Part shown: positions 1 to 64,000 of the stretch, piece after piece
How the letters are laid out: each line of letters starts with the position of its first letter
Numbering within the stretch: the first letter of the stretch is position 1
NCBI GenBank assembly: GCA_041178225.1
Contig: JBEGVV010000024.1
Location: 7,676 to 71,675 of the forward strand
DNA from: Pseudomonadota bacterium
Lineage (GTDB): Bacteria > Pseudomonadota > Alphaproteobacteria > CACIAM-22H2
Length of the DNA: 64,000 nt
Direction: 5' to 3'
The notes under the pieces: model-generated
Database searches by the model: none
The model's input: only the letters and a program-made list of their open reading frames with translations
What the model was told of the DNA's origin: nothing
Position numbers and translations under genes: made by a program

Positions 1-1929
1 ATGCGCATCTCGAAACTCGCCCTCCCCGGCCTTCGCGCCGCGCGCGGCATCGCCCTCGCGATCGCCGCGGCAACATCGGCGCTGGCCATCCAGCTCGCGG
101 CACCGGCCGCGCACGCACAGGCGCAGGCCCCGGCCGCCGCCGCGCCGGCGTCCGCCGGCGGCAGCTTCGAGGCGGTGCGCGCCCAGCTCCAGCTCGGCGG
201 GCCGTTCTTCGTCTATGTCGACTTCGAGGACCAGTTCGCGAAGCTCGGCCGCGACCTCACCCAGGCGGTGGCCGACGTCGTCGGCGGCGATCCGGACCTG
301 GCCGCGTACCGCCAGGACTTCGGCGCGATCCTCGACGAGCTCGGGATCTCCGGCGTCCGCGCCATCGGCATGAGCTCGACGCTGCGCCGCGACGGCAGCT
401 ACCACAACCGCAGCTTCCTCCACGCCCCCGGCCCCCGCCGCGGCCTCCTCGCCGCGATGGGCGGGCCCGCGCGGCCCTTCGCCACGACGCGGCTGGCGCC
501 CGCCGACACCGACTTCTTCCTGGAGGCGGAGATCGACATGCCCGCCCTCGTCCAGGCCATCGTCTCCGTCGCGCGCCGCTTCGACCCGAAGGCCGACATC
601 GACCTCGCCACCGGCGCGATCGCGGCCGGGACGGGGATCGACGCCAGCGACGCCATCGGGGCGATCACGGAGCTGCGCGGGCGCGTGACCTTCTTCCTGA
701 GGCTCGGCGAGACCTCGATGCCCGACGCCGCGCGGCTCGAGGAATGGGCGCTCGGCCTCGCGCAGAAGGGTGGCTTCCTGCTGCGCGTGGAGGGGATAGC
801 CCCGAAGCTGCTGCCCATGCTTGGAGGCATCCCGGAGCTCGTGCCGGCGACCATCGGCGGGCGCAGGGCCTTCCGCGGGGCCGAGACGGTCCCCATCCTC
901 GGCGAGAACCAGCCCGTGCTGGTCGTCGACGGCGACGCGCTCGTCCTCGCATCCAGCGCGGCCTTCGCGGAGCAGTCGCTCGGGCGCGCCACCGGCCTCG
1001 CCGAGGCGCCCGCCTTCCGGGACGCGCTCGCGGAGCTCGGCGTCGACCGGGGCAACAGCCTCGCCTACGCGACGCCGCGGCTGTATCGCGTGCTGCGCAC
1101 GCTGCTCGGCGCGGCGATGGAGCCCGGCTCCGGCCTTGGCGGAGACGAGTTCGCCGGCCCGGTCGCCCAGGCGATCCTGGGGCGCATGCCGGACCTTCCC
1201 TCGCCCATGGTCCAGGTCGCCGCGAACCTGCCCGACGGGATCCTGGTGCGCGCGCACGGGCCATCGTCGCTGAAGTCCGGGCTGCTCGCGCTTGGCCTCT
1301 ACAATCCCGAGCTCCTCGGCCCGCTCGCGCTGGCGCTCGTGCCCGCGGCGATCAAGACCGCCGCCGACAAGGCGTCCGAGGGCCGCGCCGCGGAGATCGC
1401 GCAGGCGAACCTCCAGGCGATCGGCGAGGCCGCGCTCGAGTGGTTCGCGGCGAACCCGACCGCGCGCGAGGTCCGCTACGCGGACATCGCCAAGGCGCTG
1501 GAAGGCAGGCTGCGCCGCGTGAAGGACGTCGACTTCACCGACTTCACGCTCGAGCGCGGCTTCTCGAAGGTCGAGCTCGAGCTTCCGAGCGGCGAGACGG
1601 TCGCGTGGTTCGCGCCGATCACCGAGGCGGACCGCGAGCGCATCCGCGAGAACCTGCGCGGCTTCGATCGCGCCGCGGCCTGGTACTTCCGCAAGTACCC
1701 GCGCGAGACCGTGATGCTCGGCATCGAGGCGGCGGAGGACGGCTCGCCGATGGCCGCGCTGCCCGACCCCGTGCGCGACGAGCGCTACGAGGACCTGCAG
1801 ATCCGTCGCACCGACACCGCGATCGAGATCGAGGTGGGCGCCGAGACGATCGCGATCCGCCGCGATCCGGCCATGCAGCGCCAGCAGCAGCAACAGCAGC
1901 AGCGCAGGCAGCCGCCACGCGGGGGGTGA
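1..1929 (+). CDS. Hypothetical secreted protein, Ala/Pro-rich after a signal peptide, with a C-terminal poly-Gln tail
   Basis: 642-aa ORF whose N-terminus MRISKLALPGLRAARGIALAIAAATSALA...AHAQAQA reads as a Sec signal peptide. GC3-rich coding. Ends in ...MQRQQQQQQQRRQPPRGG, encoded by a (CAG)n run at about 1875-1915. No recognisable catalytic motif. Confidence 0.5.
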   Translation: MRISKLALPGLRAARGIALAIAAATSALAIQLAAPAAHAQAQAPAAAAPASAGGSFEAVRAQLQLGGPFFVYVDFEDQFAKLGRDLTQAVADVVGGDPDLAAYRQDFGAILDELGISGVRAIGMSSTLRRDGSYHNRSFLHAPGPRRGLLAAMGGPARPFATTRLAPADTDFFLEAEIDMPALVQAIVSVARRFDPKADIDLATGAIAAGTGIDASDAIGAITELRGRVTFFLRLGETSMPDAARLEEWALGLAQKGGFLLRVEGIAPKLLPMLGGIPELVPATIGGRRAFRGAETVPILGENQPVLVVDGDALVLASSAAFAEQSLGRATGLAEAPAFRDALAELGVDRGNSLAYATPRLYRVLRTLLGAAMEPGSGLGGDEFAGPVAQAILGRMPDLPSPMVQVAANLPDGILVRAHGPSSLKSGLLALGLYNPELLGPLALALVPAAIKTAADKASEGRAAEIAQANLQAIGEAALEWFAANPTAREVRYADIAKALEGRLRRVKDVDFTDFTLERGFSKVELELPSGETVAWFAPITEADRERIRENLRGFDRAAAWYFRKYPRETVMLGIEAAEDGSPMAALPDPVRDERYEDLQIRRTDTAIEIEVGAETIAIRRDPAMQRQQQQQQQRRQPPRGG

Positions 1930-1960
1930 GCCCTCGCGCGGCTGTGGAAAACACCGTCCC

Positions 1961-1992
1961 CGGCGCCGGCCGAGCCTTGCCCGGCCGGCGCC
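1961..1992 (+). terminator. GC-rich hairpin downstream of the first gene (putative intrinsic terminator, no clear T-tract)
   Basis: Perfect 10-bp inverted repeat GGCGCCGGCC(N11)GGCCGGCGCC about 30 nt after the stop at 1929 and before the next operon start at 2041. Confidence 0.35.
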
Positions 1993-2040
1993 ACCGGGAC
2001 TAACTGGCCGCCTCCCCGTACAGAGACCGGAGCGATTCGC

Positions 2041-3030
2041 ATGACCATCCTGAACCGTCGCGCCCTCGTCGCGGGCGCAGCCGCCCTCGGCGTCGCCGCC
2101 CCCGCCCTCGCGCAGGCCCGCAAGATCAAGGTCGCGGCGATCTACACCGTGCCCGTCGAGCAGCAATGGGTGAGCCGGATCCACAAGGCCATCAACGCCG
2201 CGGTCGCGCGCGGCGAGGCGGAGTACGCGTGGTCGGAGAACGTCTCGAACTCGGACTACGAGCGCGTGATGCGCGAATACGCCCAGAAGGGCGCCGACCT
2301 CGTCGTCGGCGAGGCGTTCGGCGTGGAGCGCGCGGCGCGCAAGGTCGCGGCCGACTTCCCGAAGACCTCGTTCCTGATCGGCTCGTCCTTCGGGCCGTCC
2401 GGCCGGAACTTCGCCGTGTTCGACAACTGGATCCAGGAGCCGGCCTACCTCACCGGCCTGGTCGCCGGCGGCATGACGAAGTCGGGGATCATCGGCCTCG
2501 TCGGCGGCTACCCCATCCCCGAGGTCAACCGGCTGATGCACGCCTTCATGGATGGCGCGCGCGAGACCAACAAGAACGTGCGCTTCATGGTGACCTTCAT
2601 CGGCAGCTGGTTCGACCCGCCGAAGGCCAAGGAGGCGGCCTTCGCGATGATCGACCGTGGCGCCGACATCCTCTACGCCGAGCGCTTCGGCGTGTCCGAC
2701 GCGGCGAAGGAGCGCGGCAAGCTCGCCATCGGCAACGTCATCGACACCCAGGCGCAGTACCCGCAGACCGTGGTCGCCTCGGCGCTCTGGCACATGGAGG
2801 CCACGATCGACCGCGCGATCGCGAAGGTGCGCGACGGCAGCTTCACCGCCGAGGACTACGGCCAGTTCTCGACGATGAAGTTCGGCGGCGCCAGCCTCGC
2901 GCCGCTCGGCACCTTCGAGGACAAGGTGCCTGCGGAGATCAAGGCCCTCGTGAAGTCGCGCGAGGCCGAGATCCGCGAGGGCATGTACCGCGTCAACGTC
3001 AACGACAGCGAGCCGCGCTCCTCCATGTGA
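2041..3030 (+). CDS. BMP-family (basic membrane protein, PnrA-like) ABC transporter substrate-binding protein for nucleosides/purines
   Basis: 329 aa with a Tat/Sec-like N-terminus MTILNRRALVAGAAALGVAAPALAQ. Typical BMP motifs (IGLVGGYPIPEVNRLMHAF, FIGSWFDPPKAKEAA). First gene of the ABC operon. Confidence 0.85.
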   Translation: MTILNRRALVAGAAALGVAAPALAQARKIKVAAIYTVPVEQQWVSRIHKAINAAVARGEAEYAWSENVSNSDYERVMREYAQKGADLVVGEAFGVERAARKVAADFPKTSFLIGSSFGPSGRNFAVFDNWIQEPAYLTGLVAGGMTKSGIIGLVGGYPIPEVNRLMHAFMDGARETNKNVRFMVTFIGSWFDPPKAKEAAFAMIDRGADILYAERFGVSDAAKERGKLAIGNVIDTQAQYPQTVVASALWHMEATIDRAIAKVRDGSFTAEDYGQFSTMKFGGASLAPLGTFEDKVPAEIKALVKSREAEIREGMYRVNVNDSEPRSSM

Positions 3031-3044
3031 GCGCGAGGCGGCGG

Positions 3045-3073
3045 CATCCCCGGCCCGGGTCGGGCCGGGGATG
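3045..3073 (+). promoter_or_regulatory. 13-bp perfect palindrome (stem-loop) in the SBP-ATPase intergenic region
   Basis: CATCCCCGGCCCG-ggt-CGGGCCGGGGATG lies between the SBP stop (3030) and the SD-supported ATPase start (3092). A strong GC hairpin inside an operon is typical of mRNA-stability or polarity elements downstream of SBP genes. Confidence 0.4.
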
Positions 3074-3091
3074 CGTGCCGCGGAGGACGGG

Positions 3092-4660
3092 ATGGACGAC
3101 GCGCCGAGCCACGACAGCGCCGAGGCGGGCACGCAAGCGCCGCCCGCGCTGCGCGTCGTCGGCGTCACCCGGCGCTTCGGGCCGCTCGTCGCCAACGACG
3201 CGATCACCTTCGAGGTCGCGCGCGGCGAGATCCTCGCACTGCTGGGCGAGAACGGCGCCGGCAAGACCACGCTGATGAACATCGTCTTCGGCCACTACGT
3301 GGCCGACGAAGGCCATGTCGAGGTCGCCGGCCGCAGGCTCGCGGGCGGCGACCCGCGCGCCGCGCTCGAGGCCGGCGTCGGCATGGTCCACCAGCACTTC
3401 ACGCTGGCCGACAACCTGAGCGTCCTCGACAACGTCATGCTCGGCACCGAGCGGCTCTGGCGCCTGCGCTCGGACCGCCGCGGTGCGCGCGCGCGCCTCG
3501 CAGAGATCGCGCGCGACGCGGGCCTCGAGGTCGACCCCGACGCGCTGGTGGGCCAGCTTGGCGTCGGCGAGCGCCAGCGCGTCGAGATCGTCAAGGCGCT
3601 CTACCGACGGCCGCGCGTGCTGATCCTCGACGAGCCCACGGCCGTCCTGACGCCGCAGGAGGCCGAGGGGCTCTTCGCCACGCTGCGCCGCCTGGTCGCC
3701 GACGGGCTCTCGATCGTCTTCATCAGCCACAAGCTCGGCGAGGTGCTCGCGGCGGCCGATCGCGTCGTCGTGCTCCGCCAGGGCAAGGTCGCGCTGTCCT
3801 GCGCCGCCGCGGGCGCGTCGCGCGAGGACCTCGCCACCGCGATGGTCGGCCACGCGGTCGCGCAGCCGCGGCTGGCGCCGGGGCGGCCCGGGCCGGTCGC
3901 GCTCTGCCTGCACCGCATCGACGCGCGCAGCGCCGACGGGCGCGTCGCGCTGCACCAGGTCGACCTCGAGTTGCGGCACCGCGAGATCCTCGGCATCGCC
4001 GGCGTGTCGGGCAACGGCCAGTCGCTCCTCGCCGACATCGCCTGCGGGATGGCGAAGCCGCGCTCGGGGCTCGTCTCGCTCGACGGCGAGGTGCGCGCGC
4101 CGGGCTCGCCGCGCCGCTTCCTCGAGGCCGGCCTCGGCCGCATCCCCGAGGACCGCCACGCCGCCGGCGTCGTCGGCGACATGACCGTGGCCGAGAACGC
4201 CGTCGTCGAGCGGCTCGGCGACCCGCGCTTCTCGCGGCTCGGCTTCCTGCGCAAGGCCGCGATCCGCATGCATGCCGAGCTGCTGGTCGCGGATTTCGAC
4301 ATACGCGGCGCGGGCCCGGCGACGCGCACGCGCCTGCTCTCGGGCGGCAACATCCAGAAGCTGATCCTCGGCCGCGTCCTGTCCGAGCACCCGACGATCA
4401 TCGTCGCGAACCAGCCGACGCGCGGGCTCGACGTCGGCGCGGTCGCCTACGTGCAGGAGCGGCTGGCGGCGGCGCGCGCGCTCGGCGCGGCCGTGCTGCT
4501 CGTCTCCGAGGACCTCGACGAACTGCTCGCGCTCTGCGACCGCATCGCCGTGATGTATCGCGGCCGCCTCTCGGCGCCGCTTCCCGCCGCCTCGCTCGAC
4601 GCGCGCACGCTTGGCCTGATGATGGCGGGCGGCACGCCGGAGGGGACCCATGCGGCTTGA
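3092..4660 (+). CDS. ABC transporter ATP-binding protein with two fused ATPase domains (BMP/sugar-type)
   Basis: Walker A motifs GENGAGKTT and GVSGNGQS, plus LSGG signatures, in one polypeptide. The ORF track starts at 3071, but the ATG at 3092 (MDDAPS...) is preceded by GGAGGA with 4-nt spacing, and the 3071 ATG lies inside the palindrome. Confidence 0.85.
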   Translation: MDDAPSHDSAEAGTQAPPALRVVGVTRRFGPLVANDAITFEVARGEILALLGENGAGKTTLMNIVFGHYVADEGHVEVAGRRLAGGDPRAALEAGVGMVHQHFTLADNLSVLDNVMLGTERLWRLRSDRRGARARLAEIARDAGLEVDPDALVGQLGVGERQRVEIVKALYRRPRVLILDEPTAVLTPQEAEGLFATLRRLVADGLSIVFISHKLGEVLAAADRVVVLRQGKVALSCAAAGASREDLATAMVGHAVAQPRLAPGRPGPVALCLHRIDARSADGRVALHQVDLELRHREILGIAGVSGNGQSLLADIACGMAKPRSGLVSLDGEVRAPGSPRRFLEAGLGRIPEDRHAAGVVGDMTVAENAVVERLGDPRFSRLGFLRKAAIRMHAELLVADFDIRGAGPATRTRLLSGGNIQKLILGRVLSEHPTIIVANQPTRGLDVGAVAYVQERLAAARALGAAVLLVSEDLDELLALCDRIAVMYRGRLSAPLPAASLDARTLGLMMAGGTPEGTHAA

Positions 4661-5699
4661 GCCGCGCGAGCGCGTCCCCGCATGGCTGTCGCTGCTCGCG
4701 CCGGCCTGCGCCCTCGCCGCGACCTTCGGCGCCGCCGCGGCGCTGATCGCGGCCGCGGGCGCGCCCGTCCGCCAGGGCTTCGAGGTGATGCTCGCGGGCG
4801 CGCTCGGCTCGGGCTTCGCCATCAACGAGATGCTGACCCGCGCGACGCCGCTGATCCTGACCGGGCTCGCGGTGTCCGTCGCGTTCCGCGCACGGCTCTG
4901 GAACATCGGCGCCGAGGGCCAGCTCTACATGGGCGCGCTCGCGGCGACCGCGCTCGGCACGGGCCTCGTCGACCTGCCCGCCTTCCTCCTGCTGCCGCTG
5001 CTCGTCGCCGCCGGCGCGCTCGCGGGCGCCGCGATGCTCGCCTGGCCCGCGCTGCTCAAGACCCGCCTCGGCGTCGACGAGGTCGTCGTCACGCTGCTGT
5101 CGAACTTCCTGGTCGCGCTTCTCGTGGCGATGCTGCTGGAGGGCCCGCTCAAGGACCCGATGGGCCTCGGCTGGCCGCAATCGGAGCCGGTCGTCGCCGC
5201 GGGCGAGCTGCCCAAGCTTGTCCCCGGCATGCGGCTGCACGCTGGATTCGTCCTCGCGCTGGTGCTCGCGCTGGCGACGTGGATCGTCATGTCGGGCACG
5301 ACGCTCGGCCTGCGCATCCGCGCGGTCGGGCTCAACGCCGTCGCGGCGCGCTTCGCCGGCATCGGCGTCGGGCGCACGATCCTGTGGACCGCGCTGCTCT
5401 CCGGCGGCCTCGCCGGCATCGCCGGCGTGAGCGAGGTCGCGGGCCTCAAGGGCAACCTCACGACCGACCTGTCGCCCGGCTTCGGCTATGCCGGCATCGT
5501 GGTCGCGACGCTCGCGCGGCTGCATCCCGGCGGCGTCGTGCTGTCGGCCATCTTCGTCGCCGGGATCTTCGTCGGCGCCGACGCGATGAGCCGCGGCGTC
5601 GGCGTGCCCAGCTACATCGCCGACGTCATCGTCGCCGCGGCGCTGCTGAGCATGCTCGTCGCGCTCCTCTTCCTGCGCTACCGCGTGAGCCGCCGATGA
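4650..5699 (+). CDS. ABC transporter permease (BMP/branched-chain-type, first of two)
   Basis: 349 aa, multi-TM and hydrophobic. Overlaps the ATPase stop by 11 nt and overlaps the next permease start by ATGA. Confidence 0.8.
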   Translation: MRLEPRERVPAWLSLLAPACALAATFGAAAALIAAAGAPVRQGFEVMLAGALGSGFAINEMLTRATPLILTGLAVSVAFRARLWNIGAEGQLYMGALAATALGTGLVDLPAFLLLPLLVAAGALAGAAMLAWPALLKTRLGVDEVVVTLLSNFLVALLVAMLLEGPLKDPMGLGWPQSEPVVAAGELPKLVPGMRLHAGFVLALVLALATWIVMSGTTLGLRIRAVGLNAVAARFAGIGVGRTILWTALLSGGLAGIAGVSEVAGLKGNLTTDLSPGFGYAGIVVATLARLHPGGVVLSAIFVAGIFVGADAMSRGVGVPSYIADVIVAAALLSMLVALLFLRYRVSRR

Positions 5700-6658
5700 T
5701 CCCGGCCATCCCCTGGGAAGCCATCGAGCTCCTCGCGCAGGCCAGCCTATGGGTGGCGGCGGTGCGCATCGCGACGCCGCTCGTGTTCGGCACGCTGGGC
5801 GAGCTCATCTGCGAGCGTGCCGGCGTGCTCAACCTCGGCATCGAGGGGATCATGGTCGTCGGCGCGCTGGTCGGCTGGTTCGCCGTCCACCAGGGCGCGG
5901 ACCTCTGGACCGGCGTGCTGCTCGCCGCGCTCGCGGGCGCGGCCTTCGGCCTGCTGCAGGCGCTGCTCACCGTGCCCCTGGCGCTCAGCCAGCACGTCGC
6001 GGGGATCGGCGTCACGCTGCTCGCGACCAGCCTCTCCTACTACGCCTACCGCCTCGCCTTCCCGAAGGTGACGACGCCGCCGCGCATCGAGACCTTCAAG
6101 CCGGTCGCGGTGCCCTGGCTGAGCGAGATCCCGGTGGTCGGGCCGGCGGTCTTCGTCCAGACGCCGCTCACCTACCTCGCGCTCGGCGCGGTCGTGGTCG
6201 TGGCGTGGTTCCTGCACCGCACGCCCGCGGGCCTCGCGCTGCGCATGGTCGGCGAGAACCCGGAGGCCGCGGAGGCCCAGGGCATCGACGTGATCCGCAC
6301 GCGCATCGCCGCGGTCTGCGCCGGCTCGGCGCTGATGGCGGTCGGCGGCGCGTTCCTGACGATGTCGGCCTTCGACGCCTTCTACTTCGGCATGGTGAAC
6401 GGCCGCGGCTGGATCTGCATCGCGCTGGTGGTGTTCGCGAGCTGGAACCCGCTCAAGGCGCTGTTCGGCGCGCTGCTCTTCGCCGCGCTCGACGCCTGGC
6501 AGCTGCGCCTCCAGCAGGTCGTCGGCGGCGACGTGCCCTACCAGGTCTTCCTGATGATGCCCTACGCGCTGAGCATCCTCGCCCTGGTCGTCATGTCGCG
6601 GCGCGCCGCCAGCCCGCGTGCGCTGATGGCCCCATACGTGAAGGGGGAGAGGCGATGA
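5696..6658 (+). CDS. ABC transporter permease (second of two)
   Basis: Starts MIPAIPWEAIELLAQASLWVAAV at an ATG overlapping the upstream stop (ATGA). 320 aa and hydrophobic. It is in the frame of track ORF 4682..6658, whose upstream part is an artefact. Confidence 0.8.
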   Translation: MIPAIPWEAIELLAQASLWVAAVRIATPLVFGTLGELICERAGVLNLGIEGIMVVGALVGWFAVHQGADLWTGVLLAALAGAAFGLLQALLTVPLALSQHVAGIGVTLLATSLSYYAYRLAFPKVTTPPRIETFKPVAVPWLSEIPVVGPAVFVQTPLTYLALGAVVVVAWFLHRTPAGLALRMVGENPEAAEAQGIDVIRTRIAAVCAGSALMAVGGAFLTMSAFDAFYFGMVNGRGWICIALVVFASWNPLKALFGALLFAALDAWQLRLQQVVGGDVPYQVFLMMPYALSILALVVMSRRAASPRALMAPYVKGERR

Positions 6659-7935
6659 TGGACCTCGTGGTCCGCGGCGCGGCGCTGCCCGATGGCCGCA
6701 AGGGCATGGACATCGGCGTGCGCGACGGGCGCATCGTCGCCGTGGAGCCGCGCCTCGCGGCCACGGGACGCGAGGAGATCGACGCGGGCGGCATGCTCGT
6801 CTCGCCGCCCTTCGTCGACGCCCATTTCCACATGGACGCGACGCTGTCGCTCGGCCTGCCGCGGCTCAACCGCTCGGGCACGCTGCTCGAGGGCATCGCG
6901 CTCTGGGGCGAGCTCAAGCCGACGCTGACGCAGGAAGCCGTCGTCGCCCGCGCCATGGCCTATTGCGACTGGGCCGCCGCGCAGGGACTGCTGGCGATAC
7001 GCAGCCATGTCGACGTCTGCGACGAGCGGCTGCTCGCGGTCGACGCGCTGCTCGAGGTCAGGCGCCGCGTCAGGCCGTACATCGACCTGCAGCTCGTCGC
7101 CTTCCCGCAGGACGGCGTGTTCCGCTACCCGCGCGCGATGGAGCTGCTGCGCGCGGCGCTCGACCGCGGCGTCGACGTCGTCGGCGGCATCCCGCATTTC
7201 GAGCGCACCATGGCCGAGGGCGCGCGTTCCGTCCGCGCGCTATGCGAGCTCGCGGCCGAGCGGGGCCTGCGCGTCGACATGCATTGCGACGAGACCGACG
7301 ACCCGATGTCGCGCCACGTCGAGACGCTGGCCTTCGAGGCGCAGCGCCTCGGCCTGCAGGGACGCGTCGTCGGCTCGCACCTCACCTCGATGCACAGCAT
7401 GGACAACTACTACGTCTCCAAGCTGGTGCCGCTGATGGCCGAGGCGGGCCTCGGCGTGGTCGCCAACCCGCTCATCAACATCTCGATCCAGGGCCGGCAC
7501 GACAGCTACCCGAAGCGGCGCGGCATGACCCGGGTGCCCGAGCTGATGGCGGCCGGGCTGACGGTCGCCTTCGGCCACGACTGCGTGATGGACCCCTGGT
7601 ACAGCCTCGGCACCGGGGACATGCTCGAGGTCGCCCAGATGGGCGTGCATGTCGCGCAGATGACCGGGCTCGACGCGATGGGTGCCTGCTTCGACGCCGT
7701 CACCTGCAACGCGGCGCGCCTGCTCGGCCTCGAGGGCTACGGGATCGAGCCGGGGTGCAACGCCGACCTCGTCCTGCTCGAGGCGCGCGACAAGGTGGAG
7801 GCGATCCGGACCCGCGCCGCGAGGCTCGCCGTCCTGCGCCGTGGCCGGGTCATCTCGCGCGCGCCGGCCCGGCGCGCGACGCTCGCCCTCGAGGGGCGGC
7901 CCGGGACGGTCGATTTCCTGCACCCGCGAGGCTGA
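6655..7935 (+). CDS. codA: Cytosine deaminase (amidohydrolase superfamily; CodA-type enzymes can also act as creatinine deaminases)
   Basis: Strong resemblance to E. coli CodA along the whole length (PPFVDAHFHMD, GTLLEGIALWGELK, HVDVCDERLLAVDALLEV, DLQLVAFPQDG, GGIPHFE, HCDETDDPMSRHVET, HSMDNYY, ANPLINISIQGRHDSYPKRRGMTRV, FGHDCVMDPWY). The ATG overlaps the permease stop. Confidence 0.85.
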   Translation: MMDLVVRGAALPDGRKGMDIGVRDGRIVAVEPRLAATGREEIDAGGMLVSPPFVDAHFHMDATLSLGLPRLNRSGTLLEGIALWGELKPTLTQEAVVARAMAYCDWAAAQGLLAIRSHVDVCDERLLAVDALLEVRRRVRPYIDLQLVAFPQDGVFRYPRAMELLRAALDRGVDVVGGIPHFERTMAEGARSVRALCELAAERGLRVDMHCDETDDPMSRHVETLAFEAQRLGLQGRVVGSHLTSMHSMDNYYVSKLVPLMAEAGLGVVANPLINISIQGRHDSYPKRRGMTRVPELMAAGLTVAFGHDCVMDPWYSLGTGDMLEVAQMGVHVAQMTGLDAMGACFDAVTCNAARLLGLEGYGIEPGCNADLVLLEARDKVEAIRTRAARLAVLRRGRVISRAPARRATLALEGRPGTVDFLHPRG

Positions 7936-7936
7936 G

Positions 7937-7955
7937 GGCTGCGCGATCCAGCGCA
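7937..7955 (+). terminator. Short hairpin immediately after the codA stop
   Basis: CTGCGC-gatcca-GCGCAG, a 6-bp stem with a 6-nt loop, starting 2 nt after the codA TGA. Weak and has no T-tract. Confidence 0.2.
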
Positions 7956-8032
7956 GGCGGGCCCGATGCCTGAGTCTTCCGGCGCGCCCGCTACCACCAG
8001 CGTGATGTCGGCAAGGCGCTGGCCGCGGCCCC

Positions 8033-8245
8033 ATGCTCGGTGGAATGACGACGCGATTCGCGATCCTGAAGGCGCGCGAGCTGGTCGACACCTACGGATT
8101 GCAGGCCGTCGACCTCGCCACGCTCGAGGGCGCGCATGCGATCACCCGCGGGGACCTGCTCCTGGCGAGGCGCTGGGCCGACACGCTGACGGCGGTGGAG
8201 AACCTGCTGGCGGCGCGCGCCCGCGCGGCCGGAAGGCTGAACTGA
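8033..8245 (+). CDS. Small hypothetical protein (70 aa), possibly a gene remnant
   Basis: GC3-rich ORF MLGGMTTRFAILKARELVDTYGLQAVDLATLEGAHAITRGDLLLARRW... with no convincing SD and no recognised domain. It ends at the AT-rich island. Confidence 0.2.
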   Translation: MLGGMTTRFAILKARELVDTYGLQAVDLATLEGAHAITRGDLLLARRWADTLTAVENLLAARARAAGRLN

Positions 8246-8320
8246 GCCCTTCCTCGTCCTTTTCCTGAACTTCAGGATATAGATCCAATCCATTGAAATG
8301 GATTGATTATCCTTCATTCC
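8246..8320. repeat. 75-bp AT-rich island (about 35% GC in a 70% GC context) carrying two different perfect palindromes, between convergent stop codons
   Basis: It contains TCCTGAAcTTCAGGA (8263-8277) and CAATCCATTgaAATGGATTG (8286-8305), plus a further half-site-like TTCCTCAGGATTCGG ending at the RACo stop (8321). Confidence 0.4.
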
Positions 8321-10348
8321 TCAGGATTCGGATGACCTGCGCCGGCCCGATCGCCGGCCCCGCCCGGCGCCGCCGCCATCGGCCGCCGGGGTCGCCGCCG
8401 GCAGGGCGATGCGCGTGGCAAGCCGCGCATAGGGATCCTCGGCATGGGGGATGGCCATGGCCGACACGAAATGGCGCTGGAAGTCCGGCTCGATGGCGGT
8501 CTCGACCTTCTCGATCCTGCGGACCAGGGCCTCGATCTCGCCCCGCGACCTGGCGTCGAGCAGCGCGATCCGCGCCCCCGTCCCCGCGGCGTTGCCGGCC
8601 GAGCCCACCCGGTCGGGATCGCAATCCGGGATCAGGCCGAGCGCCATCGCGTAGACCGGGTCGATATGGCTGCCGAAGGCGCCCGCCAGGGTGATCCGGT
8701 CGGGCGCCTCGATGCCGTAGCGGTCCATGAGCAGCCGCGCCCCGGCATGCAGCGCGGCCTTGGCCAGCTGGATCGCCCTTATGTCGGCCTGGGTGATGGC
8801 GATGCGCGGCCCCTCCTCGCGCAGCACGTAGCTGAAGGTCCGCCCCTCGGCGACGATGCGCGGGCTGCGCGCGGCGAGCGCGCCATCGATCGTGCCGTCG
8901 CGCGCGACGATGCCCGAGAGATGCATCTCCGCGATCGCCTCGATGATCCCCGACCCGCAGATCCCGGTGACGCCCGAGCGCGCGGTCGCCGCGGCGAAGC
9001 CGGGGTCGTCGGACCAGAGCGGCGAGCCGATCACCTGGAAGCGCGGCTCGAGGGTCTCGCGGTCGATGCGCAGCCGCTCGATCGCGCCGGGCGCGGCGCG
9101 CTGGCCGCAGGAGATCTGCGCCCCCTCGAAGGCCGGCCCGGTGGGAGAGGAGCAGGCGAGCAGCCGCGCGCGGTTGCCGAGCACGAGCTCGGCGTTCGTG
9201 CCAACGTCGACCAGCAGCACGACCTCGTCGCGCAGGTGCGGCCCCTCGGAGAGCACGACGCCCGACGCGTCGGCGCCGACATGGCCGGCGATGCAGGGCA
9301 GCAGGTAGACGCGCGCGCCGGGCGCGAAGGCGAGGCCGACGTCGCGCGCCTCCACGTCGTGCCCGCCATCGATCGCCAGCGCGAAGGGCGCGCCGCCGAG
9401 CTCGGTCGGGTCCAGGCCGAGGAAGAGGTGGTGCATGATCGGGTTGCCGACCACCGTGGCCTCGAGGATGTCCTCCGGCGACAGCCCGGCCTCGCGCGTC
9501 ACCTCGGCCGCGAGGCCGGCGAGCGCCTCGCGCACCAGCGCCGTGAGCTCGCGGTCGCCGCCGGGATGCATCATCACGTAGGAGACCCGGCTCATCAGGT
9601 CCTCGCCGAGCCGGATCTGCGGGTTCATCGCGCCCGCGGAGGCGAGCACGTCGCCGGTGGCGAGGTCGCAGAGATGCGCGGCGATCGTGGTCGAGCCGAT
9701 GTCGACCGCGAGCCCGTGGGCACGCTCGCGCAGGCCGGGCCAGAGCGCGACGATGTCGCGGCCGAGGCGCACGGCGGCGGTGACGCGCCAGCCGCCCGCG
9801 CGCAGCGTGCGCTGGAGCGAGGCGAGGATCGCGGGGCCGGCGGCGAGCCCCTTCAGGCCCCATTGCGCCTCCAGCGCGTCGAGCAGCCGGCGCAGGTCGC
9901 TCGACGGATCGTGCATGTCGGGCTCGGCGACCTCGACGTAGTGCAGGCGCACGACCGGGTCGACCGCGATCGCCCGCGCATCCGCCTCCTTGCGCACGAC
10001 CTGGCGATGGATCTGGCTCTCGGGCGGCACGTCGGCGAGCACGTCGCCGCATATGCGCGCCTGGCAGCCCAGGCGCCGCGCACCGTCGAGCCCGCCGCGC
10101 CGCTCCGCGTGGCGAAGCTCCGTCGCCTCGCGCGGGCCAGCATTGGCGGCGCGGGATTCGAGCCCGAGCTTGGGGAAGCTGCCCTCGGCCACGTCGACCT
10201 TGCAGCGCCCGCATATGCCGCGCCCCGCGCACACGGAATCGAGGTCGACGCCGAGGGCGCGCGCCGCATCGAGCAGGCTGGTGCCGTCGGCAAAGCGTCC
10301 CCTGCGCCCGGATGGCGTGAAGACGACGAGATGGTCCTGCGACGACAT
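8321..10348 (-). CDS. RACo-type reductive activator of corrinoid proteins (N-terminal 2Fe-2S ferredoxin plus ASKHA-fold ATPase, COG3894/DUF4445)
   Basis: Starts MSSQDHLVVFTPSGRRGRFADGTSLLDAARALGVDLDSVCAGRGICGRCKV (plant-type ferredoxin Cys motif), followed by a long ASKHA ATPase region (LAVDIGSTTIAAHL..., ICGSGIIEAIAEM...). The 100-aa Arg-rich upstream extension in the track ORF is rejected. Last gene of the corrinoid operon. Confidence 0.8.
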   Translation of the reverse strand: MSSQDHLVVFTPSGRRGRFADGTSLLDAARALGVDLDSVCAGRGICGRCKVDVAEGSFPKLGLESRAANAGPREATELRHAERRGGLDGARRLGCQARICGDVLADVPPESQIHRQVVRKEADARAIAVDPVVRLHYVEVAEPDMHDPSSDLRRLLDALEAQWGLKGLAAGPAILASLQRTLRAGGWRVTAAVRLGRDIVALWPGLRERAHGLAVDIGSTTIAAHLCDLATGDVLASAGAMNPQIRLGEDLMSRVSYVMMHPGGDRELTALVREALAGLAAEVTREAGLSPEDILEATVVGNPIMHHLFLGLDPTELGGAPFALAIDGGHDVEARDVGLAFAPGARVYLLPCIAGHVGADASGVVLSEGPHLRDEVVLLVDVGTNAELVLGNRARLLACSSPTGPAFEGAQISCGQRAAPGAIERLRIDRETLEPRFQVIGSPLWSDDPGFAAATARSGVTGICGSGIIEAIAEMHLSGIVARDGTIDGALAARSPRIVAEGRTFSYVLREEGPRIAITQADIRAIQLAKAALHAGARLLMDRYGIEAPDRITLAGAFGSHIDPVYAMALGLIPDCDPDRVGSAGNAAGTGARIALLDARSRGEIEALVRRIEKVETAIEPDFQRHFVSAMAIPHAEDPYARLATRIALPAATPAADGGGAGRGRRSGRRRSSES

Positions 10349-10362
10349 GGCCCGCGCGTGCC

Positions 10363-10671
10363 TCAGCCCTTCGCCGGCTCGCGCCCGCCAGCGGCGACGA
10401 GCGCGGCGAGCCGCGCGTCGTCGTAGTCGCGCTCGAAGGCGGCCGCGGCCTCGGCCGCCGCGGCCTCGAGGTCGTCGCCGCAGGGAACGGGCTCGGCGCG
10501 GCGCCACTCCGCCAGGTAGGCGTCGGTCTCGCGCGCGCCGCCGCGCATCGCCGCGCGGTCGATCGCGTCCTGGAAGCGCTGCGGCAGCTCGCGCTTCGCG
10601 TTCGCGCGCCCCGCCTTCGCGATCACCTGGGCAGGGATGTCGCGCCACCAGATCACCGTCAGCTGCGCCAT
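10363..10671 (-). CDS. Small conserved hypothetical protein (about 102 aa), often seen in corrinoid/methyltransferase clusters; possibly 'virulence factor' small-protein family
   Basis: MAQLTVIWWRDIPAQVIAKAGRANAKRELPQRFQDAIDRAAMRGG...EPVPCGDDLEAAAAEAAAAFERDYDD. The ATG at 10669-10671 overlaps the DUF1638 3' end, and there is a 14-bp gap to the RACo start. The family assignment is from memory and tentative. Confidence 0.5.
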   Translation of the reverse strand: MAQLTVIWWRDIPAQVIAKAGRANAKRELPQRFQDAIDRAAMRGGARETDAYLAEWRRAEPVPCGDDLEAAAAEAAAAFERDYDDARLAALVAAGGREPAKG

Positions 10672-11297
10672 GGCATGCCTCCGGGAAGCGTGGCGCCGGC
10701 GAGGAAGCGCGCGATGCCGCCGAGGCCAGTGGGCCGCACCTCCAGCGCGAGGCCGAGGCGGCCTGCCGCGGCGGCCGCGGCGTCGCGCAGCGCCGGGTCG
10801 TCGGCCTGCGCGAGGTAGACCACGCGCCGGTAGTTGCCGAAATAGTCGGGGAGCAGCTCGGGGTGGCGGTCGAGGCCGAGGCCGCGGATGACCAGCGCCT
10901 CGAAATGCCTGACCAGGTAGTCGGTCAGGTAGAAGGTGCCGGGCTCGGCGTCGTGCAGCGCCGCGAACTCCGCCTCTCCGGCATAGAACTCGTAGCAATG
11001 CGCGCCATCGATGCGCTCCACGCCCTCCTCCGCGAGCACGCGGTCGAGCATGCCGCCCGTCCCGCAATCGCCATAGAGGCAGAGCACGCGCTCGAAGCTC
11101 CCGCGCGCCTCGCGGATCCTGCCGCGCACCGCCTCGGGGATCCGCTGCGGGCGGTTATGCAGGTCGGCGGGCAGGCAGGCGAGCTCGACATGGCCCCAGC
11201 CATTGAGGCGGACCACCGCGAGCACCTCGCGCGCGAGCGCGCCGCAGGCGATGACGAGCGTACGCGGCGGGCCCGGATCCGCGCCGTCCGCGCTCAT
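10659..11297 (-). CDS. DUF1638 domain protein (accessory protein commonly encoded beside corrinoid proteins)
   Basis: MSADGADPGPPRTLVIACGALAREVLAVV...LCLYGDCGTGGMLDRVL...AHCYEFY... The start overlaps the corrinoid-protein stop by ATGA. Confidence 0.7.
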   Translation of the reverse strand: MSADGADPGPPRTLVIACGALAREVLAVVRLNGWGHVELACLPADLHNRPQRIPEAVRGRIREARGSFERVLCLYGDCGTGGMLDRVLAEEGVERIDGAHCYEFYAGEAEFAALHDAEPGTFYLTDYLVRHFEALVIRGLGLDRHPELLPDYFGNYRRVVYLAQADDPALRDAAAAAAGRLGLALEVRPTGLGGIARFLAGATLPGGMPWRS

Positions 11298-11989
11298 CCC
11301 GCCGCGCGCTGGTTGTGGCGGCGGCGGATGAGGTCCTTCGCGGTCTCCACCGTCACCGCGGCGTCGCGGCAATAGGCGTCGGCGCCGACCTGGCGCGCGA
11401 AGTCCTCGTTGAGGGGCGCGCCGCCGACGAGGACGATGTAGTCGTCGCGGATGCCCTTCTCCTTCATCGTGTCGATGACGACCTTCATGTAGGGCATCGT
11501 GGTCGTGAGCAGCGCCGACATGCCGATGATGTCCGGCTTGTGCTCCTCGAGGGCGGCCAGGTACTTCTCCACGGGATTGTTGATCCCGAGGTCGATCACC
11601 TCGAAGCCGGCGCCCTCCATCATCATGCAGACGAGGTTCTTGCCGATGTCGTGGATGTCACCCTTGACCGTGCCGATCACCATCTTGCCGATCTTCGGCG
11701 CGCCGGTCTCCGCGAGGAGCGGGCGCAGGATGGCCATCCCCGCCTTCATCGCGTTGGCGGAGAGCAGCACCTCCGGCACGAACAGGATGCCGTCGCGGAA
11801 ATCCTCGCCGACGATGCGCATGCCCTCCACGAGGGCCTTGGTCAGGACGTCGTAGGGCGTCCACCTGCGCGAGAGCAGGATCCGCACGCCCTGCTCGATC
11901 TCCTCCTTGAGGCCGTCATAGAGGTCGTCGTGCATCTGCTGCACGAGGTCGTCGTCGCCAAGCGCGTTGAGGTCGATTTCGTCCGACAT
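11294..11989 (-). CDS. Corrinoid (cobalamin-binding) protein of the methyltransferase-associated MtgC/MtbC/MttC type
   Basis: MSDEIDLNALGDDDLVQQMHDDLYDG... is the N-terminal B12-binding-2 helical cap. It is followed by a Rossmann B12-binding domain with the DxHxxG-like motif (GTVKGDIHDIGKNLV) and GMSALLTTTMPYMK. The 65-aa upstream extension in the track ORF is rejected. Confidence 0.8.
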   Translation of the reverse strand: MSDEIDLNALGDDDLVQQMHDDLYDGLKEEIEQGVRILLSRRWTPYDVLTKALVEGMRIVGEDFRDGILFVPEVLLSANAMKAGMAILRPLLAETGAPKIGKMVIGTVKGDIHDIGKNLVCMMMEGAGFEVIDLGINNPVEKYLAALEEHKPDIIGMSALLTTTMPYMKVVIDTMKEKGIRDDYIVLVGGAPLNEDFARQVGADAYCRDAAVTVETAKDLIRRRHNQRAAG

Positions 11990-12155
11990 GGTCGATAGCC
12001 ACCTGCCTGTGGACCGGGTGGATGTTTCTAGCCCAGCGATAAGCGGCTGTCGCGCGGTTTGCGTCGCCGACGCTTCCGGCTGCCGGGCGTTTCCGCCATG
12101 ATCACGCACGGTAAGGCCGGCGCGTCGCCGGCCGGCAAGCGGGGGAACACAGGGC

Positions 12156-14567
12156 ATGAAATCCCATGTGCGCGTCGTGGTCATCGGCGGTGGCGTGGTC
12201 GGCGCAAGCGTCCTCTACCACCTGACCAAGATCGGCTGGACCGACGCGATGCTGCTGGAGAAGCACGAGCTCACCTCGGGCTCGACCTGGCACGCGGCGG
12301 CCAGCGTCCACACCTACAACTCGGACGCCAACGTCTCGAAGCTGCAGAAGTACACGATCGACCTCTACCGCGAGATCGAGGCGATCTCCGGCCAGTCCTG
12401 CGGCATCCATGCCACCGGCAACATGGTCGTCGCCGCCAACCAGACGGTGCTCGACAACATCCGGATGATGCACAGCCGGGGCAAGTACCTCGGCCTCGAG
12501 ATGGAGCTCATCTCGCCAGAGGAGGCGCGGAAGCTCAACCCGCTGATCGAGCCATCGGAGTTCCTCGGCGCGCTGTGGCGCAAGGACGGCGGCCATGTCG
12601 ACCCCAACGGCGTCACGCAGGCCTACGCGATCGCCGCGCGCAAGGCGGGCGCGGAGGTGCACCGCTTCACGATGGTGAAGGAACTGCACCAGCGGCCGGA
12701 CGGCTCCTGGCGCGTCGTCACCGACAAGGGCGACGTGATCGCCGAGCACGTCGTCAACGCCGGCGGCCTCTGGGCCCGCGAGGTCGGCCGGATGGCCGGC
12801 GTCGAGCTGCCCGTGCTGGCGATGGAGCACATGTACATCGTCACCGAGGAGATGCCCGAGGTCGTGGCCCTCGAGCGCGAGCTGCTGCCGACCACCGACT
12901 ACTCCGGCGAGATCTACATGCGCCAGGAGGGCAAGGGCGTCCTCATGGGCACCTACGAGCGCGACTGCCGCGTCTGGTCCCCGGACACCACGCCGTGGGA
13001 CTTCAACATGCAGCTGCTGCCCGACGACCTCGACCGGCTCAGCCCGCATCTCGAGATCGGCTTCCGCCACTTCCCGGCGATCGGCCGCGCGGGCATCAAG
13101 AAGGTCGTGAACGGCCCCTTCACCTTCGCGCCAGACGGCAACCCGCTGGTCGGCCCGGTGCGCGGGCTGCGCAACTTCTGGAGCGCCTGCGGCGTCATGG
13201 CGGGCTTCGCCCAGGGCGGCGGCGTCGGCCTCGCCCTCTCGCGCTGGATGGAGCATGGCGAACCAGGCGCCGACCTCTTCGCGATGGACGTCTCGCGCTT
13301 CGGCAGCTACGCCACGCCGCGCTACACCCACGTGAAGGTGCAGGAGAACTACCAGCGCCGCTTCCGCATCGCCTTCCCGAACGAGGAGCTGCCGGCGGCG
13401 CGGCCGCTGCGCCGCACGCCGGTCTACGACCGGCTCAAGTCGCGCGGAGCGGTGTTCGGCGCCTCCTTCGGCCTCGAGACGGCGCTGTGGTACGCGCCTG
13501 AGGGAATGGAGGCGGCGGAGACGCCGACCTATCGCCGCTCCAACGCCTTCCCGGTCGTGCGCGAGGAATGCCTCGCCGTGCGCAACGACGTCGGCATCAT
13601 GGAGATCTCCGGCTTCGGCAAGTACGAGGTGTCGGGGCCCGGCGCCGAGGCCTGGCTCGACCACCTGCTCGCGTCGCGCATCCCGAAGCCCGGGCGCATG
13701 GTGCTCGCGCCGATGCTCAACGAGCGCGGCACGATCATGGGCGACTTCTCCCTGGCCCGCCTCGCCGCCGATCGCTTCCTGATGGTCGGCTCGGGCGCGG
13801 CGGAGGTCTTCCACATGCGCTGGTTCGAGCGCATCGGGATCCCGGCGGGCGTCCATGTCCGGCCGCTCCCCGGCGCCCTCACCGGCTTCATGGTCGCCGG
13901 CCCCCGCTCCAGGGAACTGCTCCAGCGCCTCGTGCGCGAGGACATCTCCAACGCCGCGTTCCGCTTCTTCGCCGTGCGCGAGATGGCGGTCGGGATGGTC
14001 CCCGCGATCGTCGCGCGCGCCAGCTACACCGGCGACCTCGGCTACGAGATCTGGACGACGCCGGACTTCCAGATGTCGCTGCACGAGGCGCTGGTCGAGG
14101 CGGGCAAGGATCTGGGCCTGCGCCATTTCGGCAACCGCGCGCTGATGTCGCTGCGGCTCGAGAAGGGCTATGGCGCCTTCCTGCGCGAGTTCCGCCCCGA
14201 CTACACGCCGGTGGAGAGCGGGCTCGACCGCTTCGTCGCCTACGACAAGCCCGGCTTCGTCGGGCGCGAGGCCGCGCTCAGGGACCGCGCGACGCCGCCG
14301 ACGCGCCGCCTCGTGCCGCTGGTGGTCGACACCGACGTCGAGGTCGTCGGCTACGAATCGATCCTCAAGGGTGGCGCGCCCGTCGGCCAGGTCACCTCGG
14401 GCGGCTACGCGCACTGGGCCGGCAAGAGCATGGCGATGGGCTACGTGGCCGCCGAGCACGCGGTCGACGGCGCGGAGTTCGAGATCCAGATCTTCGAGCA
14501 TGTCCGCAAGGCGCGCATCGCGATGACCCCGCTCTTCGACGCCAATGGCGGGCGACAGCGCAGCTGA
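12156..14567 (+). CDS. Dimethylglycine/sarcosine dehydrogenase-like flavoenzyme (FAD amine oxidoreductase with C-terminal GcvT-like THF-binding aminomethyltransferase domain), paralog 1
   Basis: 803 aa. Begins with the dinucleotide fold MKSHVRVVVIGGGVVGASVLYHL. SGSTWHAAA matches the covalent-FAD His motif of DMGDH/SARDH. The C-terminal GcvT fold has FTGDLGYEIW and a YAHWAGKSMAMGYV-type tail. Diverges from the corrinoid operon across a 166-bp intergenic region. Confidence 0.85.
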   Translation: MKSHVRVVVIGGGVVGASVLYHLTKIGWTDAMLLEKHELTSGSTWHAAASVHTYNSDANVSKLQKYTIDLYREIEAISGQSCGIHATGNMVVAANQTVLDNIRMMHSRGKYLGLEMELISPEEARKLNPLIEPSEFLGALWRKDGGHVDPNGVTQAYAIAARKAGAEVHRFTMVKELHQRPDGSWRVVTDKGDVIAEHVVNAGGLWAREVGRMAGVELPVLAMEHMYIVTEEMPEVVALERELLPTTDYSGEIYMRQEGKGVLMGTYERDCRVWSPDTTPWDFNMQLLPDDLDRLSPHLEIGFRHFPAIGRAGIKKVVNGPFTFAPDGNPLVGPVRGLRNFWSACGVMAGFAQGGGVGLALSRWMEHGEPGADLFAMDVSRFGSYATPRYTHVKVQENYQRRFRIAFPNEELPAARPLRRTPVYDRLKSRGAVFGASFGLETALWYAPEGMEAAETPTYRRSNAFPVVREECLAVRNDVGIMEISGFGKYEVSGPGAEAWLDHLLASRIPKPGRMVLAPMLNERGTIMGDFSLARLAADRFLMVGSGAAEVFHMRWFERIGIPAGVHVRPLPGALTGFMVAGPRSRELLQRLVREDISNAAFRFFAVREMAVGMVPAIVARASYTGDLGYEIWTTPDFQMSLHEALVEAGKDLGLRHFGNRALMSLRLEKGYGAFLREFRPDYTPVESGLDRFVAYDKPGFVGREAALRDRATPPTRRLVPLVVDTDVEVVGYESILKGGAPVGQVTSGGYAHWAGKSMAMGYVAAEHAVDGAEFEIQIFEHVRKARIAMTPLFDANGGRQRS

Positions 14568-14991
14568 CGGCGCGGCCGCCGTCGCCACCGGCGGCTGCCT
14601 GTGCGGCGCGGTGCGCTTCGCGCTGCGCCCGCCGCTGCGGCAGGTCATCGCCTGCCATTGCGGGCAGTGCCGCCGCTGGCACGGCCATGTCGCCGCATAC
14701 ACGGCATGCGCCGACGCCGACCTGTCCTTCGAGAGCGACAGCGGCCTCGCCTGGTTCCGGTCCTCCGACGTCGCGCGACGCGGCTTCTGCCGGGAATGCG
14801 GCTCGTCGCTGTTCTGGAAGCGCCATGGATCGGACCGCATCTCGGTCGCGGCAGGCGCGCTCGACGGCCCCACCGGGCTCGCGACGACGCTGCAGATCTT
14901 CGTCGCCGACAAGGGCGACTACTACCGCCTCGATCCCGCGACGCCGTCGCGCGGCGGGACCGGCGAGGCCAGCGAGGGGGACGACGCATGA
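14545..14991 (+). CDS. GFA family protein (glutathione-dependent formaldehyde-activating enzyme / CENP-V fold)
   Basis: Cys zinc-site pattern CLCGAV...CHCGQCRRWHG...CRECGSSLFW is characteristic of GFA. Overlaps the DMGDH 3' end by 23 nt, and its stop overlaps the next gene's start. Confidence 0.7.
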   Translation: MAGDSAADGAAAVATGGCLCGAVRFALRPPLRQVIACHCGQCRRWHGHVAAYTACADADLSFESDSGLAWFRSSDVARRGFCRECGSSLFWKRHGSDRISVAAGALDGPTGLATTLQIFVADKGDYYRLDPATPSRGGTGEASEGDDA

Positions 14992-16238
14992 CGGGCGTGT
15001 TCAAGGATCCGCGCAAGCGCGCCTACCTCAACCCCGAGGGCGCCGACCGGCCGCTCCGCAGCCCGGTCCCGCGCTCGACGCTGCTCGCCGCCCGCGCGTG
15101 GCGCAAGCGGCGCCTCGTCGAGCAGGTCGTCGCGCATGACTGCGCCGCCATCCTGCTCTACGACCCGGTCAACATCCGCTACGCGCTCGACGTCACCAAC
15201 ATGCAGCTCTGGATGACGCACAACCCGTCGCACTACGCGGTGGTCTGCGCGGACGGGCACGCGATCGACTTCGAGTACGGCAAGTCCGAGCACCTCGCGA
15301 GGGGGTTCGAGACGATCGACGAGGTCCGCACCGCGCGGACATGGTTCTACTTCTCCGCCGGGGCGCGGCTGCACGAGCGCGTCGAGCTCTGGGCGGACGA
15401 GATCGTCGACATCCTTCGCGAGCGGGGCGGCGGCAACATGCGCCTCGCCGCCGACAAGCTCGAGATGGAGGGCGTCGACGCGCTGCGCCGGCGCGGCGTC
15501 ACGCTCGTCGAGGGACAGGAGCTCACCGAGCACGCGCGCAAGATAAAGAGCGCCGACGAGATCGAGCTGATGAAGTGGACGGTGCGCGTATGCGAGGCCG
15601 GGATGGCGCGGATGTACGAGCATTCGCTGCCTGGCCGGACCGAGAACGAGATCTGGGCGGAGCTGCACTTCGAGAACATCCGCTCCGGCGGGGAGTGGCT
15701 TGAATCCCGCCTCCTCGCCTCGGGCCCGCGCACGAACCCCTGGTTCCAGGAGAGCTCCGACCGGGTCTGCGAGGCCGGCGACATGCTGGCCTTCGACACC
15801 GACATGATCGGCCCCTATGGCTATTGCGCCGACCTCTCCCGCTCCTGGACCATCGGCCATGTGCGCATGACGCCCGAGCAGCGGTCGCTCTACGCGGCCG
15901 CGGTCGACCAGATCGAGCACAACGTGGCGATCCTCCGCCCGGGCATGACCTGCCGCGAGTTCGACGAGAAGAGCTGGCGCATACCCGCGAAGTACCAGGC
16001 GCGCCGCTATTCGGCGGCGCTGCACGGCGTGGGCCTCGCCGACGAGTGGCCCTCGGTGCCGACGCATGTCGACTTCGCGCGCGCCTATCCCTCGGTGTTC
16101 GAGGAGAACATGGTGCTCTGCGTCGAGGCCCTGATCGGCGAGGAGGGCGGGCGCGAATGCGTCAAGCTCGAGACGCAGGTCCTGGTCACCGCCAACGGCC
16201 CGGTGCGCCTCGACAGCTTCCCCTGGGAAGCGGACTGA
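14988..16238 (+). CDS. M24-family creatinase-fold hydrolase (creatinase / ectoine hydrolase DoeA / DddP-like; exact specificity unknown)
   Basis: 416 aa. The N-terminal creatinase-N-like region is followed by an M24 pita-bread domain (DTDMIGPYGYCADLSRSW, HGVGL, VLCVEALIGEEGG, ETQVLVTANG). Its ATG overlaps the GFA stop, so the two are translationally coupled. Confidence 0.75.
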   Translation: MTGVFKDPRKRAYLNPEGADRPLRSPVPRSTLLAARAWRKRRLVEQVVAHDCAAILLYDPVNIRYALDVTNMQLWMTHNPSHYAVVCADGHAIDFEYGKSEHLARGFETIDEVRTARTWFYFSAGARLHERVELWADEIVDILRERGGGNMRLAADKLEMEGVDALRRRGVTLVEGQELTEHARKIKSADEIELMKWTVRVCEAGMARMYEHSLPGRTENEIWAELHFENIRSGGEWLESRLLASGPRTNPWFQESSDRVCEAGDMLAFDTDMIGPYGYCADLSRSWTIGHVRMTPEQRSLYAAAVDQIEHNVAILRPGMTCREFDEKSWRIPAKYQARRYSAALHGVGLADEWPSVPTHVDFARAYPSVFEENMVLCVEALIGEEGGRECVKLETQVLVTANGPVRLDSFPWEAD

Positions 16239-16258
16239 CGGGGACGCTCGGCGCGGCC

Positions 16259-18263
<2,005 letters not shown>

Positions 18264-18271
<8 letters not shown>

Positions 18272-19100
18272 CTTCGGACGCCTCGCGCAGCCCGGTGGCG
18301 AGGAAGTTGAAGCCGACCACCAGCGAGGACACGGCGAGCGCGGGGATCAGCGTCATGTGCGGCCAGACGAAGATCGTGCCGTAGCTCTCCTTGATCATGC
18401 TGCCCCAGTCGGGGTCGGGCGGCGGCAGGCCGATGCCGAGGAAGCCGAGGACGCCGATGGCGATCACCGTGTATCCGAGGCGCAGGAAGAAATCGACGAT
18501 CAGCGGCCCGCGCGCGTTCGGCAGGATCTCGGCAAGCAGCACGAACCATGTCGGCTCGCCGCGCATGCGCGCCGCGGCCACGTAGTCGCGGTTCTTCACG
18601 TCGAGCGTCACCGCGCGCACGATGCGGGCGATGATCGGGGCCTGCGTCACCGTCACGACGGCGATGATGTTGAAGGCCGAGGCGCCGAAGCGCGCGATGA
18701 CGATCAGGTAGAGGATGATCTTGGGGAAGGCGAGCAGCGTGTCGCCGACGCGCATGAGGATGGAATCGACCGCGCCGCCCTTGTAGCCGGCGACCAGCCC
18801 GAGGATCGTGCCCAGCATCGCCGCGCCGAGCACCGCGGCCGGCGCCACGGTCAGCACCGTGCGCGCGCCCCACATCAGGCGCGAGAGGATGTCGCGCCCG
18901 AGCTGGTCGACGCCCAGCCAGTTCGCCGAGGTCGGGTAGGGATAGGCGATGAGCGCCGGGTCGATGCGGTTCGGCGGGTATGGCGCGATCCAGGGCGCCA
19001 GCAGCCCCATCGCCGCCCAGAACAGGACGATCGCGGCGCCCACGCAGCCGACCGGGGAGCGCCCGAGCAGCGCGATCCATGCCGCGGGCCGCGCCCTCAT
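18264..19100 (-). CDS. ABC transporter permease (DppC-like)
   Basis: Starts MRARPAAWIALLGRSPVGCVGAAIVLFWAAMGLLAPWIAPYPPNRIDP. 278 aa and hydrophobic. Overlaps the upstream permease stop and the downstream ATPase start. Confidence 0.8.
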
Positions 19101-20053
19101 ATGCGGATCCTCGGGTCGAGCTTCATGTAGCCGAGGTCGCCGAGGAGCTGGGTCAGCATCGTCACCGTGACGGCGACGAGCGCGCCGGCCTCGACGACGG
19201 CGATGTCCTTGGCGAGCGCGGCCTCGAGCATCATCCGGCCGAAGCCGGGATAGGCGAAGAGCGTCTCGACGACGACCAGCCCGGAGACGAGGTAGTTGAG
19301 CTGCAGCAGGATCACGGTGAACGGCGTGATCAGCGCGTTGCGCATCGCGTGCCGCGTCACCACGCGACCGAAGGGCATGCCCTTCAGCACGGCCGTGCGC
19401 ACGAAGGGCTGGCGCATCACCTCGACCATCGACGCCCGGATCATCGAGATAAGGTATCCGGCGTCGTAGAGCGTCACGACCGCGACGGGCAGCACGAACT
19501 GGATCCATACCGGCCACTCGGGCGAGGCGCGCAGCGGGGACGTGCCGGGCAGCACGCCCAGCCAGACGACGAAGACCGCGAGCATGAACACGCCCATCGC
19601 GAATTCCGGGATGGACGCGCAGACCGAGGCGAAGACGGAGATGCCGCGGTCGAGCGGCGAGCGCTCGCGCATGCCCGCGAGCACGCCGAGCGCCACCGAG
19701 AGCGGCACGATGACCGCGAAGCAGATCGCCGCCAGCAGCAGCGTGTTGCCCAGCCTGTCGAGCAGGACGTCGGCGACGGGCTGGCGGTAGATCACCGACG
19801 TGCCGAGGTCGCCGCGCAGGACGTTGCCGATGTACTCGGCGTAGCGGACGAGCAGCGGCCGGTCGAGGCCCATCTCGCGGAACAGGTGGTCGACCTGCTC
19901 CTGCGAGGCGTAGGGCCCGAGCAGCTTGCGCGCGACGTCGCCGGGCGTGAGTTCGTTGAGGGCGAAGACGAGGAACGTCACCGCCAGCAGCGTGAGGACG
20001 ATGTTCAGCGACTGCCGGAGGAGATAACGCGACACGCGACGCCCCGAGACCAC
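19097..20053 (-). CDS. ABC transporter permease (DppB-like)
   Basis: MVSGRRVSRYLLRQSLNIVLTLLAVTFLVFALNELTPGDVA... with the binding-protein-dependent transport EAA-like region. Confidence 0.8.
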   Translation of the reverse strand: MVSGRRVSRYLLRQSLNIVLTLLAVTFLVFALNELTPGDVARKLLGPYASQEQVDHLFREMGLDRPLLVRYAEYIGNVLRGDLGTSVIYRQPVADVLLDRLGNTLLLAAICFAVIVPLSVALGVLAGMRERSPLDRGISVFASVCASIPEFAMGVFMLAVFVVWLGVLPGTSPLRASPEWPVWIQFVLPVAVVTLYDAGYLISMIRASMVEVMRQPFVRTAVLKGMPFGRVVTRHAMRNALITPFTVILLQLNYLVSGLVVVETLFAYPGFGRMMLEAALAKDIAVVEAGALVAVTVTMLTQLLGDLGYMKLDPRIRI

Positions 20054-20117
20054 GCCGCGCGCAGGCCGCCACCGCCGCGGGCCCGAAGCCCGCGGCGGTG
20101 GCTGCGCGCGACCTGGA

Positions 20118-21788
20118 TCAGCCCTCGATCCAGACTTCCCGGAACTCGATGTAGGCGGTGGGGTGGATCTTGTACCCCTTCACCTTCTTGTCCGTGTAGT
20201 TGAACAGGGCGCGCCAGAGCGGCACGACCGCGGGGCCGTCCTCGAGCATGATGCGCTCGAGCTTGGCCACCACAGCGCGGCGCTTCTCGACGTCGAGGTA
20301 GCCCTCGGCCTCGGCGAGCAGCGCGTCGAACTCCTTGTTCGACCAGTTGGACTCGTTCCACGCCGCGCCCGAGCGGTAGGCGAGGCCGAGCACCATGACG
20401 CCCAGCGGGCGATGGGCCCAGGTGGTGAAGCCGAAGGGCACCTTGGTCCAGATGTCCCAGTACTGGGCCGAGGGCATCACGTTGATCTTCACGCGGATGC
20501 CCGCTTCCTTCCACTGCTCGACCATCGTCTGGACGGCGAGGAGCTCCCAGTCCGGCTGGGGACGGCAGGCGATCTCCGTGTCGATGCCGTTCGGGTAGCC
20601 GGCCTCGGCCAGCAGCGCCTTGGCCTTGGCGACGTCGCGGCGCATGAAGCCGACATCGGCGTACTCGGGATGCACCTGCGCGACGTGGTGGTGCTCGCCG
20701 GGCTTGCCGAGGCCGCGATGCGCGACCTTGAGCACCGCCTCGGTGTCCGTGGCGTAGCGCAGCGCCTGGCGGACGCGCTTGTCGTCGAAGGGCTTGACCG
20801 GCTGCACGCGGGCGACGGCGGTATAGGCCGTGTCGACCGAGTTGATCTGGACATGCGGCAGGCGCTCGGCCGCGGGCAGCGCGGCGATCGCGCCCTGGTA
20901 GATCATGTCCACCTGGCGCGAGGCCAGCGCGGCGACCTGCGCCGCGCTGTCGTCGCCGAGGTCGATGACCTCGATGCGGTCGAGCCACGGGCCGCTGCCC
21001 CAGTACTTGTCCTTGCGCGCCGCCAGGACCGCGCGCTTCCCGACCTCGAGCTCGACGAGCTCGTAGGCGCCCGTGCCGTTCGAGCCGACGCCGAACTTGC
21101 CGCCCTCGGCCGGGTCGAGCATGTGCGCGGGATAGTGGAACATCGCCTCGGGGATGCCGAGGAAGGACGTCTTGCCGTTGATCTCGAAGGTGAAGTCGTC
21201 GACCTTGCGGAAGGCGTTGGCGTCCCAGAGGCGGAACGACACGCGCTTCTTCTGGGTCTTCGGGTCGATCTCGTCGAGCTCGAAGTTCTCGAGCAGGAAG
21301 GCGCGCAGCAGGCCGACGGTCGAGGAACCGGTCGCCGGCTCGAGCATGCGCTTCATGTTCCAGATCGCGTCGTCGGCGTTGAACGGCCTGCCGCCCTTGC
21401 GCCAGTTGGCGTCGCGCCGCAGCGAGATCTTCCACGACTTGAGGTCGGGGCTCGCCTCCCACTTCTCGACGAGGCCGGGGCGCGTGATGTTGTCGACGCC
21501 GGTATAGGTCAGGTACTCGACGGTCTGGCGCGCGACATTGGTCGCCTCGATCCAGGAATAGGTATGCGGGCTGGAGAGGTCCTGCACGCGCATGCCGAGG
21601 CGCAGCGTGCCGCCCTTGCGCGGCGCGCCCTGCGCCATCGCGGGCTCGGGCAGGCCGGCCATCGAGTAGGCTGCGCCGGCACCCACGCCCAGCAGCGTGG
21701 CGATGCGAAGGAACTCGCGGCGCTCGAGCTTGCCGTCGGCCATCTCGCGGCCGGCGGAGGTGACGAGCGGATGGATCTTGTCTGTCAT
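20118..21788 (-). CDS. ABC transporter substrate-binding protein, family 5 (DppA/OppA/opine/nickel type), Tat signal
   Basis: Twin-arginine motif RREFLRIATLLGVGAGAAY. About 556 aa with family-5 SBP-like features. The start may instead be the second Met (MADGK, about 21743). Confidence 0.8.
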   Translation of the reverse strand: MTDKIHPLVTSAGREMADGKLERREFLRIATLLGVGAGAAYSMAGLPEPAMAQGAPRKGGTLRLGMRVQDLSSPHTYSWIEATNVARQTVEYLTYTGVDNITRPGLVEKWEASPDLKSWKISLRRDANWRKGGRPFNADDAIWNMKRMLEPATGSSTVGLLRAFLLENFELDEIDPKTQKKRVSFRLWDANAFRKVDDFTFEINGKTSFLGIPEAMFHYPAHMLDPAEGGKFGVGSNGTGAYELVELEVGKRAVLAARKDKYWGSGPWLDRIEVIDLGDDSAAQVAALASRQVDMIYQGAIAALPAAERLPHVQINSVDTAYTAVARVQPVKPFDDKRVRQALRYATDTEAVLKVAHRGLGKPGEHHHVAQVHPEYADVGFMRRDVAKAKALLAEAGYPNGIDTEIACRPQPDWELLAVQTMVEQWKEAGIRVKINVMPSAQYWDIWTKVPFGFTTWAHRPLGVMVLGLAYRSGAAWNESNWSNKEFDALLAEAEGYLDVEKRRAVVAKLERIMLEDGPAVVPLWRALFNYTDKKVKGYKIHPTAYIEFREVWIEG

Positions 21789-21921
21789 TTCGAACCCTCC
21801 CTTTGTTGTCCGGACCCTAGCCGCGGGCCGGGCGGCGCGACAAGGCGGGTCTTTCGCGGCGCTGGAGATTCCCGCGCCGCCGATCCAGCATCGCCAAGGT
21901 CACGATTGCAGGAGCGAGGCG

Positions 21922-23463
21922 ATGGAGACGACACGGACGGGCGGCACTGGCCGCGGCAGGGCGCGCGCGCGGGCCGGGCGCTCGGCCCCGGCGGCGCACC
22001 AGCCGCTGCCGCGCCTGTCGAATCGCTGGAAGCCGCTCGAGGTGCTGTCCGCGGAGCAGCTCGAGCGGATCGTCGACGCCGCCTTCCGCATCCTCCAGGA
22101 CGGCGGCCTCGAGATGCGCAGCGCGCGCGCCCGGCAGGCCTGCCGCCGCCATGGCTGCCTCGTCGACGAGGAGACGCAGGTCGTGCGGATGGGGCGCGAC
22201 GTCGTGGAGGCCATGCTGCGCCACGCGCCGGAGCGCTTCGTCCTGCATGCGCGCAACCCCGCGCGGCACCTGCATGTCGGCGGCGACGTCGTCAATTTCG
22301 GCCCGGTCGGCGGCGCGCCCCATGTCACCGACGCCGAGCGCGGCCGGCGCTACGGCGACCTCGAGGCCTTCCGCGACATCATCAAGGTGGCCAGCGCGCT
22401 CGGCGTTCTGCACTGGCAGGGCGGCATGGTCGTGGAGCCGGTCGACGTGCCGGTGCCGGTGCGCCACCTCGAGGCCTATCGCGCGCATGTCGAGCTCTCG
22501 GACCTCGTCTGGAGCTCGCGAGGCACGGGCGCGGTGCAGTCGATCGACGGGATCGCGATGTCGGCGATCGAGCACGGCACGACTCCCGAGGGCCTCGCGG
22601 CGCGGCCGACGCTTCTGTGCATCACCAACGTCAACTCGCCGCGGCGCGTCGACGAGGAGATCCTCGAGAGCGTGATGATCCTCGCCGAGCACGGCCAGTG
22701 CGTGGCCATCACGCCCTTCACGCTGATGGGCGCGATGGCGCCGATCACGCTGGCCGGCGCGCTCGCGCAGGGCGCGGCGGAGGCGCTGGGCATCATCGCG
22801 CTGTGCCAGATGGTGAGGCCGGGCACGCCCTGCGTCTTCGGCGCCTTCACCTCGAACGTCGACATGCGCACCGGCGCGCCCGCCTTCGGCACGCCCGAGT
22901 ACGTCAACGCGACGATCGCGAGCGCCCAGCTCGCGCGCCGCTTCCGCCTGCCCGTGCGGTCGAGCGCGCCCAACGCCAGCCCCTGCGTCGACGCCCAGGC
23001 CACCTGGGAGACCGCCTTCTCCCTCTGGGCCTCGGTGATGAGCCACAGCAACCTCGTCTACCACGCGGCGGGATGGCTCGAGGGCGGGCTGTCGGCGTCG
23101 ATGGAGAAGATCGTCGTCGACGCGGAGATGCTGCGCGGCTGGGCGGAGATCCTGAAGCCGGTCGACTTCACCGACGACGACATCGGCGTCGACGCGATCC
23201 TCGGGGTGCCGCCGGGCGGGCATTTCTTCGGCACGGCGCACACGCTCGCGCGCTACGAGACCGCCTTCTGGCGCCCGATCCTCTCCGACTGGTCGAACTT
23301 CGAGAACTGGCGCGACGCCGGCGCGCGGACGGCGACCGACCGCGCGGCCGCGATGTGGCGAGGACTGCGCGACGCCTATGTCCCGCCGCCGCTCGACCCG
23401 GCGATCCGCGAGGAGCTCGACGCCTATGTCGCCCGGCGGCGCGAGGAGCTCGGCGCGCGATGA
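21922..23463 (+). CDS. MttB-superfamily quaternary-amine:corrinoid methyltransferase, non-pyrrolysine type (glycine betaine MtgB-like), paralog 1
   Basis: 513 aa, uninterrupted with no in-frame TAG. Starts METTRTGG...NRWKPLEVLSAEQLERIVDAAFRILQDGGLE. Conserved MttB-family blocks ITPFTLMGAMAPITLAGALAQ and GAFTSNVDMRTGAPAFGTPEY. AGGAG SD upstream. Confidence 0.85.
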   Translation: METTRTGGTGRGRARARAGRSAPAAHQPLPRLSNRWKPLEVLSAEQLERIVDAAFRILQDGGLEMRSARARQACRRHGCLVDEETQVVRMGRDVVEAMLRHAPERFVLHARNPARHLHVGGDVVNFGPVGGAPHVTDAERGRRYGDLEAFRDIIKVASALGVLHWQGGMVVEPVDVPVPVRHLEAYRAHVELSDLVWSSRGTGAVQSIDGIAMSAIEHGTTPEGLAARPTLLCITNVNSPRRVDEEILESVMILAEHGQCVAITPFTLMGAMAPITLAGALAQGAAEALGIIALCQMVRPGTPCVFGAFTSNVDMRTGAPAFGTPEYVNATIASAQLARRFRLPVRSSAPNASPCVDAQATWETAFSLWASVMSHSNLVYHAAGWLEGGLSASMEKIVVDAEMLRGWAEILKPVDFTDDDIGVDAILGVPPGGHFFGTAHTLARYETAFWRPILSDWSNFENWRDAGARTATDRAAAMWRGLRDAYVPPPLDPAIREELDAYVARRREELGAR

Positions 23464-24275
23464 GCGGCTTCGTCGCGAATGCGCGGATGTACGCGGTCGC
23501 GCCCGCCGCCGAGGAGGCATGGCGCGCACTGCTCGCCCATGCCTGCGCCGAGGCCGGGCTCGCGCTCGCCTACATGCCCTATCCCGCGCCGCAGCCGCTC
23601 GAGGAGCTCTGGGCGCGGCCGGACCTCGGCGCGGTGTTCATGTGCGGCTATCCGATCGCGCTCGGCCTCGCGGAGGTGGTGCCGCTCGTCGCGCCGATCC
23701 CCGACGCGCCCTGGGCGGGCGGGCGGGCGGTCTATCGCAGCGACCTGATCGTGCATCGCGATTGCCCATGGCGATCGCTCGAGGACGGCTTCGGCGGCCA
23801 TGCGGGCTGGACGGTCGGGCATTCGCATTCCGGCTTCAACGCCTTCCGCCACCACCTGCTGCCCCATCGCAGCGCCGCGCGGCCGCGGCTCTTCGCGCGC
23901 ACGACCGGCGGCCTCGTCACCGCGCGGCGCATACTCGACGCGGTGGCCGCGGGCGAGATCGACATCGGCCCGCTCGACGCCTACTGGCACCTGCTGCTGC
24001 GGCGGCACCGCCCGGAGCTCGTCGCGCCCATACGCGTGCTCGAGAGCACGGCGACCGCCCCGGCACCCGCCATCGTCTGCGCGCCGGCAATGCCCGGCGA
24101 CGACGCGAGGCGCCTGCGCGCGGCCCTGGTCGCCGCGCCATCGCGCCCGTGGTTCCCGGCGCTCGCGCGCGAGCTCTGCCTCGCCGGCTTCGCGCCCGTC
24201 GCGCGCGAGGACTACGCGGCGACGCTGGCCTGGGACGCGGAGGCCCGCGCCGCCGGATACCCCGAGCCTGCGTGA
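23460..24275 (+). CDS. PhnD/SsuA-like periplasmic-binding-protein-fold protein without a signal peptide (cytoplasmic ligand-binding protein)
   Basis: MSGFVANARMYAVAPAAEEAWRALL... has the ARMY/AV N-terminus typical of PhnD-like proteins but no hydrophobic leader. The ATG overlaps the MttB1 stop (ATGA). Confidence 0.6.
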   Translation: MSGFVANARMYAVAPAAEEAWRALLAHACAEAGLALAYMPYPAPQPLEELWARPDLGAVFMCGYPIALGLAEVVPLVAPIPDAPWAGGRAVYRSDLIVHRDCPWRSLEDGFGGHAGWTVGHSHSGFNAFRHHLLPHRSAARPRLFARTTGGLVTARRILDAVAAGEIDIGPLDAYWHLLLRRHRPELVAPIRVLESTATAPAPAIVCAPAMPGDDARRLRAALVAAPSRPWFPALARELCLAGFAPVAREDYAATLAWDAEARAAGYPEPA

Positions 24276-25168
24276 TGGACAGGCGGCCCGCGATCGAATG
24301 GCCGACGATCGCGCTCGCCGCGGCGCTGCACGCGGCATGGATCGCGCTGTGCCTCTTCCACGCGTCGCTCCCGTGGTGGGCCTTCGCGGCCTGCGCGGCG
24401 GTCGTCTCGGCCTGGTTCTCGTCGCTCCAGCACGAGGCGATCCACGGCCACCCGACGCGCAGCGCGACGTTCAACCACGCCATCGCCTGCGCGCCGCTCT
24501 GGATCTGGCTTCCCTATTCGCGCTACCGCGACACGCACCTGCTCCACCATCGCGACCACAGGCTGACCGACCCGCTCGACGACCCGGAGAGCCGCTACGT
24601 CACCCCGGAGGACTGGGCCGCGCGCGGGCCGATCGGCCGGGCCGCGCTCCGCGCGCAGTCGACGCTGCTCGGCCGCCTCGCGATCGGCCCGGCATGGAGC
24701 GCGGCATCCTTCCTGCGCGCCGAATGGGCGAACCGGCGCGACCCGCGCATCGCCCGCGCCTGGGCCGCGCACCTGGCGCTGCTCCTTCCCTTCCTCGCGT
24801 GGACGCTATGGGCCTGCGGCGTCCCGGCCTGGCTCTACGTCCTCGGCTTCGTTCAGGGCGGCGGCGCGCTCGCCATGCTGCGCTCCTTCGCGGAGCACCG
24901 CGCGCATGGCGACCCGGCCCGGCGCACCGCGGTCGTCGAGAACGCGACGCTGCTGGGCCCCGTCTTCCTGTTCAACAACCTGCACGCCACGCACCACCGC
25001 TGGCCCGGCGTCGCCTGGTACAGGCTGCCCGCGCTCCATCGCGCGCGCCGCGACGAGCTGCTCGCCGCCAATGGCGGCCTCGCCTATGACGGCTACGGCG
25101 AGGTCGCCCGCCGCTTCCTGCTGCGCGCGCACGACCAGCCGGAGCACCCGCTCGGCCGCGCCCCCTGA
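24275..25168 (+). CDS. Membrane fatty-acid-desaturase-family di-iron protein (desaturase/hydroxylase/CrtW-like)
   Basis: Three His boxes (QHEAIHGH, HHRDHRLTD, NNLHATHHRWPGVAWYRLP) with TM segments between them. The ATG overlaps the upstream stop. Confidence 0.7.
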   Translation: MDRRPAIEWPTIALAAALHAAWIALCLFHASLPWWAFAACAAVVSAWFSSLQHEAIHGHPTRSATFNHAIACAPLWIWLPYSRYRDTHLLHHRDHRLTDPLDDPESRYVTPEDWAARGPIGRAALRAQSTLLGRLAIGPAWSAASFLRAEWANRRDPRIARAWAAHLALLLPFLAWTLWACGVPAWLYVLGFVQGGGALAMLRSFAEHRAHGDPARRTAVVENATLLGPVFLFNNLHATHHRWPGVAWYRLPALHRARRDELLAANGGLAYDGYGEVARRFLLRAHDQPEHPLGRAP

Positions 25169-25171
25169 GCC

Positions 25172-26494
25172 TCAGCCCAGCGGGGACAGCAGCGTCTCCA
25201 CGACGCGGCGCGCGGCCGGCGCGCCCTCGATCCCCGCGATGTCGTCGCGCAGCGCGTCGTGGCGCGCACGGCCGATGCGCGGCACCAGCGACTCCTCGGC
25301 CTTGGCGAAGAGCTCGGCGTCCGACAGCGGGTCCTCGGGATCGCCGCGCGCCTCCGTGCGCGGGCTGGCGAGCACGGTGCCGTCGGCGAGCGTGACCTCG
25401 ACGATCGCGATGCGTCGCGCGGGGAAGAGCGCGTCGAGCTCGGGATCGGTCTCGGTCGTGATGCGATGCGCCATCGCCAGCGTCGCCGGGTCGCGCAGCC
25501 CCGTCGTCACGGTCTCGCCATCCACCTTGCCGTGGGCGAGCATGGCCGCGACCGGGAAGGGCAGCGCGTATTGCGCGGCGTCGGTGCCGTCGGGCTCGCG
25601 CACGTCGAGCCGCGCGGCCGCGTGGAAGGTGCGGATGCGCACCTTCTCGATCGCGCGTCCCGCCGCCTGCGCGCGCAGCGCCTGGGCCGCGGCGACGGAA
25701 GGCTGCGCCCAGCGGCAGATGGGCCAGGGCTTGAAGTACTGCTCGAGGATCCGCCAGCGCGTCCCGAGGTCGCCCCAGAACGCAGCCGCGTCGCCGCCCT
25801 CGACGCTGATCGCCGGCGCGCCCGTGAAGCCCGCCTGCGCCATCAGCGCCGCCGACAGCCCGACCTGCCCGCCATAGGTCGAGCCGTCCTTGACCATCGT
25901 GGGGAAGTCGATGCAGCGCATCATCTGGCTGCGCGGGCCATAGAACTCCGCGGTGCCCAGCGCATGGCGCGTCGTCTCGCGGTCGAAGCGCAGCGCGCGC
26001 GCGGCGACCGCGGCCGCGGCGAGCGCGTTCCACGCGCCGGAGGTGTGGTAGTCGGGGACCGTGGCGTGCAGCGCGATGCCCGCGCGCGTCGCGATCTCGT
26101 ACCCCATCACGAGCCGCACGAGGAACTCGGCGCCGTCGCGCGAGGGCGCCGCCTCGTCCTCGAGCGCGAGCAGCGCCGGGAGGACGACGACGCCGGCATG
26201 GCCCTTGGTCAGGCGATGCCCGTCATGCGCATCGTAGCCGTCGATCGTCGCGGCGCCGGCCATCGCCGCGCCCGGCAGCGACACGCGACGCCCGTCGAAG
26301 ATCATGCGCGCGCCGAGCCGCCCGCCCAGCTGGTGGGCCGCGGCGAAGTCGTGGACGATGCGCGACACCGGCGTCCCGCGTCCGCTGGCGGCGACGCCCG
26401 CGAGGTCGAGCAGGCACATCCGCGCGCGGTGCCGCACCTCCGCCGGAATGTCCGCCAGCGAGAGCCCATGGACGAAATCCAACCAGTCGCGCAT
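25172..26494 (-). CDS. MmgE/PrpD family protein (2-methylcitrate dehydratase-like)
   Basis: Starts MRDWLDFVHGLSLADIPAEVRHRARMCLLDLAGVAASG. About 440 aa with the typical MmgE/PrpD N-terminus. The 58-aa upstream extension is rejected. Confidence 0.75.
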   Translation of the reverse strand: MRDWLDFVHGLSLADIPAEVRHRARMCLLDLAGVAASGRGTPVSRIVHDFAAAHQLGGRLGARMIFDGRRVSLPGAAMAGAATIDGYDAHDGHRLTKGHAGVVVLPALLALEDEAAPSRDGAEFLVRLVMGYEIATRAGIALHATVPDYHTSGAWNALAAAAVAARALRFDRETTRHALGTAEFYGPRSQMMRCIDFPTMVKDGSTYGGQVGLSAALMAQAGFTGAPAISVEGGDAAAFWGDLGTRWRILEQYFKPWPICRWAQPSVAAAQALRAQAAGRAIEKVRIRTFHAAARLDVREPDGTDAAQYALPFPVAAMLAHGKVDGETVTTGLRDPATLAMAHRITTETDPELDALFPARRIAIVEVTLADGTVLASPRTEARGDPEDPLSDAELFAKAEESLVPRIGRARHDALRDDIAGIEGAPAARRVVETLLSPLG

Positions 26495-26513
26495 CGCCGT
26501 TCCCTCCGATCCC

Positions 26514-27647
26514 TCAGTTGTTCGACCTGATCGTGCCACCATCCACCCGCGTGCGGGCAAGCATCTCCTCGTCGAGCTCGAAGCCAAGCCCCGGCGCGTC
26601 GCCGAGGACGAGGTCGCCGCGCGCGTCGATGTCGAGCGGCGCCCTGAACATGAAGTCGCGCCGCTCACCGGTCCATTCCGGCGGGTCCCACGGGAACTCG
26701 AAGAAGCCCCCGTCGGTGGCGCCCGCCATCAGGTGGGCGTTGGCGGCCACGCCGATCCCGTTGCCCCAGCTATGCGGCGTGAAGGCGATCCCGTGCTCGC
26801 CGGCCATCGCCGCGACCTTGGCGAGGCCGGTGATGCCGCCGACCGAGACGACGTCGGGCTGGATGACGTCGAGGCAACCGCCGGCGACGAGGTCCCGCAG
26901 CTCGGCCATCTCGCGGTCGAGCTCGCCGCCCGCGATGCGCAGGTCGAGCTTCTCGCGCAGCAAGCGCATGCCCTCGCGGTCGGCGCGGTGGAGCGGCTCC
27001 TCCATCCAGTAGGCGCCGAGCCGCTCGAGCTCGCGCCCCACGACCAGCGCGTCCTTCACCGTCCAGGACGACATCGTGTCCCACGGGAAGCGCCAGCCCT
27101 GGTTGCAGTCGACCATCAGCTCGAGCCGGTCTCCGACGCGCGCGCGCACGGCCTCGAGCGCGGCGATGTCCGCGCGCCAGTCGCCGCGGCGGAAGCGGAT
27201 CTTCATGGCGCGGAAGCCGCGCGCGAGCGCGCGCTGCGCGAGGTCCGCCAGCGCGGGTCCGTCGCGCAGCGTGCCGCTCGAGGCATAGCAGGCGAGGCGG
27301 TCGCGCATCCCGCCGAGCAGCTTCCAGCAGGGCTGGCCGGCGACCTTGCCCGCGAGGTCCCACAGCGCGAGGTCGAGCGGCCAGCAGCGCCCGTAGTGGA
27401 AGGAGATGTGGGAGATCGCGCGGTAGTGGCGCTCCAGCCGCAGCGGGTCCTCGCCGAGGAACACGTGCTCGTGCCCCGCGAAGCCGAGCATGTAGTCGCC
27501 CGAGCCGATGCCCTCGTGCCCCTCGTCGGTGCGCACGCGCACGATCGTGGCGTCGAAGCGCGCGCGCGGCCGCGACGACCAGCTCGGGTGGAAGGGTGGA
27601 TCGAGCGGCAGCTGGTGCTGGGTGATCTCGATCGACGCGATCTTCAT
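26514..27647 (-). CDS. Enolase-superfamily protein (mandelate racemase / muconate lactonizing enzyme family)
   Basis: MKIASIEITQHQLPLDPPF... capping domain followed by a TIM-barrel with metal-ligand-like motifs (MVDCNQGW, EEPLHRAD, IAGGE). 377 aa. Confidence 0.75.
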   Translation of the reverse strand: MKIASIEITQHQLPLDPPFHPSWSSRPRARFDATIVRVRTDEGHEGIGSGDYMLGFAGHEHVFLGEDPLRLERHYRAISHISFHYGRCWPLDLALWDLAGKVAGQPCWKLLGGMRDRLACYASSGTLRDGPALADLAQRALARGFRAMKIRFRRGDWRADIAALEAVRARVGDRLELMVDCNQGWRFPWDTMSSWTVKDALVVGRELERLGAYWMEEPLHRADREGMRLLREKLDLRIAGGELDREMAELRDLVAGGCLDVIQPDVVSVGGITGLAKVAAMAGEHGIAFTPHSWGNGIGVAANAHLMAGATDGGFFEFPWDPPEWTGERRDFMFRAPLDIDARGDLVLGDAPGLGFELDEEMLARTRVDGGTIRSNN

Positions 27648-27660
27648 GCGGGCGGCCTCC

Positions 27661-28794
27661 TCAGCGCTGCTCGAGCACGCGGCGCGCGATCGCCAGCAGG
27701 TCGTCGTCGGTGGTCGCGCGCCAGTTCGACGCGCGCATCGGGGCGTTGTCGGGCGCGCGCATCGCCGCCGCGAGGTCGGCCGGCGAGATGCCCGCGCACT
27801 CCTCCTCGAGCGGGACAGGCAGCCCGACCGCACGCAAGAGCCGCTCGAAACCGCGCGCGAAGCCCTCGCGGCCGGCGCCGAGCGCGACCGCGCAGGCGGC
27901 CCAGCGCCCATCGTCCCCGCGCTCGTTCCAAGCCGCGGTGGCGAGCATCGCGAGCCCGACCGCGCGGCCATGGTGGACCGGGCGCAGCGAGGCCAGGGCG
28001 TGGCCGACATTGTGCGCGATCGCCGTGCCGGCGTTGTCGATCGCGATCCCGGCCAGGGCGGCCGCGCGCTGCATGCCCTCGCGCGCCGCGAGGTCCGCGC
28101 CATCGGCGACGACGCGCTCGAGGTTCGCCGCGACGAGGCGGATCGCCTCGAGCGCGGCGACGCTGTTGGCCGCGCTCGCGTTGCGGTTGGTGGCCGCCTC
28201 GACGGCATGGACCAGGGCATCGATCCCGGTGGCCGCCGTGAGGAGGGGCGGCAGCCCGAGGGCGAGTTCCGGATCGAGGACGACGTCGTCGGCCTTGAGC
28301 GAATCGCCCCAGAGCCAGGTCTTCGCCTTGTCGGCGCGCGACAGCACGGCCGTGCGCGTCAGCTCGGCGCCGGTCCCCGCGGTGGTCGGGACGCAGATCG
28401 CGCCGAGGCGGCGCGCGGGAAGGTCGCGCGCGCAGAGCGCATAGGCCTCCGCCGGCTCCGCCGCCCCCGCGATTGCGGCTACCGCCTTGCCGAGGTCGAG
28501 GGCCGACCCGCCGCCGATCGCGACGACCGCCACCGCGCCCGTCGAGCGTGCGACCGCCGCGGCCGCGTCGGCGGCGGCCAGCGAGGGATCGGAGGAGAAG
28601 GCATCGAAGGACGCGCAGGGCACGCCGGCGGCGGCGATCGATGCGCGGGCCTCGCCGGCGATGCCCGTCGCCGCGAGGCCGGGATCGACCACCAGCAGCG
28701 CCGGCCCGCCGAAGCGCGCGGCAAGCTCGCCGATGCGCGCGCGCGATCCGGCGCCGCCGGCGATACGGGGCACGCGCGCGAGTTCGTAGGCCAT
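27661..28794 (-). CDS. Iron-containing (group III) alcohol dehydrogenase
   Basis: MAYELARVPRIAGGAGSRARIGEL..., then GGGSALDLGKAVA (NAD-binding) and HAVEAATN...AHNVGHAL (metal His motif). 377 aa. Confidence 0.75.
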   Translation of the reverse strand: MAYELARVPRIAGGAGSRARIGELAARFGGPALLVVDPGLAATGIAGEARASIAAAGVPCASFDAFSSDPSLAAADAAAAVARSTGAVAVVAIGGGSALDLGKAVAAIAGAAEPAEAYALCARDLPARRLGAICVPTTAGTGAELTRTAVLSRADKAKTWLWGDSLKADDVVLDPELALGLPPLLTAATGIDALVHAVEAATNRNASAANSVAALEAIRLVAANLERVVADGADLAAREGMQRAAALAGIAIDNAGTAIAHNVGHALASLRPVHHGRAVGLAMLATAAWNERGDDGRWAACAVALGAGREGFARGFERLLRAVGLPVPLEEECAGISPADLAAAMRAPDNAPMRASNWRATTDDDLLAIARRVLEQR

Positions 28795-28826
28795 GGGCCA
28801 TCCCTCCCGCGTCCGGCTATAGAGCG

Positions 28827-28863
28827 CGCCGCCGCATCCGGTCGAGCGCTTTTCGCGGCGGCG
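28827..28863. promoter_or_regulatory. Inverted repeat in the divergent ADH / DUF1289-DMGDH2 promoter region
   Basis: CGCCGCCGC-(N19, containing TTTTC)-GCGGCGGCG lies between the divergent starts at 28794 (minus) and 28885 (plus). Flanking ATCCGG direct repeats. Confidence 0.25.
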
Positions 28864-28884
28864 GAATCCGGCTAAGGCGGCGCG

Positions 28885-29100
28885 ATGGAACGCCCGCAAA
28901 GCCCCTGCATCCGCGTCTGCGTGCTCGACCCCGTGACCGACCAATGCATCGGCTGCGGGCGGCGGCGCATGGAGATCGCGGCATGGTCGCGCATGGACGA
29001 CGCGCAACGCGGCGACGTGCTCGCGGAATTGCCGGACCGGTTGCGCGCCATGACGCGGCGCGACGTGCGCGGGCGGCGCGCGGTGCCCCGCGCCCCCTAG
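28885..29100 (+). CDS. DUF1289 family small Fe-S (Cys-rich) protein
   Basis: 71 aa, SPCIRVCVLDPVTDQCIGCGRRRMEIAAW, matching the DUF1289 Cys spacing. First gene upstream of DMGDH2. Confidence 0.55.
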   Translation: MERPQSPCIRVCVLDPVTDQCIGCGRRRMEIAAWSRMDDAQRGDVLAELPDRLRAMTRRDVRGRRAVPRAP

Positions 29101-29195
29101 CCCCGCCACGGCCCCCGCGCGGCGTCGACCACGCCTTCCGCCGGCGCGCGTTTTCCCTCTAACCTCCCCCCGTCGGCATCCCCGGGGGAGCATCC

Positions 29196-31604
29196 ATGAA
29201 GTCCCATGCAAAGGCCGTCGTCATCGGTGGCGGCGTCGTCGGCGCGAGCGTCCTCTACCACCTGACCAAGGTGGGCTGGCGCGACGTCGTCCTGGTCGAG
29301 CGCTCGGAACTGACCTCTGGCTCGACCTGGCATGCCGCGGGAGGCATGCACACGATCAACGGCGACCCGAACGTCGCCAAGCTGCAGCAGTACACGATCA
29401 ACCTCTACAAGGAGATCGAGGAGATCTCCGGCGTGTCCTGCGGCGTGCACATCACCGGCGGGCTCATGCTCGCCGGCACCAGGACGCGCTACGACTGGCT
29501 GAAGATGGTCCATGCGCGCGGCCGCTACCTCGGCATGGACCTCGAGTTCGTCGACCTCGCCGAGGCCAAGCGCCTCTTCCCGCTCATGGAGACCAAGTAC
29601 TTCGTGGGCGCGCTCTACGACCCGATCGAGGGCCATGTCGACCCGTGGGGCGTCACCAACGCCTACGCCAAGGCCGCGACGATCCAGGGCGCGACGGTCG
29701 AGAAGCACAACCGCGTCGTCGAGCTGCTGCACCGGCCGGACGGCTCGTGGGACGTCGTGACCGAGAAGGGCACGATCCACGCCGAGCACGTCGTCAACGC
29801 GGGCGGCCTGTGGGCGCGCGAGGTCGGGCGCATGGTCGGCCTCGAGCTGCCCATCCTCGCGATGGAGCACCAGTACATCATCTCCGAGGAGATCCCCGAG
29901 GTCGCCGCCTCGGAGAAGGAGATGCTCCACATCGTCGATTCCGACGGCGAGATCTACATGCGCCAGGAAGGCAAGGGCATGCTCATGGGCACCTATGAGC
30001 GCGCCGGCGTGCCATGGTCCGAGCGCGACACGCCCTGGAGCTTCGGCCACGAGCTGCTCAACAACGACATCGACCGCATCGCCCCGTCGCTCGAGGTCGG
30101 CTTCCGCCACTATCCCGCGATCGAGAAGGCGGGCATCAAGAAGATCATCAACGGCCCCTTCACCTTCGCGCCGGACGGCAACCCGGTCATCGGCCCGGTC
30201 CGCGGCCTGAGGAACTACTGGGTCGCCTGCGGCGTGATGGCGGGGTTCAGCCAGGGCGGCGGCGTCGGGCTGTCGCTCGCGAACTGGATGGCGCACGGCG
30301 ATCCCGGCGCCGACATCTGGGGCATGGACGTCGCGCGCTTCGGCGACTGGGCGACGATGGCCTACACCAACGCGAAGGTGCGCGAGAACTACTCGCGGCG
30401 CTTCCGCATCCGCTTCCCCAACGAGGAACTGGCCGCGGCGCGCCCGCTCAAGACCACGCCCGTCTACGACCGCCTCAAGGCGGCCAACGCCGTCTTCGGC
30501 GACTACTGGGGCATGGAGCACGCGCTGTGGTTCGCGCCGCCGGGGACCGAGCCCGTCGAGGAGATCACCTTCCGGCGCTCGAACGCGCACCCGCATGTCG
30601 CGGCCGAGGTTAAGGCCGTGCGCGAGGGCGTCGGCCTCGTCGAGATCTCCAGCTACGGGAAGTTCGAGGTCGAGGGCCCCGGGGCGGAGGCGTGGCTGTC
30701 GCGCATGATGGCCAACCGCATGCCGGAGGCCGGGCGCATCGTGCTCACGCCGATGCTCAACGACCGCGGCAGGCTGATCGGCGACTTCACCATCGCGCGG
30801 ATCGCCGCCGACCGCTTCTTCCTCGTCGGCACGATGGCGGCGGAGCGCTTCTACCAGCGCTGGTTCGAGCGCCACATGCCGGCGACCGGCGTGGTCGCGC
30901 GTGCCTGCGCCAACGAATGGGTCGGGCTGTCGATCGCCGGCCCGCGCTCGCGCGCGCTGCTGCAGAAGCTCGTGCGCGACGACCTCTCGGCCTTCCCGTT
31001 CCTGTCCTTCCGCCGGATGGACATCGGCATGGCCCCGGCGATGGTCGGCCGCGTCTCCTTCACCGGCGACCTCGGCTACGAGATCTGGGTGAAGCCGGAG
31101 TACCAGCGCTACCTGCACGAACTGCTCCTCGATGCCGGGCGCGACGACGGCATCCGCCATTTCGGCGCGCGTGCCCTGCACTCCATGCGCCTCGAGAAGA
31201 GCTTCGGGACATGGGCGCGCGAGTACCGCCCGCTCTACGGGCCGGTCGAGGCCGGGCTCGGCCGCTTCGTGGCCTGGGACAAGCCGGACTTCGTCGGGCG
31301 CGCCGCGGCGCTGGAGGATCGGGCCAGCGGCGGCAAGCTGCGGCTCTGCGCCTTCCGGGTCGAGGCCGGCGACGCCGACGCCATCGGCGACGAGCCGATC
31401 TGGCATCGCGGCAAGCCGCTGGGCTGGGTGACGTCGGGCGGCTATGGCCACTCCGTGGGCGCGTCGCTCGCGCTCGGCTACGTGCCGCGGGACATCGCCT
31501 CGGAGGTCGACGGCTTCGAGGTCGAGATCATCGGCGAGCGCCGGCGCGCCACGCGCCTGCCCGAGCCCGCCTTCGACCCGAAGGGCACGAGGATGCGCGC
31601 ATGA
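29196..31604 (+). CDS. Dimethylglycine/sarcosine dehydrogenase-like flavoenzyme with C-terminal GcvT/THF domain, paralog 2
   Basis: 802 aa. Starts MKSHAKAVVIGGGVVGASVLYHL and contains SGSTWHAAGG (covalent-FAD His). About 65% identical to paralog 1 by eye. GGGGGAG SD upstream. The stop overlaps the MttB2 start (ATGA). Confidence 0.85.
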   Translation: MKSHAKAVVIGGGVVGASVLYHLTKVGWRDVVLVERSELTSGSTWHAAGGMHTINGDPNVAKLQQYTINLYKEIEEISGVSCGVHITGGLMLAGTRTRYDWLKMVHARGRYLGMDLEFVDLAEAKRLFPLMETKYFVGALYDPIEGHVDPWGVTNAYAKAATIQGATVEKHNRVVELLHRPDGSWDVVTEKGTIHAEHVVNAGGLWAREVGRMVGLELPILAMEHQYIISEEIPEVAASEKEMLHIVDSDGEIYMRQEGKGMLMGTYERAGVPWSERDTPWSFGHELLNNDIDRIAPSLEVGFRHYPAIEKAGIKKIINGPFTFAPDGNPVIGPVRGLRNYWVACGVMAGFSQGGGVGLSLANWMAHGDPGADIWGMDVARFGDWATMAYTNAKVRENYSRRFRIRFPNEELAAARPLKTTPVYDRLKAANAVFGDYWGMEHALWFAPPGTEPVEEITFRRSNAHPHVAAEVKAVREGVGLVEISSYGKFEVEGPGAEAWLSRMMANRMPEAGRIVLTPMLNDRGRLIGDFTIARIAADRFFLVGTMAAERFYQRWFERHMPATGVVARACANEWVGLSIAGPRSRALLQKLVRDDLSAFPFLSFRRMDIGMAPAMVGRVSFTGDLGYEIWVKPEYQRYLHELLLDAGRDDGIRHFGARALHSMRLEKSFGTWAREYRPLYGPVEAGLGRFVAWDKPDFVGRAAALEDRASGGKLRLCAFRVEAGDADAIGDEPIWHRGKPLGWVTSGGYGHSVGASLALGYVPRDIASEVDGFEVEIIGERRRATRLPEPAFDPKGTRMRA

Positions 31605-33136
31605 CCGAAAGGCGCGGGCGGCGCGAGAGGCAGGCGGCAGCCGGGCGCGACGCCGCGGCCGCGCAGCCCGCCGCGCAGCCGCGCCTGCCCTTCGCGCCGG
31701 TTCCGGCGGTCTCGGCGGACGAGCTGGAGGCCATCCACCTCGCCTCGCTCGGCATCCTCGAGGAGATCGGGATGGACATCCTCGACGAGGAGGCGCGCGG
31801 GATACTGCGCGCCGCCGGGGCGAGGACCGAGGCAGGGTCGCCGCGCGTGCGCATCGACCGCGGCGTGGTCGAGGCGGCGCTCGGCAAGGCGCCCCGCTCC
31901 TTCCGCCTGCACGCGCGCAACCCGGCCCGCGGGGTCGAGATCGGCGGCGACGCCGTGGCCTTCGGCTCGGTGGCGAGCGCGCCCAACGTCGCCGACCGCG
32001 CGCGCGGCCGCCGGCCGGGGAACCGCGCCGACTTCGACGACCTGCTGCGGCTGGTACAGGTCCTGCCCGCCGTCCATGTCGTCGCGGGATACCCGGTGGA
32101 ACCGGCCGACATCCACGCCTCGATCCGCCACCTCGACGCGCTGCTCGACATGCTGACGCTGACGGACAAGCCCATCCACGCCTACAGCCTGGGCAGGCAG
32201 CGCATCCTCGACGGCATCGAGATGGCGCGCATCGCGCGGGGCATCGACCGCGCCACGCTCGAGCGCGAGCCCTCCCTGTTCACGATCATCAACACCTCCT
32301 CGCCGCTGCGCCTCGACGAGCCGATGTGCATCGGCGTCATCGAGATGGCGCGCGCCAACCAGGCCGTCTGCGTCACTCCCTTCACCCTGGCAGGCGCGAT
32401 GGCGCCGGTGACGATCGCGGGCGCCGTGACGCAGCAGAACGCGGAGGCGCTGGCCGGGCTCGTCCTCGCGCAGGCCGCGCGCGAAGGCTCGCCCTTCGTC
32501 TATGGCGGCTTCACCTCGAACGTCGACATGAAGTCCGGCGCGCCGGCCTTCGGCACGCCGGAATACATGAAGGCGGCGCTGCTCGGCGGACAGCTCGCGC
32601 GCCGCTACGGCCTGCCCTACCGGTCCTCCAACGCCTGCGCCGCGAACACGCTCGACGCGCAGGCCGCCTACGAGAGCGTGTTCTCGCTCTGGGGCGCGAT
32701 CATGGGCGGCGCCAACCTGCTGATGCATGGCGCGGGATGGATGGAGGGCGGGCTGCAGGCCTCGTTCGAGAAGATGGTCCTCGACGCGGACCTGCTCGGC
32801 ATGGTGGCTGAGTTCCTCCGCCCGCTCGGCACCTCTCCAAGCGACCTCGCGGTCGACGCGATGCGCGAGGTCGGGCCCGGTGGCCATTTCTTCGGCTGCG
32901 CCCATACGCAGGCGCGCTATCGCACGGCGTTCTTCGCCCCGATGGTCTCCGACTGGCGCAACCACGAGGCCTGGCGCGAGGCCGGCTCCCCCGACGCCCA
33001 CGACGCGACCGGTCGCCTCTGGCGCGAGAAGCTCGCCGCCTATGCCGAGCCGCCGATGGATCCCGCGACCCGCGAGGAGCTCGAGGCCTTCGTCGCCCGC
33101 CGCAAGGCCGAGGGCGGCGTGAAGACGGATTTCTGA
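31601..33136 (+). CDS. MttB-superfamily quaternary-amine:corrinoid methyltransferase (non-Pyl), paralog 2
   Basis: 511 aa, uninterrupted. MTERRG...LPFAPVPAVSADELEAIHLASLGILEEIGMD. Conserved blocks VTPFTLAGAMAPVTIAGAVTQQNAEAL and GGFTSNVDMKSGAPAFGTPEY. Translationally coupled to DMGDH2. Confidence 0.85.
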   Translation: MTERRGRRERQAAAGRDAAAAQPAAQPRLPFAPVPAVSADELEAIHLASLGILEEIGMDILDEEARGILRAAGARTEAGSPRVRIDRGVVEAALGKAPRSFRLHARNPARGVEIGGDAVAFGSVASAPNVADRARGRRPGNRADFDDLLRLVQVLPAVHVVAGYPVEPADIHASIRHLDALLDMLTLTDKPIHAYSLGRQRILDGIEMARIARGIDRATLEREPSLFTIINTSSPLRLDEPMCIGVIEMARANQAVCVTPFTLAGAMAPVTIAGAVTQQNAEALAGLVLAQAAREGSPFVYGGFTSNVDMKSGAPAFGTPEYMKAALLGGQLARRYGLPYRSSNACAANTLDAQAAYESVFSLWGAIMGGANLLMHGAGWMEGGLQASFEKMVLDADLLGMVAEFLRPLGTSPSDLAVDAMREVGPGGHFFGCAHTQARYRTAFFAPMVSDWRNHEAWREAGSPDAHDATGRLWREKLAAYAEPPMDPATREELEAFVARRKAEGGVKTDF

Positions 33137-33139
33137 GCG

Positions 33140-34150
33140 ATGGTGCCGCGCATCGACGTCGCGCCGCTCCTCGGCCCGGCCAGCGCCGCGCGCGATGCCG
33201 TCGACGGCGCGGTGCTCGCCGCGGCCGCGGGCACGGGCTTCATGGTGGTGCGAGGCCTGCCGGCCGGTCCTCCCCTGGACGCCGCGACGCGCGCGCGGCT
33301 GCTCTCCATCCTCTCCCTGCCTGGCGAGGCCACCCGGCCGCTCTGGCGGCGCAAGTTCGAGCCGGCGAACCCGAACGTGTACCGGGGCTGGTTCCCGCTG
33401 CAGCATGGCGAGCGCACGCACAAGGAGGGGATCGACATCGGCCCCGACATCGCGCGACCCGGCGCCGTCGCCTCCGGCGACCCGCTGCGCGAGGCGACGC
33501 CGCTGCCGCGCGAGGACGCCCTGCCCGGCTGGCGCGCGGCCGCCTGCGCCTACTACCTCGCGATGGAGGAAGCCGGGCGCGCGCTGATGCGCTCGATCGC
33601 GCGCGGCCTCGGCCTCCAGGAGGGCCATTTCGATCCGTCCTTCGCCGACGGCATCTCGACGCTGCGCCTCATCCACTATCCCGCGCGCGCGCCAGCGAGC
33701 CTCGCGGGGATCGCCGGCATCGAGGCCGAGGGCGACGCACGCGCCCGCCACCTCGTCGGCGCGCCGCATGTCGATTCCGGCTTCGTGACGCTGCTCGCGC
33801 AGGACGGCGTGGACGGGCTCCAGGCACGCGCGCGCGACGGGGCCTGGATCGACGTTCCGCCCGAGGAAGGCGGCTTCGCCGTCAATTTCGGTGGCGTGCT
33901 CGAGCGCTGGACCGGCGGCCGCATCCGCGCGACGGAGCATCGCGTGGTCGGCGACGGCCGCGCCCGCATGTCCATCCCCTTCTTCCTCGAGCCCGCGGCG
34001 GAGGCGACGATCGCGCCCCTTCCCCTCGCGGGCTTCCCGTCCTTCGAGCCCTTCGCCTATGGCGACCACCTGTGGTCGGCGATGACGCGGTTCGTCGAGT
34101 TCCGCGGCCTCGAGGCCGCCCGCCTTCCCAGAGGAGTGAAAGCCGCATGA
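33140..34150 (+). CDS. 2-oxoglutarate/Fe(II)-dependent oxygenase, isopenicillin-N-synthase-like family
   Basis: 336 aa. DIOX_N-like N-terminus, then the HxD...H facial triad region (HVDSGFVTLLAQD ... TEHRV) and an Arg for 2OG binding. Starts 3 nt after the MttB2 stop, and its stop overlaps the MttB3 start. Confidence 0.75.
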   Translation: MVPRIDVAPLLGPASAARDAVDGAVLAAAAGTGFMVVRGLPAGPPLDAATRARLLSILSLPGEATRPLWRRKFEPANPNVYRGWFPLQHGERTHKEGIDIGPDIARPGAVASGDPLREATPLPREDALPGWRAAACAYYLAMEEAGRALMRSIARGLGLQEGHFDPSFADGISTLRLIHYPARAPASLAGIAGIEAEGDARARHLVGAPHVDSGFVTLLAQDGVDGLQARARDGAWIDVPPEEGGFAVNFGGVLERWTGGRIRATEHRVVGDGRARMSIPFFLEPAAEATIAPLPLAGFPSFEPFAYGDHLWSAMTRFVEFRGLEAARLPRGVKAA

Positions 34151-35706
34151 GCGACCAGACCGGGACCCAGGCACGCCGCGGCCGCGGCGGCGAGCGGCGG
34201 TCGCGAGACCGACGTGGTGGCGTGCTGTCGCGCCAGATGCCCTGGCGCGAGCTGACCAACCCGTACCGGCCGATGGAGATCCTCTCGGCCGACGAGCTGG
34301 AATCGATCCACCTCGCCTCGCTCGAGATCCTCGAGCGCATCGGCATCGTCGTGCAGTCGGAGCGCGCGCGGGTCCTGTGCCGCGCCGCCGGATGCGAGGT
34401 GATGCCGGACGGCGTGCGCGTGAGGTTCCCGCGCGAGGTGGTGATGGCGGCGATCGCGCACGCGCCCTCCCGCTTCCGCATGACGGCCCGCGCGGGGCAC
34501 CGCGACGTGACGATCGGCGGCAACTCGGTGGTGTTCACGCCCGTCTCGAGCGCGCCGAACTGCTCCGACATCGTCGGCGGCCGCCGCCCCGGCACCACCG
34601 CCGACTTCCGCGACCTCGTCAAGCTGGCGCAGGGCTTCAACGTCTTCCACATGCTGGCCGGATACCCGGTCGAGCCGATCGACATCCCCGTCCCGGTCCG
34701 CCACATGCAGGCCGTCCGGATGATGATCGAGCTGTCCGACAAGATACCCCGCATCTACGCGCACAGCGTCGAGCGCGTGCGCGACGTGCTCGAGCTCGTC
34801 CGCATCTCGCATGGCGTTTCGCGGGAGGAATTCGCCTCCGCGCATCGCTGCATCACCGTCATCAACACCAACTCGCCGCTGCAGCTCGACACGCCCATGG
34901 TCGAGGGCATCGTCGAGATGGCGGAATGCAACCAGCCCGTCGTGGTTACCCCGTTCACGCTCGCCGGGGCGATGGCGCCGGTCACGCTCGCCGGCGCGAT
35001 CGCGCAGCAGAACGCGGAGGCGCTCTCCGCGCTGGCCATCGCCCAGTTCGCGCGGCGCGGCGCCCCGGTCGTCTACGGCGCGTTCACCACGGCGGTGAAC
35101 ATGCGCACGGGCGCGCCGACCTTCGGCACCCCGGAATACGCCAAGGCGGCCCTGATCTCCGGCCAGCTCGCGCGGCGCTACCGCCTGCCCTACCGGTCCT
35201 CGGGCATCGCCACGGGCAACGCGCCCGACGCGCAGTCCGCGTGCGAGAGCATGATGTCCACCTGGTCCGCGGTGACGGGCGGGGTGAACATCCTGCACCA
35301 TGCGGCGGGATGGCTGGAGGGAGGCCTGACGGCCTCCTTCGAGAAGCTCGTCATCGACGTGGACGCGCTGCAGATGTTCTCCAGCTTCCTGCAGCCCGAG
35401 CGCGTGGACGCCGAGACGCTGGCGCTCGACACGATCGAGGAGGTGGGCCCGGGCGGGCATTTCTTCGCCGCCGCGCACACGATCGCGCGCTACGAGACGG
35501 CCTTCTTCGAGCCCCTGCTCTGGGACTGGCGCAACTACGAGACCTGGCGCCAGGACGGCGCGCTCGACGCGGCGCAGCGCGCGCACCGCGTGGCCCGCGA
35601 GGCCATCGACGCGCACGAGAGCCCGCCGCTCGACCAGGCGCGCGCCGAGGAGATGGACGCGTTCATCGCGCGGCGCACCGCCGAGGGCGGCGCGCCCGTC
35701 AACTGA
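34147..35706 (+). CDS. MttB-superfamily quaternary-amine:corrinoid methyltransferase (non-Pyl), paralog 3
   Basis: 519 aa, uninterrupted. MSDQTGTQ...PYRPMEILSADELESIHLASLEILERIGIV. Blocks VTPFTLAGAMAPVTLAGAIAQQNAEAL and GAFTTAVNMRTGAPTFGTPEY. Closest by eye to paralog 2. Confidence 0.85.
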   Translation: MSDQTGTQARRGRGGERRSRDRRGGVLSRQMPWRELTNPYRPMEILSADELESIHLASLEILERIGIVVQSERARVLCRAAGCEVMPDGVRVRFPREVVMAAIAHAPSRFRMTARAGHRDVTIGGNSVVFTPVSSAPNCSDIVGGRRPGTTADFRDLVKLAQGFNVFHMLAGYPVEPIDIPVPVRHMQAVRMMIELSDKIPRIYAHSVERVRDVLELVRISHGVSREEFASAHRCITVINTNSPLQLDTPMVEGIVEMAECNQPVVVTPFTLAGAMAPVTLAGAIAQQNAEALSALAIAQFARRGAPVVYGAFTTAVNMRTGAPTFGTPEYAKAALISGQLARRYRLPYRSSGIATGNAPDAQSACESMMSTWSAVTGGVNILHHAAGWLEGGLTASFEKLVIDVDALQMFSSFLQPERVDAETLALDTIEEVGPGGHFFAAAHTIARYETAFFEPLLWDWRNYETWRQDGALDAAQRAHRVAREAIDAHESPPLDQARAEEMDAFIARRTAEGGAPVN

Positions 35707-35719
35707 CCGGGGCAAGGCG

Positions 35720-36874
35720 ATGATCCGCGACCGCGAGGCGATCGACGCCTTCCTGGCGCAGGTCCGGCGCCTGGTGCGCGAGGTGATGGTGCCGCGCGAG
35801 GCCGAGGTCGTGGAGGCCGACGCCGTCCCCGCCGACATCGTCGCGCTGATGCGCGGGCTTGGCCTCTTCGGCATGTCGATCCCCGAGGCGCATGGCGGGC
35901 TCGGGATGACGATGGAGGAGGAGGCGCTGGTCGCGATGGAACTCGGCGGCGCGTCTCCCGCCTTCCGCTCGATGATCGGCACGAACAACGGGATCGGCAG
36001 CCAGGGCATCGTCATGGACGGCACCGAGGCGCAGAAGGCGCGCTGGCTGCCGCGCCTGGCGAGCGGCGAGGTGGTCGGCTCCTTCGCGCTGACCGAGCCC
36101 GATGCGGGCTCCGACGCCGGCAGCCTGCGCACGACCGCGCGCCGCGACGGCGATGGCTGGGTGCTCGACGGCACCAAGCGCTACATCACCAACGCCCCGC
36201 AGGCCGGCCTGTTCACGGTCTTCGCGCGCAGCGATCCCGGCCGCAAGGGCGCCTCGGGCGTCTCCGCCTTCCTGGTCGAGGCCGGGACGCCGGGCCTGAG
36301 GCTCGGCAGGCCCGACCGCAAGATGGGCCAGCGCGGCGCGCAGACCTGCGACGTCGTCCTCGACGGATGCCGCGTGCCGGGGGATGCGCTGCTCGGCGGA
36401 CGCGAGTGCGAGGGCTTCCGCACCGCGATGAAGGTGCTCGACCGCGGGCGCCTGCACATCTCCGCGGTCTGCGTCGGCGTCGCGACCCGGCTGCTGGACG
36501 ACGCGCTGCGCTTCGCGATGGAGCGCCGCCAGTTCGGGCAGCCGATCGCCGAGTTCCAGCTCGTGCAGGCGATGCTCGCGGACAGCCGCGCCGAGGTGCT
36601 CGCCGGCCGCGCGATGGTGCTGGAGACCGCGCGGCGCAAGGACGAGGGCGCCGATGTCGGCATCGACGCCTCGTGCTGCAAGCTCTTCTGCTCCGAGATG
36701 GTCGGGCGCGTCGCGGACCGCGCCGTCCAGGTCCATGGCGGCGCGGGCTACATGCAGGACTACGCGGTCGAGCGCCTCTACCGCGACGTCCGCCTGTTCC
36801 GGATCTACGAGGGCACGAGCGAGATCCAGCGCCTGGTCATCGCGCGCGGCATGATCCGCGACGCGAAGGGCTGA
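35720..36874 (+). CDS. Acyl-CoA dehydrogenase family protein
   Basis: 384 aa with canonical ACAD segments (FALTEPDAGSDAGSL, GTKRYITNA, C-terminal IYEGTSEIQRLVIAR). Last gene of the DMGDH2-MttB2-oxygenase-MttB3 operon. Confidence 0.85.
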   Translation: MIRDREAIDAFLAQVRRLVREVMVPREAEVVEADAVPADIVALMRGLGLFGMSIPEAHGGLGMTMEEEALVAMELGGASPAFRSMIGTNNGIGSQGIVMDGTEAQKARWLPRLASGEVVGSFALTEPDAGSDAGSLRTTARRDGDGWVLDGTKRYITNAPQAGLFTVFARSDPGRKGASGVSAFLVEAGTPGLRLGRPDRKMGQRGAQTCDVVLDGCRVPGDALLGGRECEGFRTAMKVLDRGRLHISAVCVGVATRLLDDALRFAMERRQFGQPIAEFQLVQAMLADSRAEVLAGRAMVLETARRKDEGADVGIDASCCKLFCSEMVGRVADRAVQVHGGAGYMQDYAVERLYRDVRLFRIYEGTSEIQRLVIARGMIRDAKG

Positions 36875-36877
36875 GCC

Positions 36878-38095
36878 TCAGGCCGGGCGGCCCGCGCGCA
36901 TCGCCGCGAGCAGCATCGGCACCGCGAGCAGCGCGATGGCCGCCAGCGCGACGAAGCAGGTGCCGTAGCGCCCGACGGCCGGCACCGCGAAGGCGAAGAC
37001 GATCGGCGACACGAGGTAGCCGCCGAAGGTCAGGATCGTCGAGCCGGCGGTCGCGTCGCCGACGCGCCCCTCTGGCGCGAGCCGCGCGACCTCCGCGAGG
37101 TAGACGCCGTTCCAGCTCGTCGACGTCGTGCCGACGACGAGCCCGAGCAGCGTGACCGCCCAGACGGGCCAGCCAGGCGCGATCGCGGAGACCCCGAGGA
37201 CCATCAGGCTCGACGCGAAGGCCAGCGCGACGAGCGCGCGCGCGCCGCCTATCCTGTCCGCGACCCAGCCCATGATGACGCGCGCGAAGGTGCCGGAGAA
37301 CTGCATCGCGGAGAAGGCGGCGCCGGCGGCGGCGAGCGTGTAGCCGATCTCCGTCGTCAGCTGCGTCACGAAGAAGGTCAGCAGGCAGCCCTGCACCGAG
37401 GCGAAGCAGAACCCGGCCGCGGCGACGTACAGCATCGCGCGATTGCCGCGGATGACGCTGAAGGGCGCGGCCAGGTTGGCGGGGGAGACGAGGTTCGCGA
37501 GGGTCGGCCGCCGCGAGGCGTCGCGCTGCGCGTCGAGCCGCTCGCGCCAGGGCTGCACCGCGAGCACGGCGAGGAGCGGCAGCAGCGCGGCGACGAGGAG
37601 CCCCATCCTCCATCCGCCCCAGGCGGCCACCGCGTGCACGATCAGACCCGCCAGCGCGCCGCCCAGCGGCACGCCCGACTGCTTGACCGACATGATCAGC
37701 GAGCGCCGGCCCTTCGGCGCGTTGCGCGTCAGGATCTCGCTTCCGGCGGGCGGCGACGGCCCGTAGCCCGCGCCGACGACGAAGGCCGCGAGGAGCAGGA
37801 GCGGCCACCAGGCCGTGATGCTGGCCAGCACGCCAATGCTGCCCACGATCGCGCCGATCTGCAGCAGCCGCACCGGCCCGAAATGGCTCAGCAGCAGCGA
37901 GCCCCCGGCGAGAAACCACATCGTGCCCCCGGCGACCAGGCCGGAGAGCAGGCCGATCTTCTCCGGCGACACGCCGGCGGCCGCGGTCAGCTCCGGCCCG
38001 ATGACCGGGAAGACGCGGCCGAGGAAGGCGGCCATGGTCTGCATGACCATGGTGATGGCCAGCGCGGGTACCCAGGCCGGGGTCGTCGCGCCCAT
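36878..38095 (-). CDS. MFS transporter
   Basis: 405 aa with about 12 predicted TM segments, starting MGATTPAWVPALAITMVMQTMAAFLGRVFPVIGPEL. Convergent with the ACAD gene. Confidence 0.75.
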   Translation of the reverse strand: MGATTPAWVPALAITMVMQTMAAFLGRVFPVIGPELTAAAGVSPEKIGLLSGLVAGGTMWFLAGGSLLLSHFGPVRLLQIGAIVGSIGVLASITAWWPLLLLAAFVVGAGYGPSPPAGSEILTRNAPKGRRSLIMSVKQSGVPLGGALAGLIVHAVAAWGGWRMGLLVAALLPLLAVLAVQPWRERLDAQRDASRRPTLANLVSPANLAAPFSVIRGNRAMLYVAAAGFCFASVQGCLLTFFVTQLTTEIGYTLAAAGAAFSAMQFSGTFARVIMGWVADRIGGARALVALAFASSLMVLGVSAIAPGWPVWAVTLLGLVVGTTSTSWNGVYLAEVARLAPEGRVGDATAGSTILTFGGYLVSPIVFAFAVPAVGRYGTCFVALAAIALLAVPMLLAAMRAGRPA

Positions 38096-38096
38096 G

Positions 38097-38840
38097 TCAG
38101 GTGACCCACTGGTACCCGTCGATCTTGAAGTCCTGGCCCGACATGAAGTTCGGCTCGACCGTCGCGAGGAAGGCGACGAGCTGCGCGACGTCGGCCGGCG
38201 TGCCGAGGCGCCCGAGCGCGATGCCCTTGACCATCTCGGCGCCGCGCGAGCGCGTCAGGCTGTTGCCCAGCTCGGTCTGGATGACGCCCGGGCAGATGCA
38301 GTTGATCGCGATCTCCGGGCCCAGTTCCTTGGCGAGCGCGCGCGTCATGCCGATGATGCCGGCCTTCGCCGCCGCGTAGGCGAACTTCGACACCGCGCTC
38401 GTCACGCCGCCATTATGGGCGTTGAGCGACGACATGCTGACGATGCGGCCGGCGCCGCGGCGCTTCATTCCCGGCGCCGCGGCATGGATGAAGTTGAAGC
38501 AGCTCTTGAGGTTGATCGCGATCGTGCGATCGAACTCCTCCTCGGTGATCTCGAGCATGGGCTTGGGCATCGACTTGCCGGCGTTGTTGAGCAGGAAGTC
38601 GATGCCGCCCCACTCGCCCTCCACCTGCGCGACGATCGCCGCGGCGCGGGCGAAGTCGGCGACGTCGGCCACGTGGATCGACGCCCGGCGCCCCATCGCG
38701 CGGATCTCGCCGGCCGTGCGCTCCATCTCGGGCTCGAGCAGGTCGACGAGCGCGATGTCGAAGCCCTTCTCCGCCAGCGCGTGGGCGCATCCGCGCCCGA
38801 TGCCACGCGCGCCCCCCGTCACGATCGCGATCCTCGCCAT
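38097..38840 (-). CDS. SDR family oxidoreductase (3-oxoacyl-ACP reductase-like)
   Basis: MARIAIVTGGARGIGRG (TGxxxGxG), NNAG, and the catalytic S...YxxxK (SSLNAHNGG...YAAAKAG). The upstream extension of the track ORF is rejected. Confidence 0.8.
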   Translation of the reverse strand: MARIAIVTGGARGIGRGCAHALAEKGFDIALVDLLEPEMERTAGEIRAMGRRASIHVADVADFARAAAIVAQVEGEWGGIDFLLNNAGKSMPKPMLEITEEEFDRTIAINLKSCFNFIHAAAPGMKRRGAGRIVSMSSLNAHNGGVTSAVSKFAYAAAKAGIIGMTRALAKELGPEIAINCICPGVIQTELGNSLTRSRGAEMVKGIALGRLGTPADVAQLVAFLATVEPNFMSGQDFKIDGYQWVT

Positions 38841-38898
38841 GTCCCGCCCCTTCCCGGCCTGTTCCCCTGCCGACAACCTAGCGTCGCCGGCGCGCCTC

Positions 38899-38968
38899 GC
38901 GCGAGTCGAGATTGACTCGCGCCGCGCCGCATACCTAACGTGTTTCCATGCGCGAACGTGGTTCACGT
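38899..38968. promoter_or_regulatory. Divergent SDR/IclR promoter region with two palindromic operator candidates
   Basis: GCGCGAGTC-gagatt-GACTCGCGC (38899-38922) is a perfect 9-bp inverted repeat. ACGTG-gtt-CACGT (38956-38968) ends 3 nt before the IclR ATG. Confidence 0.4.
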
Positions 38969-38970
38969 AC

Positions 38971-39750
38971 ATGAACGAAGGCGAGGTCAAGTCGGCGGCC
39001 CGGGTGCTCGAGATCCTCGAGTTCCTGACGCGCGGCGACGCGCCGGCGACCCTTGCCGACGTCGTCGCCGAGCTCGGCCTGCCGAAGTCCAGCGCGCACG
39101 CGCTGATGCGCACGCTGATGCTGCGCGGCTATGTCGAGCGCGACGAGGCGGAGCGCTACGCGCTGGCGCCAGCCTTCCGCGCCGGCGGCTGGATCGGCGG
39201 GCGCGACGGCCACCTCGCGGCGGTCGCGCGTCCCGTGATGGAGCAGCTGCGCCGCGACCTGCGCGAGACGGTCATCCTCGGCGCGCGCGGCGCCGGCGGC
39301 GACGTGCGCATCGTCTCGAAGCTCGTGAGCCCGGAGCAGGTCCGCTACGACACCGACACGCATGGCCTGCGCCCCGCCTATTGCACCGCGATGGGCCGCG
39401 TGCTCCTCGCCTGGTGGGACCAGCGCGCGCTCGACGGCTACCTCTCTCGGCTCCGGCCACGCGCCATCACGCCGCGCACCGTGACGGACGTCGCGCGCAT
39501 CCGCGCCCTGGTGGAGCGCGTGCGCGCCGAGGGCATCGCGGTGGTGGAGGAGGAATTCGCCATCGGGGGCTCCGGCGCGGCGGCGCCGGTCTTCGACGGC
39601 TCGGGGCGCCTGGTCGCGGCCCTCAACGTGGCGGCGGCGACGCGCCGCTTCCCGGGCGCGCGTCGGCGTATCGTCGACGCGCTCGCGCGTGGCGCGCGGC
39701 GCATCAGCCAGCGCCTCGGGCACCGCGACGGCATCGGCGACGCGGCATAG
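38971..39750 (+). CDS. IclR family transcriptional regulator
   Basis: N-terminal wHTH (VLEILEFLTRGDAPATLADVVAELGLPKSSAHALMRTLMLRGYVERD) plus a C-terminal IclR effector domain. Upstream of hyuA/hyuB. Confidence 0.8.
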   Translation: MNEGEVKSAARVLEILEFLTRGDAPATLADVVAELGLPKSSAHALMRTLMLRGYVERDEAERYALAPAFRAGGWIGGRDGHLAAVARPVMEQLRRDLRETVILGARGAGGDVRIVSKLVSPEQVRYDTDTHGLRPAYCTAMGRVLLAWWDQRALDGYLSRLRPRAITPRTVTDVARIRALVERVRAEGIAVVEEEFAIGGSGAAAPVFDGSGRLVAALNVAAATRRFPGARRRIVDALARGARRISQRLGHRDGIGDAA

Positions 39751-39775
39751 GCGGCAGGCAGGGGGACGACGGGGA

Positions 39776-41818
39776 ATGGCCTACAGGGTTGGCGTCGACA
39801 TAGGTGGGACCTTCGCGGATTTCTGCGCGCTCGACGAGGCGACGGGCGCGGTGCGCACGCTCAAGGTGCTGTCCACCCCGGCCGAGCCCGGCCGCGAGGT
39901 GATGCAGGGCATCTCCGAGCTGCAGCGGCGCTTCGGCATCGCGCCCTCCGACATCGCCTACTTCACCCACGGCACGACGGTCGGCATCAACTCGGTGATC
40001 CAGCGCAAGGGCGTTCGCCTGTGCCTGTTCACGACCGAGAACTTCATCGACGTGCTCGAGCTCGCCCGGCTGAAGATGCCGGACCCGTACCACCTGCTGT
40101 CGCGGCGTCCGGAGCCTCTCGTCACGCGCGACCGGGCGTTCGGCATCCGCGAGAGGATGCTCGCCGACGGCAGCGTCGACCTGCCACTCGACCACGCCTC
40201 GCTGCGCGACGCGCTGGATCGCGCGCTGGAGCGCGGCGCCGAGGGCATCGTGCTCTCCTTCCTGCATGCCTACGCCAATCCCGCCCACGAGCAGGAGGCC
40301 GCGCGCCTGATCGGCGCATGGGCTCCGGGCCTGCCGGTATTCCCCTCCTCGGCGGTGTGGCCGATCATCCGCGAATACGAGCGCACCTCGACCGCGGTCG
40401 TGCACGGCTACGTGCAGCCGCGCGTCGCCGCCTACATCGCCTCGCTCCAGGCCTCGCTGCGCAAGGCCGGCGTCGGCGCCGAGCCGATGATCACGAAGTC
40501 GAACGGCGGCGTGATGACGGCCGAGCTCGGCAAGAGCCAGTGCATCCAGATGCTGCTCTCGGGCACGGCCGCCGGCACGATGGGCGCGGCCTTCGTCGCG
40601 CGGCACGCCGACGCCCCGCGCGTGCTGGCGCTCGACGTCGGCGGCACGTCGGCTGACGTCTCGGTGATCGTCGACGGCCAGCCGAGCTACCGCTCGGGCG
40701 AGATGGTCGGCGAGTTCCCGATCTACATCCCGACGGTCTCGGTCACCTCGATCGGCGCGGGCGGCGGCTCGATCGCCGCGGTCGACGCCTTCGGCACGCT
40801 GACCGTCGGCCCGGAGAGCGCCGGCTCGACGCCGGGCCCCGCCTGCTACGGCCGCGGCGGCACGCGCCCGACGCTGACCGACGCCTTCGTGGTCTGCGGC
40901 TTCATGGGCCACAGCGAGCTCGGCTACAGCGCCGTCACCGTCGACCGCGCGAAGGCGGAGGCCGCGATGGAGCCGATCGCGAAGGCGCTTGGCCGCGACC
41001 TGCGCTCGGCCGCGGAGGCCGTGATCCAGGTCGCCGTGTCGGGGATGTATCGCGAGGTGAGCAAGCTCGCCGCGCACCAGGGCGTCGACCTGCGCGAGTT
41101 CAGCCTGCTCGCCTTCGGCGGCGGCGGCCCGATGACCGCCTGCCTGCTCGCGCGCGAGCTCGGCATGCCCTCGGTCCTCGTGCCCACCACGCCCGGCGTG
41201 CTCTCCGCGCTCGGCGGGCTGGTCGCGGACGTGAAGAACGACTTCATCCTCACGGTCTACGCGCCGCTCTCGGCCGAGACGCTGCCGCGCCTGCGCGAGG
41301 GATTCGCCGCGCTGGCGCGCGAGGCCGAGGCGTGGCTGCGCGACCGGCAGGGCCATCGCGGCGCGCCGCGCCTCGTGGCCTCCGCCGACCTGCGCTACCA
41401 CGGCCAGAGCTTCGAGATCGAGACGCCCATCGACCTCGCATGGATCGAGGCCGGGGACGTGGCGCGCATCAGGGACGCGTTCCATCGCGAGCACGAGCGC
41501 ATCTACGGCCACGCGGACCGCGAGGCGCGCGTCGATGCCGTCGCGCTGCGCATGATCGTCGTCGGCGAGAGCGCCAAGCCGTCCCTGCCGGTGCAGGAGC
41601 GGCGCGAGGGCCGCGCGGCGCCGCAGGCGGAGATCGAGGTCCTGCTGGACGGCGCGCCGCGGCGCGTGGCGCTCCACCGCCGCGCCGAACTCGTCCATGG
41701 CACGACCTTCGACGGCCCCTGCGTGATCGCGCAGGACGACACCACGACGATCGTGCCGGACGGCTATGCCGGCGCGGTCGACCGTTTCGGCAACCTCATC
41801 CTGGCGCGCGGGAGCTGA
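39776..41818 (+). CDS. hyuA: Hydantoinase/oxoprolinase family A subunit (ATP-dependent N-methylhydantoinase A / acetone-carboxylase beta-like)
   Basis: MAYRVGVDIGGTFADFCALDEATGAVRTLKVLSTP is the HyuA N-terminus, with ASKHA-fold segments throughout. About 680 aa. Confidence 0.85.
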   Translation: MAYRVGVDIGGTFADFCALDEATGAVRTLKVLSTPAEPGREVMQGISELQRRFGIAPSDIAYFTHGTTVGINSVIQRKGVRLCLFTTENFIDVLELARLKMPDPYHLLSRRPEPLVTRDRAFGIRERMLADGSVDLPLDHASLRDALDRALERGAEGIVLSFLHAYANPAHEQEAARLIGAWAPGLPVFPSSAVWPIIREYERTSTAVVHGYVQPRVAAYIASLQASLRKAGVGAEPMITKSNGGVMTAELGKSQCIQMLLSGTAAGTMGAAFVARHADAPRVLALDVGGTSADVSVIVDGQPSYRSGEMVGEFPIYIPTVSVTSIGAGGGSIAAVDAFGTLTVGPESAGSTPGPACYGRGGTRPTLTDAFVVCGFMGHSELGYSAVTVDRAKAEAAMEPIAKALGRDLRSAAEAVIQVAVSGMYREVSKLAAHQGVDLREFSLLAFGGGGPMTACLLARELGMPSVLVPTTPGVLSALGGLVADVKNDFILTVYAPLSAETLPRLREGFAALAREAEAWLRDRQGHRGAPRLVASADLRYHGQSFEIETPIDLAWIEAGDVARIRDAFHREHERIYGHADREARVDAVALRMIVVGESAKPSLPVQERREGRAAPQAEIEVLLDGAPRRVALHRRAELVHGTTFDGPCVIAQDDTTTIVPDGYAGAVDRFGNLILARGS

Positions 41819-41822
41819 GCCC

Positions 41823-43835
41823 ATGGCGATCGACCCGGTCACCCTCCAGGTGCTCGCCAACCACGCGCAGGCCGCGGCGGAGGCGATGGCCTTCACGCTG
41901 TTCCGCACCGCGCACTCGACCTTCGTCAAGGAGACGGAGGACTTCACCTCCGGCCTGACGACGCCCGACGGCATGACCTTCGCCTCGCCGCGCGACCTCG
42001 GCGCGACCTGGTTCATCGGGCTCGACTACGGCAACGCGATCCGGATGGTGGAGGACTACAGGCCCGGCGACGTCTGCATCACCAACGACCCCTACTCGGG
42101 ATATGTCTGCACGCACACGCCGGACCTCCACATCTGGAAGCCCATCTTCTGGGAGGACGAGGTCGTCGCCTTCGCGGTCGGGCACATCCACAACACGGAT
42201 GTCGGCGGCGCGGTGCCTGCGTCGCTGTCGCGCCAGCTCACCGAGGTCCACCAGGAGGGGATCCGCATCCCGCCCAGCAAGATCTACGAGGCGGGCAAGC
42301 TCAACAAGACGCTGCTCGACGTCATGCTGACCAACGTGCGCATGCCCGAGCAGAACTGGGGCGACTTCAAGGCCCAGCTCGCCTCGGTCGCCACCGGCGA
42401 GCGCAAGGTCCACGACATGATCCGGCGCTTCGGCGTCGACACGTTCAGGCAGGGCATCAAGGACCTGCTCGACCTCGGCGAGCGCCGCGCGCGCGCCGTG
42501 CTCGGGAAGATCCCCGACGGCGACTACCACTTCGTCGACTACCTCGACGAGGACGGCCCGGGCGGCGTGCCCGTGCGCCTCGAGCTCACGCTCCGGATCC
42601 GCGGCGAGGAATGCGTCCTCGACTTCACCGGCTCCGACCCGCAGCTGCACTCCTCGCTCAACGTGCCGACCGGCGGCGCGGAGCGCCACATCCTGCTGAT
42701 GGTCGGATACACCTACTCGCTCTACACGATCGACGAGACGCTGCCGCTCAACGGCGGAATCACGCGCCCCGCGCGCTGCATCATCCCCGAGGGCTCGGTG
42801 CTCAACCCGAAGTTCCCGGCGGCGGTCGGCATGCGCAGCCTCACCTGCGGGCGGCTGCAGAGCCTGATCATCGGCGCGTTCCAGGCCGCGATGCCGCAGG
42901 CCATGCCCGCCGGCCCGGGCTCGAGCGCCGGCATCATGAACGTCAAGACGATCGACGCGAAGACCGGCCGGCGCATCATGGCCTCGATCAACCCCATGAC
43001 CGGCGGCGCGGGCGGCTCGTCCCTCGGCGACGGCGCCGACGGCTCGGGCGCCAATTCCTCGTTCCTCAAGAACACGCCGGTGGAGATCAACGAGGCCGAG
43101 GTGCCGATCAGGTTCCGGCGCTACGGCCTCGTGCGCGACAGCGGCGGCGCGGGCAAGGCGCGCGGCGGGCTCGCGACCGAGCTCGAGTTCCAGCTCTTCT
43201 CGCCCAACTCCGTCGTCACCGCGCGCAACCGCGACCGCACGCGCTTCAGCACCTGGGGCGCGATGCGCGGCGGGCCGGGCGCCACCTCGAGCTTCTGGCG
43301 CAATCCCGGCTCGAACCATGCCGAGGACCTCGGCAACACGGACGTGGTCAACCTCGATCCCGGCGACGTGATCCGCATCAAGGCGGCCGGCGGCGCCGGG
43401 TGGGGCGCGCCCTGGGAGCGCGACCCGGCGCTGGTCCTGCGCGACGTCGCGGAGGACAAGGTCTCGGTGGAGGGCGCGGCGCGCGACTACGGCGTCGTGC
43501 TGCGCGACGGCGCGGTCGACGAGGAGGCGACGAAGGCCGCGCGCGCGCGGCTCGCAGCCGAGGACGCCGCCCGGCCGCCCGCGCATTTCCGCTTCAACGC
43601 GGCGCGCGACGCCTACGAGCGGGAATGGGACGCGGCGAGCTACGCCGCGCTCGGCGCCGCGCTCGGCCTGCTGCCGGTCCACTGGCGGCATTTCGTGAAG
43701 CGACGGATCTTCGACCGCGTCGCGGCCATGCCCGCCTCGGCGCGCCGCGCCGATGGCGGCCACGTCGCCGCGATCTTCTCCGAGGTCGTCGCCAGCTTCC
43801 CCGAGCTGCGCCACATCCGGCCAGCGGCAGAGTAG
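41823..43835 (+). CDS. hyuB: Hydantoinase B/oxoprolinase family subunit
   Basis: MAIDPVTLQVLANHAQAAAEAMAFTLFRTAHSTFVKETEDFTSGLTTPDG is the canonical HyuB N-terminus. About 670 aa. Starts 5 nt after the hyuA stop. Confidence 0.85.
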   Translation: MAIDPVTLQVLANHAQAAAEAMAFTLFRTAHSTFVKETEDFTSGLTTPDGMTFASPRDLGATWFIGLDYGNAIRMVEDYRPGDVCITNDPYSGYVCTHTPDLHIWKPIFWEDEVVAFAVGHIHNTDVGGAVPASLSRQLTEVHQEGIRIPPSKIYEAGKLNKTLLDVMLTNVRMPEQNWGDFKAQLASVATGERKVHDMIRRFGVDTFRQGIKDLLDLGERRARAVLGKIPDGDYHFVDYLDEDGPGGVPVRLELTLRIRGEECVLDFTGSDPQLHSSLNVPTGGAERHILLMVGYTYSLYTIDETLPLNGGITRPARCIIPEGSVLNPKFPAAVGMRSLTCGRLQSLIIGAFQAAMPQAMPAGPGSSAGIMNVKTIDAKTGRRIMASINPMTGGAGGSSLGDGADGSGANSSFLKNTPVEINEAEVPIRFRRYGLVRDSGGAGKARGGLATELEFQLFSPNSVVTARNRDRTRFSTWGAMRGGPGATSSFWRNPGSNHAEDLGNTDVVNLDPGDVIRIKAAGGAGWGAPWERDPALVLRDVAEDKVSVEGAARDYGVVLRDGAVDEEATKAARARLAAEDAARPPAHFRFNAARDAYEREWDAASYAALGAALGLLPVHWRHFVKRRIFDRVAAMPASARRADGGHVAAIFSEVVASFPELRHIRPAAE

Positions 43836-43845
43836 GACGGACGAC

Positions 43846-44598
43846 ATGCAGATCGAGTTCACCGGCAGGACGGTCGTCGTCACGGGCGCCGCGCGCGGCA
43901 TCGGCGCCGCGATCGCGCGGGGCTTCGCCGAGCGCGGGGCGAGGGTCTTCGCCTGCGACATGGCCGCCGACGCGCTGGCCGCGCTTGGCGGCGGCATCGA
44001 GGGCCGCGTCGTCGACGTCGCGGACGAGGCAGCGATGTCGGCCTTCGTGCGCGAGGCCGAGGCCGCGACGGGGCATGTCGACGTGCTCGTCCATGTCGCC
44101 GGCGGCGTGCGCGGCAAGCGCCAGATGCCGATCGAGCAGGTCTCATCGCGCGACTGGCTCGACATCTACGACGCCAACGTCATGGGCGCCTTCAACGCCG
44201 CGCGCGCCGTCGTGCCGGGCATGAAGCGCGCGGGCGGCGGCCGCATCGTCGTCATCGCCAGCCGCGCGGGCATGGGCGTGAGCCTCACGGGGATCCAGAG
44301 CTACGCCTCGGCCAAGGCCGCGCAGCTCGGCCTCGTGCGCCAGCTCGCCCACGAGCTCGGCCCGTCGAACATCACGGTCAACGCGGTCGCGCCGGGCTTC
44401 ATGCCGACCTCGCCGGACTACGAGCGCCAGTGGCAGGGCTATGGAGAGGCCGGCCAGAAGGCGCTCGTCGAGCGCACGCCGATGCGCCGCCTTGGCAGGC
44501 CGGAGGAAATCGCCTACGCGGTGATGTTCCTCGCCTCGCCCTACGCGGGCTTCGTCAACGGGCAGGTCCTGCCGGTCACCGGCGGGCCCCAGGGCTGA
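43846..44598 (+). CDS. SDR family oxidoreductase
   Basis: MQIEFTGRTVVVTGAARGIGAAIA (TGxxxGxG), HVAGG, S...YASAKAA catalytic motif, and PG..T. 250 aa. Confidence 0.8.
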   Translation: MQIEFTGRTVVVTGAARGIGAAIARGFAERGARVFACDMAADALAALGGGIEGRVVDVADEAAMSAFVREAEAATGHVDVLVHVAGGVRGKRQMPIEQVSSRDWLDIYDANVMGAFNAARAVVPGMKRAGGGRIVVIASRAGMGVSLTGIQSYASAKAAQLGLVRQLAHELGPSNITVNAVAPGFMPTSPDYERQWQGYGEAGQKALVERTPMRRLGRPEEIAYAVMFLASPYAGFVNGQVLPVTGGPQG

Positions 44599-44632
44599 AC
44601 AGGTTCACCACGGAAACAGGAGGAGGCTTGCG

Positions 44633-46186
44633 ATGAGAAAGACAACGCTTCGCGCGATCGCCATGGCGGCGGCGGTCGCCCTCGCACCGGCGCTCGCGTC
44701 GGGCCAGGGACGCTACGTCCACGCCAACAACTCGCCCTTCGACAACCTCGACCCGCACGCGGTGTTCGACGTCGGCCGTGCCGCGTCGCGCATCAACATG
44801 TACGACGGGCTCTACCGCTGGGTGGACAACCCGCCGAAGATGATCCCGTGGCTGGCGGAGAGCCACACGGTCTCGCCGGATGGGCTCACCTATACCTTCA
44901 AGCTGCGCAAGGGCGTGAAGTTCCACGACGGCTCCGAGATGACCTCGGCCGACGTGGTCTACACGATGGAGCGCATGCTCGCGATGAAGAAGGGGCCCGC
45001 CGGCCTCTTCCTCGGCTCGATCCTGCCGGGCACGACCCAGGCGCCGGACCCGCACACCGTCGTCTTCAAGCTCAAGGAGCCGTCGGCGATCTTCCTGTCG
45101 ACGGTTCCGGAGATCCAGGTCGTCAACGCGAAGCTCGTCCAGCGCAACGTCAAGGACGGCGACCACGGCGAGGGCTGGCTCAGCCGCAATGGCGCGGGCA
45201 CGGGCTCGTTCATGCTGCGCCGCCATGATCCCGCGGTCGGCTTCATCGCGACGCGCTTCAAGGACCATTTCCACGGCTGGGAAGCGGGCAAGAAGTGGTT
45301 CGACGAGATCGAGTTCCGCTCGGTGCTCGACGTCAACACGCGCGTCCTCGGCCTGATCAAGGGCGACTTCCACGGTACCGACGGCTACCTGCCCTACGAC
45401 CAGATCGAGCGCCTGCGCAAGGAGTCGAACATCCAGATCCTCGAAGACGAGTCGATGCGCGTCTTCTACTTCGCCTTCAACATGTCCCGGCCGCCGTTCG
45501 ACAACGTCCATTTCCGGCGCGCGCTCAACTACGCCTTCGACTACAACGGCTTCATCAACGACATCCTGAAGGGCTCGGTCGCCCGCAACCCCAGCCCCAA
45601 CCCGAACAACCTCTGGGGCACGCCGAAGGACATCAAGGGCTACGAGTTCGACCTCGACAAGGCCAGGGCCGAGCTCGCCAAGGCCAACGTGCAGTTGCGC
45701 CCGATCACGATCAACCCGCTGGCGGGCTTCCCCGAGACGGAGCAGGCCGCGGTGCTCTTCGGCAACGCGCTGCGCAGGATCGGCATCGAGGCGCGCATCG
45801 AGGCCGCGCCGTGGAACATCGTGTCGGACCGCTTCCGCAACAAGGACACGATGCACGACATGGTCCCGCTCTGGAAGAGCACCTACTACGCGGATCCGAA
45901 CAACTGGGTCGGCGAGCTCTTCACCACGCGCCACCATGGCGGCCGCAACACGACCTGGTACAGCAACGCCGAGCTCGACCGCATCACGGACGAGGCGCTG
46001 AAGATCACCGACCAGGACGAGCGCGCGAAGCTCTACGACAAGGCGATCCGCCACATCGTCGACGAGGCCGTCGGCATCTTCGTCTACAACACGAAGTGGT
46101 TCGGCCCCTACTCGAACAGGATCGGCGGCATCCGCTTCTCCCCCATCGGCAATGGGCAGGAGATGCGCTGGGCCTACTTCAAGTAA
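44633..46186 (+). CDS. ABC transporter substrate-binding protein, family 5 (DppA-like)
   Basis: Signal peptide MRKTTLRAIAMAAAVALAPALASG. About 517 aa. Canonical AGGAGG SD 8 nt upstream. Confidence 0.85.
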   Translation: MRKTTLRAIAMAAAVALAPALASGQGRYVHANNSPFDNLDPHAVFDVGRAASRINMYDGLYRWVDNPPKMIPWLAESHTVSPDGLTYTFKLRKGVKFHDGSEMTSADVVYTMERMLAMKKGPAGLFLGSILPGTTQAPDPHTVVFKLKEPSAIFLSTVPEIQVVNAKLVQRNVKDGDHGEGWLSRNGAGTGSFMLRRHDPAVGFIATRFKDHFHGWEAGKKWFDEIEFRSVLDVNTRVLGLIKGDFHGTDGYLPYDQIERLRKESNIQILEDESMRVFYFAFNMSRPPFDNVHFRRALNYAFDYNGFINDILKGSVARNPSPNPNNLWGTPKDIKGYEFDLDKARAELAKANVQLRPITINPLAGFPETEQAAVLFGNALRRIGIEARIEAAPWNIVSDRFRNKDTMHDMVPLWKSTYYADPNNWVGELFTTRHHGGRNTTWYSNAELDRITDEALKITDQDERAKLYDKAIRHIVDEAVGIFVYNTKWFGPYSNRIGGIRFSPIGNGQEMRWAYFK

Positions 46187-46243
46187 CGAAAGGCGATCCC
46201 CTCCCTTGCCGCGACGCGGCGAGGGAGGGGATGATCCCCTGGC

Positions 46244-47251
46244 ATGAAGCGCATCGCGATCGTCCTCTCGAGGCTGCTCTGGTTCGTCCCGACGTTGCTC
46301 GGGCTGATCGCGCTCGTCTTCTCGATCTCGCACATCATCCCGGCGGACCCGGTCCGCGTCATCGCGGGCGACCAGGCGACGGCCGAGCAGATCGACGCCC
46401 TGCGCACGAAGCTCGGCCTCGACCGGCCGCTCTGGGAGCAGTTCCTGTCCTATCTCGCCCGCGTCGCCCAGGGCGACCTCGGCATGAGCCTCTTCAGCCA
46501 GCGCCCGATCGTCGAGGACCTCATGGCGCGCCTGCCCGCGACGCTCGAGCTGGGCATCAGCGCGGTGCTGCTGGCGGTCAGCGTCGGCGTGCCACTCGGC
46601 GTCGTGAGCGCCGTGTACCGGAACTCCCCGCTCGACCACGTCGTGCGCGTCGTCTCCGTCTCGGGCCTCGCCATCGCCAGCTTCTGGCTCGCCATGGAAC
46701 TCCAGCTCCTCTTCTCGATGAAGCTGGCCTGGACGCCCCTCTCCGGCAGGATCGCCGGCTTCCCCCCGGAGCCACGCTCGGGCTTCATGATCATCGACGC
46801 GCTCATGGACGGTGACCGCGAGGCGCTCGACAGCGCGCTGCGGCACCTGGCGCTGCCAACGCTGACGCTGGCCCTGCCCGCCGCCGCGCAGCTCGTGCGC
46901 CTGACGCGCGCGGGCGTGCTCGAGGTCATCAACTCCAACCACGTGCTCTACCAGCGCGCGATGGGCTTCCCGGCGCGCGTGATCGTCTGGAAGTACGTGC
47001 TGCGCGCCGCCATGACGGCGACGGTGACGCAGATCGGCCTGATCTTCGGCGTCTACGTGCTCGCGGGCGCGATCGTGGTCGAGACGGTCTTCGACTGGCC
47101 CGGCATCGGGCTCTTCGCGGTCAACTCGATCCTGCGCTCGGACTACAACGGCATCGTCGGCTTCACGATCTGGGCCGGCCTCATCTTCATCGTGGTGAAC
47201 CTGGTCGTCGACCTGGTCCACAGCTTCATCGACCCTCGGATCGTGCGATGA
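46244..47251 (+). CDS. ABC transporter permease (DppB-like)
   Basis: MKRIAIVLSRLLWFVPTLLGLIALVFSISHIIPADPVRV... (typical DppB N-terminus). 335 aa. Confidence 0.8.
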   Translation: MKRIAIVLSRLLWFVPTLLGLIALVFSISHIIPADPVRVIAGDQATAEQIDALRTKLGLDRPLWEQFLSYLARVAQGDLGMSLFSQRPIVEDLMARLPATLELGISAVLLAVSVGVPLGVVSAVYRNSPLDHVVRVVSVSGLAIASFWLAMELQLLFSMKLAWTPLSGRIAGFPPEPRSGFMIIDALMDGDREALDSALRHLALPTLTLALPAAAQLVRLTRAGVLEVINSNHVLYQRAMGFPARVIVWKYVLRAAMTATVTQIGLIFGVYVLAGAIVVETVFDWPGIGLFAVNSILRSDYNGIVGFTIWAGLIFIVVNLVVDLVHSFIDPRIVR

Positions 47252-48114
47252 GCGCGCCCCGCTTCGCCGTCCTGCGCCGCTTCCTGCGCGACCGCGCTTC
47301 CTTCCTCGGGGCGCTGATCGTCCTCGGCCTCGTGCTCTGCGCCATCCTGGCGCCCGTGATCGCCCCGCATCCCAACGACATCCACGACTTCCACACCGCC
47401 AACCGCCTCAAGCCGCCAAGCTGGACCAACCCGTTCGGCACGGACCGCATGGGCAGCGACCTGCTCTCGCGCATGCTCTTCGGCGCGCGCACGACGCTCA
47501 CGATCTGCGTCATCGCCGTCGGCATCGCCTGCATCGTCGGCATCCCGATCGGGCTGGTCGCGGGCTACTACCGCGGCTGGGTGTCGGAGATGCTGATGCG
47601 CATCGCCGAGATCTTCCTGTCCGTTCCGCAGATCGTGCTCGCGATCGCCATCTCCCAGACGCTCGGGCCCTCGATCGAGAACGTCGTGCTGTCGCTCGCG
47701 GCGTCGTTCTGGCCCTTCTGGGCGCGCCTTGCGTATGCCGAGACGCGCTCGGTCAAGAACGAGGTCTTCGTCGAATCCGCGGTCGCGCTGGGCTGCTCGG
47801 CGCCGCGCGTGATGCTGCTGCACATCCTGCCGAACATCGCCTCGCCGCTGATCGTACGCACCTCGATCGGCATGGGCGTCACCATCCTCAACGCCGCCGT
47901 GCTCGGCTTCCTCGGCCTCGGCGCGCCGCCCACGACGCCGGAATGGGGCAGGATGATCAACGAGGCGCGCGAGTTCCTGCCCGAGGCCTGGTGGTACGTG
48001 ACCTTCCCGGGCCTCGCGATCTTCTTCGTCGTGATGGGCTTCAACCTGCTTGGCGACGGCCTGCGCGACATACTCGACCCGCGCATCCGCCGCGGGGCGG
48101 CCCGCCGTGGCTGA
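47248..48114 (+). CDS. ABC transporter permease (DppC-like)
   Basis: 288 aa and hydrophobic. Overlaps the upstream stop. Confidence 0.8.
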   Translation: MSAPRFAVLRRFLRDRASFLGALIVLGLVLCAILAPVIAPHPNDIHDFHTANRLKPPSWTNPFGTDRMGSDLLSRMLFGARTTLTICVIAVGIACIVGIPIGLVAGYYRGWVSEMLMRIAEIFLSVPQIVLAIAISQTLGPSIENVVLSLAASFWPFWARLAYAETRSVKNEVFVESAVALGCSAPRVMLLHILPNIASPLIVRTSIGMGVTILNAAVLGFLGLGAPPTTPEWGRMINEAREFLPEAWWYVTFPGLAIFFVVMGFNLLGDGLRDILDPRIRRGAARRG

Positions 48115-49087
48115 GCCCCTCCTCTCCGTCCGCGAGCTCTCGCTCAGCTACCGCGTCGAGGCGGGCCTCGCCCGCGTGCTCGACGGCGTCAGCCTCTCGG
48201 TCGGCGCGGGCGAGATCGTCGGCCTCGTCGGCGAGTCCGGCTGCGGCAAGTCCACGCTCGGCCGCGCCGTCCTCGGCGCGCTGCCCCGCGGCAGCGTGGA
48301 GATCCATGGCGGCGCGGTGACGTTCCGCGGCCGCGACCTGCTCGCCATGCCCGAGGCCGAGGCCGCGCGCGAGATCCGCGGTCGCGCCATCACCCTCGTG
48401 CCGCAGGATCCCTTCACCTCCTTCAACCCGCTCTTCACGATCGGCACGCAGGTCCGCGACCTCGCGCGCTTCAAGCGCCCGGACCTCGCGAAGGCGAGGC
48501 GCGAGGCGCGCATCCTGGAGCTGCTCGACGCGGTCCAGCTGCCGCAGCCGCGCCAGATCCTCGACAAGTACCCGCACGAGGTCTCGGGCGGGCAGCGCCA
48601 GCGCCTGATGATCGCGATGGCGCTGCTGCCCGACCCGGCGATGATCGTCGCCGACGAGCCGACCACCGCGCTCGACGTGACGATCCAGGCGCAGATCCTC
48701 GGCCTGCTGCGCCGCCTCGCCAACGAGCATGGCTGCGCGGTGCTCTTCACGACCCACGACCTCGGCGCGGCCTACGAGATCTGCGACTCCATCGCGGTCA
48801 TGTATGCCGGCCAGAACGCCGAGGCCGCGCCGGTCGCGGACTTCTTCGACCGGCCGCGCCATCCCTACACGCGCGCGCTGCTCGGCAGCCTGCTCGACGG
48901 CAGCGGCCGGCTCCAGGGCATCCCCGGCGAGGTGCCCAGCCTCGTCACGCCCCCCGCGGGATGCCGCTTCGCGTCGCGCTGCGGGCGCGCGATCGACGCC
49001 TGCCGCGAGCGGCGTCCCGCCTTCGCGGATGCCGGCGGCGGCCACCTCCTCGCCTGCCACAATCCCGGGGAGCCCGCCGATGGCTGA
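48107..49087 (+). CDS. Oligopeptide-type ABC transporter ATP-binding protein (DppD-like), probable GTG start
   Basis: GESGCGKST Walker A, LSGGQRQR, and C-terminal Cys motif. The N-terminus in the ORF track is an extension. A GTG at about 48107 gives (M)[14 protein letters not shown], a typical start overlapping the permease stop. Confidence 0.7.
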
Positions 49088-50051
49088 GGCACAGGCGCCG
49101 ATCCTCGAGGTCCGGGGCCTCGGCAAGAGCTTCGACGTCCACGGCAGCTTCGGGCGCGTCAAGGCGCGGCTCCGGGCGGTCGACGACGTCAGCTTCTCGC
49201 TGGCCCGTGGCGAGGTGCTCGGCCTCGTCGGCGAATCAGGCTGCGGCAAGTCCACGCTCGGCAAGACGATCATGGGCATCCACGAGCCGACCGCGGGCGA
49301 GGTGCTCTTCGAGGGCAAGCGCATCGCGGGCGGCGGGTTCCGGCGCGACAATGCCATGCGCGCGCGCGTCCAGTACGCCTACCAGGATCCCGGCGCCTCG
49401 CTCGACCCGCGCTGGAAGCTGCGCGACTCCCTGCACGAGCCGCTGGTGGTCCACACGGACTGGCCGCGCGCGCGCCGCGACGAGCACGTGCGCGAGATCG
49501 TGCGCCTCGTGGGCCTGCCGGAGACGCATCTCGACCTCTACCCGCACGAGATCTCCGGCGGCCAGCAGCGGCGCGTCGGCCTCGCCCGCATCCTGACGCT
49601 GCGCCCCGAGGTCGTGGTGCTGGACGAGCCGACCTCGGGCCTCGACGTCTCCGTGCAGGCGACCGTGCTGACGCTGTTCCGCGACCTGCAGCGCGAGTTC
49701 GGCCTGACCTACATCCTCGTCAGCCACGACCTCGCCGTGGTGCGCACGATGTGCGACCGCGTGGCGGTGATGTATCTCGGGCGGATCGTCGAGATCGGGC
49801 CGACGGAGGAGATCTTCGCGCGACCGCAGCACCCCTACACGCGATCGCTGCTGGCGGCCACCCCGCGCATCGGCGGGCCGCGCATCGCGCGCGACTTCGC
49901 GCTCGGCGGCGAACCGCCGGATCCCGCGAACCTGCCCTCGGGCTGCCGCTTCCGCACGCGCTGCACCAAGGCGCAGCCCGGCTGCGCGGCGAGCGAGCCC
50001 GCGCTGCTCGAGGCCGGCGGCACGCGCGCGGCCTGCTTCCACCCGGGCTGA
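49080..50051 (+). CDS. Oligopeptide-type ABC transporter ATP-binding protein (DppF-like)
   Basis: [18 protein letters not shown]..., [17 protein letters not shown]. The ATG overlaps the upstream gene end. Confidence 0.8.
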   Translation: MAEAQAPILEVRGLGKSFDVHGSFGRVKARLRAVDDVSFSLARGEVLGLVGESGCGKSTLGKTIMGIHEPTAGEVLFEGKRIAGGGFRRDNAMRARVQYAYQDPGASLDPRWKLRDSLHEPLVVHTDWPRARRDEHVREIVRLVGLPETHLDLYPHEISGGQQRRVGLARILTLRPEVVVLDEPTSGLDVSVQATVLTLFRDLQREFGLTYILVSHDLAVVRTMCDRVAVMYLGRIVEIGPTEEIFARPQHPYTRSLLAATPRIGGPRIARDFALGGEPPDPANLPSGCRFRTRCTKAQPGCAASEPALLEAGGTRAACFHPG

Positions 50052-50064
50052 GGCGCGCGGGTCC

Positions 50065-50916
50065 TCAGCCGAAGCCGTAGAGCGTCGCCGGGTTGTCGAC
50101 GAGCACGCGCCGCGCGGTGGCGTCGTCGCCCGCCCACTCGACGAAGCGGTCGAGCAGCACGGAGATGTCGGGCTTCACGGCCTCGGTCGGGTGCGGCCAG
50201 TCGGTCGCCCAGAGCATCCGCTCCGGCGCGAGGCGCAGGAACGCGCGGGTGAGCGCGCCGACATCCGCGTAGCCGGGCGGCCCGGAGCGCGAGAAATGGT
50301 AGCCGGCGCTCAGCTTCACCCATGTCCGGCCGCGCTCGACGAGCCCCGCCGCGACGGCGAAGGCCGGATGCGCCGCGCCATCGGGATGCGGGATGCGCCC
50401 GAAATGGTCTAGGACCATGGTCACGGGCAGCGCTTGAAGCCGCGGCGCCGCGTCGACGAGCAGGTCGGGATCGAGGTGGAGCTGCAGGTGCCAGCCCATC
50501 TCGTCCACGCGCGCCGCCAGGCGCTCGAGGCGCGCGACGTTGCCGCGCGACGGGCCCACGGCCTGCAGCCGGACGCCCACGACGCCGCCGCGGCCAAGCG
50601 CGGCGAGGTCGGACTTGTCCTCGTCGCCGGAGACCACGGCGATCGCCCGCGCGCGCCCCGCGCCGAGGCGCGCGACCGCGTCGAGCGTGCAGGCATTGTC
50701 GGTCCCGTAGACCGAGGGCTGGATGACGACGCTGCGCGCGAAGCCGATCCGCGCCCGGAAGGCGGCGTAGTCGTCCGCCGTCGCGTCGCCCGGGCGGTAC
50801 TGCGCGCCGGGCACGAGCGGGAACCGCCCGTCATAGACGTGGTGGTGGCAATCCGTGGCCCCCGGCGGCGCGCGATGCGCCGGCGCCGAGGGACGAGGCA
50901 GCCAGCCCTCGCTCAT
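50065..50916 (-). CDS. Amidohydrolase-2 family metal-dependent hydrolase (PF04909-like)
   Basis: 283 aa with DCHHHVY (HxH metal motif), a later DHFG, and WATDWPH, all typical of amidohydrolase_2. Its ATG overlaps the stop of the large upstream gene. Confidence 0.75.
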   Translation of the reverse strand: MSEGWLPRPSAPAHRAPPGATDCHHHVYDGRFPLVPGAQYRPGDATADDYAAFRARIGFARSVVIQPSVYGTDNACTLDAVARLGAGRARAIAVVSGDEDKSDLAALGRGGVVGVRLQAVGPSRGNVARLERLAARVDEMGWHLQLHLDPDLLVDAAPRLQALPVTMVLDHFGRIPHPDGAAHPAFAVAAGLVERGRTWVKLSAGYHFSRSGPPGYADVGALTRAFLRLAPERMLWATDWPHPTEAVKPDISVLLDRFVEWAGDDATARRVLVDNPATLYGFG

Positions 50917-53150
50917 GGCGCGAAGGGCGCGGGGTCGATGAAGCGCCGCACCACGTTGGTCATCATGCGCGTGAGCAGGTTGTCGTAGCCGTCGATCGGC
51001 AGCGCGCCGACGAAGTTCATCGACCCGACCGAGAAGACCGCGCCACCCGCGGGCGTCTCGAAGAACACCATGTCGGAGCGGATGAGGTCCTCGAGCGGCG
51101 CGGGCCAGAGGAAGCCGAGGCGATCCTCGTTCACCGGCTTGAACTGCGGGTGGTCGACGACGGCGCTCGCCACGATCAGCGCGTGGCGCGGCGAACCGAG
51201 CCGCGGGTCCCAGCGGTCGAGTTCGTGCCCGGCCGCGCCGCCGCCCATGAAGCCGCGCTCGCCGATCTGCGTGCCTGGCCGCAGTTCGCCCTCCAGCCCC
51301 TCCCGCAGGAAGGCCACGCGCGGGTCCGCGACCGCATCGTTCACGGTGTAGGGGAAGCCGAGATAGATGCCCTGCGCCGAGAACCCGTTGCCGACGAGCT
51401 TCTGCGCTGGGCGGCCGATCTTGCGCCACAGCCCGCCATAGGAGCCGTCGAAGGCGTGGTAGCTCTCGCCGACCTCGGTCGCCCAGGTGCGGATGCCGTT
51501 CTCCGCGCGCCTTATCTCGAGCGCCCAGGGCGCCTGCTTGTTGAAGACGGTCTTCCAGTAGAAGCCGTTGCCGCCGAGATACATGAGCCTCCCGCCGCGC
51601 GCGAGGTGCCCCTCGAGCCCGTCGAGCATCTCGGTCGTGTAGTACTCGGGATGCTGGCAGCAGATCACGAGGCTGTAGGGCTCGAGCAGCGCCGCGCCCT
51701 CCGCGTGCAGGTCGTGGTCGGTGACCACGTCGTGCGGGATGCCCTTGCGGGTCAGCCAGTCGACCACGTAGCTGTCGACATTGACCCAGTAGGCGCCGGA
51801 TCCGTACTCCGCGGGATCCATCATCTCGAAATGGTTCACGCGCTTGTCGATCATCGGCCGCGCCATGCTGGCCATGGAGACGCCGCTGCCGTCGCTATGG
51901 AAGTTGTAGGGCGACAGGCCGAGTTCCGGGTTCTCGTCGGGCGTGTGCGTGATCGCGCCCCATTCGAGCGCGCGCGCGCGGTTGTTGCGCCCCCAGCCCG
52001 GCCGCACGTAGTTGCCGTAGACATGGTAGGTGACGGTCGGCAGCAGGATCGCGACCTTCGCCTTCGGGGCGTCCGCGGCCGGGCGCACGACGAAGGGCAC
52101 GTTGTCGAAGCCGTTCGCGCTCTTCAGGTGGACGGCGTAGATGCCCGAGGGCCAGTCCGCGGGGATCTTGAACTCGAGCGCCGGCGTCCAGCCGACATCG
52201 CCGATGTCGTCGTCGTGGAAATGGATCGCGCCCCACTCCGCCGGCGCATGGGTCCAGCGATGCTCCGCGCCGGACCAGTTCGAGCCGGTCATGGCGCGCG
52301 TGGGCATGTTCTCCACCGTGCCGGAGAAGCCGTGCGGCCCGATATCCGCGACGTCCAGCGTCGGGATGCCGATGGAGAAGTCCCAGCAGGCGACGAGGCC
52401 GGGTGCCGTGCCGCGCGGCGTCGCGCCGCGCTGGGACGCGAGCGCGTCCTCCGCGCGGGGACCCGCCCAGATGCAGGGCCGCTCGACCTTGCCGTTGTAG
52501 TGGTGCGACGGCTTGCCCGTCGCATCGGCGGCGGCGAGCGCGGCGATCGTCGCGCGGCCGACGCCCGGCGCCGGCGCGGCGTGCAGCGCGACCGAGGCGG
52601 ACCCGGCATCGGCGAAGCCGGGATGCGCCTCGCGCGGCCGCTGGCCGACCGAGAGCGTGCCGGCCGCCGGGTCGATCACGAGGAAGACGTCATACCAGGC
52701 GCGCTCGACGAGGACCTTGCCCGTGGCGACGCGGGTCGCGCCTGACCCGTCCTCCATGCGGGCGACGACGCCATCGGCGTCGATCTCCAGCGAGAGCAGC
52801 GCGCCCCCGGCGCCGCGCCAGCTCGCGACCACCTGCCGACCCCGCGCCGGGGTGGTCGGCCAGATCGTGGCGCAGAGCACGAGGCCGCGCGCGCAGCCGG
52901 AAAGGTCGAGGAGCGGGATGCGCGCCCAGGACCCGAGATGCGTCTTCTGGTCGAGGCCGGGATGCGTGCCCGCCAGCGGATGCGGCATCGCGACCTCGCG
53001 ATAGCCGGGCCCGCGGGGATTGGGGTCGCCGCAGATGATCCGCGCGAAGCGTGCCTCGAACGGCGCGTCCCCGGCCGAGCTCACCATCAGGCGGATCGAC
53101 TCGCCCGGCTTCGCGCTCCAGCGGTCCACGTAACCCAGCAACGGATGCAT
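50913..53150 (-). CDS. Large (745 aa) protein resembling the N,N-dimethylformamidase large (beta) subunit family; assignment tentative
   Basis: Starts MHPLLGYVDRWSAKPGESIRLMVSS. The C-terminal part has a glutamine-amidotransferase-like/ThuA-like fold signature (LVICCQHPEYYT, YLGGNGFYWK). The DMFase-family call is from memory; the upper half of track ORF 50913..55028 is an artefact. Confidence 0.55.
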   Translation of the reverse strand: MHPLLGYVDRWSAKPGESIRLMVSSAGDAPFEARFARIICGDPNPRGPGYREVAMPHPLAGTHPGLDQKTHLGSWARIPLLDLSGCARGLVLCATIWPTTPARGRQVVASWRGAGGALLSLEIDADGVVARMEDGSGATRVATGKVLVERAWYDVFLVIDPAAGTLSVGQRPREAHPGFADAGSASVALHAAPAPGVGRATIAALAAADATGKPSHHYNGKVERPCIWAGPRAEDALASQRGATPRGTAPGLVACWDFSIGIPTLDVADIGPHGFSGTVENMPTRAMTGSNWSGAEHRWTHAPAEWGAIHFHDDDIGDVGWTPALEFKIPADWPSGIYAVHLKSANGFDNVPFVVRPAADAPKAKVAILLPTVTYHVYGNYVRPGWGRNNRARALEWGAITHTPDENPELGLSPYNFHSDGSGVSMASMARPMIDKRVNHFEMMDPAEYGSGAYWVNVDSYVVDWLTRKGIPHDVVTDHDLHAEGAALLEPYSLVICCQHPEYYTTEMLDGLEGHLARGGRLMYLGGNGFYWKTVFNKQAPWALEIRRAENGIRTWATEVGESYHAFDGSYGGLWRKIGRPAQKLVGNGFSAQGIYLGFPYTVNDAVADPRVAFLREGLEGELRPGTQIGERGFMGGGAAGHELDRWDPRLGSPRHALIVASAVVDHPQFKPVNEDRLGFLWPAPLEDLIRSDMVFFETPAGGAVFSVGSMNFVGALPIDGYDNLLTRMMTNVVRRFIDPAPFAP

Positions 53151-53297
53151 CTCTTCCCTCCGGCTCCCTCGCGCGGCGCGGCGCCGCTCCCTTTCCCGCA
53201 TCTTGCCACGGCGCGCGTCCCCGCCCAGAGTGGAACTTCGGATGGACGGGGCGCAGTGCCCCGGTCCGGCGGGGACAAGCAGAGGGGAGACAACGAG

Positions 53298-54878
53298 ATG
53301 ATTCGATCCACCACGGGCCTGCGCATGCTCGCGCTCGCCGGAACCGCGCTGTTCGGCATGGCGGGGACCGCCGCCGCGCAGGGCTTCGAGTGCCCGCGCA
53401 AGGGCGGCGACCTCGTGTTCGGCCTCGAGGCGCGCGTCGCGACGCTCGACCAGCACGCGACCAACGCCGCGGCGCCGCGCAACGTCACCATGAACATCTT
53501 CGAGTCTCTGCTGACGCGCGACGAGGGGATGAACCCGATGCTCGAGCTTGCGGAGTCCGTCTCCGAGAGCACCGACAAGCTCACCTACACCTTCAAGCTC
53601 AGGCAGGGCGCCCGCTTCCACAACGGCAAGCTCCTGACCGCGGACGACGTGGTCGCGTCGTTCAACCGCTACAAGCGCCTCGGCATCGACCGCTCGATCC
53701 TCGACCAGATCGCGAAGTGGGAGGCCGCCGACGCCTCGACCTTCGTCGTCACGCTCAAGGAGCCGCGCCCGATCTTCATGGAGACGTTCTCGGCCTTCAC
53801 CACGCCGATCGTCATCATCCCGAAGGAGCACGAGGACGCCGGCCCGCAGCAGCTGCCGATCATCGGCACCGGGCCCTTCCAGCTCGTCGAGTTCGTGGCC
53901 GACAGCCACGTCAAGCTCAAGCGCTTCGACGGCTACAAGGCCGACACCCGCCACAAGGACGTCGTGGGCTTCGGCGGCTCCAAGACCGCCTGCCTCGACA
54001 CGGTCACCTTCCGCATGATGACCGAGCCCGCGGCGCGCATCGCGGCGCTCGAGGCCGGCGAGATCCATGGCTCCGAGGACGTGCCGACGCTCATGCAGAA
54101 GCGGCTGGCGTCCAACGCGAACATCAAGCAGGCCAACCTGAACAGCTTCTGGCTGCACGTCACCTACCCGAACTTCTCCTTCCCGCCGACGGACAACGTG
54201 AAGTTCCGCCAGGCCGTCCAGGCCGCGATGGACATGGAGGAGATCATGGAGGCCGCGAGCGACGGCAACTTCAAGCTCCACCACGCCCTGCAGTTCAACG
54301 GCAGCGCCTACTACTCCGACGTCGGCAAGGAGCTCTACAACCAGAAGAACAAGGACAAGGCCAGGAAGCTGCTCCAGGAGGCCGGGTACAAGGGCGAGAA
54401 GGTGACGCTGCTCACCAACCGAGAGTACCAGAGCATGTACAACACCTCGGTCGTGATGGCCGAGCAGATGAAGGCCGTCGGCATCAACGCCGAGCTGCTG
54501 ATCCTCGACTGGCCCGCCGCGCTCGACATGAGCATGAAGAGGAACGACGGCTGGAACTTCTTCTTCACCGGCTGGATCACGGTGACGGCCTCGGGCGGCC
54601 AGCAGTCGCTGCGCTTCCTCGTCGAGCCGACCAACGTGCACCGGCCCAAGGACAACAAGACGAACCCGGAGTTCAAGCGGCTCTTCGACTCGATCGGCGC
54701 GACCGCGTCGCTCGACGATCGCAAGGCCGCCTTCGCCGCGGCACAGCGCATCGCCTACGACGACGTCATGGTGATCCCGATGGGCACGCTGCCCAAGGGC
54801 CAGGCCGTGCGCGCGAACGTCGAGAACTTCAAGCCTTACTACATCCCGCGCATGTCCAACGTCTGGCTCAGGAACTGA
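53298..54878 (+). CDS. ABC transporter substrate-binding protein, family 5, orphan (no adjacent permease or ATPase genes)
   Basis: Signal peptide MIRSTTGLRMLALAGTALFGMAGTAAAQG. About 526 aa, Lys-rich. The ATG at 53298 is preceded by GGGGAGA. Confidence 0.8.
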   Translation: MIRSTTGLRMLALAGTALFGMAGTAAAQGFECPRKGGDLVFGLEARVATLDQHATNAAAPRNVTMNIFESLLTRDEGMNPMLELAESVSESTDKLTYTFKLRQGARFHNGKLLTADDVVASFNRYKRLGIDRSILDQIAKWEAADASTFVVTLKEPRPIFMETFSAFTTPIVIIPKEHEDAGPQQLPIIGTGPFQLVEFVADSHVKLKRFDGYKADTRHKDVVGFGGSKTACLDTVTFRMMTEPAARIAALEAGEIHGSEDVPTLMQKRLASNANIKQANLNSFWLHVTYPNFSFPPTDNVKFRQAVQAAMDMEEIMEAASDGNFKLHHALQFNGSAYYSDVGKELYNQKNKDKARKLLQEAGYKGEKVTLLTNREYQSMYNTSVVMAEQMKAVGINAELLILDWPAALDMSMKRNDGWNFFFTGWITVTASGGQQSLRFLVEPTNVHRPKDNKTNPEFKRLFDSIGATASLDDRKAAFAAAQRIAYDDVMVIPMGTLPKGQAVRANVENFKPYYIPRMSNVWLRN

Positions 54879-54948
54879 CGAACGACAAGGACGGTCCCTC
54901 CCCGCCGGCACCACCGGCGGGGAGGGTTCCGGCCGCGAGGCGCGCGCG

Positions 54949-56217
54949 ATGAACGAACGACCCAACCGCCCGCGCTTCCCCGGGGAAGGCGTTCCCCGCG
55001 AGCGGATACTGGCCGACCTCGCCGCCATGCAGGCTGGCGACGTCCCGGCCCATGGGTCGAGGAACCTGCGCCCGAACTACTACGTCGACGACGAGATCCT
55101 CGCGCTGATCGACGAGGTCTCCGCAAGGGTCGCGGAACAGAACGTCCTCTACGCCGGCAGCTCCTATCCCAGCATCGCGCGCATCGAGGCCGAGCTCGTC
55201 GAGATGGGCCTCGACCTGTTCGGCGCGCCGGTCGACGCCGCCGGCACCGTCACCACGGGCGGCAGCGAGAGCAACTTCCTCGCGGTGAAGGCCGCGCGCG
55301 ACCTCTTCGCCGCGCGCCGCGGCGGCGCAGGCGGCAGGCCAGAGCTCGTCCTCGCCCATACCGCGCATCCCTCCTTCGAGAAGGCCGCGCATTTCCTCGG
55401 CGTGCGCACCCGCCGCGCGAGCCGCAGCGTCGGCTTCGCCGCGGACGTCGAGGCGATGGCCGCGATGGCCGGGCCCGACACGATCATGATGGTGGGCTCC
55501 GCCCCGCCGGCCGCCTACGGGCAGGCCGACCCGATCCGCGAGCTCGCCACGATCGCGGCGCGCCACGGCATCTGGTTCCACGTCGATTCCTGCATGGGCG
55601 GGTTCTTCCTGCCCTTCGCGCGCGAACTCGGCGAGCCGGTGCCGGACTTCGACTTCCGCGTGCCAGGCGTGTGGTCGCTTTCCGCCGACCTGCACAAGTT
55701 CGGCTACGCGCCCAAGGGCGCCTCGCTGCTCCTGCTCGCCGACCGCGCGCATCTCGCCTTCCAGGAATACCGCTTCGAGGACTGGCCCTGGGGCCTCTAC
55801 GCCACCGCCGGCTTCTCCGGCTCGCGCCCCGCGGCGCCGGTGGTCGCGGCATGGAGCGTGATGCGCCGCCTCGGCAGGCGCGGCTACCTCGACGTCACGC
55901 GCCGTACCCTCGCCGTGAAGCACCGGCTCATGGACGGCGTGCGCGCCATCCCCGGCCTCGGCGTCGTCGGCCGGCCCGACGCCGCGCATTTCTTCGTCTT
56001 CGGCGATGGCCTCGACGCCTACGCCGTGGAGGAAGGCCTCTCGGCGCGTGGATGGGCGCTCGCGCGCGCGCGGCTGCCGGATTCCTTCCAGGTCTGGCCG
56101 GGCATCCCGCACGAGCAGAGCGCGGGCGAGTTCCTCGCTGACCTCGCCGAGGTCGCGGCGCAGGTGCGCGAGGCGGGCACGCGCTCGGCCGATCGCGCGG
56201 CGGTCTACGCGCGCTGA
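54949..56217 (+). CDS. PLP-dependent decarboxylase, group II (glutamate decarboxylase / sphingosine-phosphate-lyase-like fold type I)
   Basis: SADLHKFGYAPKG (PLP-Lys in the HK motif), TGGSESN, and HVDSCMGG. 422 aa. Confidence 0.75.
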   Translation: MNERPNRPRFPGEGVPRERILADLAAMQAGDVPAHGSRNLRPNYYVDDEILALIDEVSARVAEQNVLYAGSSYPSIARIEAELVEMGLDLFGAPVDAAGTVTTGGSESNFLAVKAARDLFAARRGGAGGRPELVLAHTAHPSFEKAAHFLGVRTRRASRSVGFAADVEAMAAMAGPDTIMMVGSAPPAAYGQADPIRELATIAARHGIWFHVDSCMGGFFLPFARELGEPVPDFDFRVPGVWSLSADLHKFGYAPKGASLLLLADRAHLAFQEYRFEDWPWGLYATAGFSGSRPAAPVVAAWSVMRRLGRRGYLDVTRRTLAVKHRLMDGVRAIPGLGVVGRPDAAHFFVFGDGLDAYAVEEGLSARGWALARARLPDSFQVWPGIPHEQSAGEFLADLAEVAAQVREAGTRSADRAAVYAR

Positions 56218-56224
56218 GCGCCGC

Positions 56225-56962
56225 CTAGGCGCCGATCTCCGCGAAGAGCCGGCCCCAGCCGCGGACGCGTCGCGCATCGACGCCGGCTCGGCGCAGGCTG
56301 CCCCAGAGCGCGGTCGCGACGCTGTCCAGCACGAGGACGCCGAGTTCGCGCTCCAGCGCCTCGACGACCGGCGCGCCCCGCATGTTCGTGCACAGCACGA
56401 CGACGGCCTGCGGGCGCGCCTTCGCGACCTCGCGCACGAGGCCCGCGATCGTCTCCCCGGAATACTCGGAGAAGGAGAAGTTGCCGCGGTCGCGCAGGTG
56501 CCGCTCCGCGACGCACTCGAAGCCCTCGCGCGCGAGGTTCGGCAGGATCCGCTCCTGGATCTCGTCGAGATAGGGCGTCACCAGCCCGTAGCGCGTCACG
56601 CCCGCGAGGCGGAAGATCTCCGCCAGCGCGAGGACCGAGGTCGTCGCGCCTATCCCCGTGCGCGCCTCGATCGCGGCGCAGAGCGCGCGGTCGCGGTCGA
56701 GCCCGAGCCAGCTCGCCGAGGTGCCGTTCCACGCGATCGAGGCAACGCGCGCGTCGGCGAGCAGGTCGCAGGCGGCGAGGATGGGCTCGAGGTCGAACTG
56801 GCCGAGAGCCTGGTCGCGCATCGAGATCTCGGTCACGCGGAAGCGCGCGAAATGCGCGGTGACGTCGGGCAGGCCAGAGAGCATCGCCGCGGTGACCGGC
56901 TCGAGCACCGTGTTCGATGACGGCGTCAGCATGCCAAGGAGCGTGCGCGGGCCCGGCGCCAT
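56225..56962 (-). CDS. Asp/Glu/hydantoin racemase superfamily protein (maleate isomerase / arylmalonate decarboxylase-like)
   Basis: GMLTPSSNTVLEP, and later LCTNM (catalytic Cys context). 245 aa. Confidence 0.7.
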   Translation of the reverse strand: MAPGPRTLLGMLTPSSNTVLEPVTAAMLSGLPDVTAHFARFRVTEISMRDQALGQFDLEPILAACDLLADARVASIAWNGTSASWLGLDRDRALCAAIEARTGIGATTSVLALAEIFRLAGVTRYGLVTPYLDEIQERILPNLAREGFECVAERHLRDRGNFSFSEYSGETIAGLVREVAKARPQAVVVLCTNMRGAPVVEALERELGVLVLDSVATALWGSLRRAGVDARRVRGWGRLFAEIGA

Positions 56963-56965
56963 GCC

Positions 56966-57724
56966 TCAGCCCTTGCCGCCGCCATCGCCGCGCAGCGCCG
57001 CGGCGAGCGCGTCGCCGATGCCGGTGCTCTCGCGCCCCGCGGGCGCGGCGAATGCCCCAGTCCGCGCCTTCGCGGCGCCGAGCCGGACCAGCGCCTCGGC
57101 CTGGCGGAAGGCGGCGGCCACGCCCTCGACGACCGGCACGACGCAGCGGGGCTGCAGGCGCGGCCCCGCCCCGGCCATGACCGCGCCGCTGATCACCGCC
57201 ACCTCGATGCCGTCGCGCTCGGCCATGTCGTTGATCGCGTCGGCGACCTGTGCGTCGACCGCGAGCGCGCCCTCGGGCGTGTAGACCGCGCGCGAGTCGA
57301 CGACGCGCCACGCCGCGAGCCGCGCGCCAAAGCCGTGCCCCTCGATCAGCGTGCGGTAGAGGGCCATCGAGCGCGCGTCGAAGGTGACGAAGCCGAAGCG
57401 GCCGCCGAGCTGGCGCGCGGTCAGCAGCGCCGCCTCGGTCATCGCGACGACCGGGATGGGCAGCAGCTCGCGCCCGGCGCGCAGGCCCGTGTCCCAGGAG
57501 ACGGCGACCAGCACCGCGTCGCAGCCCGGCGCGTGCCGCGCCATGAGCTCCACGGCAGCGTGCTCGCCAATGGCCATCTCGGTCCACGTCCCGATCACCC
57601 GGCCGCCGAAGCTGCCCGTGGCCTCGACGATCTCGGTGCCCGGCGAGGCCATGGCGCGCACGGCATCCGCCACGCGCCGGGTGACGAACTCCGACGTGTT
57701 GGCGTTGAGGACCAGCAGCCGCAC
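56966..57724 (-). CDS. Asp/Glu/hydantoin racemase family protein (HyuE-like), probable GTG start
   Basis: Conserved core begins (V/M)RLLVLNANTSEFVTRRVADAV. The upstream ATG at 57826 would overlap the amidase gene by 86 nt, so the GTG at about 57724, leaving a 16-nt gap, is preferred. Confidence 0.6.
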   Translation of the reverse strand: MRLLVLNANTSEFVTRRVADAVRAMASPGTEIVEATGSFGGRVIGTWTEMAIGEHAAVELMARHAPGCDAVLVAVSWDTGLRAGRELLPIPVVAMTEAALLTARQLGGRFGFVTFDARSMALYRTLIEGHGFGARLAAWRVVDSRAVYTPEGALAVDAQVADAINDMAERDGIEVAVISGAVMAGAGPRLQPRCVVPVVEGVAAAFRQAEALVRLGAAKARTGAFAAPAGRESTGIGDALAAALRGDGGGKG

Positions 57725-57740
57725 GCGGGCGCCCTGCCGC

Positions 57741-59132
57741 TCAGCCCTTGGGCATCGCGAAGGGCGCCAGCGCCTCGTAGGCCCGCGCCGCGCGCAGCAC
57801 CAGCGCGTCGGCGTAGCGCGCGCCAACGACCTGAAGCCCGATCGGCAGGCCCGCGGAGGTGAAGCCGCAGGGCACGCTCGCGGCCGGGTGGCCGGTGAAG
57901 TTGAACGGGAAGTGGAACGGGGCCCAGTCGAGCCACTCCTTCATCCCGCTGCCCGGTGGCACCTCGTGGCCGACCTCGAAGGCCGGCACGGAGAGGCTGG
58001 GCGTCAGCAGGAGGTCATGGCTCTCCATGAACGCGTTCATCCTGCGCCCCAGCGCGTCGCGCGCGCCCCAGGCGCGCAGCAGCTCCATGCCCGTCGTGGT
58101 CCGGCCACGCGCGGAGAAGCGCACGTAGCCGGGATCCATCAGCGAGCGCTTCTCCGGCGCGACGGACTCCACGGTCAGCGCCATGTTGGTGACGTAGAAG
58201 AGCTCCATCGGCTCGCGGCAATCCTCGATGCCGGGATCCACCTCCTCGACGATCGCGCCGAGCTCGGCGAAGCGATGCGCCGCGGCGCGGACCGCGGCCG
58301 CGATCTCCGGGTCGACGTTGCGCACGTAGCCGAGCGTCGGGCTGTAGGCGACGCGCAGGCCGCGCACCCCGGCCTCGAGGCCGACGCGGTAGTCGCGGAC
58401 ATCGGGCGGCGGCGCGAGCCAGTCGCGCGCGTCGGGCCGCGCCATGACGGAGAGCATCAGCGCCGCGTCCTCGACCGTGCGCGTCAGCGGCCCGGTATGC
58501 GACTGCATCGGCAGGGCGCCATAGGGCCAGGCCGGGACGCGGGCATAGGTGGGCTTGAGGCCGAACACGCCGCAGAAGGTCGCGGGCATGCGCACCGAGC
58601 CGGCGCCGTCGGACCCGTGGTGCAGGAAGCCCATGTTGAGGGCGGCGCAGACGCCCGCGCCGCTGCTCGAGCCGCCGGCGGTCTTGCTGCGGTCCCAGGG
58701 ATTGCGCGTGAGGCCGGTCAGCGGCGAATCGCTCGTCCCCTTCCATCCGAATTCCGGCATCGTCGTCTTGCCGAGCAGGATCGCGCCCTCCTCGCGCAGC
58801 CGCGCGACCGCGGGCGCGTCGTCGGGGGCGACCTCGTCGGGCGAGGTGGTGCGCGAGCCGCGCCGCCAGCCCCAGCCCTTCACCGGCCACTGGTCCTTGA
58901 TGGTCGTCGGGATGCCGTCGACGAGGCCAGCCGGCCTCCCCTTCGCCCATCGCGCCTCGGACGCCCGCGCGGCCTCGAGCGCTTCCTCGGGCTTCAGCAC
59001 GCAGAAGGCGTTGTGCGCGGGATCGAGGGCGCCGATGCGGTCGTAGACCGACTTCGTCACCTCGACGGGCGAGAGCTTCCTCGCCCGGTACAGCCGCAGC
59101 AGCTCGGCGGCGGTCAGCGTCGCGATGTCCAT
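57741..59132 (-). CDS. Amidase (amidase-signature family)
   Basis: GGSSSGAG and the surrounding AS-family Ser-cisSer-Lys context (KDQW...TTMPEFGW..GGSSSGAGV). 463 aa. Confidence 0.8.
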   Translation of the reverse strand: MDIATLTAAELLRLYRARKLSPVEVTKSVYDRIGALDPAHNAFCVLKPEEALEAARASEARWAKGRPAGLVDGIPTTIKDQWPVKGWGWRRGSRTTSPDEVAPDDAPAVARLREEGAILLGKTTMPEFGWKGTSDSPLTGLTRNPWDRSKTAGGSSSGAGVCAALNMGFLHHGSDGAGSVRMPATFCGVFGLKPTYARVPAWPYGALPMQSHTGPLTRTVEDAALMLSVMARPDARDWLAPPPDVRDYRVGLEAGVRGLRVAYSPTLGYVRNVDPEIAAAVRAAAHRFAELGAIVEEVDPGIEDCREPMELFYVTNMALTVESVAPEKRSLMDPGYVRFSARGRTTTGMELLRAWGARDALGRRMNAFMESHDLLLTPSLSVPAFEVGHEVPPGSGMKEWLDWAPFHFPFNFTGHPAASVPCGFTSAGLPIGLQVVGARYADALVLRAARAYEALAPFAMPKG

Positions 59133-59195
59133 GGCATCCCCCTTCCCCTCAAGCGAAAGGGGCCGGCGCTTGCGCGCCGGCCCCCGTCTGCCGTC

Positions 59196-60773
59196 TCACC
59201 TCTTCTCGACGTTCCAGGCCACGAACAGAAGGGCCTCTGGCACGCCGACGAGGCTCTTGCGCCACGCCACCGGGGCCGTGAACTGCCCGGTGTTCACGTA
59301 GTGGAAGTGCTCGTAGAAGCGCTTCTGAAGGCCGTCGGTGGCCTTCATCTGCTCCTCCTTGCTGCCAGCGGCGACGAAGTCCGCGCGCAGCTTCTCGGTC
59401 TGCTCGTCGCACGGCCAGCCGAACCAGTTCTTCTTGTCGCAGGACGAGACGAGCGGCGCGTTGGTGATCGGGCTCGCCATCGGGATGCCCGTCCACCAGG
59501 TCGGGAAGATGTGCCAGCCGCGTGAGCCGGGCCCGGGCGCGTCCTGCACCGTGCGACGGCTGGTGAGCGTGCTCCAGTCGAGCGCCTCGAGCTTCGCCTT
59601 CACGCCGGCTTCCTTCAGCTTCTCGACGATCACCAGCGAGTTCTGGCCGATCAGCTGCTGGTCGGTCGGGTGGAGGACGATGATCTCCTCGCCCTTGTAG
59701 CCGGCCTCGGCGAAGAGCTGCTTCGCCTTCGCCACGTTCGCCTTCCTGTGGCCCTCCGAGTACTTCTGGTTCTCGAACGGCGCGTTGCACATGAAGATCG
59801 AGTAGCAGTTCTGCTGGAAGTCCTTGTTGCCGACCATCGCGGCGAGGAACTCCTCCTGGTCGACCAGCAGCGTCAGCGCCTCGCGCGCCTTCACGTTGTT
59901 GAAGGGCGGGTGCAGGTGGTTCGGGCGCAGGTGGCCCATCTTGCCCAGCTTGTCGAGGACCTTCACGACGATGTTCTGGTCCTTCTGCAGCAGCGGCAGC
60001 AGGTCGTAGGTCGGCTGCTCGAAGGCATCGACCTCGCCCTTCAGCAGGGCCTGCGTCGCGGTGTTCGGGTCGGGCAGGTAGACCCACTCGACCTTGTCGA
60101 CCTTGGCGACCTTGGCGCCGGCGAAGCCGTCGGAGGGCTCGCTGCGGGGCTTGTAGTCCTTGAACGGGCGGTAGACGACCTTGCTGCCCGCGACCCACTC
60201 GTTGGCCGCGAAGACGAACGGGCCGGAGCCGACCTGCTCCTTGACCTGCTCGAACGGGTCGGTCATCGCGTCCTTCTCGCGCATGATGAAGGGCGGCAGC
60301 GCCGGGTCGGCGAGCATGTCGATGACGGCGCCGAACTTCTCCTTGAGCACGAGCTCGAAGGACAGCTCGTCGGTCGCCACGATCGACGCGACGCGCGACA
60401 TCATCGGGCCGCCGCGGGTCGGCAGCTTGCCCCAGCGCACCAGCGAGGCGACCGCGTCCTTCGCGGTGACGGGCGTGCCGTCGTGCCACTTCATGCCGGC
60501 GCGCAGCTTGAAGTTCCACTTCATGCCGTCGGGGCTGCGCGACCAGGTGTCGACCATCTGCGGCCGGGCCACGAGCTTGCTGTCCAGCGCGAACAGCGTG
60601 TCGTAGATCATGTAGCCGTGGTTGACGGTGATCGCGGCCGTCGTCCAGATCGGATCGAGGTTCTTGAGGTCGGCCTGCGGCACGAGGCGCAGCACCTTCT
60701 CCTGCGCCTGCGCGGCGCCGGAAATGGCGAGCACCGCGGCACCTGCGGCGAGCCATGACTTCCACTGCTTCAT
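59196..60773 (-). CDS. ABC transporter substrate-binding protein, family 5
   Basis: MKQWKSWLAAGAAVLAISGAAQAQ signal peptide. About 525 aa. The 42-aa upstream extension is rejected. Divergent from the permease/ATPase genes. Confidence 0.8.
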   Translation of the reverse strand: MKQWKSWLAAGAAVLAISGAAQAQEKVLRLVPQADLKNLDPIWTTAAITVNHGYMIYDTLFALDSKLVARPQMVDTWSRSPDGMKWNFKLRAGMKWHDGTPVTAKDAVASLVRWGKLPTRGGPMMSRVASIVATDELSFELVLKEKFGAVIDMLADPALPPFIMREKDAMTDPFEQVKEQVGSGPFVFAANEWVAGSKVVYRPFKDYKPRSEPSDGFAGAKVAKVDKVEWVYLPDPNTATQALLKGEVDAFEQPTYDLLPLLQKDQNIVVKVLDKLGKMGHLRPNHLHPPFNNVKAREALTLLVDQEEFLAAMVGNKDFQQNCYSIFMCNAPFENQKYSEGHRKANVAKAKQLFAEAGYKGEEIIVLHPTDQQLIGQNSLVIVEKLKEAGVKAKLEALDWSTLTSRRTVQDAPGPGSRGWHIFPTWWTGIPMASPITNAPLVSSCDKKNWFGWPCDEQTEKLRADFVAAGSKEEQMKATDGLQKRFYEHFHYVNTGQFTAPVAWRKSLVGVPEALLFVAWNVEKR

Positions 60774-60838
60774 GTTTCCCTCCTTGTGAAACTCCCTGAG
60801 GGACGAATATTGCCCCGCTTGAAGCCCCGCGGCAAACC

Positions 60839-61864
60839 ATGCCTTACTTGGAACGCAGGGAGCCGGGGCCGGTCGCGCAAGCGCCGAGCGCGCCGGCATG
60901 CAGGGAGCGGGAGCAGTCCGGGGTGTTCGCCTACGTCATCAGACGAACGATAGCGACCGTGCCGGTCGTGGCGATCGTGGCGGTCTTCGTGTTCTCGCTG
61001 CTCTACGTCACGCCGGGCGACCCGGCCGCCGTCATCGCGGGCGACCTCGCCACGGCGGAGGACATCGCGCGGATCCGCGCGCGCCTCGGCCTCGACGAGC
61101 CCTTCCTCGTCCGCTTCGGGCAATGGGCCTGGGCGGCCATCGGCGGGGACCTCGGCGTCTCGATCTTCACCAACCAGCCCGTGACGCGGATGATCCAGCA
61201 GCGCATCGAGCCGACGCTGATGCTGAGCCTGTGCACCCTCGTCATCACCGTCGTGCTCGCCGTGCCGATGGGCGTCGTCGCCGCGTGGAAGGCCGGCACG
61301 TGGATCGACCGCGCGATCATGGCCTTCGCTGTGCTCGGCTTCTCCGTCCCGGTCTTCGTGCTCGCCTACCTGCTGATCCTCGGCTTCTCGATCGAGCTCG
61401 AGTGGCTTCCGGTGCAGGGCTACACCCCGCTCTCCGCCGGGATCGGCCCGTTCCTGCGCAGCATGACCCTGCCCGCGCTGGCGCTGGGCATCGTCTACAT
61501 GGCGCTGATCGCCCGCATCACGCGCGCCAGCATGCTCGAGGTGATGGCGCAGGACTACATCCGCACGGCCGAGGCCAAGGGCCTGTTCCAGAACGAGGTG
61601 CTGCTCGGCCACGCGCTCAAGAACGCCGCCGTCCCCATCGTCACGGTGATCGGCATCGGCATAGCGCTGCTGATCTCGGGCGTGGTCGTGACCGAGACGG
61701 TCTTCGCGATCCCCGGCCTGGGACGGCTCACGGTCGACGCGATCCTGCGCCGCGACTACCCCATCATCCAGGGCGTGGTGCTGCTCTTCTCGTTCACCTA
61801 CGTGGTCGTGAACCTGCTGATCGACCTCAGCTACACGCTTCTCGACCCCCGGATCCGGTACTGA
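60839..61864 (+). CDS. ABC transporter permease (DppB-like); start uncertain
   Basis: Conserved core (V)FAYVIRRTIATVPVVAIVAVFVFSLLYVTPGDPAAV. The ATG at 60839 gives a 28-aa non-hydrophobic leader. An alternative GTG at about 60923 gives a canonical DppB N-terminus. Confidence 0.7.
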   Translation: MPYLERREPGPVAQAPSAPACREREQSGVFAYVIRRTIATVPVVAIVAVFVFSLLYVTPGDPAAVIAGDLATAEDIARIRARLGLDEPFLVRFGQWAWAAIGGDLGVSIFTNQPVTRMIQQRIEPTLMLSLCTLVITVVLAVPMGVVAAWKAGTWIDRAIMAFAVLGFSVPVFVLAYLLILGFSIELEWLPVQGYTPLSAGIGPFLRSMTLPALALGIVYMALIARITRASMLEVMAQDYIRTAEAKGLFQNEVLLGHALKNAAVPIVTVIGIGIALLISGVVVTETVFAIPGLGRLTVDAILRRDYPIIQGVVLLFSFTYVVVNLLIDLSYTLLDPRIRY

Positions 61865-61865
61865 C

Positions 61866-62750
61866 ATGGCCTCGATCACGCGCACCGGGCCGATGAAGCT
61901 GCCCTCCGAGAGGAGCAAGCGGGGCCCGCTCGCCGTCCTGCGCCGGCACCCGACCGCCATCCTCGGCGGCGCGATCCTGCTCGCCATGGTCTGCGTCGCG
62001 GTCTTCGCGCCCTTCCTCGGCACGGTCGATCCCCAGAAGGTCTCGCCGATCTTCCGCCTGCGCCCGCCATCGGAGCGCTTCTGGTTCGGCACCGACCTGC
62101 TCGGCCGCGACATCTACAGCCGCGTGCTCTACGGCACGCGCGTCTCGCTGACGGTCGGCATCGGCGTCGCGATCCTCGCCACCGCGGTCGGCCTGCTGAT
62201 CGGCCTCGTCACGGGCTTCATCCGGCTCGCCGACAACATCCTGATGCGCTTCATGGACGGGCTGATGTCGGTGCCGCCGGTCCTGCTCGCCATCGCGCTG
62301 ATGGCGCTGACCCGCGCCAGCCTCGAGAACGTGATCCTCGCCATCGCGGTCGCCGAGATCCCGCGCGTCACGCGCCTCGTGCGCGGCCTCGTCCTGTCGC
62401 TGCGCGAGCAGCCGATGGTGGAGGCCGCGATCGCCGCGGGCTCGGGCCTGCCGAGCATCCTCTTCCGCCACATCCTGCCGAACACGATCGCGCCGCTGCT
62501 CGTGCAGGGCACCTACATCTGCGCCTCGGCGATGATCACCGAGGCGATCCTCAGCTTCATCGGCGCCGGCACGCCGCCCAACATCCCGTCCTGGGGCAAC
62601 ATCGTCGCGGACGGCCGCAGCGTCTTCCAGGTGAAGCCCTACATCATCGTCTTCCCGGGCATCTTCCTGTCGCTCACGGTGCTGGCCGTGAACCTCGTCG
62701 GCGACGGGCTGCGCGACGCCCTCGACCCGCGCCTCGCGCGCAGGATCTGA
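61866..62750 (+). CDS. ABC transporter permease (DppC-like)
   Basis: 294 aa and hydrophobic, with a typical DppC N-terminal region ([18 protein letters not shown]). Confidence 0.8.
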
Positions 62751-62754
62751 CGCG

Positions 62755-63752
<998 letters not shown>

Positions 63753-63756
<4 letters not shown>

Positions 63757-64000
63757 CCGCGCCCGCCCTGCTCGAGGTCGAGGGCCTCAAGAAGCACTTC
63801 CCGATCCGCACCGGCCTGCTCCAGCGCGTGACCGGCCAGGTCCACGCGGTCGACGGCGTCTCGTTCTCGCTCGCGGCCGGCGAGACGCTCGGCCTTGTCG
63901 GCGAGTCCGGCTGCGGGAAGTCGACGACCGGCAAGGCGATCATCAAGCTGATCGACCCGACCGACGGCGAGGTGCGGCTCGGCGGGCGCCGCATCGACGG
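63753..64000 (+). CDS. Oligopeptide-type ABC transporter ATP-binding protein (DppF-like), 3'-truncated by the window end
   Basis: [18 protein letters not shown]...[14 protein letters not shown]. The ATG overlaps the upstream stop. The ORF runs off the window. Confidence 0.8.

Follow-up and report, generated by a model that had tools for sequence, protein, structure and literature searches.

Why should the gene of a quaternary-amine:corrinoid methyltransferase overlap that of a ligand-binding protein, and the latter overlap that of a putative membrane di-iron protein? In soil and water, glycine betaine and other onium compounds of its kind serve as major sources of carbon, nitrogen and methyl groups, and lipids are the substrates of most members of the membrane desaturase family. 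We addressed this question in a window of 64,000 nucleotides, the whole stretch of DNA analysed, in which the array reads as follows:

21922..23463, + strand: MttB1 (PF06253), a non-pyrrolysine member of the MttB superfamily, quaternary-amine:corrinoid methyltransferase
23460..24275, + strand: PhnD-like gene, 271 aa (PF12974), a predicted leaderless cytoplasmic PhnD-fold ligand-binding protein of the AioX/ArrX branch
24275..25168, + strand: desaturase-like gene (PF00487), a membrane protein with four TM helices, three His boxes and a putative di-iron site
23460..23463, + strand: ATGA stop/start overlap of MttB1 and the PhnD-like gene, read from sequence
24273..24277, + strand: TGATG stop/start overlap of the PhnD-like and desaturase-like genes, read from sequence

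The gene identities proposed in the initial annotation are borne out by Pfam scores of 606.6 bits for MttB1 (MTTB; cut-off 25, profile positions 2-500 covered), 60.7 bits for the PhnD-like protein (Phosphonate-bd; cut-off 27) and 102.4 bits for the desaturase-like protein (FA_desaturase; cut-off 29.7), and both of the overlaps that it described are present. All three genes are real and placed at these coordinates, the GC3 frame plots switch at about 23460 and 24275, and the same 4-nt overlap between MttB and the PhnD-like gene is present in locus L177. No promoter or terminator was detected in a scan of positions 21600-25400, and no Rfam family reached the gathering score in the whole window; thus neither a cobalamin nor a glycine riboswitch was detected.

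The three genes are part of a cobalamin-dependent catabolic island for betaine-type quaternary amines, around which the window contains:

8321-10348, - strand: RACo (corrinoid reactivation), tblastn identity in the 63-68% range against Pfam-assigned genes of L004
10363-10671, - strand: PF13769-like gene of the corrinoid reactivation set, same tblastn range against L004 genes
10659-11297, - strand: DUF1638 gene of the corrinoid reactivation set, same tblastn range against L004 genes
11294..11989, - strand: B12-binding corrinoid protein, MtgC-like, tblastn 79% identity to the PF02607/PF02310 protein of L004
12156..14567, + strand: DMGDH-like enzyme 1 (DAO-FAO_M-GCV_T), 60% identity to its paralogue at 29196-31604
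16259..21788, - strand: Opp/Dpp-type ABC importer, divergent from MttB1 (Pfam and gene calls), with SBP_bac_5 at 20118-21788, permeases at 19097-20053 and 18264-19100 and a fused ATPase at 16259-18271
29196..31604, + strand: DMGDH-like enzyme 2, with all four domains (PF01266, PF16350, PF01571, PF08669)
31691-33136, + strand: MttB2, tblastn 46-47% identity range to MttB1
33140-34150, + strand: 2OG-Fe(II) oxygenase (Pfam)
34147-35706, + strand: MttB3, tblastn 46-47% identity range to MttB1

The corrinoid protein, which is the probable methyl acceptor of MttB1, and the reactivation genes sit 10 kb upstream of MttB1. This corrinoid module was absent from the initial annotation. The DMGDH-like enzymes would serve the later demethylation steps, and in five related loci (L001, L003, L013, L049 and L050) a gene of this type immediately precedes MttB. 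An importer of the Opp/Dpp type is placed between MttB and the PhnD-like gene in L004, L019, L072 and L087. MttB2 and MttB3 stand without a PhnD-like partner, and no gene for the pterin-binding MtgD was found among the window genes scanned.

The open reading frame of MttB1 is uninterrupted, with neither an in-frame stop nor an in-frame UAG (pyrrolysine) codon, and its score against the TMA-specific equivalog TIGR02369 is 257 bits, under the cut-off of 525. MttB1 matches PDB 4yyc at 348 bits and Desulfitobacterium hafniense MtgB (2qne/9yce) at 293 bits. In the latter enzyme glycine betaine is contacted by Y97 and F356, the cation-pi residues, and by R312 and H348, which bind the carboxylate (PMC13080624). 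Taking D. hafniense MtgB as the reference, R312 and H348 are kept in MttB1 and both Y97 and F356 are replaced by Gly, a double replacement that would probably make the pocket larger than that of MtgB and with which the specificity may differ.

The trio was expected in the initial annotation to be conserved, and this expectation held. In 46 of 80 PhnD-centred genome loci the gene immediately before the PhnD-like gene is MttB (orthologues of MttB1 at 67-93% identity), and 41 of these 46 loci also carry the desaturase-like gene on its downstream side; the PhnD-like gene is directly downstream in 4 of 5 independently chosen MttB1 orthologues. MttB and the PhnD-like gene are separated by a median of 5 nt (n=69), and the median gap from the PhnD-like to the desaturase-like gene is -4 nt (n=79). 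The association of the three genes is far beyond chance. Their coupling in a single direction, by contrast, stands for this window and not for most others, a co-directional third gene being the minority (6/79); in the remaining 73/79 the desaturase-like gene converges on its PhnD-like neighbour, and the two are thus not co-transcribed there. The conserved core, which the initial annotation also missed, is the desaturase/PhnD-like pair, not the trio: of the 62 desaturase-centred loci that are informative, 56 have the two genes side by side, in four arrangements that include classes without MttB. Two further genes accompany one large orthologous group of these methyltransferases, which two motif patterns alone place in 437 species-level genomes, and this suggests that the betaine pathway model is incomplete.

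The PhnD-like gene is also found without the desaturase-like gene (23/80 loci, and also Alsobacter L003/L012, L174 and Rhizobium pRL12), so that its product does not need that partner. It is coupled to OCD in 9/80 loci and lies within a betaine ABC operon in Rhizobium pRL12. In the 23 loci that lack both MttB and the desaturase-like gene, MTA phosphorylase, MtnA, Ldh_2 and a TPR-like protein are found, from which no clear functional lead emerged; some pairs stand in sulfur-scavenging or housekeeping contexts from which betaine genes are absent. A search for natural gene fusions (Rosetta-stone) was discarded, the long matches P0126, P0150, P0158 and P0173 being frameshifted read-throughs into Arg-rich junk.

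The PhnD-like protein is predicted to be cytoplasmic. The signal peptide reported as missing is indeed not there: neither a hydrophobic segment, a signal peptide nor a TM segment was seen at the N-terminus, the frame upstream of the start is Arg-rich without any hydrophobic stretch, and 117 of the 120 closest homologues are equally short (262-277 aa). The first beta-strand motif of these homologues is located at residues 2-13, the conserved N[AS]RMY motif, identified in 119 of them, begins no later than residue 13 in 116, and the extensions of the few homologues with longer N-termini are not hydrophobic. Public records label the protein as a phosphonate ABC substrate-binding protein.

The AF2 model of this protein (pLDDT 97.3) has AioX as its top Foldseek match (TM 0.78), and the AioX/ArrX sensor binding proteins are also the top match in sequence (E 6e-15). 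Of the pocket residues of AioX compared (Tyr88, Cys106, Tyr131, Ser161, Ser163, His192 and Asp210), 5/7 are identical, with C62, Y92, S122, S124 and D173 aligned to C106, Y131, S161, S163 and D210; His192 is replaced by Ala155 and Tyr88 aligns near Y41/P44. As judged from these alignments, the protein would be a cytoplasmic relative of the arsenite sensor AioX with an AioX-type pocket, which could bind an inorganic oxyanion instead of a betaine. An arsenic function was considered on account of the AioX-like pocket, yet arsenic genes are absent nearby and it is left as a minor possibility. A metal site formed by the His-rich HSHSG/RHH/WH motifs was also considered and rejected; these His residues occur only in the MttB-linked subclass and in none of the other classes, making a family-wide metal site unlikely.

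In the desaturase-like protein the three His boxes (H53xxxH57, H88xxHH92 and H237xxHH241) are invariant in 18 homologues. Hydrophobic stretches occur at about 12-44 and 165-185, and the AF2 model (pLDDT 85) displays helix pairs at 9-56 and 157-207. In fold it matches AlkB and SCD1 weakly (E 0.23 and 3.6, respectively), and its equivalog scores lie far below the cut-offs for GntB (29.5/380), CrtR (23.1/475) and CrtW (20.6/350). The invariant acidic loop LTDPLDDPESRY is the region of lowest model confidence, as would be expected of a partner or substrate lid. GntB, to which the match is weak, offers a precedent, being a transmembrane enzyme able to hydroxylate a free amino acid.

The wider surroundings of these genes argue for a small soluble betaine rather than a lipid as the substrate. 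Across 160 related loci the recurrent neighbours are the OpuAC-type betaine ABC importer, Opp-type importers, DMGDH-like enzymes, sarcosine oxidase SoxBDAG, OCD, MR_MLE enzymes, and the corrinoid protein with its reactivation genes, and no lipid-synthesis, acyltransferase or lipase family is recurrent. The membrane-associated or lipid-linked substrate put forward in the initial annotation (DGTS, ornithine lipid or PC head group) is not supported by this context, and the alternative offered there, a PhnD-like protein that would present or sense a small quaternary amine, is compatible with the data. The DMGDH-like genes, SoxBDAG and the OpuAC importer of the genomic context favour glycine betaine as the candidate substrate of MttB1. 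In Steroidobacteraceae an OpuAC-type betaine importer operon ends with the desaturase-like gene, which converges on MttB and the PhnD-like gene and is followed by soxBDAG. XRE-type regulators of about 282 aa adjoin the desaturase-like gene in L010, L046, L072, L096 and L086. No electron donor for a di-iron enzyme is recurrent nearby, and a link to formaldehyde handling was rejected, GFA genes occurring in only 5/160 loci.

We tentatively propose that the PhnD-like protein binds a small anionic or zwitterionic metabolite of betaine catabolism in the cytoplasm and passes it on to the putative membrane di-iron oxygenase, in parallel with the MttB-corrinoid route. In this mechanism MttB1 would transfer one methyl group from a carboxylate-bearing betaine, either glycine betaine or a somewhat bulkier relative, to the Co(I) of the corrinoid protein. 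The binding protein would then close on a small anionic or zwitterionic metabolite, the imported betaine or the demethylated product, through a Ser-x-Ser helix-end anion site together with Cys62, Tyr92 and Asp173. Once loaded, it would dock from the cytoplasmic side on the membrane di-iron enzyme, comparably to periplasmic AioX on its membrane sensor, and the ligand would be oxidised with O2, by hydroxylation or oxidative N-demethylation. The net effect would be an oxygen-dependent step beside the corrinoid route. The binding protein would represent the specificity subunit, which would explain its divergence across pairs (27-85% identity) as compared with the membrane enzyme (about 46-86%). 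Against the proposal speak the loci in which the PhnD-like gene stands without the desaturase-like gene, the convergent arrangement in 73/79, the lack of a recurrent electron donor, the lipid substrates of most of the membrane family, the betaine-free contexts of some pairs and the inorganic oxyanion that the AioX-type pocket could bind. That the PhnD-fold and desaturase-family proteins form a two-component oxygenase, in which a solute-binding fold, as a rule a feeder of transporters or sensors from outside the cell, would bring a small polar metabolite of the betaine pathway to a membrane di-iron centre from inside, is a more doubtful part of the proposal.

An unlikely explanation, yet the best placed of the others, is that the binding protein serves MttB and the importer, taking betaine from the ABC importer or removing product and so feeding MttB1 or OCD-type enzymes, in which case the desaturase-like protein would be a normal lipid desaturase or hydroxylase that adapts the membrane and shares its regulation with osmolyte uptake. 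The 5 nt median gap, the gene downstream of four of the five MttB1 orthologues, the OCD coupling and the position in the pRL12 operon all speak for it, as do the PhnD-like genes that exist without the desaturase-like gene and the co-directionality of the latter with OpuAC importer genes. However, the characterised MttB-family enzymes, which methylate a cognate corrinoid protein or free cobalamin, are described without mention of a binding-protein partner (PMC13080624), and the PhnD-like neighbours at 56 of the 62 desaturase-centred loci would be left unexplained, at least 17 of these loci having neither MttB nor a visible importer.

We give rather less credit to a cytoplasmic sensor, whose ligand-bound form would switch the membrane protein or a regulator and so set betaine osmolyte storage against catabolism. 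AioX and ArrX, the closest solved structures, are sensor-coupled binding proteins, and the XRE-type regulators beside the desaturase-like gene in the five loci named above point the same way; nevertheless, neither a histidine kinase nor a response regulator (XSR module) is adjacent to the PhnD-like gene in the window or in the 160 related loci, and its translational coupling is to enzymes (MttB, OCD), not regulators. It is improbable that a lipid head group (DGTS, trimethyl-ornithine lipid or phosphatidylcholine) is made accessible to MttB1 by the membrane enzyme and the binding protein. The desaturase family is membrane-bound, the sterol-binding PhnD-fold protein BstB (7t1m) is among the fold matches (TM 0.60), and amine-C2-oxyanion head groups such as phosphocholine suit the PhnD scaffold; against this, the families that recur in the 160 loci are importers and enzymes of small soluble amines, the carboxylate-binding Arg and His are kept in MttB1, and the pocket residues of the binding protein are polar and AioX-like. 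Finally, an ordinary periplasmic transporter binding protein with a miscalled start codon, suggested by the PF12974 match and the public label, is scarcely credible given that coding potential begins at 23460 after a non-hydrophobic upstream frame, that the homologues share the short length and early beta-strand, that the score against the TIGR01098 transporter subfamily is 16.2 bits (cut-off 112), and that no phnCE genes were found among the window genes scanned.

If the oxygenase proposal is true, the two components would constitute a previously undescribed enzyme architecture and would add to the bacterial catabolism of betaine, dimethylglycine or onium compounds an oxygen-dependent step that has gone unrecognised. 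A binding-protein fold acting inside the cell with a membrane di-iron enzyme would widen the known roles of both families, and the automated labels (phosphonate transporter component, fatty acid desaturase) would need correcting. In literature on MttB with PhnD and on desaturases with betaine we found no account of this gene association, nor any description of the job of the conserved desaturase/PhnD-like pair. It was only in 2025 that the corrinoid-dependent route of aerobic bacteria was outlined (PMC12478193); the main text of that work uses neither "desaturase" nor "phosphonate", and its supplements contain neither of these nor "PhnD".

That system, the aerobic MtgB/MtgC/MtgD demethylation of glycine betaine in Ruegeria pomeroyi and other Alphaproteobacteria, resembles the present island in its PF06253 methyltransferase, separate B12-binding protein, RACo and DUF1638 reactivation genes, nearby DMGDH and sarcosine-oxidising enzymes and aerobic proteobacterial hosts, and differs in including MtgD (PMC12478193), for which no gene was identified among the window genes scanned. 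D. hafniense MtgB (PDB 2qne, 9yce) belongs to the same superfamily as MttB1 and has the R312/H348 carboxylate contacts in common with it, whereas its Y97 and F356 correspond to Gly in MttB1. The membrane di-iron enzymes AlkB (8sbb), SCD1 (6wf2), CrtW/CrtR and GntB are alike the desaturase-like protein in PF00487, the three His boxes and four TM helices; to our knowledge, none of them has a binding-protein partner. E. coli PhnD (PDB 3p7i), which binds 2-aminoethylphosphonate, shares with the PhnD-like protein the Pfam family, the fold (TM 0.77) and the Tyr and Ser-x-Ser anion site, but its amine-binding E177 and D205 are Tyr175 and Pro203 in the PhnD-like protein, which furthermore lacks the signal peptide and the PhnCE genes. 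AioX and ArrX (PDB 6esk, 6eu7, 6xl2) reside in the periplasm, and their genes stand with those of a histidine kinase and a response regulator; the predicted cytoplasmic PhnD-like protein is encoded beside MttB and a putative membrane di-iron protein. The pocket residues that it shares with AioX include the AioX-specific Cys and Asp.

Because the G+C content of the window is high (~72%), genes were called from third-position GC. The resulting GC3 frame plot shows three successive plus-strand genes, with frame switches at ~23460 and ~24275; a corrinoid protein gene lies further upstream:

21922-23463, plus strand: MttB1, a non-pyrrolysine MttB-superfamily methyltransferase (Pfam MTTB, 606.6 bits)
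23460-24275, plus strand: PhnD-like gene, encoding a binding protein of 271 aa (Pfam Phosphonate-bd, 60.7 bits versus a cut-off of 27)
24275-25168, plus strand: desaturase-like gene, encoding a membrane protein (Pfam FA_desaturase, 102.4 bits versus a cut-off of 29.7)
11294-11989, minus strand: B12-binding corrinoid protein, 10 kb upstream of the trio

As read from the sequence, MttB1 and the PhnD-like gene are joined by ATGA (23460-23463), and the PhnD-like and desaturase-like genes by TGATG (24273-24277). The membrane protein carries three His boxes, H53xxxH57, H88xxHH92 and H237xxHH241, invariant in 18 homologues, and the N-terminus of the PhnD-like protein is non-hydrophobic, the frame upstream of its start being Arg-rich and devoid of any hydrophobic stretch. 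Thus frame plot, Pfam matches, junctions, N-terminus and His boxes bear out the initial annotation, which had given these gene identities, stop/start overlaps and His boxes together with a PhnD-like protein lacking a signal peptide. The stop codons of the desaturase-like gene and of a convergent MmgE/PrpD-family gene are 3 nt apart (window 25166-25174), and no terminator-like structure was found between them.

Close homologues of the PhnD-like protein are nearly all equally short. The length is 262-277 aa in 117 of the 120 closest database relatives, the first conserved motif, N[AS]RMY, begins no more than 13 residues from the N-terminus in 116 of the 119 in which it was found, and the few longer N-termini are non-hydrophobic. 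On this sequence evidence the binding protein is confidently predicted to be cytoplasmic.

The trio singled out in the initial annotation is conserved elsewhere. With each species represented by a single genome, a scan with just two motif patterns detected PhnD-like relatives in 437 genomes; our PhnD-centred counts refer to the best 80 loci of that scan. In 46 of these 80 loci the PhnD-like gene is immediately preceded by an MttB gene on the same strand (67-93% identity), and in 41 of the 46 it is immediately followed by a desaturase-family gene. Among the carriers are Alphaproteobacteria (Alsobacter, Prosthecomicrobium, Methylocystis and Beijerinckiaceae), Gammaproteobacteria, many of them Steroidobacteraceae, and Burkholderiales. 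Strains that carry the genes and can be cultured are Terrarubrum flagellatum 7MK25 (L8F45_RS29830 and RS29835), Alsobacter ponti SYSU M60028 and Prosthecomicrobium hirschii 16. The genes are tightly coupled, with median gaps of 5 nt between MttB and PhnD-like genes (n=69) and -4 nt between PhnD-like and desaturase genes (n=79); the desaturase-like gene is convergent with its partner in 73/79, from which the co-directional order of the window differs. In 9 further loci of the best 80 an ornithine-cyclodeaminase-family gene replaces MttB upstream of the PhnD-like gene; several of these have MttB a few kb upstream in the same cluster with an Opp-type ABC importer between, and others continue with the desaturase-like gene and then corrinoid protein, DUF1638, PF13769 and RACo genes. 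Reciprocally, among five MttB1 orthologues on long contigs, chosen regardless of their neighbours, four have a PhnD-like gene directly downstream, and in the fifth MttB is followed by the Opp importer and the contig ends before the expected position. Both the trio and the pair formed by its last two genes are conserved, and in the window the genes are coupled.

The conserved core is the desaturase-like/PhnD-like pair. When metagenomes were scanned for the desaturase-like protein, 80 loci were obtained; 62 of them show both flanks, and in 56 of the 62 a PhnD-like gene adjoins. Thirty-two of these pairs are convergent, with a PhnD-like class of 58-66% identity and mostly MttB beyond; 17 are co-directional, the desaturase-like gene preceding a class of 27-36% identity with no MttB (PrmA, G6PD and GNAT form the context in the loci examined); 4 are co-directional with a class of 42-44% identity placed first; and 3 are close relatives of the window. 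Directly after the pair of the 42-44% class, in the loci examined (L134, L136 9120-13264; L163 9108-11613), stands a DMSP-lyase-type cupin gene, followed in L134 and L136 by GFA and M24 hydrolase genes; L136 also has cytochrome b and c1 genes directly upstream of the pair. Of the six loci that deviate, three contain both a PhnD-like gene and MttB at a distance of ~5.7 kb. Identity spans 46-86% for the membrane protein versus 27-85% for its partner, a spread that would be expected if a catalytic subunit under conservation worked with a specificity subunit that diverges. The dependence of the PhnD-like gene on the desaturase-like gene is weaker than the reverse, since 23 of the 80 PhnD-centred loci contain neither MttB nor the desaturase-like gene.

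Several other arrangements were observed. In L017, L025, L031, L033 and other loci without MttB or desaturase-like genes, the PhnD-like gene is followed, in most cases with an overlap, by a gene for a conserved TPR-like protein of 552-573 aa whose sole Pfam match is a weak TPR_8. In Rhizobium johnstonii 3841 pRL12 (L089, 815377-822096) an operon for a betaine-type ABC importer (hutC, hutH, OpuAC-type binding protein, OCD-family gene, PhnD-like, two permeases, ATPase) includes a PhnD-like gene of 35% identity that is leaderless, and the desaturase-like gene is absent from this locus. On Rhizobium, Sinorhizobium and Agrobacterium plasmids (L170, L171, L172) desaturase-like orthologues of ~48-51% identity occur among sulfur-scavenging genes (LLM monooxygenases, sulfonate and sulfate ABC transporters, msuE, tauA), the PhnD-like gene adjoining in L172 and lying a few kb off in L171.

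Compared with D. hafniense MtgB, MttB1 retains the Arg and His (MtgB R312, H348) that hold the glycine betaine carboxylate, while both of the cation-pi positions (Y97, F356) are occupied by Gly; MttB3 (34147-35706) keeps R312/H348 and has Ser for Y97 and Gly for F356. A conserved GWLEGG motif provides a Trp nearby, and the pocket is probably larger than that of the glycine-betaine-specific MtgB. From the retained Arg and His we infer a carboxylate-bearing betaine as the MttB1 substrate; the context is most simply read as indicating glycine betaine, and a bulkier betaine is possible. MttB2 (31691-33136) and MttB3, 46-47% identical to MttB1, have no desaturase-like partner, and no PhnD-like partner was found beside these or other MttB paralogues of up to 49% identity. 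Between MttB2 and MttB3 lies a 2OG-Fe(II) oxygenase gene, and an acyl-CoA dehydrogenase gene comes after the two paralogues (window 31691-35706). MttB1 orthologues of 69-72% identity also occur as ~840-aa fusions in which a homocysteine S-methyltransferase domain (PF02574) forms the N-terminal part (L087 16387-18915; L173 4015-6524; P0411, P0413, P0416, P0422, P0425, P0454, P0458, P0504), this domain being encoded on its own in L173, by a gene overlapping the start of MttB; such arrangements imply a putative methyl route from betaine via corrinoid to homocysteine, which would yield methionine.

The desaturase-like protein has hydrophobic stretches at ~12-44 and 165-185, and its model (pLDDT 85) shows the expected helix pairs (9-56, 157-207), with weak fold matches to the desaturase-like subunit of a chloroplast motor complex and then to AlkB and SCD1. 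No named equivalog fits (GntB 29.5/380 bits, CrtR 23/475, CrtW 21/350); GntB, a transmembrane enzyme hydroxylating free arginine, offers a precedent. The acidic loop LTDPLDDPESRY (residues 97-108, window 24563-24598) has the lowest model confidence (pLDDT 62-64) and is almost wholly invariant when 18 homologues (53-84% identity) are compared; in the model, such low confidence is typical of a segment that would become ordered on a partner or substrate.

The AlphaFold model of the PhnD-like protein, built from 56 diverse homologues, has a mean pLDDT of 97.3. Its best solved matches by sequence and fold are the AioX/ArrX arsenite/arsenate sensor proteins (E 6e-15; TM 0.78), followed by XAC2383, PtxB and PhnD, with the sterol binder BstB lower (TM 0.60). 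The AioX pocket is formed by Tyr88, Cys106, Tyr131, Ser161, Ser163, His192 and Asp210 (PMC5908839). Transferred through a profile alignment, these positions are identical at C62, Y92, S122, S124 and D173, whereas His192 is replaced by Ala155 and Tyr88 aligns near Y41/P44; PhnD E177 and D205, which bind the amine of 2-aminoethylphosphonate, become Tyr175 and Pro203, likewise in AioX. Across the 56 aligned sequences, which represent the wider family, Y11, W21, W51, C62, Y92, S122 and S124 are invariant and D173 nearly so, and all PhnD-like classes are leaderless and share M10, Y11, W51, C62-G63, S122, G125 and D173. Given the AioX-type residues kept, the predicted pocket is suited to a small anionic group, and the many conserved aromatics may hold a trimethylammonium group as well.

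Around the trio the window contains DUF1638, PF13769-like and RACo genes with the corrinoid protein on the minus strand, two DMGDH-like genes, the two MttB paralogues, 2OG oxygenase, GFA and M24 hydrolase genes and an Opp-type ABC importer. When the 1,677 called genes of 160 loci were clustered without prior labels, the top neighbours beyond the trio were ABC-importer ATPase and permease genes, an OpuAC-type betaine-binding protein, DMGDH-like genes and the sarcosine oxidase genes soxB, soxD, soxA and soxG. The order in Steroidobacteraceae is MttB, PhnD-like; on the opposite strand desaturase-like, permease, ATPase, permease, OpuAC; then soxBDAG. In two of their loci (L176 1-4654, L177 175-5004) TonB-dependent receptor and TPR-sulfotransferase (~650 aa) genes lie directly upstream of MttB, the sulfotransferase stop overlapping the MttB start in L177. 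Window 1-1929 holds a partial ORF of 642 aa with strong coding signal (GC3 0.95) and no Pfam match at E ≤1e-5. The genomic context points to small soluble betaines.

The corrinoid module and this soluble-betaine context are established. We regard the cluster as one for corrinoid-dependent betaine demethylation, with a conserved uncharacterised two-gene accessory module. We tentatively propose that MttB1 would methylate the corrinoid protein from a carboxylate-bearing betaine, and that in the cytoplasm the binding protein would capture a small metabolite of the pathway, anionic or zwitterionic, and hand it to the membrane di-iron enzyme, which would oxidise it in an O2-dependent reaction; as a whole, this sequence of three steps has somewhat less than an even chance of being right. 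That the binding protein serves MttB or an importer, with the membrane enzyme acting on lipids, is unlikely, and that it is a sensor is less likely again. The lipid head-group substrate favoured in the initial annotation is improbable, as the context points to soluble betaines and no recurrent lipid-synthesis family was found among the 1,677 genes of the 160 loci. That the protein is a periplasmic binding protein with a miscalled start can be all but dismissed.

The MttB, PhnD-like and desaturase families are all already known. The corrinoid module of the window and its surroundings agree with the aerobic MtgB/MtgC system, reactivated through RACo and DUF1638, of Ruegeria pomeroyi and relatives (PMC12478193). 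For aerobes, the MttB-corrinoid route appeared in print in 2025. The literature search found no description of PhnD-like or desaturase-like partners of that route, in agreement with the initial annotation, which had not recognised the association as described. If the pair were indeed a binding-protein-dependent membrane oxygenase, it would constitute a new enzyme architecture.

Follow-up and report, generated by a model that had tools for sequence, protein, structure and literature searches.

Genetic work in Ruegeria pomeroyi and in Phaeobacter inhibens has demonstrated an aerobic MtgBCD pathway (PMC12478193; bioRxiv 10.64898/2025.12.19.695462). In R. pomeroyi, the corrinoid protein, RACo and DUF1638 either increase with glycine betaine or are indispensable for using it, and a genome can carry as many as seven MttB paralogues with no assigned substrate (PMC12478193). 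In other marine genomes, MtgBCD-type genes are clustered with later demethylation steps (PMC12478193; bioRxiv 10.64898/2025.12.19.695462). Further characterized enzymes come from Eubacterium limosum, namely MtpB (proline betaine), MtcB (carnitine), MtyB (gamma-butyrobetaine) and MthB, and from Desulfitobacterium hafniense (MtgB) (PMC8604678, PMC13080624). In MtgB, R312 and H348 bind the betaine carboxylate, while Y97 and F356 form an aromatic pair that touches the quaternary nitrogen of glycine betaine and on which normal Km and Vmax depend; among MtcB, MtpB, MthB and MtyB, R312 is conserved and H348 less so (PMC13080624).

Here we describe a locus from an uncultured freshwater alphaproteobacterium, found in a 64-kb window (the whole stretch of DNA analysed). 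We propose, with moderate confidence, that this operon serves aerobic catabolism of the MtgBCD type and acts on one or two quaternary amines, distinct from glycine betaine, that carry a carboxylate or are otherwise acidic. A first-pass annotation had proposed a corrinoid-dependent step followed by flavin/THF demethylation, which is sound in its logic, matches the aerobic scheme of R. pomeroyi and P. inhibens and is no longer new. It also knew of no described pathway with such a gene set. The general scheme has been known since 2025, but our literature search found no paper describing the gene combination of the operon, and neither this gene set nor its substrate has been described before.

A coupled, operon-like gene cluster

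GC3 frame analysis and translation identified six uninterrupted plus-strand ORFs at 28885–36874 (Table 1). The DMGDH2 stop and MttB2 start codons overlap in an ATGA (31601–31604), as do those of Oxy and MttB3 (34147–34150), while 3 nt separate MttB2 from Oxy (33137–33139) and 13 nt separate MttB3 from ACAD (35707–35719). DUF1289 and DMGDH2 are 95 nt apart, and a Shine-Dalgarno sequence (GGGGGAG) precedes the latter. The operon is real, and independent gene calls on identical metagenome contigs gave the same six products (71, 802, 511, 336, 519 and 384 aa). Terminator-like hairpins inside it showed no excess (2 versus 1.8 expected in shuffled sequence). The coupled, same-strand arrangement, gene families and junctions were all as first annotated (ORF analysis and Pfam); the arrangement is operon-like in its coupling and, given its recurrence in relatives (below), goes beyond chance, and the genes are probably co-transcribed.

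Table 1 Features of the methylated-amine island, in order of position in the window
Feature	Position	Strand	Length (aa)	Description	Support
RACo/RamA-type reductive activase	8321-10348	-			RACo C-terminal, middle and linker domains + Fer2
PF13769 protein	10363-10671	-			Pfam
DUF1638	10659-11297	-			Pfam
Corrinoid protein	11294-11989	-			Pfam B12-binding + B12-binding_2
DMGDH1	12156-14567	+			Pfam
GFA-domain protein	14545-14991	+			Pfam
M24	14988-16238	+		DddP-like M24 metalloenzyme	Pfam
ABC importer, fused ATPase	16259-18271	-		Peptide/opine-type	Pfam
ABC importer, two permeases	18264-20035	-		Peptide/opine-type	Pfam
ABC importer, SBP_bac_5 binding protein	20118-21788	-		Peptide/opine-type	Pfam
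MttB1	21922-23463	+			Pfam
PhnD-like PF12974 protein	23460-24275	+		Cytoplasmic	Pfam
FA_desaturase-family protein	24275-25168	+		Membrane protein	Pfam
MmgE/PrpD-family protein	25172-26494	-			Pfam
Enolase-superfamily protein	26514-27647	-		MR/MLE	Pfam
Fe-ADH	27661-28794	-		Fe-dependent alcohol dehydrogenase	Pfam
Intergenic region	28795-28884	.		Divergent, between Fe-ADH (-) and DUF1289 (+)	Conserved motif
DUF1289	28885-29100	+	71	Small, Cys-rich; first gene of unit	Pfam PF06945, 1.2e-18
DMGDH2	29196-31604	+	802	DMGDH/sarcosine-dehydrogenase-type flavoenzyme with folate-binding aminomethyltransferase domain	DAO + FAO_M + GCV_T + GCV_T_C (Pfam); motif SGSTWHAAG
MttB2	31601-33136	+	511	Non-pyrrolysine MttB-superfamily methyltransferase	Pfam MTTB, 4.5e-196
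Oxy	33140-34150	+	336	2OG/Fe(II) oxygenase, IPNS/EFE-like family	Pfam PF03171 (2OG-FeII_Oxy), 3e-18
MttB3	34147-35706	+	519	Second non-Pyl MttB-superfamily methyltransferase	Pfam MTTB, 1.3e-190
ACAD	35720-36874	+	384	Short-chain-type acyl-CoA dehydrogenase	All three ACAD Pfam domains

The divergent intergenic region, probably a promoter/operator region, carries a motif, GCTATAGAGCGC (28816–28827) ... GTCGAGCGCTTTTCG (28841–28855), that is kept in three relatives (L089, L008 and L009). This motif has no repeats above chance elsewhere in the window, and a search of the region for a sigma-70 consensus found none.

Junction geometry (−4, +3, −4) recurs in L089 and L008; the +3 and −4 junctions are also present in L087, whose contig begins within the DMGDH gene, and the 4-nt Oxy/MttB3 overlap is conserved in L010, L087 and L089. 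The order DMGDH2-MttB2-Oxy-MttB3 is complete in L008 and L010, and L007 and L009, both short contigs, have parts that agree with it; DUF1289 is conserved 5′ of DMGDH2 in L008, L009, L010 and L089. In L031 and L045 the arrangement is Oxy-MttB2-DMGDH2(-MttB3) beside the corrinoid protein, and MttB2, DMGDH2 and Oxy remain associated irrespective of gene order. Analogous modules (MttB, DMGDH-like, M24, enolase superfamily and betaine ABC transporter) are found on a Sinorhizobium meliloti megaplasmid.

The annotated unit is not, however, conserved as six genes: more distant genomes conserve only DUF1289-DMGDH2-MttB2-Oxy-MttB3, and ACAD lies 3′ of MttB3 only in the close relatives L007, L087 and L089 (oxygenase at least 85% identical), being absent at the operon in L010, L031 and L045. 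ACAD is a lineage-specific addition to the operon. Its top-scoring NCBIfam model is acryloyl-CoA reductase, at 329 bits where the cut-off is 640, and its PDB matches are generic. None of the genes scanned in the window encodes a CoA ligase, CoA transferase, hydratase or thiolase. Given the non-conserved ACAD and the lack of a CoA ligase or transferase in the window, the earlier idea that the carbon skeleton is processed as a CoA ester is weak, and the carnitine- or gamma-butyrobetaine-type substrate that it suggested likewise has little support. Like ACAD, the MFS, SDR and IclR genes downstream are lineage-specific.

A methylated-amine island around the operon

The operon is part of a ~30-kb methylated-amine island at about 8.3–36.9 kb of the window. 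Pfam domains confirm the corrinoid protein and RACo named in the first-pass annotation; with DUF1638 they lie 17–20 kb upstream of the operon, and NCBIfam MtgC models score this corrinoid machinery at 180–206 bits, under their cut-offs. A gene for a methyl-corrinoid:THF methyltransferase (the MtgD equivalent) was not found in the 64 kb scanned. In many alphaproteobacterial loci, an SBP_bac_5 gene with a 72–75% identical product is the divergent neighbour of Oxy. MttB1, the PF12974 protein (no signal peptide evident in its sequence) and the FA_desaturase gene form an overlap-coupled run, conserved in L001–L006, L010 and L089. Candidate carbon-skeleton enzymes are encoded by the Fe-ADH, enolase-superfamily and PrpD genes, the first two of which accompany MttB2 and DMGDH2 in six genomes (L008, L010, L029, L031, L038 and L045). 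Abundant in the window are genes for unrelated N compounds, among them hydantoinases, an amidase, a DMFase-like gene and racemases.

Two MttB paralogues and an orphan oxygenase

MttB2 and MttB3 are full-length, non-Pyl members of PF06253, which bears out their annotation as superfamily methyltransferases; they are 34–36% identical to MtgB. Each forms its own orthogroup, with the signature VASA (MttB2) or VSSA (MttB3; members in L008, L010 and L045) at MtgB position 97. They share only 53% identity with each other but 64–87% with their own orthologues in other genomes (79–87% for MttB2 in L008–L010, L031 and L045), which indicates two maintained specificities. In MtgB numbering, R312 and H348 are kept and Y97 and F356 are absent in MttB1, MttB2 and MttB3. 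Retention of the carboxylate-binding Arg and His together with loss of the aromatic pair suggests that the substrates of MttB2 and MttB3 are acidic betaines different from glycine betaine. The reference for this comparison was Desulfitobacterium MtgB rather than the genetically implicated proteobacterial MtgBs (SPO2108, SPO2134 and PGA1_RS07270), and the aromatic-pair criterion may not transfer cleanly, because Gly occupies position 356 in every alphaproteobacterial sequence compared, the Tyr97-bearing 4YYC group among them. This distinct, Tyr97-keeping alphaproteobacterial clade (S. meliloti 4YYC and L023) is absent from the window.

Oxy has H210-x-D212...H267 and R276-x-S278 invariant across 25 homologues. 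Its AlphaFold model has a pLDDT of 89.7, and the top structural matches of Oxy are PaIPNS, T7H, ancestral EFE and IPNS. PaIPNS (PDB 6JYV), an IPNS-family oxygenase from Pseudomonas aeruginosa with no assigned function (PMC12329707), is the best match by both structure and sequence (TM-score ~0.78, 30% identity), with the 2OG-oxygenase fold and iron ligands in common, and Oxy belongs to an orphan family related to it. As PaIPNS has no assigned substrate and identity is only 30%, no function can be transferred. Oxy adjoins a DMGDH-type gene, or lies one gene apart, in 24 of 80 genome loci, which often also carry the SBP5 importer, MttB, corrinoid protein and RACo; all but two of the Oxy copies in such neighbourhoods (L022 and L024) form one clade. 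Homologues 58–62% identical occur in Gammaproteobacteria and Dongiaceae, where the neighbourhoods checked contained no methylamine genes. Because close homologues in many genomes lack methylamine neighbours, the link between Oxy and the pathway could be clade-specific or incidental, and the family as a whole is not pathway-specific.

Proposed pathway and alternatives

The analysis establishes the families, gene structure, conserved co-localization and the pattern of residues at active sites; for substrates, step order and the role of Oxy, we infer the following. A betaine would be imported, probably via the SBP_bac_5 ABC system, and MttB2 and MttB3 would each move one N-methyl from its own betaine to Co(I) of the shared corrinoid protein, kept reduced by RACo and DUF1638. 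An MtgD equivalent encoded outside the window would pass the methyl to tetrahydrofolate. DMGDH2 would then oxidatively take a further N-methyl off the tertiary amine so formed, THF capturing it, as DMGDH1 may also do. Oxy may act on the same carbon-nitrogen skeleton, by hydroxylation or by methyl removal as formaldehyde, and the products of the divergent Fe-ADH, enolase-superfamily and PrpD genes would process the demethylated skeleton. ACAD, presumably a recent lineage-specific addition, would perform no core step.

Ordinary glycine betaine catabolism would instead make MttB2 and MttB3 MtgB isozymes yielding dimethylglycine, DMGDH2 and DMGDH1 the dimethylglycine and sarcosine dehydrogenases, and Oxy and ACAD passengers. 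We consider this unlikely: the Tyr97/Phe356 pair is missing from all three MttBs, the Tyr97-keeping clade is not represented in the window, MttB2 and MttB3 persist as distinct orthogroups, and the co-conserved Oxy, enolase and Fe-ADH are not needed for glycine betaine breakdown. It does, however, accord with the full-length match of DMGDH2 to mammalian DMGDH (~610 bits to the rat and human proteins), the conserved Arg312 and His348, corrinoid machinery of the same type and the co-induction of two MttB paralogues on glycine betaine in R. pomeroyi.

Sulfonium or other onium donors (DMSP-type) would have the M24 enzyme cleave or prepare the substrate and ACAD handle acryloyl- or propionyl-CoA. 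The M24 protein does match genuine DddP over its full length (353 bits to 4B28, with the metal-ligand positions DxD, D, H, E and E aligned), freshwater MAGs have its gene on one strand in series with those for the corrinoid protein, DUF1638 and an MttB, and acryloyl-CoA reductase is the best NCBIfam match of ACAD. Yet the NCBIfam DddP score of the M24 protein, 418.9 bits, falls short of the curated 600-bit cut-off, ACAD is not conserved, the window has no gene for an acrylate-CoA ligase, the two DMGDH-type amine dehydrogenases are core members acting on C–N bonds, and every characterized non-Pyl MttB uses a quaternary amine (PMC13080624), making such donors highly improbable. It is also quite unlikely that the locus is a mosaic of co-transcribed genes, with independent methylated-amine and acyl-CoA functions in a catabolic island and no common substrate. 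Lineage-specific ACAD, MFS, SDR and IclR genes, the wealth of unrelated N-compound genes and the unrelated neighbours of Oxy homologues elsewhere would fit a mosaic, but DMGDH2, MttB2, Oxy and usually MttB3 remain together through rearrangement, in no fewer than three orders and across several families, with conserved stop/start codon overlaps.

Comparison with known systems

A pathway for proline betaine and hydroxyproline betaine with the enolase-superfamily epimerase HpbD was reportedly described by Zhao et al. in 2013 and Kumar et al. in 2014. That pathway shares with the present locus an alphaproteobacterial betaine cluster, an enolase-superfamily enzyme, a dedicated ABC importer and stepwise N-demethylation, in which the quaternary methyl goes first and an FAD enzyme follows; there a Rieske oxygenase is said to take the first methyl, whereas here a corrinoid system would do so. 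The best named PDB matches of our enolase-superfamily protein are acid-sugar dehydratases, at only ~125–141 bits, with no HpbD structure among its PDB matches. The E. limosum and D. hafniense enzymes have in common with MttB2 and MttB3 the superfamily, the fold, the residues Arg312 and His348 (the latter less so there), which bind the acidic group of the betaine, and the relation of several paralogues to one corrinoid protein. Unlike the present locus, those systems are anaerobic, feed the Wood-Ljungdahl pathway and have no flavoenzyme or oxygenase partners.

The MtgBCD systems of R. pomeroyi DSS-3 as well as P. inhibens share with this locus a non-Pyl MttB, a stand-alone corrinoid protein, RamA/RACo, DUF1638, DMGDH-type flavoenzymes and an aerobic alphaproteobacterial host. 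In contrast to them, the window contains neither an MtgD nor an MtgE gene, the three MttB paralogues here are without the glycine-betaine aromatic pair, and two of these MttB genes sit on either side of an orphan 2OG oxygenase gene, in an operon that also includes a DMGDH paralogue.

Structure of the operon

The window has a G+C content of 72% and raw lists of open reading frames were crowded with spurious frames; genes were picked by third-position GC frame plot and direct translation. Six forward-strand genes were singled out in this way, encoding a DUF1289 protein, DMGDH2 (one of two DMGDH-type flavoenzymes in the window), MttB2, a 2OG/Fe(II) oxygenase of 336 amino acids (Oxy), MttB3 and an acyl-CoA dehydrogenase (ACAD). 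The last five lie on one strand and either overlap or are at most 13 nt apart, with stop/start ATGA overlaps at 31601 and 34147 and gaps of 3 and 13 nt at the further junctions, and Shine-Dalgarno-like sequences precede DMGDH2, MttB2 and MttB3. Independent gene calling on identical metagenome contigs gave the same six products. Translation, Pfam matches and these independent calls bear out the genes, coordinates, families and junctions described in the first-pass annotation: the operon-like gene run is real, and it sits within a methylated-amine island.

Coordinates of the operon and of the surrounding genes, with the evidence for each assignment
Feature	Position	Strand	Evidence
RACo/RamA-type activase, PF13769 protein, DUF1638, stand-alone corrinoid protein	8321-11989	-	Pfam
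RACo	8321-10348	-	RACo C-terminal, middle and linker domains, Fer2
DUF1638	10659-11297	-	Pfam
Corrinoid protein	11294-11989	-	PF02310 + PF02607 (B12-binding + cap domain)
Second DMGDH (DMGDH1), GFA-domain protein, M24 protein	12156-16238	+	Pfam
GFA-domain gene	14545-14991	+	
M24	14988-16238	+	
Peptide/opine-type ABC importer	16259-21788	-	
MttB1, cytoplasmic PhnD-like protein, FA_desaturase-family protein (overlap-coupled)	21922-25168	+	
FA_desaturase-family protein	24275-25168	+	
PrpD-family, enolase-superfamily and Fe-ADH genes (divergent from operon)	25172-28794	-	
DUF1289	28885-29100	+	Pfam
DMGDH2	29196-31604	+	Pfam
MttB2	31601-33136	+	Pfam
Oxy	33140-34150	+	Pfam
MttB3	34147-35706	+	Pfam
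ACAD	35720-36874	+	Pfam

A promoter/terminator scan found no promoter and terminator-like hairpins only at chance level; together with the common strand and tight junctions of the last five genes, the lack of excess hairpins speaks indirectly for a single transcript. Across the whole window Rfam detected no RNA family, neither a cobalamin nor any other riboswitch. An attenuator in the spacer between DUF1289 and DMGDH2 was considered and dropped because the spacer folds no better than shuffled sequence (z = 0.59). The intergenic region that separates the divergent Fe-ADH and DUF1289 genes holds a conserved motif, GCTATAGAGCGC ... GTCGAGCGCTTTTCG (28816-28855), and this persists in relatives at 73-85% oxygenase identity. 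It may serve as an operator, but no regulator gene adjoins it. The motif is not repeated upstream of other operons in the window, so there is no evidence for an operator shared among them, and that idea was rejected.

The exact MttB2 protein is present on at least 23 metagenome contigs from ENA and JGI, and the closest genome records are metagenome-assembled genomes (MAGs) of unclassified Alphaproteobacteria from Lakes Tanganyika and Mendota. Given these records, the host is an uncultured, high-GC alphaproteobacterium, probably from fresh water.

Substrate-binding residues of the MttB paralogues

MttB2 and MttB3 are full-length members of the MTTB family (PF06253, 500 profile positions): residues 4-506 of MttB2 align to positions 2-500 (E = 4.5e-196) and residues 13-515 of MttB3 to positions 3-500 (E = 1.3e-190), with neither an in-frame UAG (pyrrolysine) codon nor an internal stop. 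Both score below the 525-bit cut-off of the pyrrolysine-type model TIGR02369 (302 and 329 bits, respectively). Pairwise identity among the three paralogues of the window is 46-53%, and each is 34-38% identical to Desulfitobacterium hafniense MtgB and to the Sinorhizobium meliloti protein 4YYC. NCBIfam gave no matches to models for MtpB, MtcB, MtyB or MthB. A Shinella sp. PSBB067 MttB is 65% identical to MttB2 and has no other window genes nearby.

A 2026 study of MtgB defined four substrate-binding residues, of which Y97 and F356 make cation-pi contact with the quaternary nitrogen of glycine betaine, while the carboxylate is bound by R312 and H348; MtcB, MtpB, MthB and MtyB share R312 and, to a smaller degree, H348 (PMC13080624). 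In our alignment, R312 and H348 are kept in MttB1, MttB2, MttB3 and all their orthologues, whereas the three window proteins lack the aromatic pair: position 97 is Gly in MttB1, Ala in MttB2 and Ser in MttB3, and position 356 is Gly in all three. This aromatic-pair criterion comes from the D. hafniense enzyme, and proteobacterial MtgBs with genetic or proteomic support lie outside the comparison. In a neighbour-joining tree, MttB2 and MttB3 fall into two distinct orthogroups that differ in their conserved signatures at position 97, and a separate alphaproteobacterial clade (4YYC and locus L023) retains Tyr97. The retained carboxylate ligands and missing aromatic pair argue for acidic betaines other than glycine betaine as substrates of MttB2 and MttB3, and the separate orthogroups with their own signatures for two maintained specificities.

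DMGDH2, the oxygenase and the acyl-CoA dehydrogenase

DMGDH2 and DMGDH1 each contain all four expected domains (FAD oxidoreductase, FAO_M, GCV_T and GCV_T_C), and DMGDH2 matches rat and human DMGDH at ~610 bits. Its residues 39-50 (LTSGSTWHAAGG) contain an S-T-W-H-A-A-G motif, which we take to be the site of covalent FAD attachment through the histidine, as in DMGDH.

The description of Oxy as an IPNS-type 2OG oxygenase holds at the level of family (PF03171). The iron triad (HxD...H; H210, D212 and H267) and the RxS 2-oxoglutarate anchor (R276 and S278) are invariant in 25 homologues, and the structural model has a jelly-roll fold (pLDDT 89.7). It is not an isopenicillin N synthase (IPNS) proper, that is, a 2OG-independent ACV cyclase: identity to IPNS is only 25%, the RxS motif is present, and PaIPNS, its closest relative, does not bind ACV. 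The nearest structures are PaIPNS, thymine-7-hydroxylase, an ancestral ethylene-forming enzyme and IPNS, and a fold search with the model returned generic relatives only; function is not transferable to Oxy from any of these matches. PaIPNS itself is an IPNS-family oxygenase with a crystal structure and no assigned function (PMC12329707). Among plasmids, one 48% match to Oxy was found, beside an ABC importer on a Roseovarius plasmid, and is uninformative.

ACAD contains PF02771, PF02770 and PF00441 and carries the catalytic Glu in a C-terminal YEG motif (IYEGTSEIQ). It is of a generic short-chain type.

Conservation across genomes

We aligned 25 oxygenase homologues, retrieved 80 genome loci and mapped all window proteins onto them. 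The order DMGDH2-MttB2-Oxy-MttB3 is complete in two loci (L008 and L010), where the oxygenase is 70-74% identical and the other proteins 81-88%, and consistent parts are present on two short contigs (L007 and L009). In L008-L010 the unit is preceded by DUF1289, and in L008 and L010 it is accompanied by the divergent Fe-ADH, enolase and PrpD genes. A Methylobacteriaceae MAG (L045) and an Alsobacter MAG (L031) have the order Oxy-MttB2-DMGDH2(-MttB3), with the corrinoid protein directly adjoining and enolase and Fe-ADH genes nearby.

The six-gene arrangement of the first-pass annotation is not conserved as such. ACAD follows MttB3 only in three close relatives (L007, L087 and L089); it is missing from L031 and L045, and in L010 a convergent penicillin-amidase gene takes its place after MttB3. 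Because of this restriction to close relatives, the conserved unit is five genes (DUF1289-DMGDH2-MttB2-Oxy-MttB3), with ACAD a recent addition. Processing of the carbon skeleton as a CoA ester, which had been proposed from the two MttB paralogues, the oxygenase and ACAD together, is unsupported, as ACAD is not conserved and the window genes scanned include neither a CoA ligase nor a CoA transferase.

Many lake MAGs carry a compact form, in which an importer with an SBP_bac_5 binding protein is divergent from Oxy-DMGDH2, and MttB-DUF1638-corrinoid protein-M24 lies on the opposite strand, followed by RACo. Hyphomicrobiaceae MAGs keep the importer together with Oxy-DMGDH1. Overall, a DMGDH-type gene is next to or one gene from the oxygenase in 24 of the 80 loci, and the oxygenases with such neighbours belong to one clade, two copies excepted. 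Copies from Gammaproteobacteria and Dongiaceae (58-62% identical) have unrelated neighbours, which by eye resemble a DinB-like protein, DUF1127, an Nnr-like protein, a GGDEF/EAL protein, LysR and LysE, with no consistent functional context. Separately, in MAGs of Steroidobacteraceae and other Gammaproteobacteria (L043, L052, L084 and L086), an oxygenase homologue lies next to, and divergent from, the gene of a 442-aa protein that looks like a DAO-type FAD oxidoreductase and has only weak similarity (24% over ~200 residues) to DMGDH, in the N-terminal half of the latter, and pairing of the oxygenase with an amine-oxidising flavoenzyme may extend beyond Alphaproteobacteria.

The surrounding island

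Domain content confirms the corrinoid protein and RACo named in the first-pass annotation; the former scores 180-206 bits against MtgC-type NCBIfam models, under their cut-offs. No pterin-binding methyl-corrinoid:THF methyltransferase (MtgD) was found among the window genes scanned; this is not decisive, since mtgD of Ruegeria pomeroyi is likewise far from mtgB and mtgC (PMC12478193).

Over its full length, the M24 protein matches the DMSP lyase DddP (4B28) at 353 bits with metal-ligand positions aligned, and reaches 418.9 bits against the NCBIfam DddP equivalog model, below its curated cut-off of 600. In lake MAGs (L011, L013 and L015-L020), its gene forms a run on one strand with those of the corrinoid protein, DUF1638 and an MttB, which suggests a DddP-like enzyme acting alongside a corrinoid methyltransferase system. 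Between DMGDH1 and M24 lies a GFA-domain gene (glutathione-dependent formaldehyde-activating enzyme family) that is conserved in the lake MAG clusters and fits a pathway step releasing free formaldehyde.

Of the two genes 3' of MttB1, which together span 23460-25168, the first encodes a PhnD-like protein (PF12974) that has no evident signal peptide and the second an FA_desaturase-family protein, a membrane protein of di-iron type in which three His boxes are present. In lake MAGs, DMGDH1 is likewise followed by a PhnD-like gene, more distant at 39-41% identity. Assignment of the enolase-superfamily gene as an HpbD-type betaine epimerase was set aside: in the PDB it has only weak matches (≤141 bits), led among the named entries by acid-sugar dehydratases, and HpbD is not among the matches listed. 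Downstream, 38971-43835 and 50065-59132 encode an IclR regulator, hydantoinase/oxoprolinase A and B subunits, an SDR, a DMFase-beta-like protein, an amidase, two Asp/Glu-racemase-family proteins and three more SBP_bac_5 importers, and look like a broad nitrogen-compound catabolic island.

Proposed function and significance

We consider it rather likely that the operon acts on one or two acidic quaternary amines that are not glycine betaine, demethylating them first by an MtgBCD-type route and then by flavin/THF steps, with an accompanying oxygenase step. More tentatively, and with the balance somewhat against it, the five-gene core would encode a pathway for a class of betaines that has yet to be connected with corrinoid demethylation in aerobes, with a beta- or gamma-amino-acid betaine or a hydroxylatable alpha-amino-acid betaine as candidates. 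The core would then have as partners the three divergent genes (Fe-ADH, enolase superfamily and PrpD) and the DddP-like M24 enzyme, and Oxy would either hydroxylate or N-demethylate a tertiary or secondary amine with release of formaldehyde. If so, the widespread orphan family of PaIPNS-like oxygenases would gain its first function, and two MttB orthogroups of Alphaproteobacteria their first substrates.

Aerobic Proteobacteria are rich in MttB-family genes, a single genome having as many as seven, and the substrate question raised by the 2025 work on R. pomeroyi covers paralogues beyond the two induced by glycine betaine (PMC12478193). Owing to the distinct residue signature of MttB2 and MttB3 and their physical tie to a DMGDH paralogue and an oxygenase, the locus is a test bed for what aerobic MttB paralogues demethylate, for the reach of vitamin B12 dependence in methylated-nitrogen turnover in fresh water and soil, and for the role of the PaIPNS-like oxygenases. 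Because the general scheme is already known, its value lies in assigning functions to orphan enzymes, foremost these paralogues and this oxygenase family, and not in a new principle.

Comparison with known systems

In aerobic Alphaproteobacteria, removal of the first methyl group of glycine betaine by a corrinoid-dependent step was shown in 2025 for R. pomeroyi, with support from Phaeobacter inhibens (PMC12478193; bioRxiv 10.64898/2025.12.19.695462). The R. pomeroyi system comprises MtgB, the corrinoid protein MtgC, MtgD, RamA and DUF1638, followed by DMGDH-type steps (PMC12478193), and the window has in common with it a stand-alone corrinoid protein, the RamA/RACo and DUF1638 activation module and DMGDH-type enzymes. 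The earlier idea of a corrinoid step followed by flavin/THF demethylation is thus sound in its logic, which matches this scheme, but its novelty is lost to the 2025 publication. Our literature searches on MttB together with DddP, an IPNS-family oxygenase, DMGDH or Alphaproteobacteria found no description of this gene set, in which an orphan oxygenase lies between members of two non-glycine-betaine MttB orthogroups that are coupled to a DMGDH paralogue.

An analogous module is borne on a megaplasmid of a culturable rhizobium, S. meliloti plasmid pB (L093; NZ_CP141214.1, 500817-526244). There, a DMGDH-like gene (45% identical) and LysR are divergent from a series made up of MttB (50%), GlxA, M24 (40%), an isochorismatase-family gene, a glycine-betaine-type ABC transporter, an MR/MLE enolase-superfamily gene and an Ldh-family oxidoreductase, with a Rieske oxygenase pair nearby. 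A related module on plasmid pWSM1497 of another culturable rhizobium, Mesorhizobium sp. WSM1497, combines MttB with an Ldh-family gene, a 2OG oxygenase, a Rieske oxygenase and a binding protein.

What the first reader, a model, noticed from the sequence alone, without database searches (positions are those of the whole stretch)
50065..53150. DMFase-large-subunit-like 745-aa protein co-translated with an amidohydrolase-2 enzyme, with no DMFase small subunit present
Seen in sequence: the large gene's stop overlaps the start of the downstream amidohydrolase_2 gene (HxH...D metal motifs). Nothing resembling the roughly 130-aa DMFase alpha subunit is adjacent. Established knowledge (from memory, so tentative): characterised N,N-dimethylformamidase is an alpha2beta2 enzyme whose large subunit carries a mononuclear Fe site. 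Many stand-alone homologs of unknown function exist. Inference: this is a different amide or ester hydrolase pair, possibly acting on a methylated amide, given the surrounding methylamine context.
Basis: partly seen in the sequence, partly recalled or inferred. Interest (0 to 1): 0.5.

Follow-up and report, generated by a model that had tools for sequence, protein, structure and literature searches.

The report
Stand-alone DMFase-family iron amidase with lactonase partner
This is a real two-gene operon: an iron amide-hydrolase of the dimethylformamidase/N-acyl-beta-amino-acid acylase family that needs no small subunit, followed by a LigI-type lactonase-like enzyme; it is an uncharacterised but fairly ordinary member of a large, known enzyme family.

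Summary
Window 50913-53150 (-) encodes a 745-aa protein with a full DMFA2_C domain (E 6e-87). Its TGA stop overlaps the ATG of a 283-aa Amidohydro_2 gene (50065-50916, -). No DMFase small subunit is detectable anywhere in the 64 kb.

All six DMFase active-site residues are kept: Y378, Y415, H500, E502, N528, E643. However, the protein is not a DMFase orthologue. Its closest solved relative is the stand-alone N-acetyl-(R)-beta-phenylalanine acylase (41% identity, against 35% to DMFase). It belongs to a third, alphaproteobacterial clade that lacks small subunits and usually sits beside Opp/Dpp-type ABC importers.

The downstream enzyme is LigI-like (cog3618 lactonase type), with the catalytic residues kept but the substrate-binding residues changed.

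The pairing is tight but narrow. It occurs only among relatives at least 75% identical, and there it is universal. In that sub-lineage it belongs to an amidase, racemase, DMFase-like, lactonase-like module that lies next to an MttB/dimethylglycine-dehydrogenase-like operon.

Best reading: a homodimeric Fe amidase/acylase acting on an imported natural amide. The substrate is unknown. This is a new member of a known kind, of modest interest.

The parts
50913..53150 (-). DMFase-beta/acylase-family amidohydrolase, 745 aa (called DMFA2L here). Three domains: Ig-like, pentraxin/LamG-like, and catalytic domain III.
   Evidence: Pfam DMFA2_C E 6e-87. PDB 8huy E 4e-158 and 6lvb E 3e-117. AF2 model pTM 0.80; Foldseek TM 0.83 to 8i5a and 0.81 to 6lvb.
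52017..52019 (-). Codon of Y378, equivalent to DMFase Fe ligand Y399.
   Evidence: Alignment; numbering checked; invariant in 20 homologues.
51906..51908 (-). Codon of Y415, equivalent to DMFase Fe ligand Y440.
51645..51653 (-). H500-P-E502, equivalent to DMFase essential H519 and Fe ligand E521.
51567..51569 (-). Codon of N528, equivalent to DMFase N547 (oxyanion/water).
51222..51224 (-). Codon of E643, equivalent to DMFase Glu657 (proposed catalytic base; E657A is inactive).
50913..50916 (-). ATGA stop/start overlap that couples the two genes.
   Evidence: ATGA or GTGA is conserved in 7 of 9 related loci; the other two have gaps of about 10 and 70 nt.
50065..50916 (-). cog3618/LigI-like Amidohydro_2 hydrolase, 283 aa (called AH2 here), probably a lactonase.
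   Evidence: Pfam E 1e-47. LigI 4d8l E 3e-46, 36% identity. D22, H24, H26, R116, H171 and D239 are kept; LigI R130 and Y156 are replaced. NCBIfam 4-sulfomuconolactone hydrolase scores 156 bits against a cutoff of 500.
53151..53297 (.). Divergent intergenic region between DMFA2L and the SBP gene. It holds the GGAGG ribosome-binding site of DMFA2L.
   Evidence: No consensus sigma-70 promoter or operator-like repeat was found.
53298..54878 (+). SBP_bac_5 (cluster C) solute-binding protein, divergent from DMFA2L.
   Evidence: Pfam E 6e-77. Gene called as 526 aa on identical contigs. Conserved at the same place in L005 and the P0004 contig. No close liganded structure.
54949..56217 (+). PLP enzyme, 422 aa, that Pfam calls Pyridoxal_deC. 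It is closest to sphingosine-1-phosphate lyases.
   Evidence: Pfam. PDB 5eud/3mad E 2e-89 against E 1e-22 for decarboxylases.
56225..59132 (-). Operon of amidase-signature amidase (57741-59132), allantoin/hydantoin-racemase-like (56966-57724) and arylmalonate decarboxylase/maleate isomerase-like (56225-56962).
   Evidence: In L092 and L009 the Amidase and Rac genes lie directly upstream of DMFA2L on the same strand.
44633..50051 (+). Opp/Dpp-type ABC importer (SBP, two permeases, two ATPases), convergent with AH2. The two stop codons are 13 nt apart.
29163..38254 (.). DAO-GCV_T, MttB, 2OG-Fe(II) oxygenase, MttB and acyl-CoA dehydrogenase (all +), then MFS (-). This block is syntenic with the genes that directly follow AH2 in L092.
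   Evidence: 74-85% identical orthologues in the same order.

Best explanation
DMFA2L is a cytoplasmic, stand-alone (most likely homodimeric) non-haem Fe(III) amidohydrolase of the DMFase-beta / N-acyl-beta-amino-acid acylase fold. A water molecule activated at a 2-Tyr-1-Glu iron site (Y378, Y415, E502) attacks the carbonyl of a secondary or tertiary amide. H500, the base E643 and the oxyanion residue N528 assist. I infer that the substrate is a small natural N-acyl or N-formyl amino compound taken up by an Opp/Dpp-type ABC importer. It is not dimethylformamide. In this sub-lineage only, the gene is translationally coupled to a LigI-type (cog3618) hydrolase that most likely opens a lactone in the same pathway. 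Both genes belong to an amidase, racemase, DMFA2L, AH2 catabolic module. Shown here: family, fold, catalytic residues, absence of a small subunit, gene coupling and its phylogenetic range. Inferred: oligomeric state, metal, substrate class, and that the two enzymes act in one pathway.
For: Family and fold.

Six DMFase active-site residues are conserved here and invariant in 20 homologues.

Identity is 41% to the stand-alone acylase and 35% to DMFase. The catalytic motifs (NxHSDGSG, GGNGFYW) look acylase-like. An NJ tree puts the protein in a separate alphaproteobacterial clade W. Small-subunit genes occur only in the DMFase-side clade.

The small subunit is absent from the window and from the acylase PDB entries.

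16 of 22 clade-W loci have an SBP_bac_5/Opp component within about 3 kb. In L011, L014 and L017 the gene sits directly upstream of the permease genes.

AH2 keeps the LigI catalytic residues.

Every DMFA2L at least 75% identical with readable downstream sequence has AH2 next to it. Every AH2 orthologue at least 67% identical has DMFA2L directly upstream, even though the flanking genes differ between loci.

Neither protein has an obvious signal peptide (read from the sequences).
Against: No substrate evidence of any kind exists, and no experiment has been done on any clade-W member.

The AF2 model has low confidence around the active-site loops (residues 374-382, 412-417, 527-594), so the pocket could not be analysed.

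The DMFase large subunit alone is inactive, so activity without a partner rests on analogy with the acylase.

The pairing with AH2 may simply reflect shared ancestry in a shallow lineage.

The metal-independence of LigI and the lactonase-only record of cog3618 come from my memory; the papers are not in the held library.
Confidence: 0.6

Rival explanations
1. The enzyme hydrolyses a methylated amide (N-methyl or N,N-dimethyl amide, or an N-formyl or N-acyl derivative of a methylated amine). The released methylamine-type product then feeds the neighbouring MttB / dimethylglycine-dehydrogenase-like demethylation operon.
For: In L092 (81% identical) the pair is followed by MFS and then by ACAD, MttB, 2OG oxygenase, MttB and DAO-GCV_T, from about 1 kb downstream. 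The window keeps the same block in the same order (29163-38254), separated from the pair only by a roughly 12 kb insertion. L005 also has MttB and DAO-GCV_T 5-9 kb downstream. The window also carries a corrinoid protein, RACo and another MttB.
Against: The MttB operon is a separate, convergent transcription unit. The L005 MttB and DAO-GCV_T are paralogues (40-43% identity), not orthologues. The P0004 contig has no MttB within 8 kb. No other clade-W locus has MttB nearby, and only 1 of roughly 65 other family loci does. These genomes are rich in MttB genes (three in this window), so chance adjacency is plausible. The protein is closer to the acylase than to DMFase.
Confidence: 0.17
2. DMFA2L and AH2 form an obligate hetero-oligomer in which AH2 replaces the stabilising role of the DMFase small subunit. 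On this view the translational coupling serves stoichiometric assembly rather than a shared pathway.
For: ATGA or GTGA overlap is conserved in 7 of 9 related loci. The two genes co-occur strictly, in both directions, within the sub-lineage. The DMFase large subunit is inactive and less stable without its partner.
Against: Relatives 63-73% identical lack AH2 altogether, as do the 48-57% clade-W loci that keep every catalytic residue. The acylase has only large chains A and B listed in its PDB entries. AH2 keeps a complete catalytic set of its own. L005 and L097 have uncoupled junctions.
Confidence: 0.1
3. It is a genuine N,N-dimethylformamidase (EC 3.5.1.56) whose small subunit is encoded elsewhere in the genome.
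For: Public databases name the homologues 'N,N-dimethylformamidase'. The active-site residues are identical. F680 aligns with the DMFase gating residue F693.
Against: Identity to DMFase is only 35% and the protein lies in a different clade. In all loci with a small subunit, that gene lies directly upstream of the large one. The source is environmental metagenomes and MAGs, not DMF-polluted sites. F680 is His in most clade-W members. AceAB shows that even close two-subunit relatives may not use DMF.
Confidence: 0.04

Closest known systems
N-acetyl-(R)-beta-phenylalanine acylase (PDB 8HUY, 8I59, 8I5A; I recall the source as Burkholderia sp. AJ110349, and the paper is not in the held library)
   Same: Same three-domain fold (Foldseek TM 0.83). 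Best sequence match among solved structures (E 4e-158, 41% identity). All catalytic residues are shared. It is stand-alone: only chains A and B are listed, and no small-subunit-like chain was found.
   Different: It is not an orthologue. The window protein sits in a separate clade. The substrate is unknown. The genomic context of the acylase could not be examined. The acylase has no known coupled cog3618 partner.
N,N-dimethylformamidase DmfA1A2 (Paracoccus, Methylobacterium; PDB 6LVB)
   Same: Same fold (TM 0.81) and the same Fe ligands Y/Y/E plus H, N and E. Same Pfam family, DMFA2_C.
   Different: DMFase is alpha2beta2, and its large subunit alone is inactive. Here there is no small subunit, identity is 35%, the clade is different, and the context is ABC importer, amidase and racemase genes rather than LuxR-dmfA1-dmfA2 on a plasmid.
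AceAB acetamiprid amidase (Pigmentiphaga sp. D-2)
   Same: It is a member of the DMFase family that hydrolyses a C-N bond in a substrate other than DMF. This shows that substrate range in the family is broad.
   Different: It has two subunits like DMFase and acts on a xenobiotic. I did not compare sequences because none is held.
LigI, 2-pyrone-4,6-dicarboxylate lactonase (PDB 4D8L), and cog3618 lactonases. This comparison concerns the downstream gene.
   Same: Amidohydro_2 fold, 36% identity, E 3e-46. The catalytic residues D, H, H, R, H and D are all aligned and conserved.
   Different: LigI R130 and Y156 are replaced by P122 and H147; I recall these as substrate-binding residues. The score is below the NCBIfam cutoff for 4-sulfomuconolactone hydrolase. 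No protocatechuate 4,5-cleavage genes were noticed nearby.

Membership tests
Pfam PF20254 DMFA2_C (DMFase beta-subunit-like family) | Score above the Pfam gathering threshold over the whole domain | tested here: met
   292.9 bits against a cutoff of 27; profile positions 1-373 of 374.
DMFase-fold iron amidohydrolases | 2-Tyr-1-carboxylate Fe ligands (Y399, Y440, E521) plus H519, N547 and E657 | tested here: met
   Y378, Y415, E502, H500, N528 and E643 align with them (numbering verified). They are invariant in 20 homologues.
DMFase-fold iron amidohydrolases | Iron actually bound and hydrolytic activity present | not testable with these tools
   Needs purified protein, with metal analysis and an activity assay.
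N,N-dimethylformamidase (EC 3.5.1.56, DmfA1A2) | Small alpha subunit of about 130 aa encoded directly upstream, giving an alpha2beta2 enzyme | tested here: not met
   No hit at E<=10 in the window with tblastn, a 2-sequence HMM or a 6-sequence HMM. The upstream gap is a 147-nt divergent intergenic region.
N,N-dimethylformamidase (EC 3.5.1.56, DmfA1A2) | Orthology with characterised DMFase large subunits | tested here: not met
   35% identity. The protein is in a separate NJ clade from L086, L087 and 6lvb.
N-acetyl-(R)-beta-phenylalanine acylase | Stand-alone large chain without a small subunit | tested here: met
N-acetyl-(R)-beta-phenylalanine acylase | Orthology and the same substrate | tested here: not met
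   41% identity. The acylase groups with a different large clade. Substrate is not testable here.
cog3618 / LigI-like lactonases (downstream gene) | Amidohydro_2 fold with the LigI catalytic residues D29, H31, H33, R124, H180 and D248 | tested here: met
   D22, H24, H26, R116, H171 and D239 are conserved in all orthologues. The 4dia entry carries N at the position of D248, consistent with this being the catalytic Asp.
LigI (2-pyrone-4,6-dicarboxylate lactonase) proper / 4-sulfomuconolactone hydrolase | Substrate-binding residues R130 and Y156; NCBIfam equivalog cutoff | tested here: not met
   R130 becomes P122 and Y156 becomes H147. The score is 156 bits against a cutoff of 500.
Conserved two-gene module (DMFA2-like plus Amidohydro_2) | Pairing conserved across the family | tested here: not met
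   The pairing appears only in relatives at least 75% identical (window, L005, L006, L092, L094-L098, the P0004 contig). It is absent at 63-73% (L007, L088-L091, L093) and in all loci at 38-57%.

The most novel reading that the evidence does not exclude
The amidase, racemase, DMFA2L, cog3618-hydrolase module may be an undescribed catabolic route for a natural amide that also carries, or yields, a lactone. It has an SBP5/S1P-lyase-like cassette and a syntenic MttB/2OG/DAO-GCV_T operon. Candidate substrates are an N-acyl homoserine-lactone-type, pantothenate-type or betaine-derived compound. The route would be linked to quaternary-amine demethylation in freshwater Alphaproteobacteria, and it would reveal a natural, pre-industrial function of the DMFase fold.
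Probability: 0.15. Interest if true: 0.55.

Novelty: new member of a known kind. Interest (0 to 1): 0.3.

Why it matters
Databases label thousands of these proteins 'N,N-dimethylformamidase', yet DMF is a synthetic solvent. The natural substrates of the family are almost entirely unknown. This locus belongs to an uncharacterised alphaproteobacterial clade that keeps the unusual 2-Tyr-1-Glu iron site, works without the small subunit, and is usually wired to peptide/opine-type importers. Finding its substrate would correct a widespread mis-annotation, including in ocean metaproteomes where 'DmfA' is counted as an ammonifying enzyme. It would also show what the DMFase fold evolved to do. The specific pairing with a lactonase-type enzyme offers a useful handle for substrate discovery, but it is confined to one narrow lineage.

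Tried and rejected
1. Literature. The acylase paper (AJ110349, 8HUY) is not in the held library. The LigI and cog3618 papers could not be read. Statements on LigI metal-independence and residue roles therefore rest on my memory.

2. NCBIfam has no model for the large protein.

3. The plasmid collection has no close relative (best 41.5%). It was useful only for fetching authentic dmfA1 genes.

4. The promoter/terminator scan and the inverted-repeat search of the divergent intergenic region gave nothing above chance.

5. The adjacent SBP has no close liganded structure, so there is no hint about the ligand.

6. AH2 homologues at about 50% identity mostly sit before MFS_3 transporters, which is uninformative.

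7. I started a home-made gene caller to gather Pfam statistics on neighbours. I abandoned it because it missed known genes such as the SBP in L088, and used tblastn with the window's proteins plus the precomputed gene calls instead.

8. I considered specific substrate guesses from scattered context: AHLs, pantothenate, N-methylhydantoin/creatinine, ergothioneine, homoserine betaine. None has direct support, so I do not put any of them forward as the explanation.

9. A literature search for co-mentions of these enzyme types found nothing relevant.

10. The pseudogene or non-coding reading is rejected. GC3 is 0.94, the ORFs are intact, and the catalytic residues are invariant.
Full report
**1. 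The observation**

The window has about 72% G+C, so long spurious ORFs are common. The two genes are nevertheless well defined.
- The minus-strand ORF ending at 50913 is open as far back as 55028, but the real start is the ATG at 53150 (MHPLLGYVDRW...).
- That start has a GGAGG about 10 nt upstream. It matches the N-terminus of 20 homologues (consensus MxPLTGYVDRWS). The region further upstream is occupied by a plus-strand SBP gene.
- The product is 745 aa with GC3 0.94.
- Pfam gives one hit, DMFA2_C, at E 6.2e-87 over the whole model.
- The junction reads GCGCC-ATGA-GCG, so the TGA stop overlaps the ATG of a 283-aa Amidohydro_2 gene at 50065-50916 (E 1.2e-47).

**2. Iron site and fold**

The Paracoccus DMFase papers identify these residues:

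| Role in DMFase | DMFase residue | Window residue |
|---|---|---|
| Fe(III) ligand | Y399 | Y378 |
| Fe(III) ligand | Y440 | Y415 |
| Fe(III) ligand | E521 | E502 |
| Essential | H519 | H500 |
| Binds a buried water / stabilises the oxyanion | N547 | N528 |
| Proposed base (E657A inactive) | Glu657 | E643 |

- I rebuilt the 6LVB and 8HUY sequences from the HMMER alignments and confirmed that chain numbering equals paper numbering.
- All six window residues are invariant in an alignment of 20 homologues at 52-95% identity.
- An AlphaFold2 model (pLDDT 78, pTM 0.80) matches the acylase 8I5A at TM 0.83 and DMFase 6LVB at TM 0.81. The next hits are pentraxin/LamG domains, as expected for domain II.
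- The model is poorly defined around the active-site loops, so I could not analyse the pocket.

**3. Which relative is closest**

- Among solved structures the best match is not DMFase. It is N-acetyl-(R)-beta-phenylalanine acylase (8HUY/8I59/8I5A), at E 4e-158 and 531 bits. DMFase scores E 3e-117 and 396 bits.
- Over a common alignment the identity is 41% to the acylase and 35% to DMFase.
- The acylase entries list only chains A and B. The DMFase small subunit matches only the 6LV*/7W8J entries.

**4. Small subunit**

- I took authentic dmfA1 genes from Paracoccus aminophilus pAMI2 and Methylobacterium sp. DM1 pLVM1.
- Neither tblastn nor hmmsearch --max found anything in any six-frame ORF of 40 aa or more in the window at E<=10.
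- The same search did find divergent small-subunit genes directly upstream of the large gene in four genome loci (L046, L067, L070, L076). I added these to the HMM and searched again, and still found nothing in the window.
- In an NJ tree of 83 large proteins, those four loci fall with DMFase.
- The acylase falls in a second, large and diverse clade.
- The window protein falls in a third clade ('W'), made of L005-L020 and L044, all annotated as Alphaproteobacteria. No member of clade W has a small subunit. The tree has no support values.
- A published survey agrees that stand-alone is the rule: 952 genomes carry large-subunit homologues and only 41 carry a small subunit.

**5. The downstream enzyme**

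- Its best solved relatives are LigI (2-pyrone-4,6-dicarboxylate lactonase, E 3e-46, 36% identity) and unassigned cog3618 proteins.
- LigI D29, H31, H33, R124, H180 and D248 align with D22, H24, H26, R116, H171 and D239. These are conserved in all orthologues.
- LigI R130 and Y156 are replaced by P122 and H147.
- The NCBIfam 4-sulfomuconolactone hydrolase model scores far below its cutoff.
- From memory, marked as such: LigI needs no metal, and the characterised cog3618 enzymes are lactonases.
- The partner is therefore more likely a lactone hydrolase with an unknown substrate than a second amidase.

**6. How conserved the pairing is**

- The exact protein occurs on ENA metagenome contigs with identical context.
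- A 95% relative is in the MAG 'Alphaproteobacteria bacterium ZE-Oct18-107'.
- I ran tblastn of the window's neighbours against 80 genome loci and used nine look-ups of called genes. AH2 lies directly downstream only where the large protein is at least 75% identical: the window, L005, L006, L092 and the P0004 contig.
- AH2 is absent at 63-73% identity (L007, L088-L091, L093) and in all loci at 38-57%.
- In the reverse direction I scanned metagenomes with AH2. Orthologues at least 67% identical (L094-L098) always have the large gene directly upstream. Homologues at 52% or below never do.
- The junction is ATGA or GTGA in 7 of 9 loci and a short gap in the other two.
- The coupling is therefore strict but phylogenetically shallow. 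It is not a property of the family.

**7. Wider context**

- In the close sub-lineage the conserved order is Amidase (amidase-signature family), then allantoin/hydantoin-racemase-like, then an optional arylmalonate-decarboxylase/maleate-isomerase-like gene, then DMFA2L, then AH2.
- In some members a cassette on the opposite strand is inserted before DMFA2L. It consists of an SBP_bac_5 gene and a PLP enzyme.
- Pfam calls that PLP enzyme a decarboxylase, but it is far closer to sphingosine-1-phosphate lyases (E 2e-89 against 1e-22).
- Across clade W the recurrent neighbour is an Opp/Dpp-type ABC importer. 16 of 22 loci have one within about 3 kb. In L011, L014 and L017 the amidase gene directly precedes the permease genes.
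- Together with the lack of a signal peptide, this points to cytoplasmic hydrolysis of an imported small amide.

**8. The 'methylamine context'**

- The window does carry RACo, a corrinoid protein, three MttB-family genes and two DAO-GCV_T genes.
- In the 81% relative L092, AH2 is followed by MFS and then by ACAD, MttB, 2OG oxygenase, MttB and DAO-GCV_T.
- The window has 74-85% identical orthologues of all of these in the same order at 29163-38254. They are separated from AH2 by a roughly 12 kb block of IclR, hydantoinase A/B, SDR and Opp ABC genes.
- This is conserved synteny. However, it involves separate transcription units and is limited to the same shallow lineage.
- The MttB and DAO-GCV_T genes in L005 are paralogues of the window's.
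- The P0004 contig has none.
- No other clade-W locus has MttB nearby.
- A methylated-amide substrate remains a live but minority hypothesis.

**9. Verdict**

- The finding is real and the family assignment is correct.
- The protein is best described as a stand-alone, acylase-like member of the DMFase-fold iron amidohydrolases, from an uncharacterised alphaproteobacterial clade. It is coupled, in one narrow lineage, to a LigI-type hydrolase.
- It is a new member of a known kind. The substrate is unknown, and several concrete experiments could settle it.

Noticed in passing
window 54949-56217 (+): Pfam and NCBIfam present this 422-aa PLP enzyme as a group II decarboxylase (MfnA-like, below cutoff). 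It is much closer to sphingosine-1-phosphate lyases (PDB 5eud/3mad E 2e-89, against 1e-22 for decarboxylases). Its match begins at residue 65 of the 514-aa lyase chain, so it lacks the lyase's N-terminal segment. It is conserved with the SBP gene next to the DMFase-like gene in L005 and the P0004 contig.
   Followed up: partly
window 29163-38254, compared with L092:11128-18241: The block DAO-GCV_T, MttB (31607-33136), 2OG-Fe(II) oxygenase, MttB (34222-35706), acyl-CoA dehydrogenase, then MFS is syntenic with L092, where it directly follows the amidase/lactonase pair. The window carries a roughly 12 kb insertion (about 38.1-50.06 kb: SDR, IclR, hydantoinase A/B, SDR, Opp ABC) between the two.
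   Followed up: partly
window 8321-23463: There is a corrinoid-dependent methyltransferase set: RACo activase (8321-10924, -), B12-binding protein (11294-12214, -), DAO-GCV_T (12102-14567), M24 peptidase, and a third MttB (21670-23463). This suggests quaternary-amine demethylation.
   Followed up: no
window 16259-21899, 44633-50051, 53298-54878, 59196-63756: At least four separate SBP_bac_5/Opp-type ABC transporter gene sets lie in one 64 kb window.
   Followed up: no
L046:7614-7937, L067:7627-7998, L070:3244-3588, L076:656-958: Divergent homologues of the DMFase small subunit lie directly upstream of large-subunit genes that are only 40-45% identical to DMFase. The small-subunit homologues have weak first-pass scores (E 3e-5 to 4). 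After one HMM iteration they score E 1e-38 to 1e-53, though those scores partly reflect their own inclusion in the model; L076, not in the model, reached 4e-19. This extends the two-subunit branch well beyond known DMFases and AceAB.
   Followed up: partly
window 39776-43835 (+): A hydantoinase A/B (ATP-dependent oxoprolinase/N-methylhydantoinase family) gene pair with an IclR regulator and an SDR lies inside the inserted block. It is conserved in L095 and L098 but absent from L092.
   Followed up: no
window 50913-53150 (-), residues 374-382, 412-417, 527-594, 636-642, 673-683: AlphaFold2 gives pLDDT below 50 for exactly the loops that carry the invariant metal ligands and catalytic residues, while the rest of the protein is confident. 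This may be because the site needs iron and the dimer partner, or because the alignment had only 20 sequences.
   Followed up: no
window 50052-50064: AH2 and the last ATPase gene of the Opp operon converge, with only 13 nt between their stop codons. No terminator-like hairpin was found there.
   Followed up: partly
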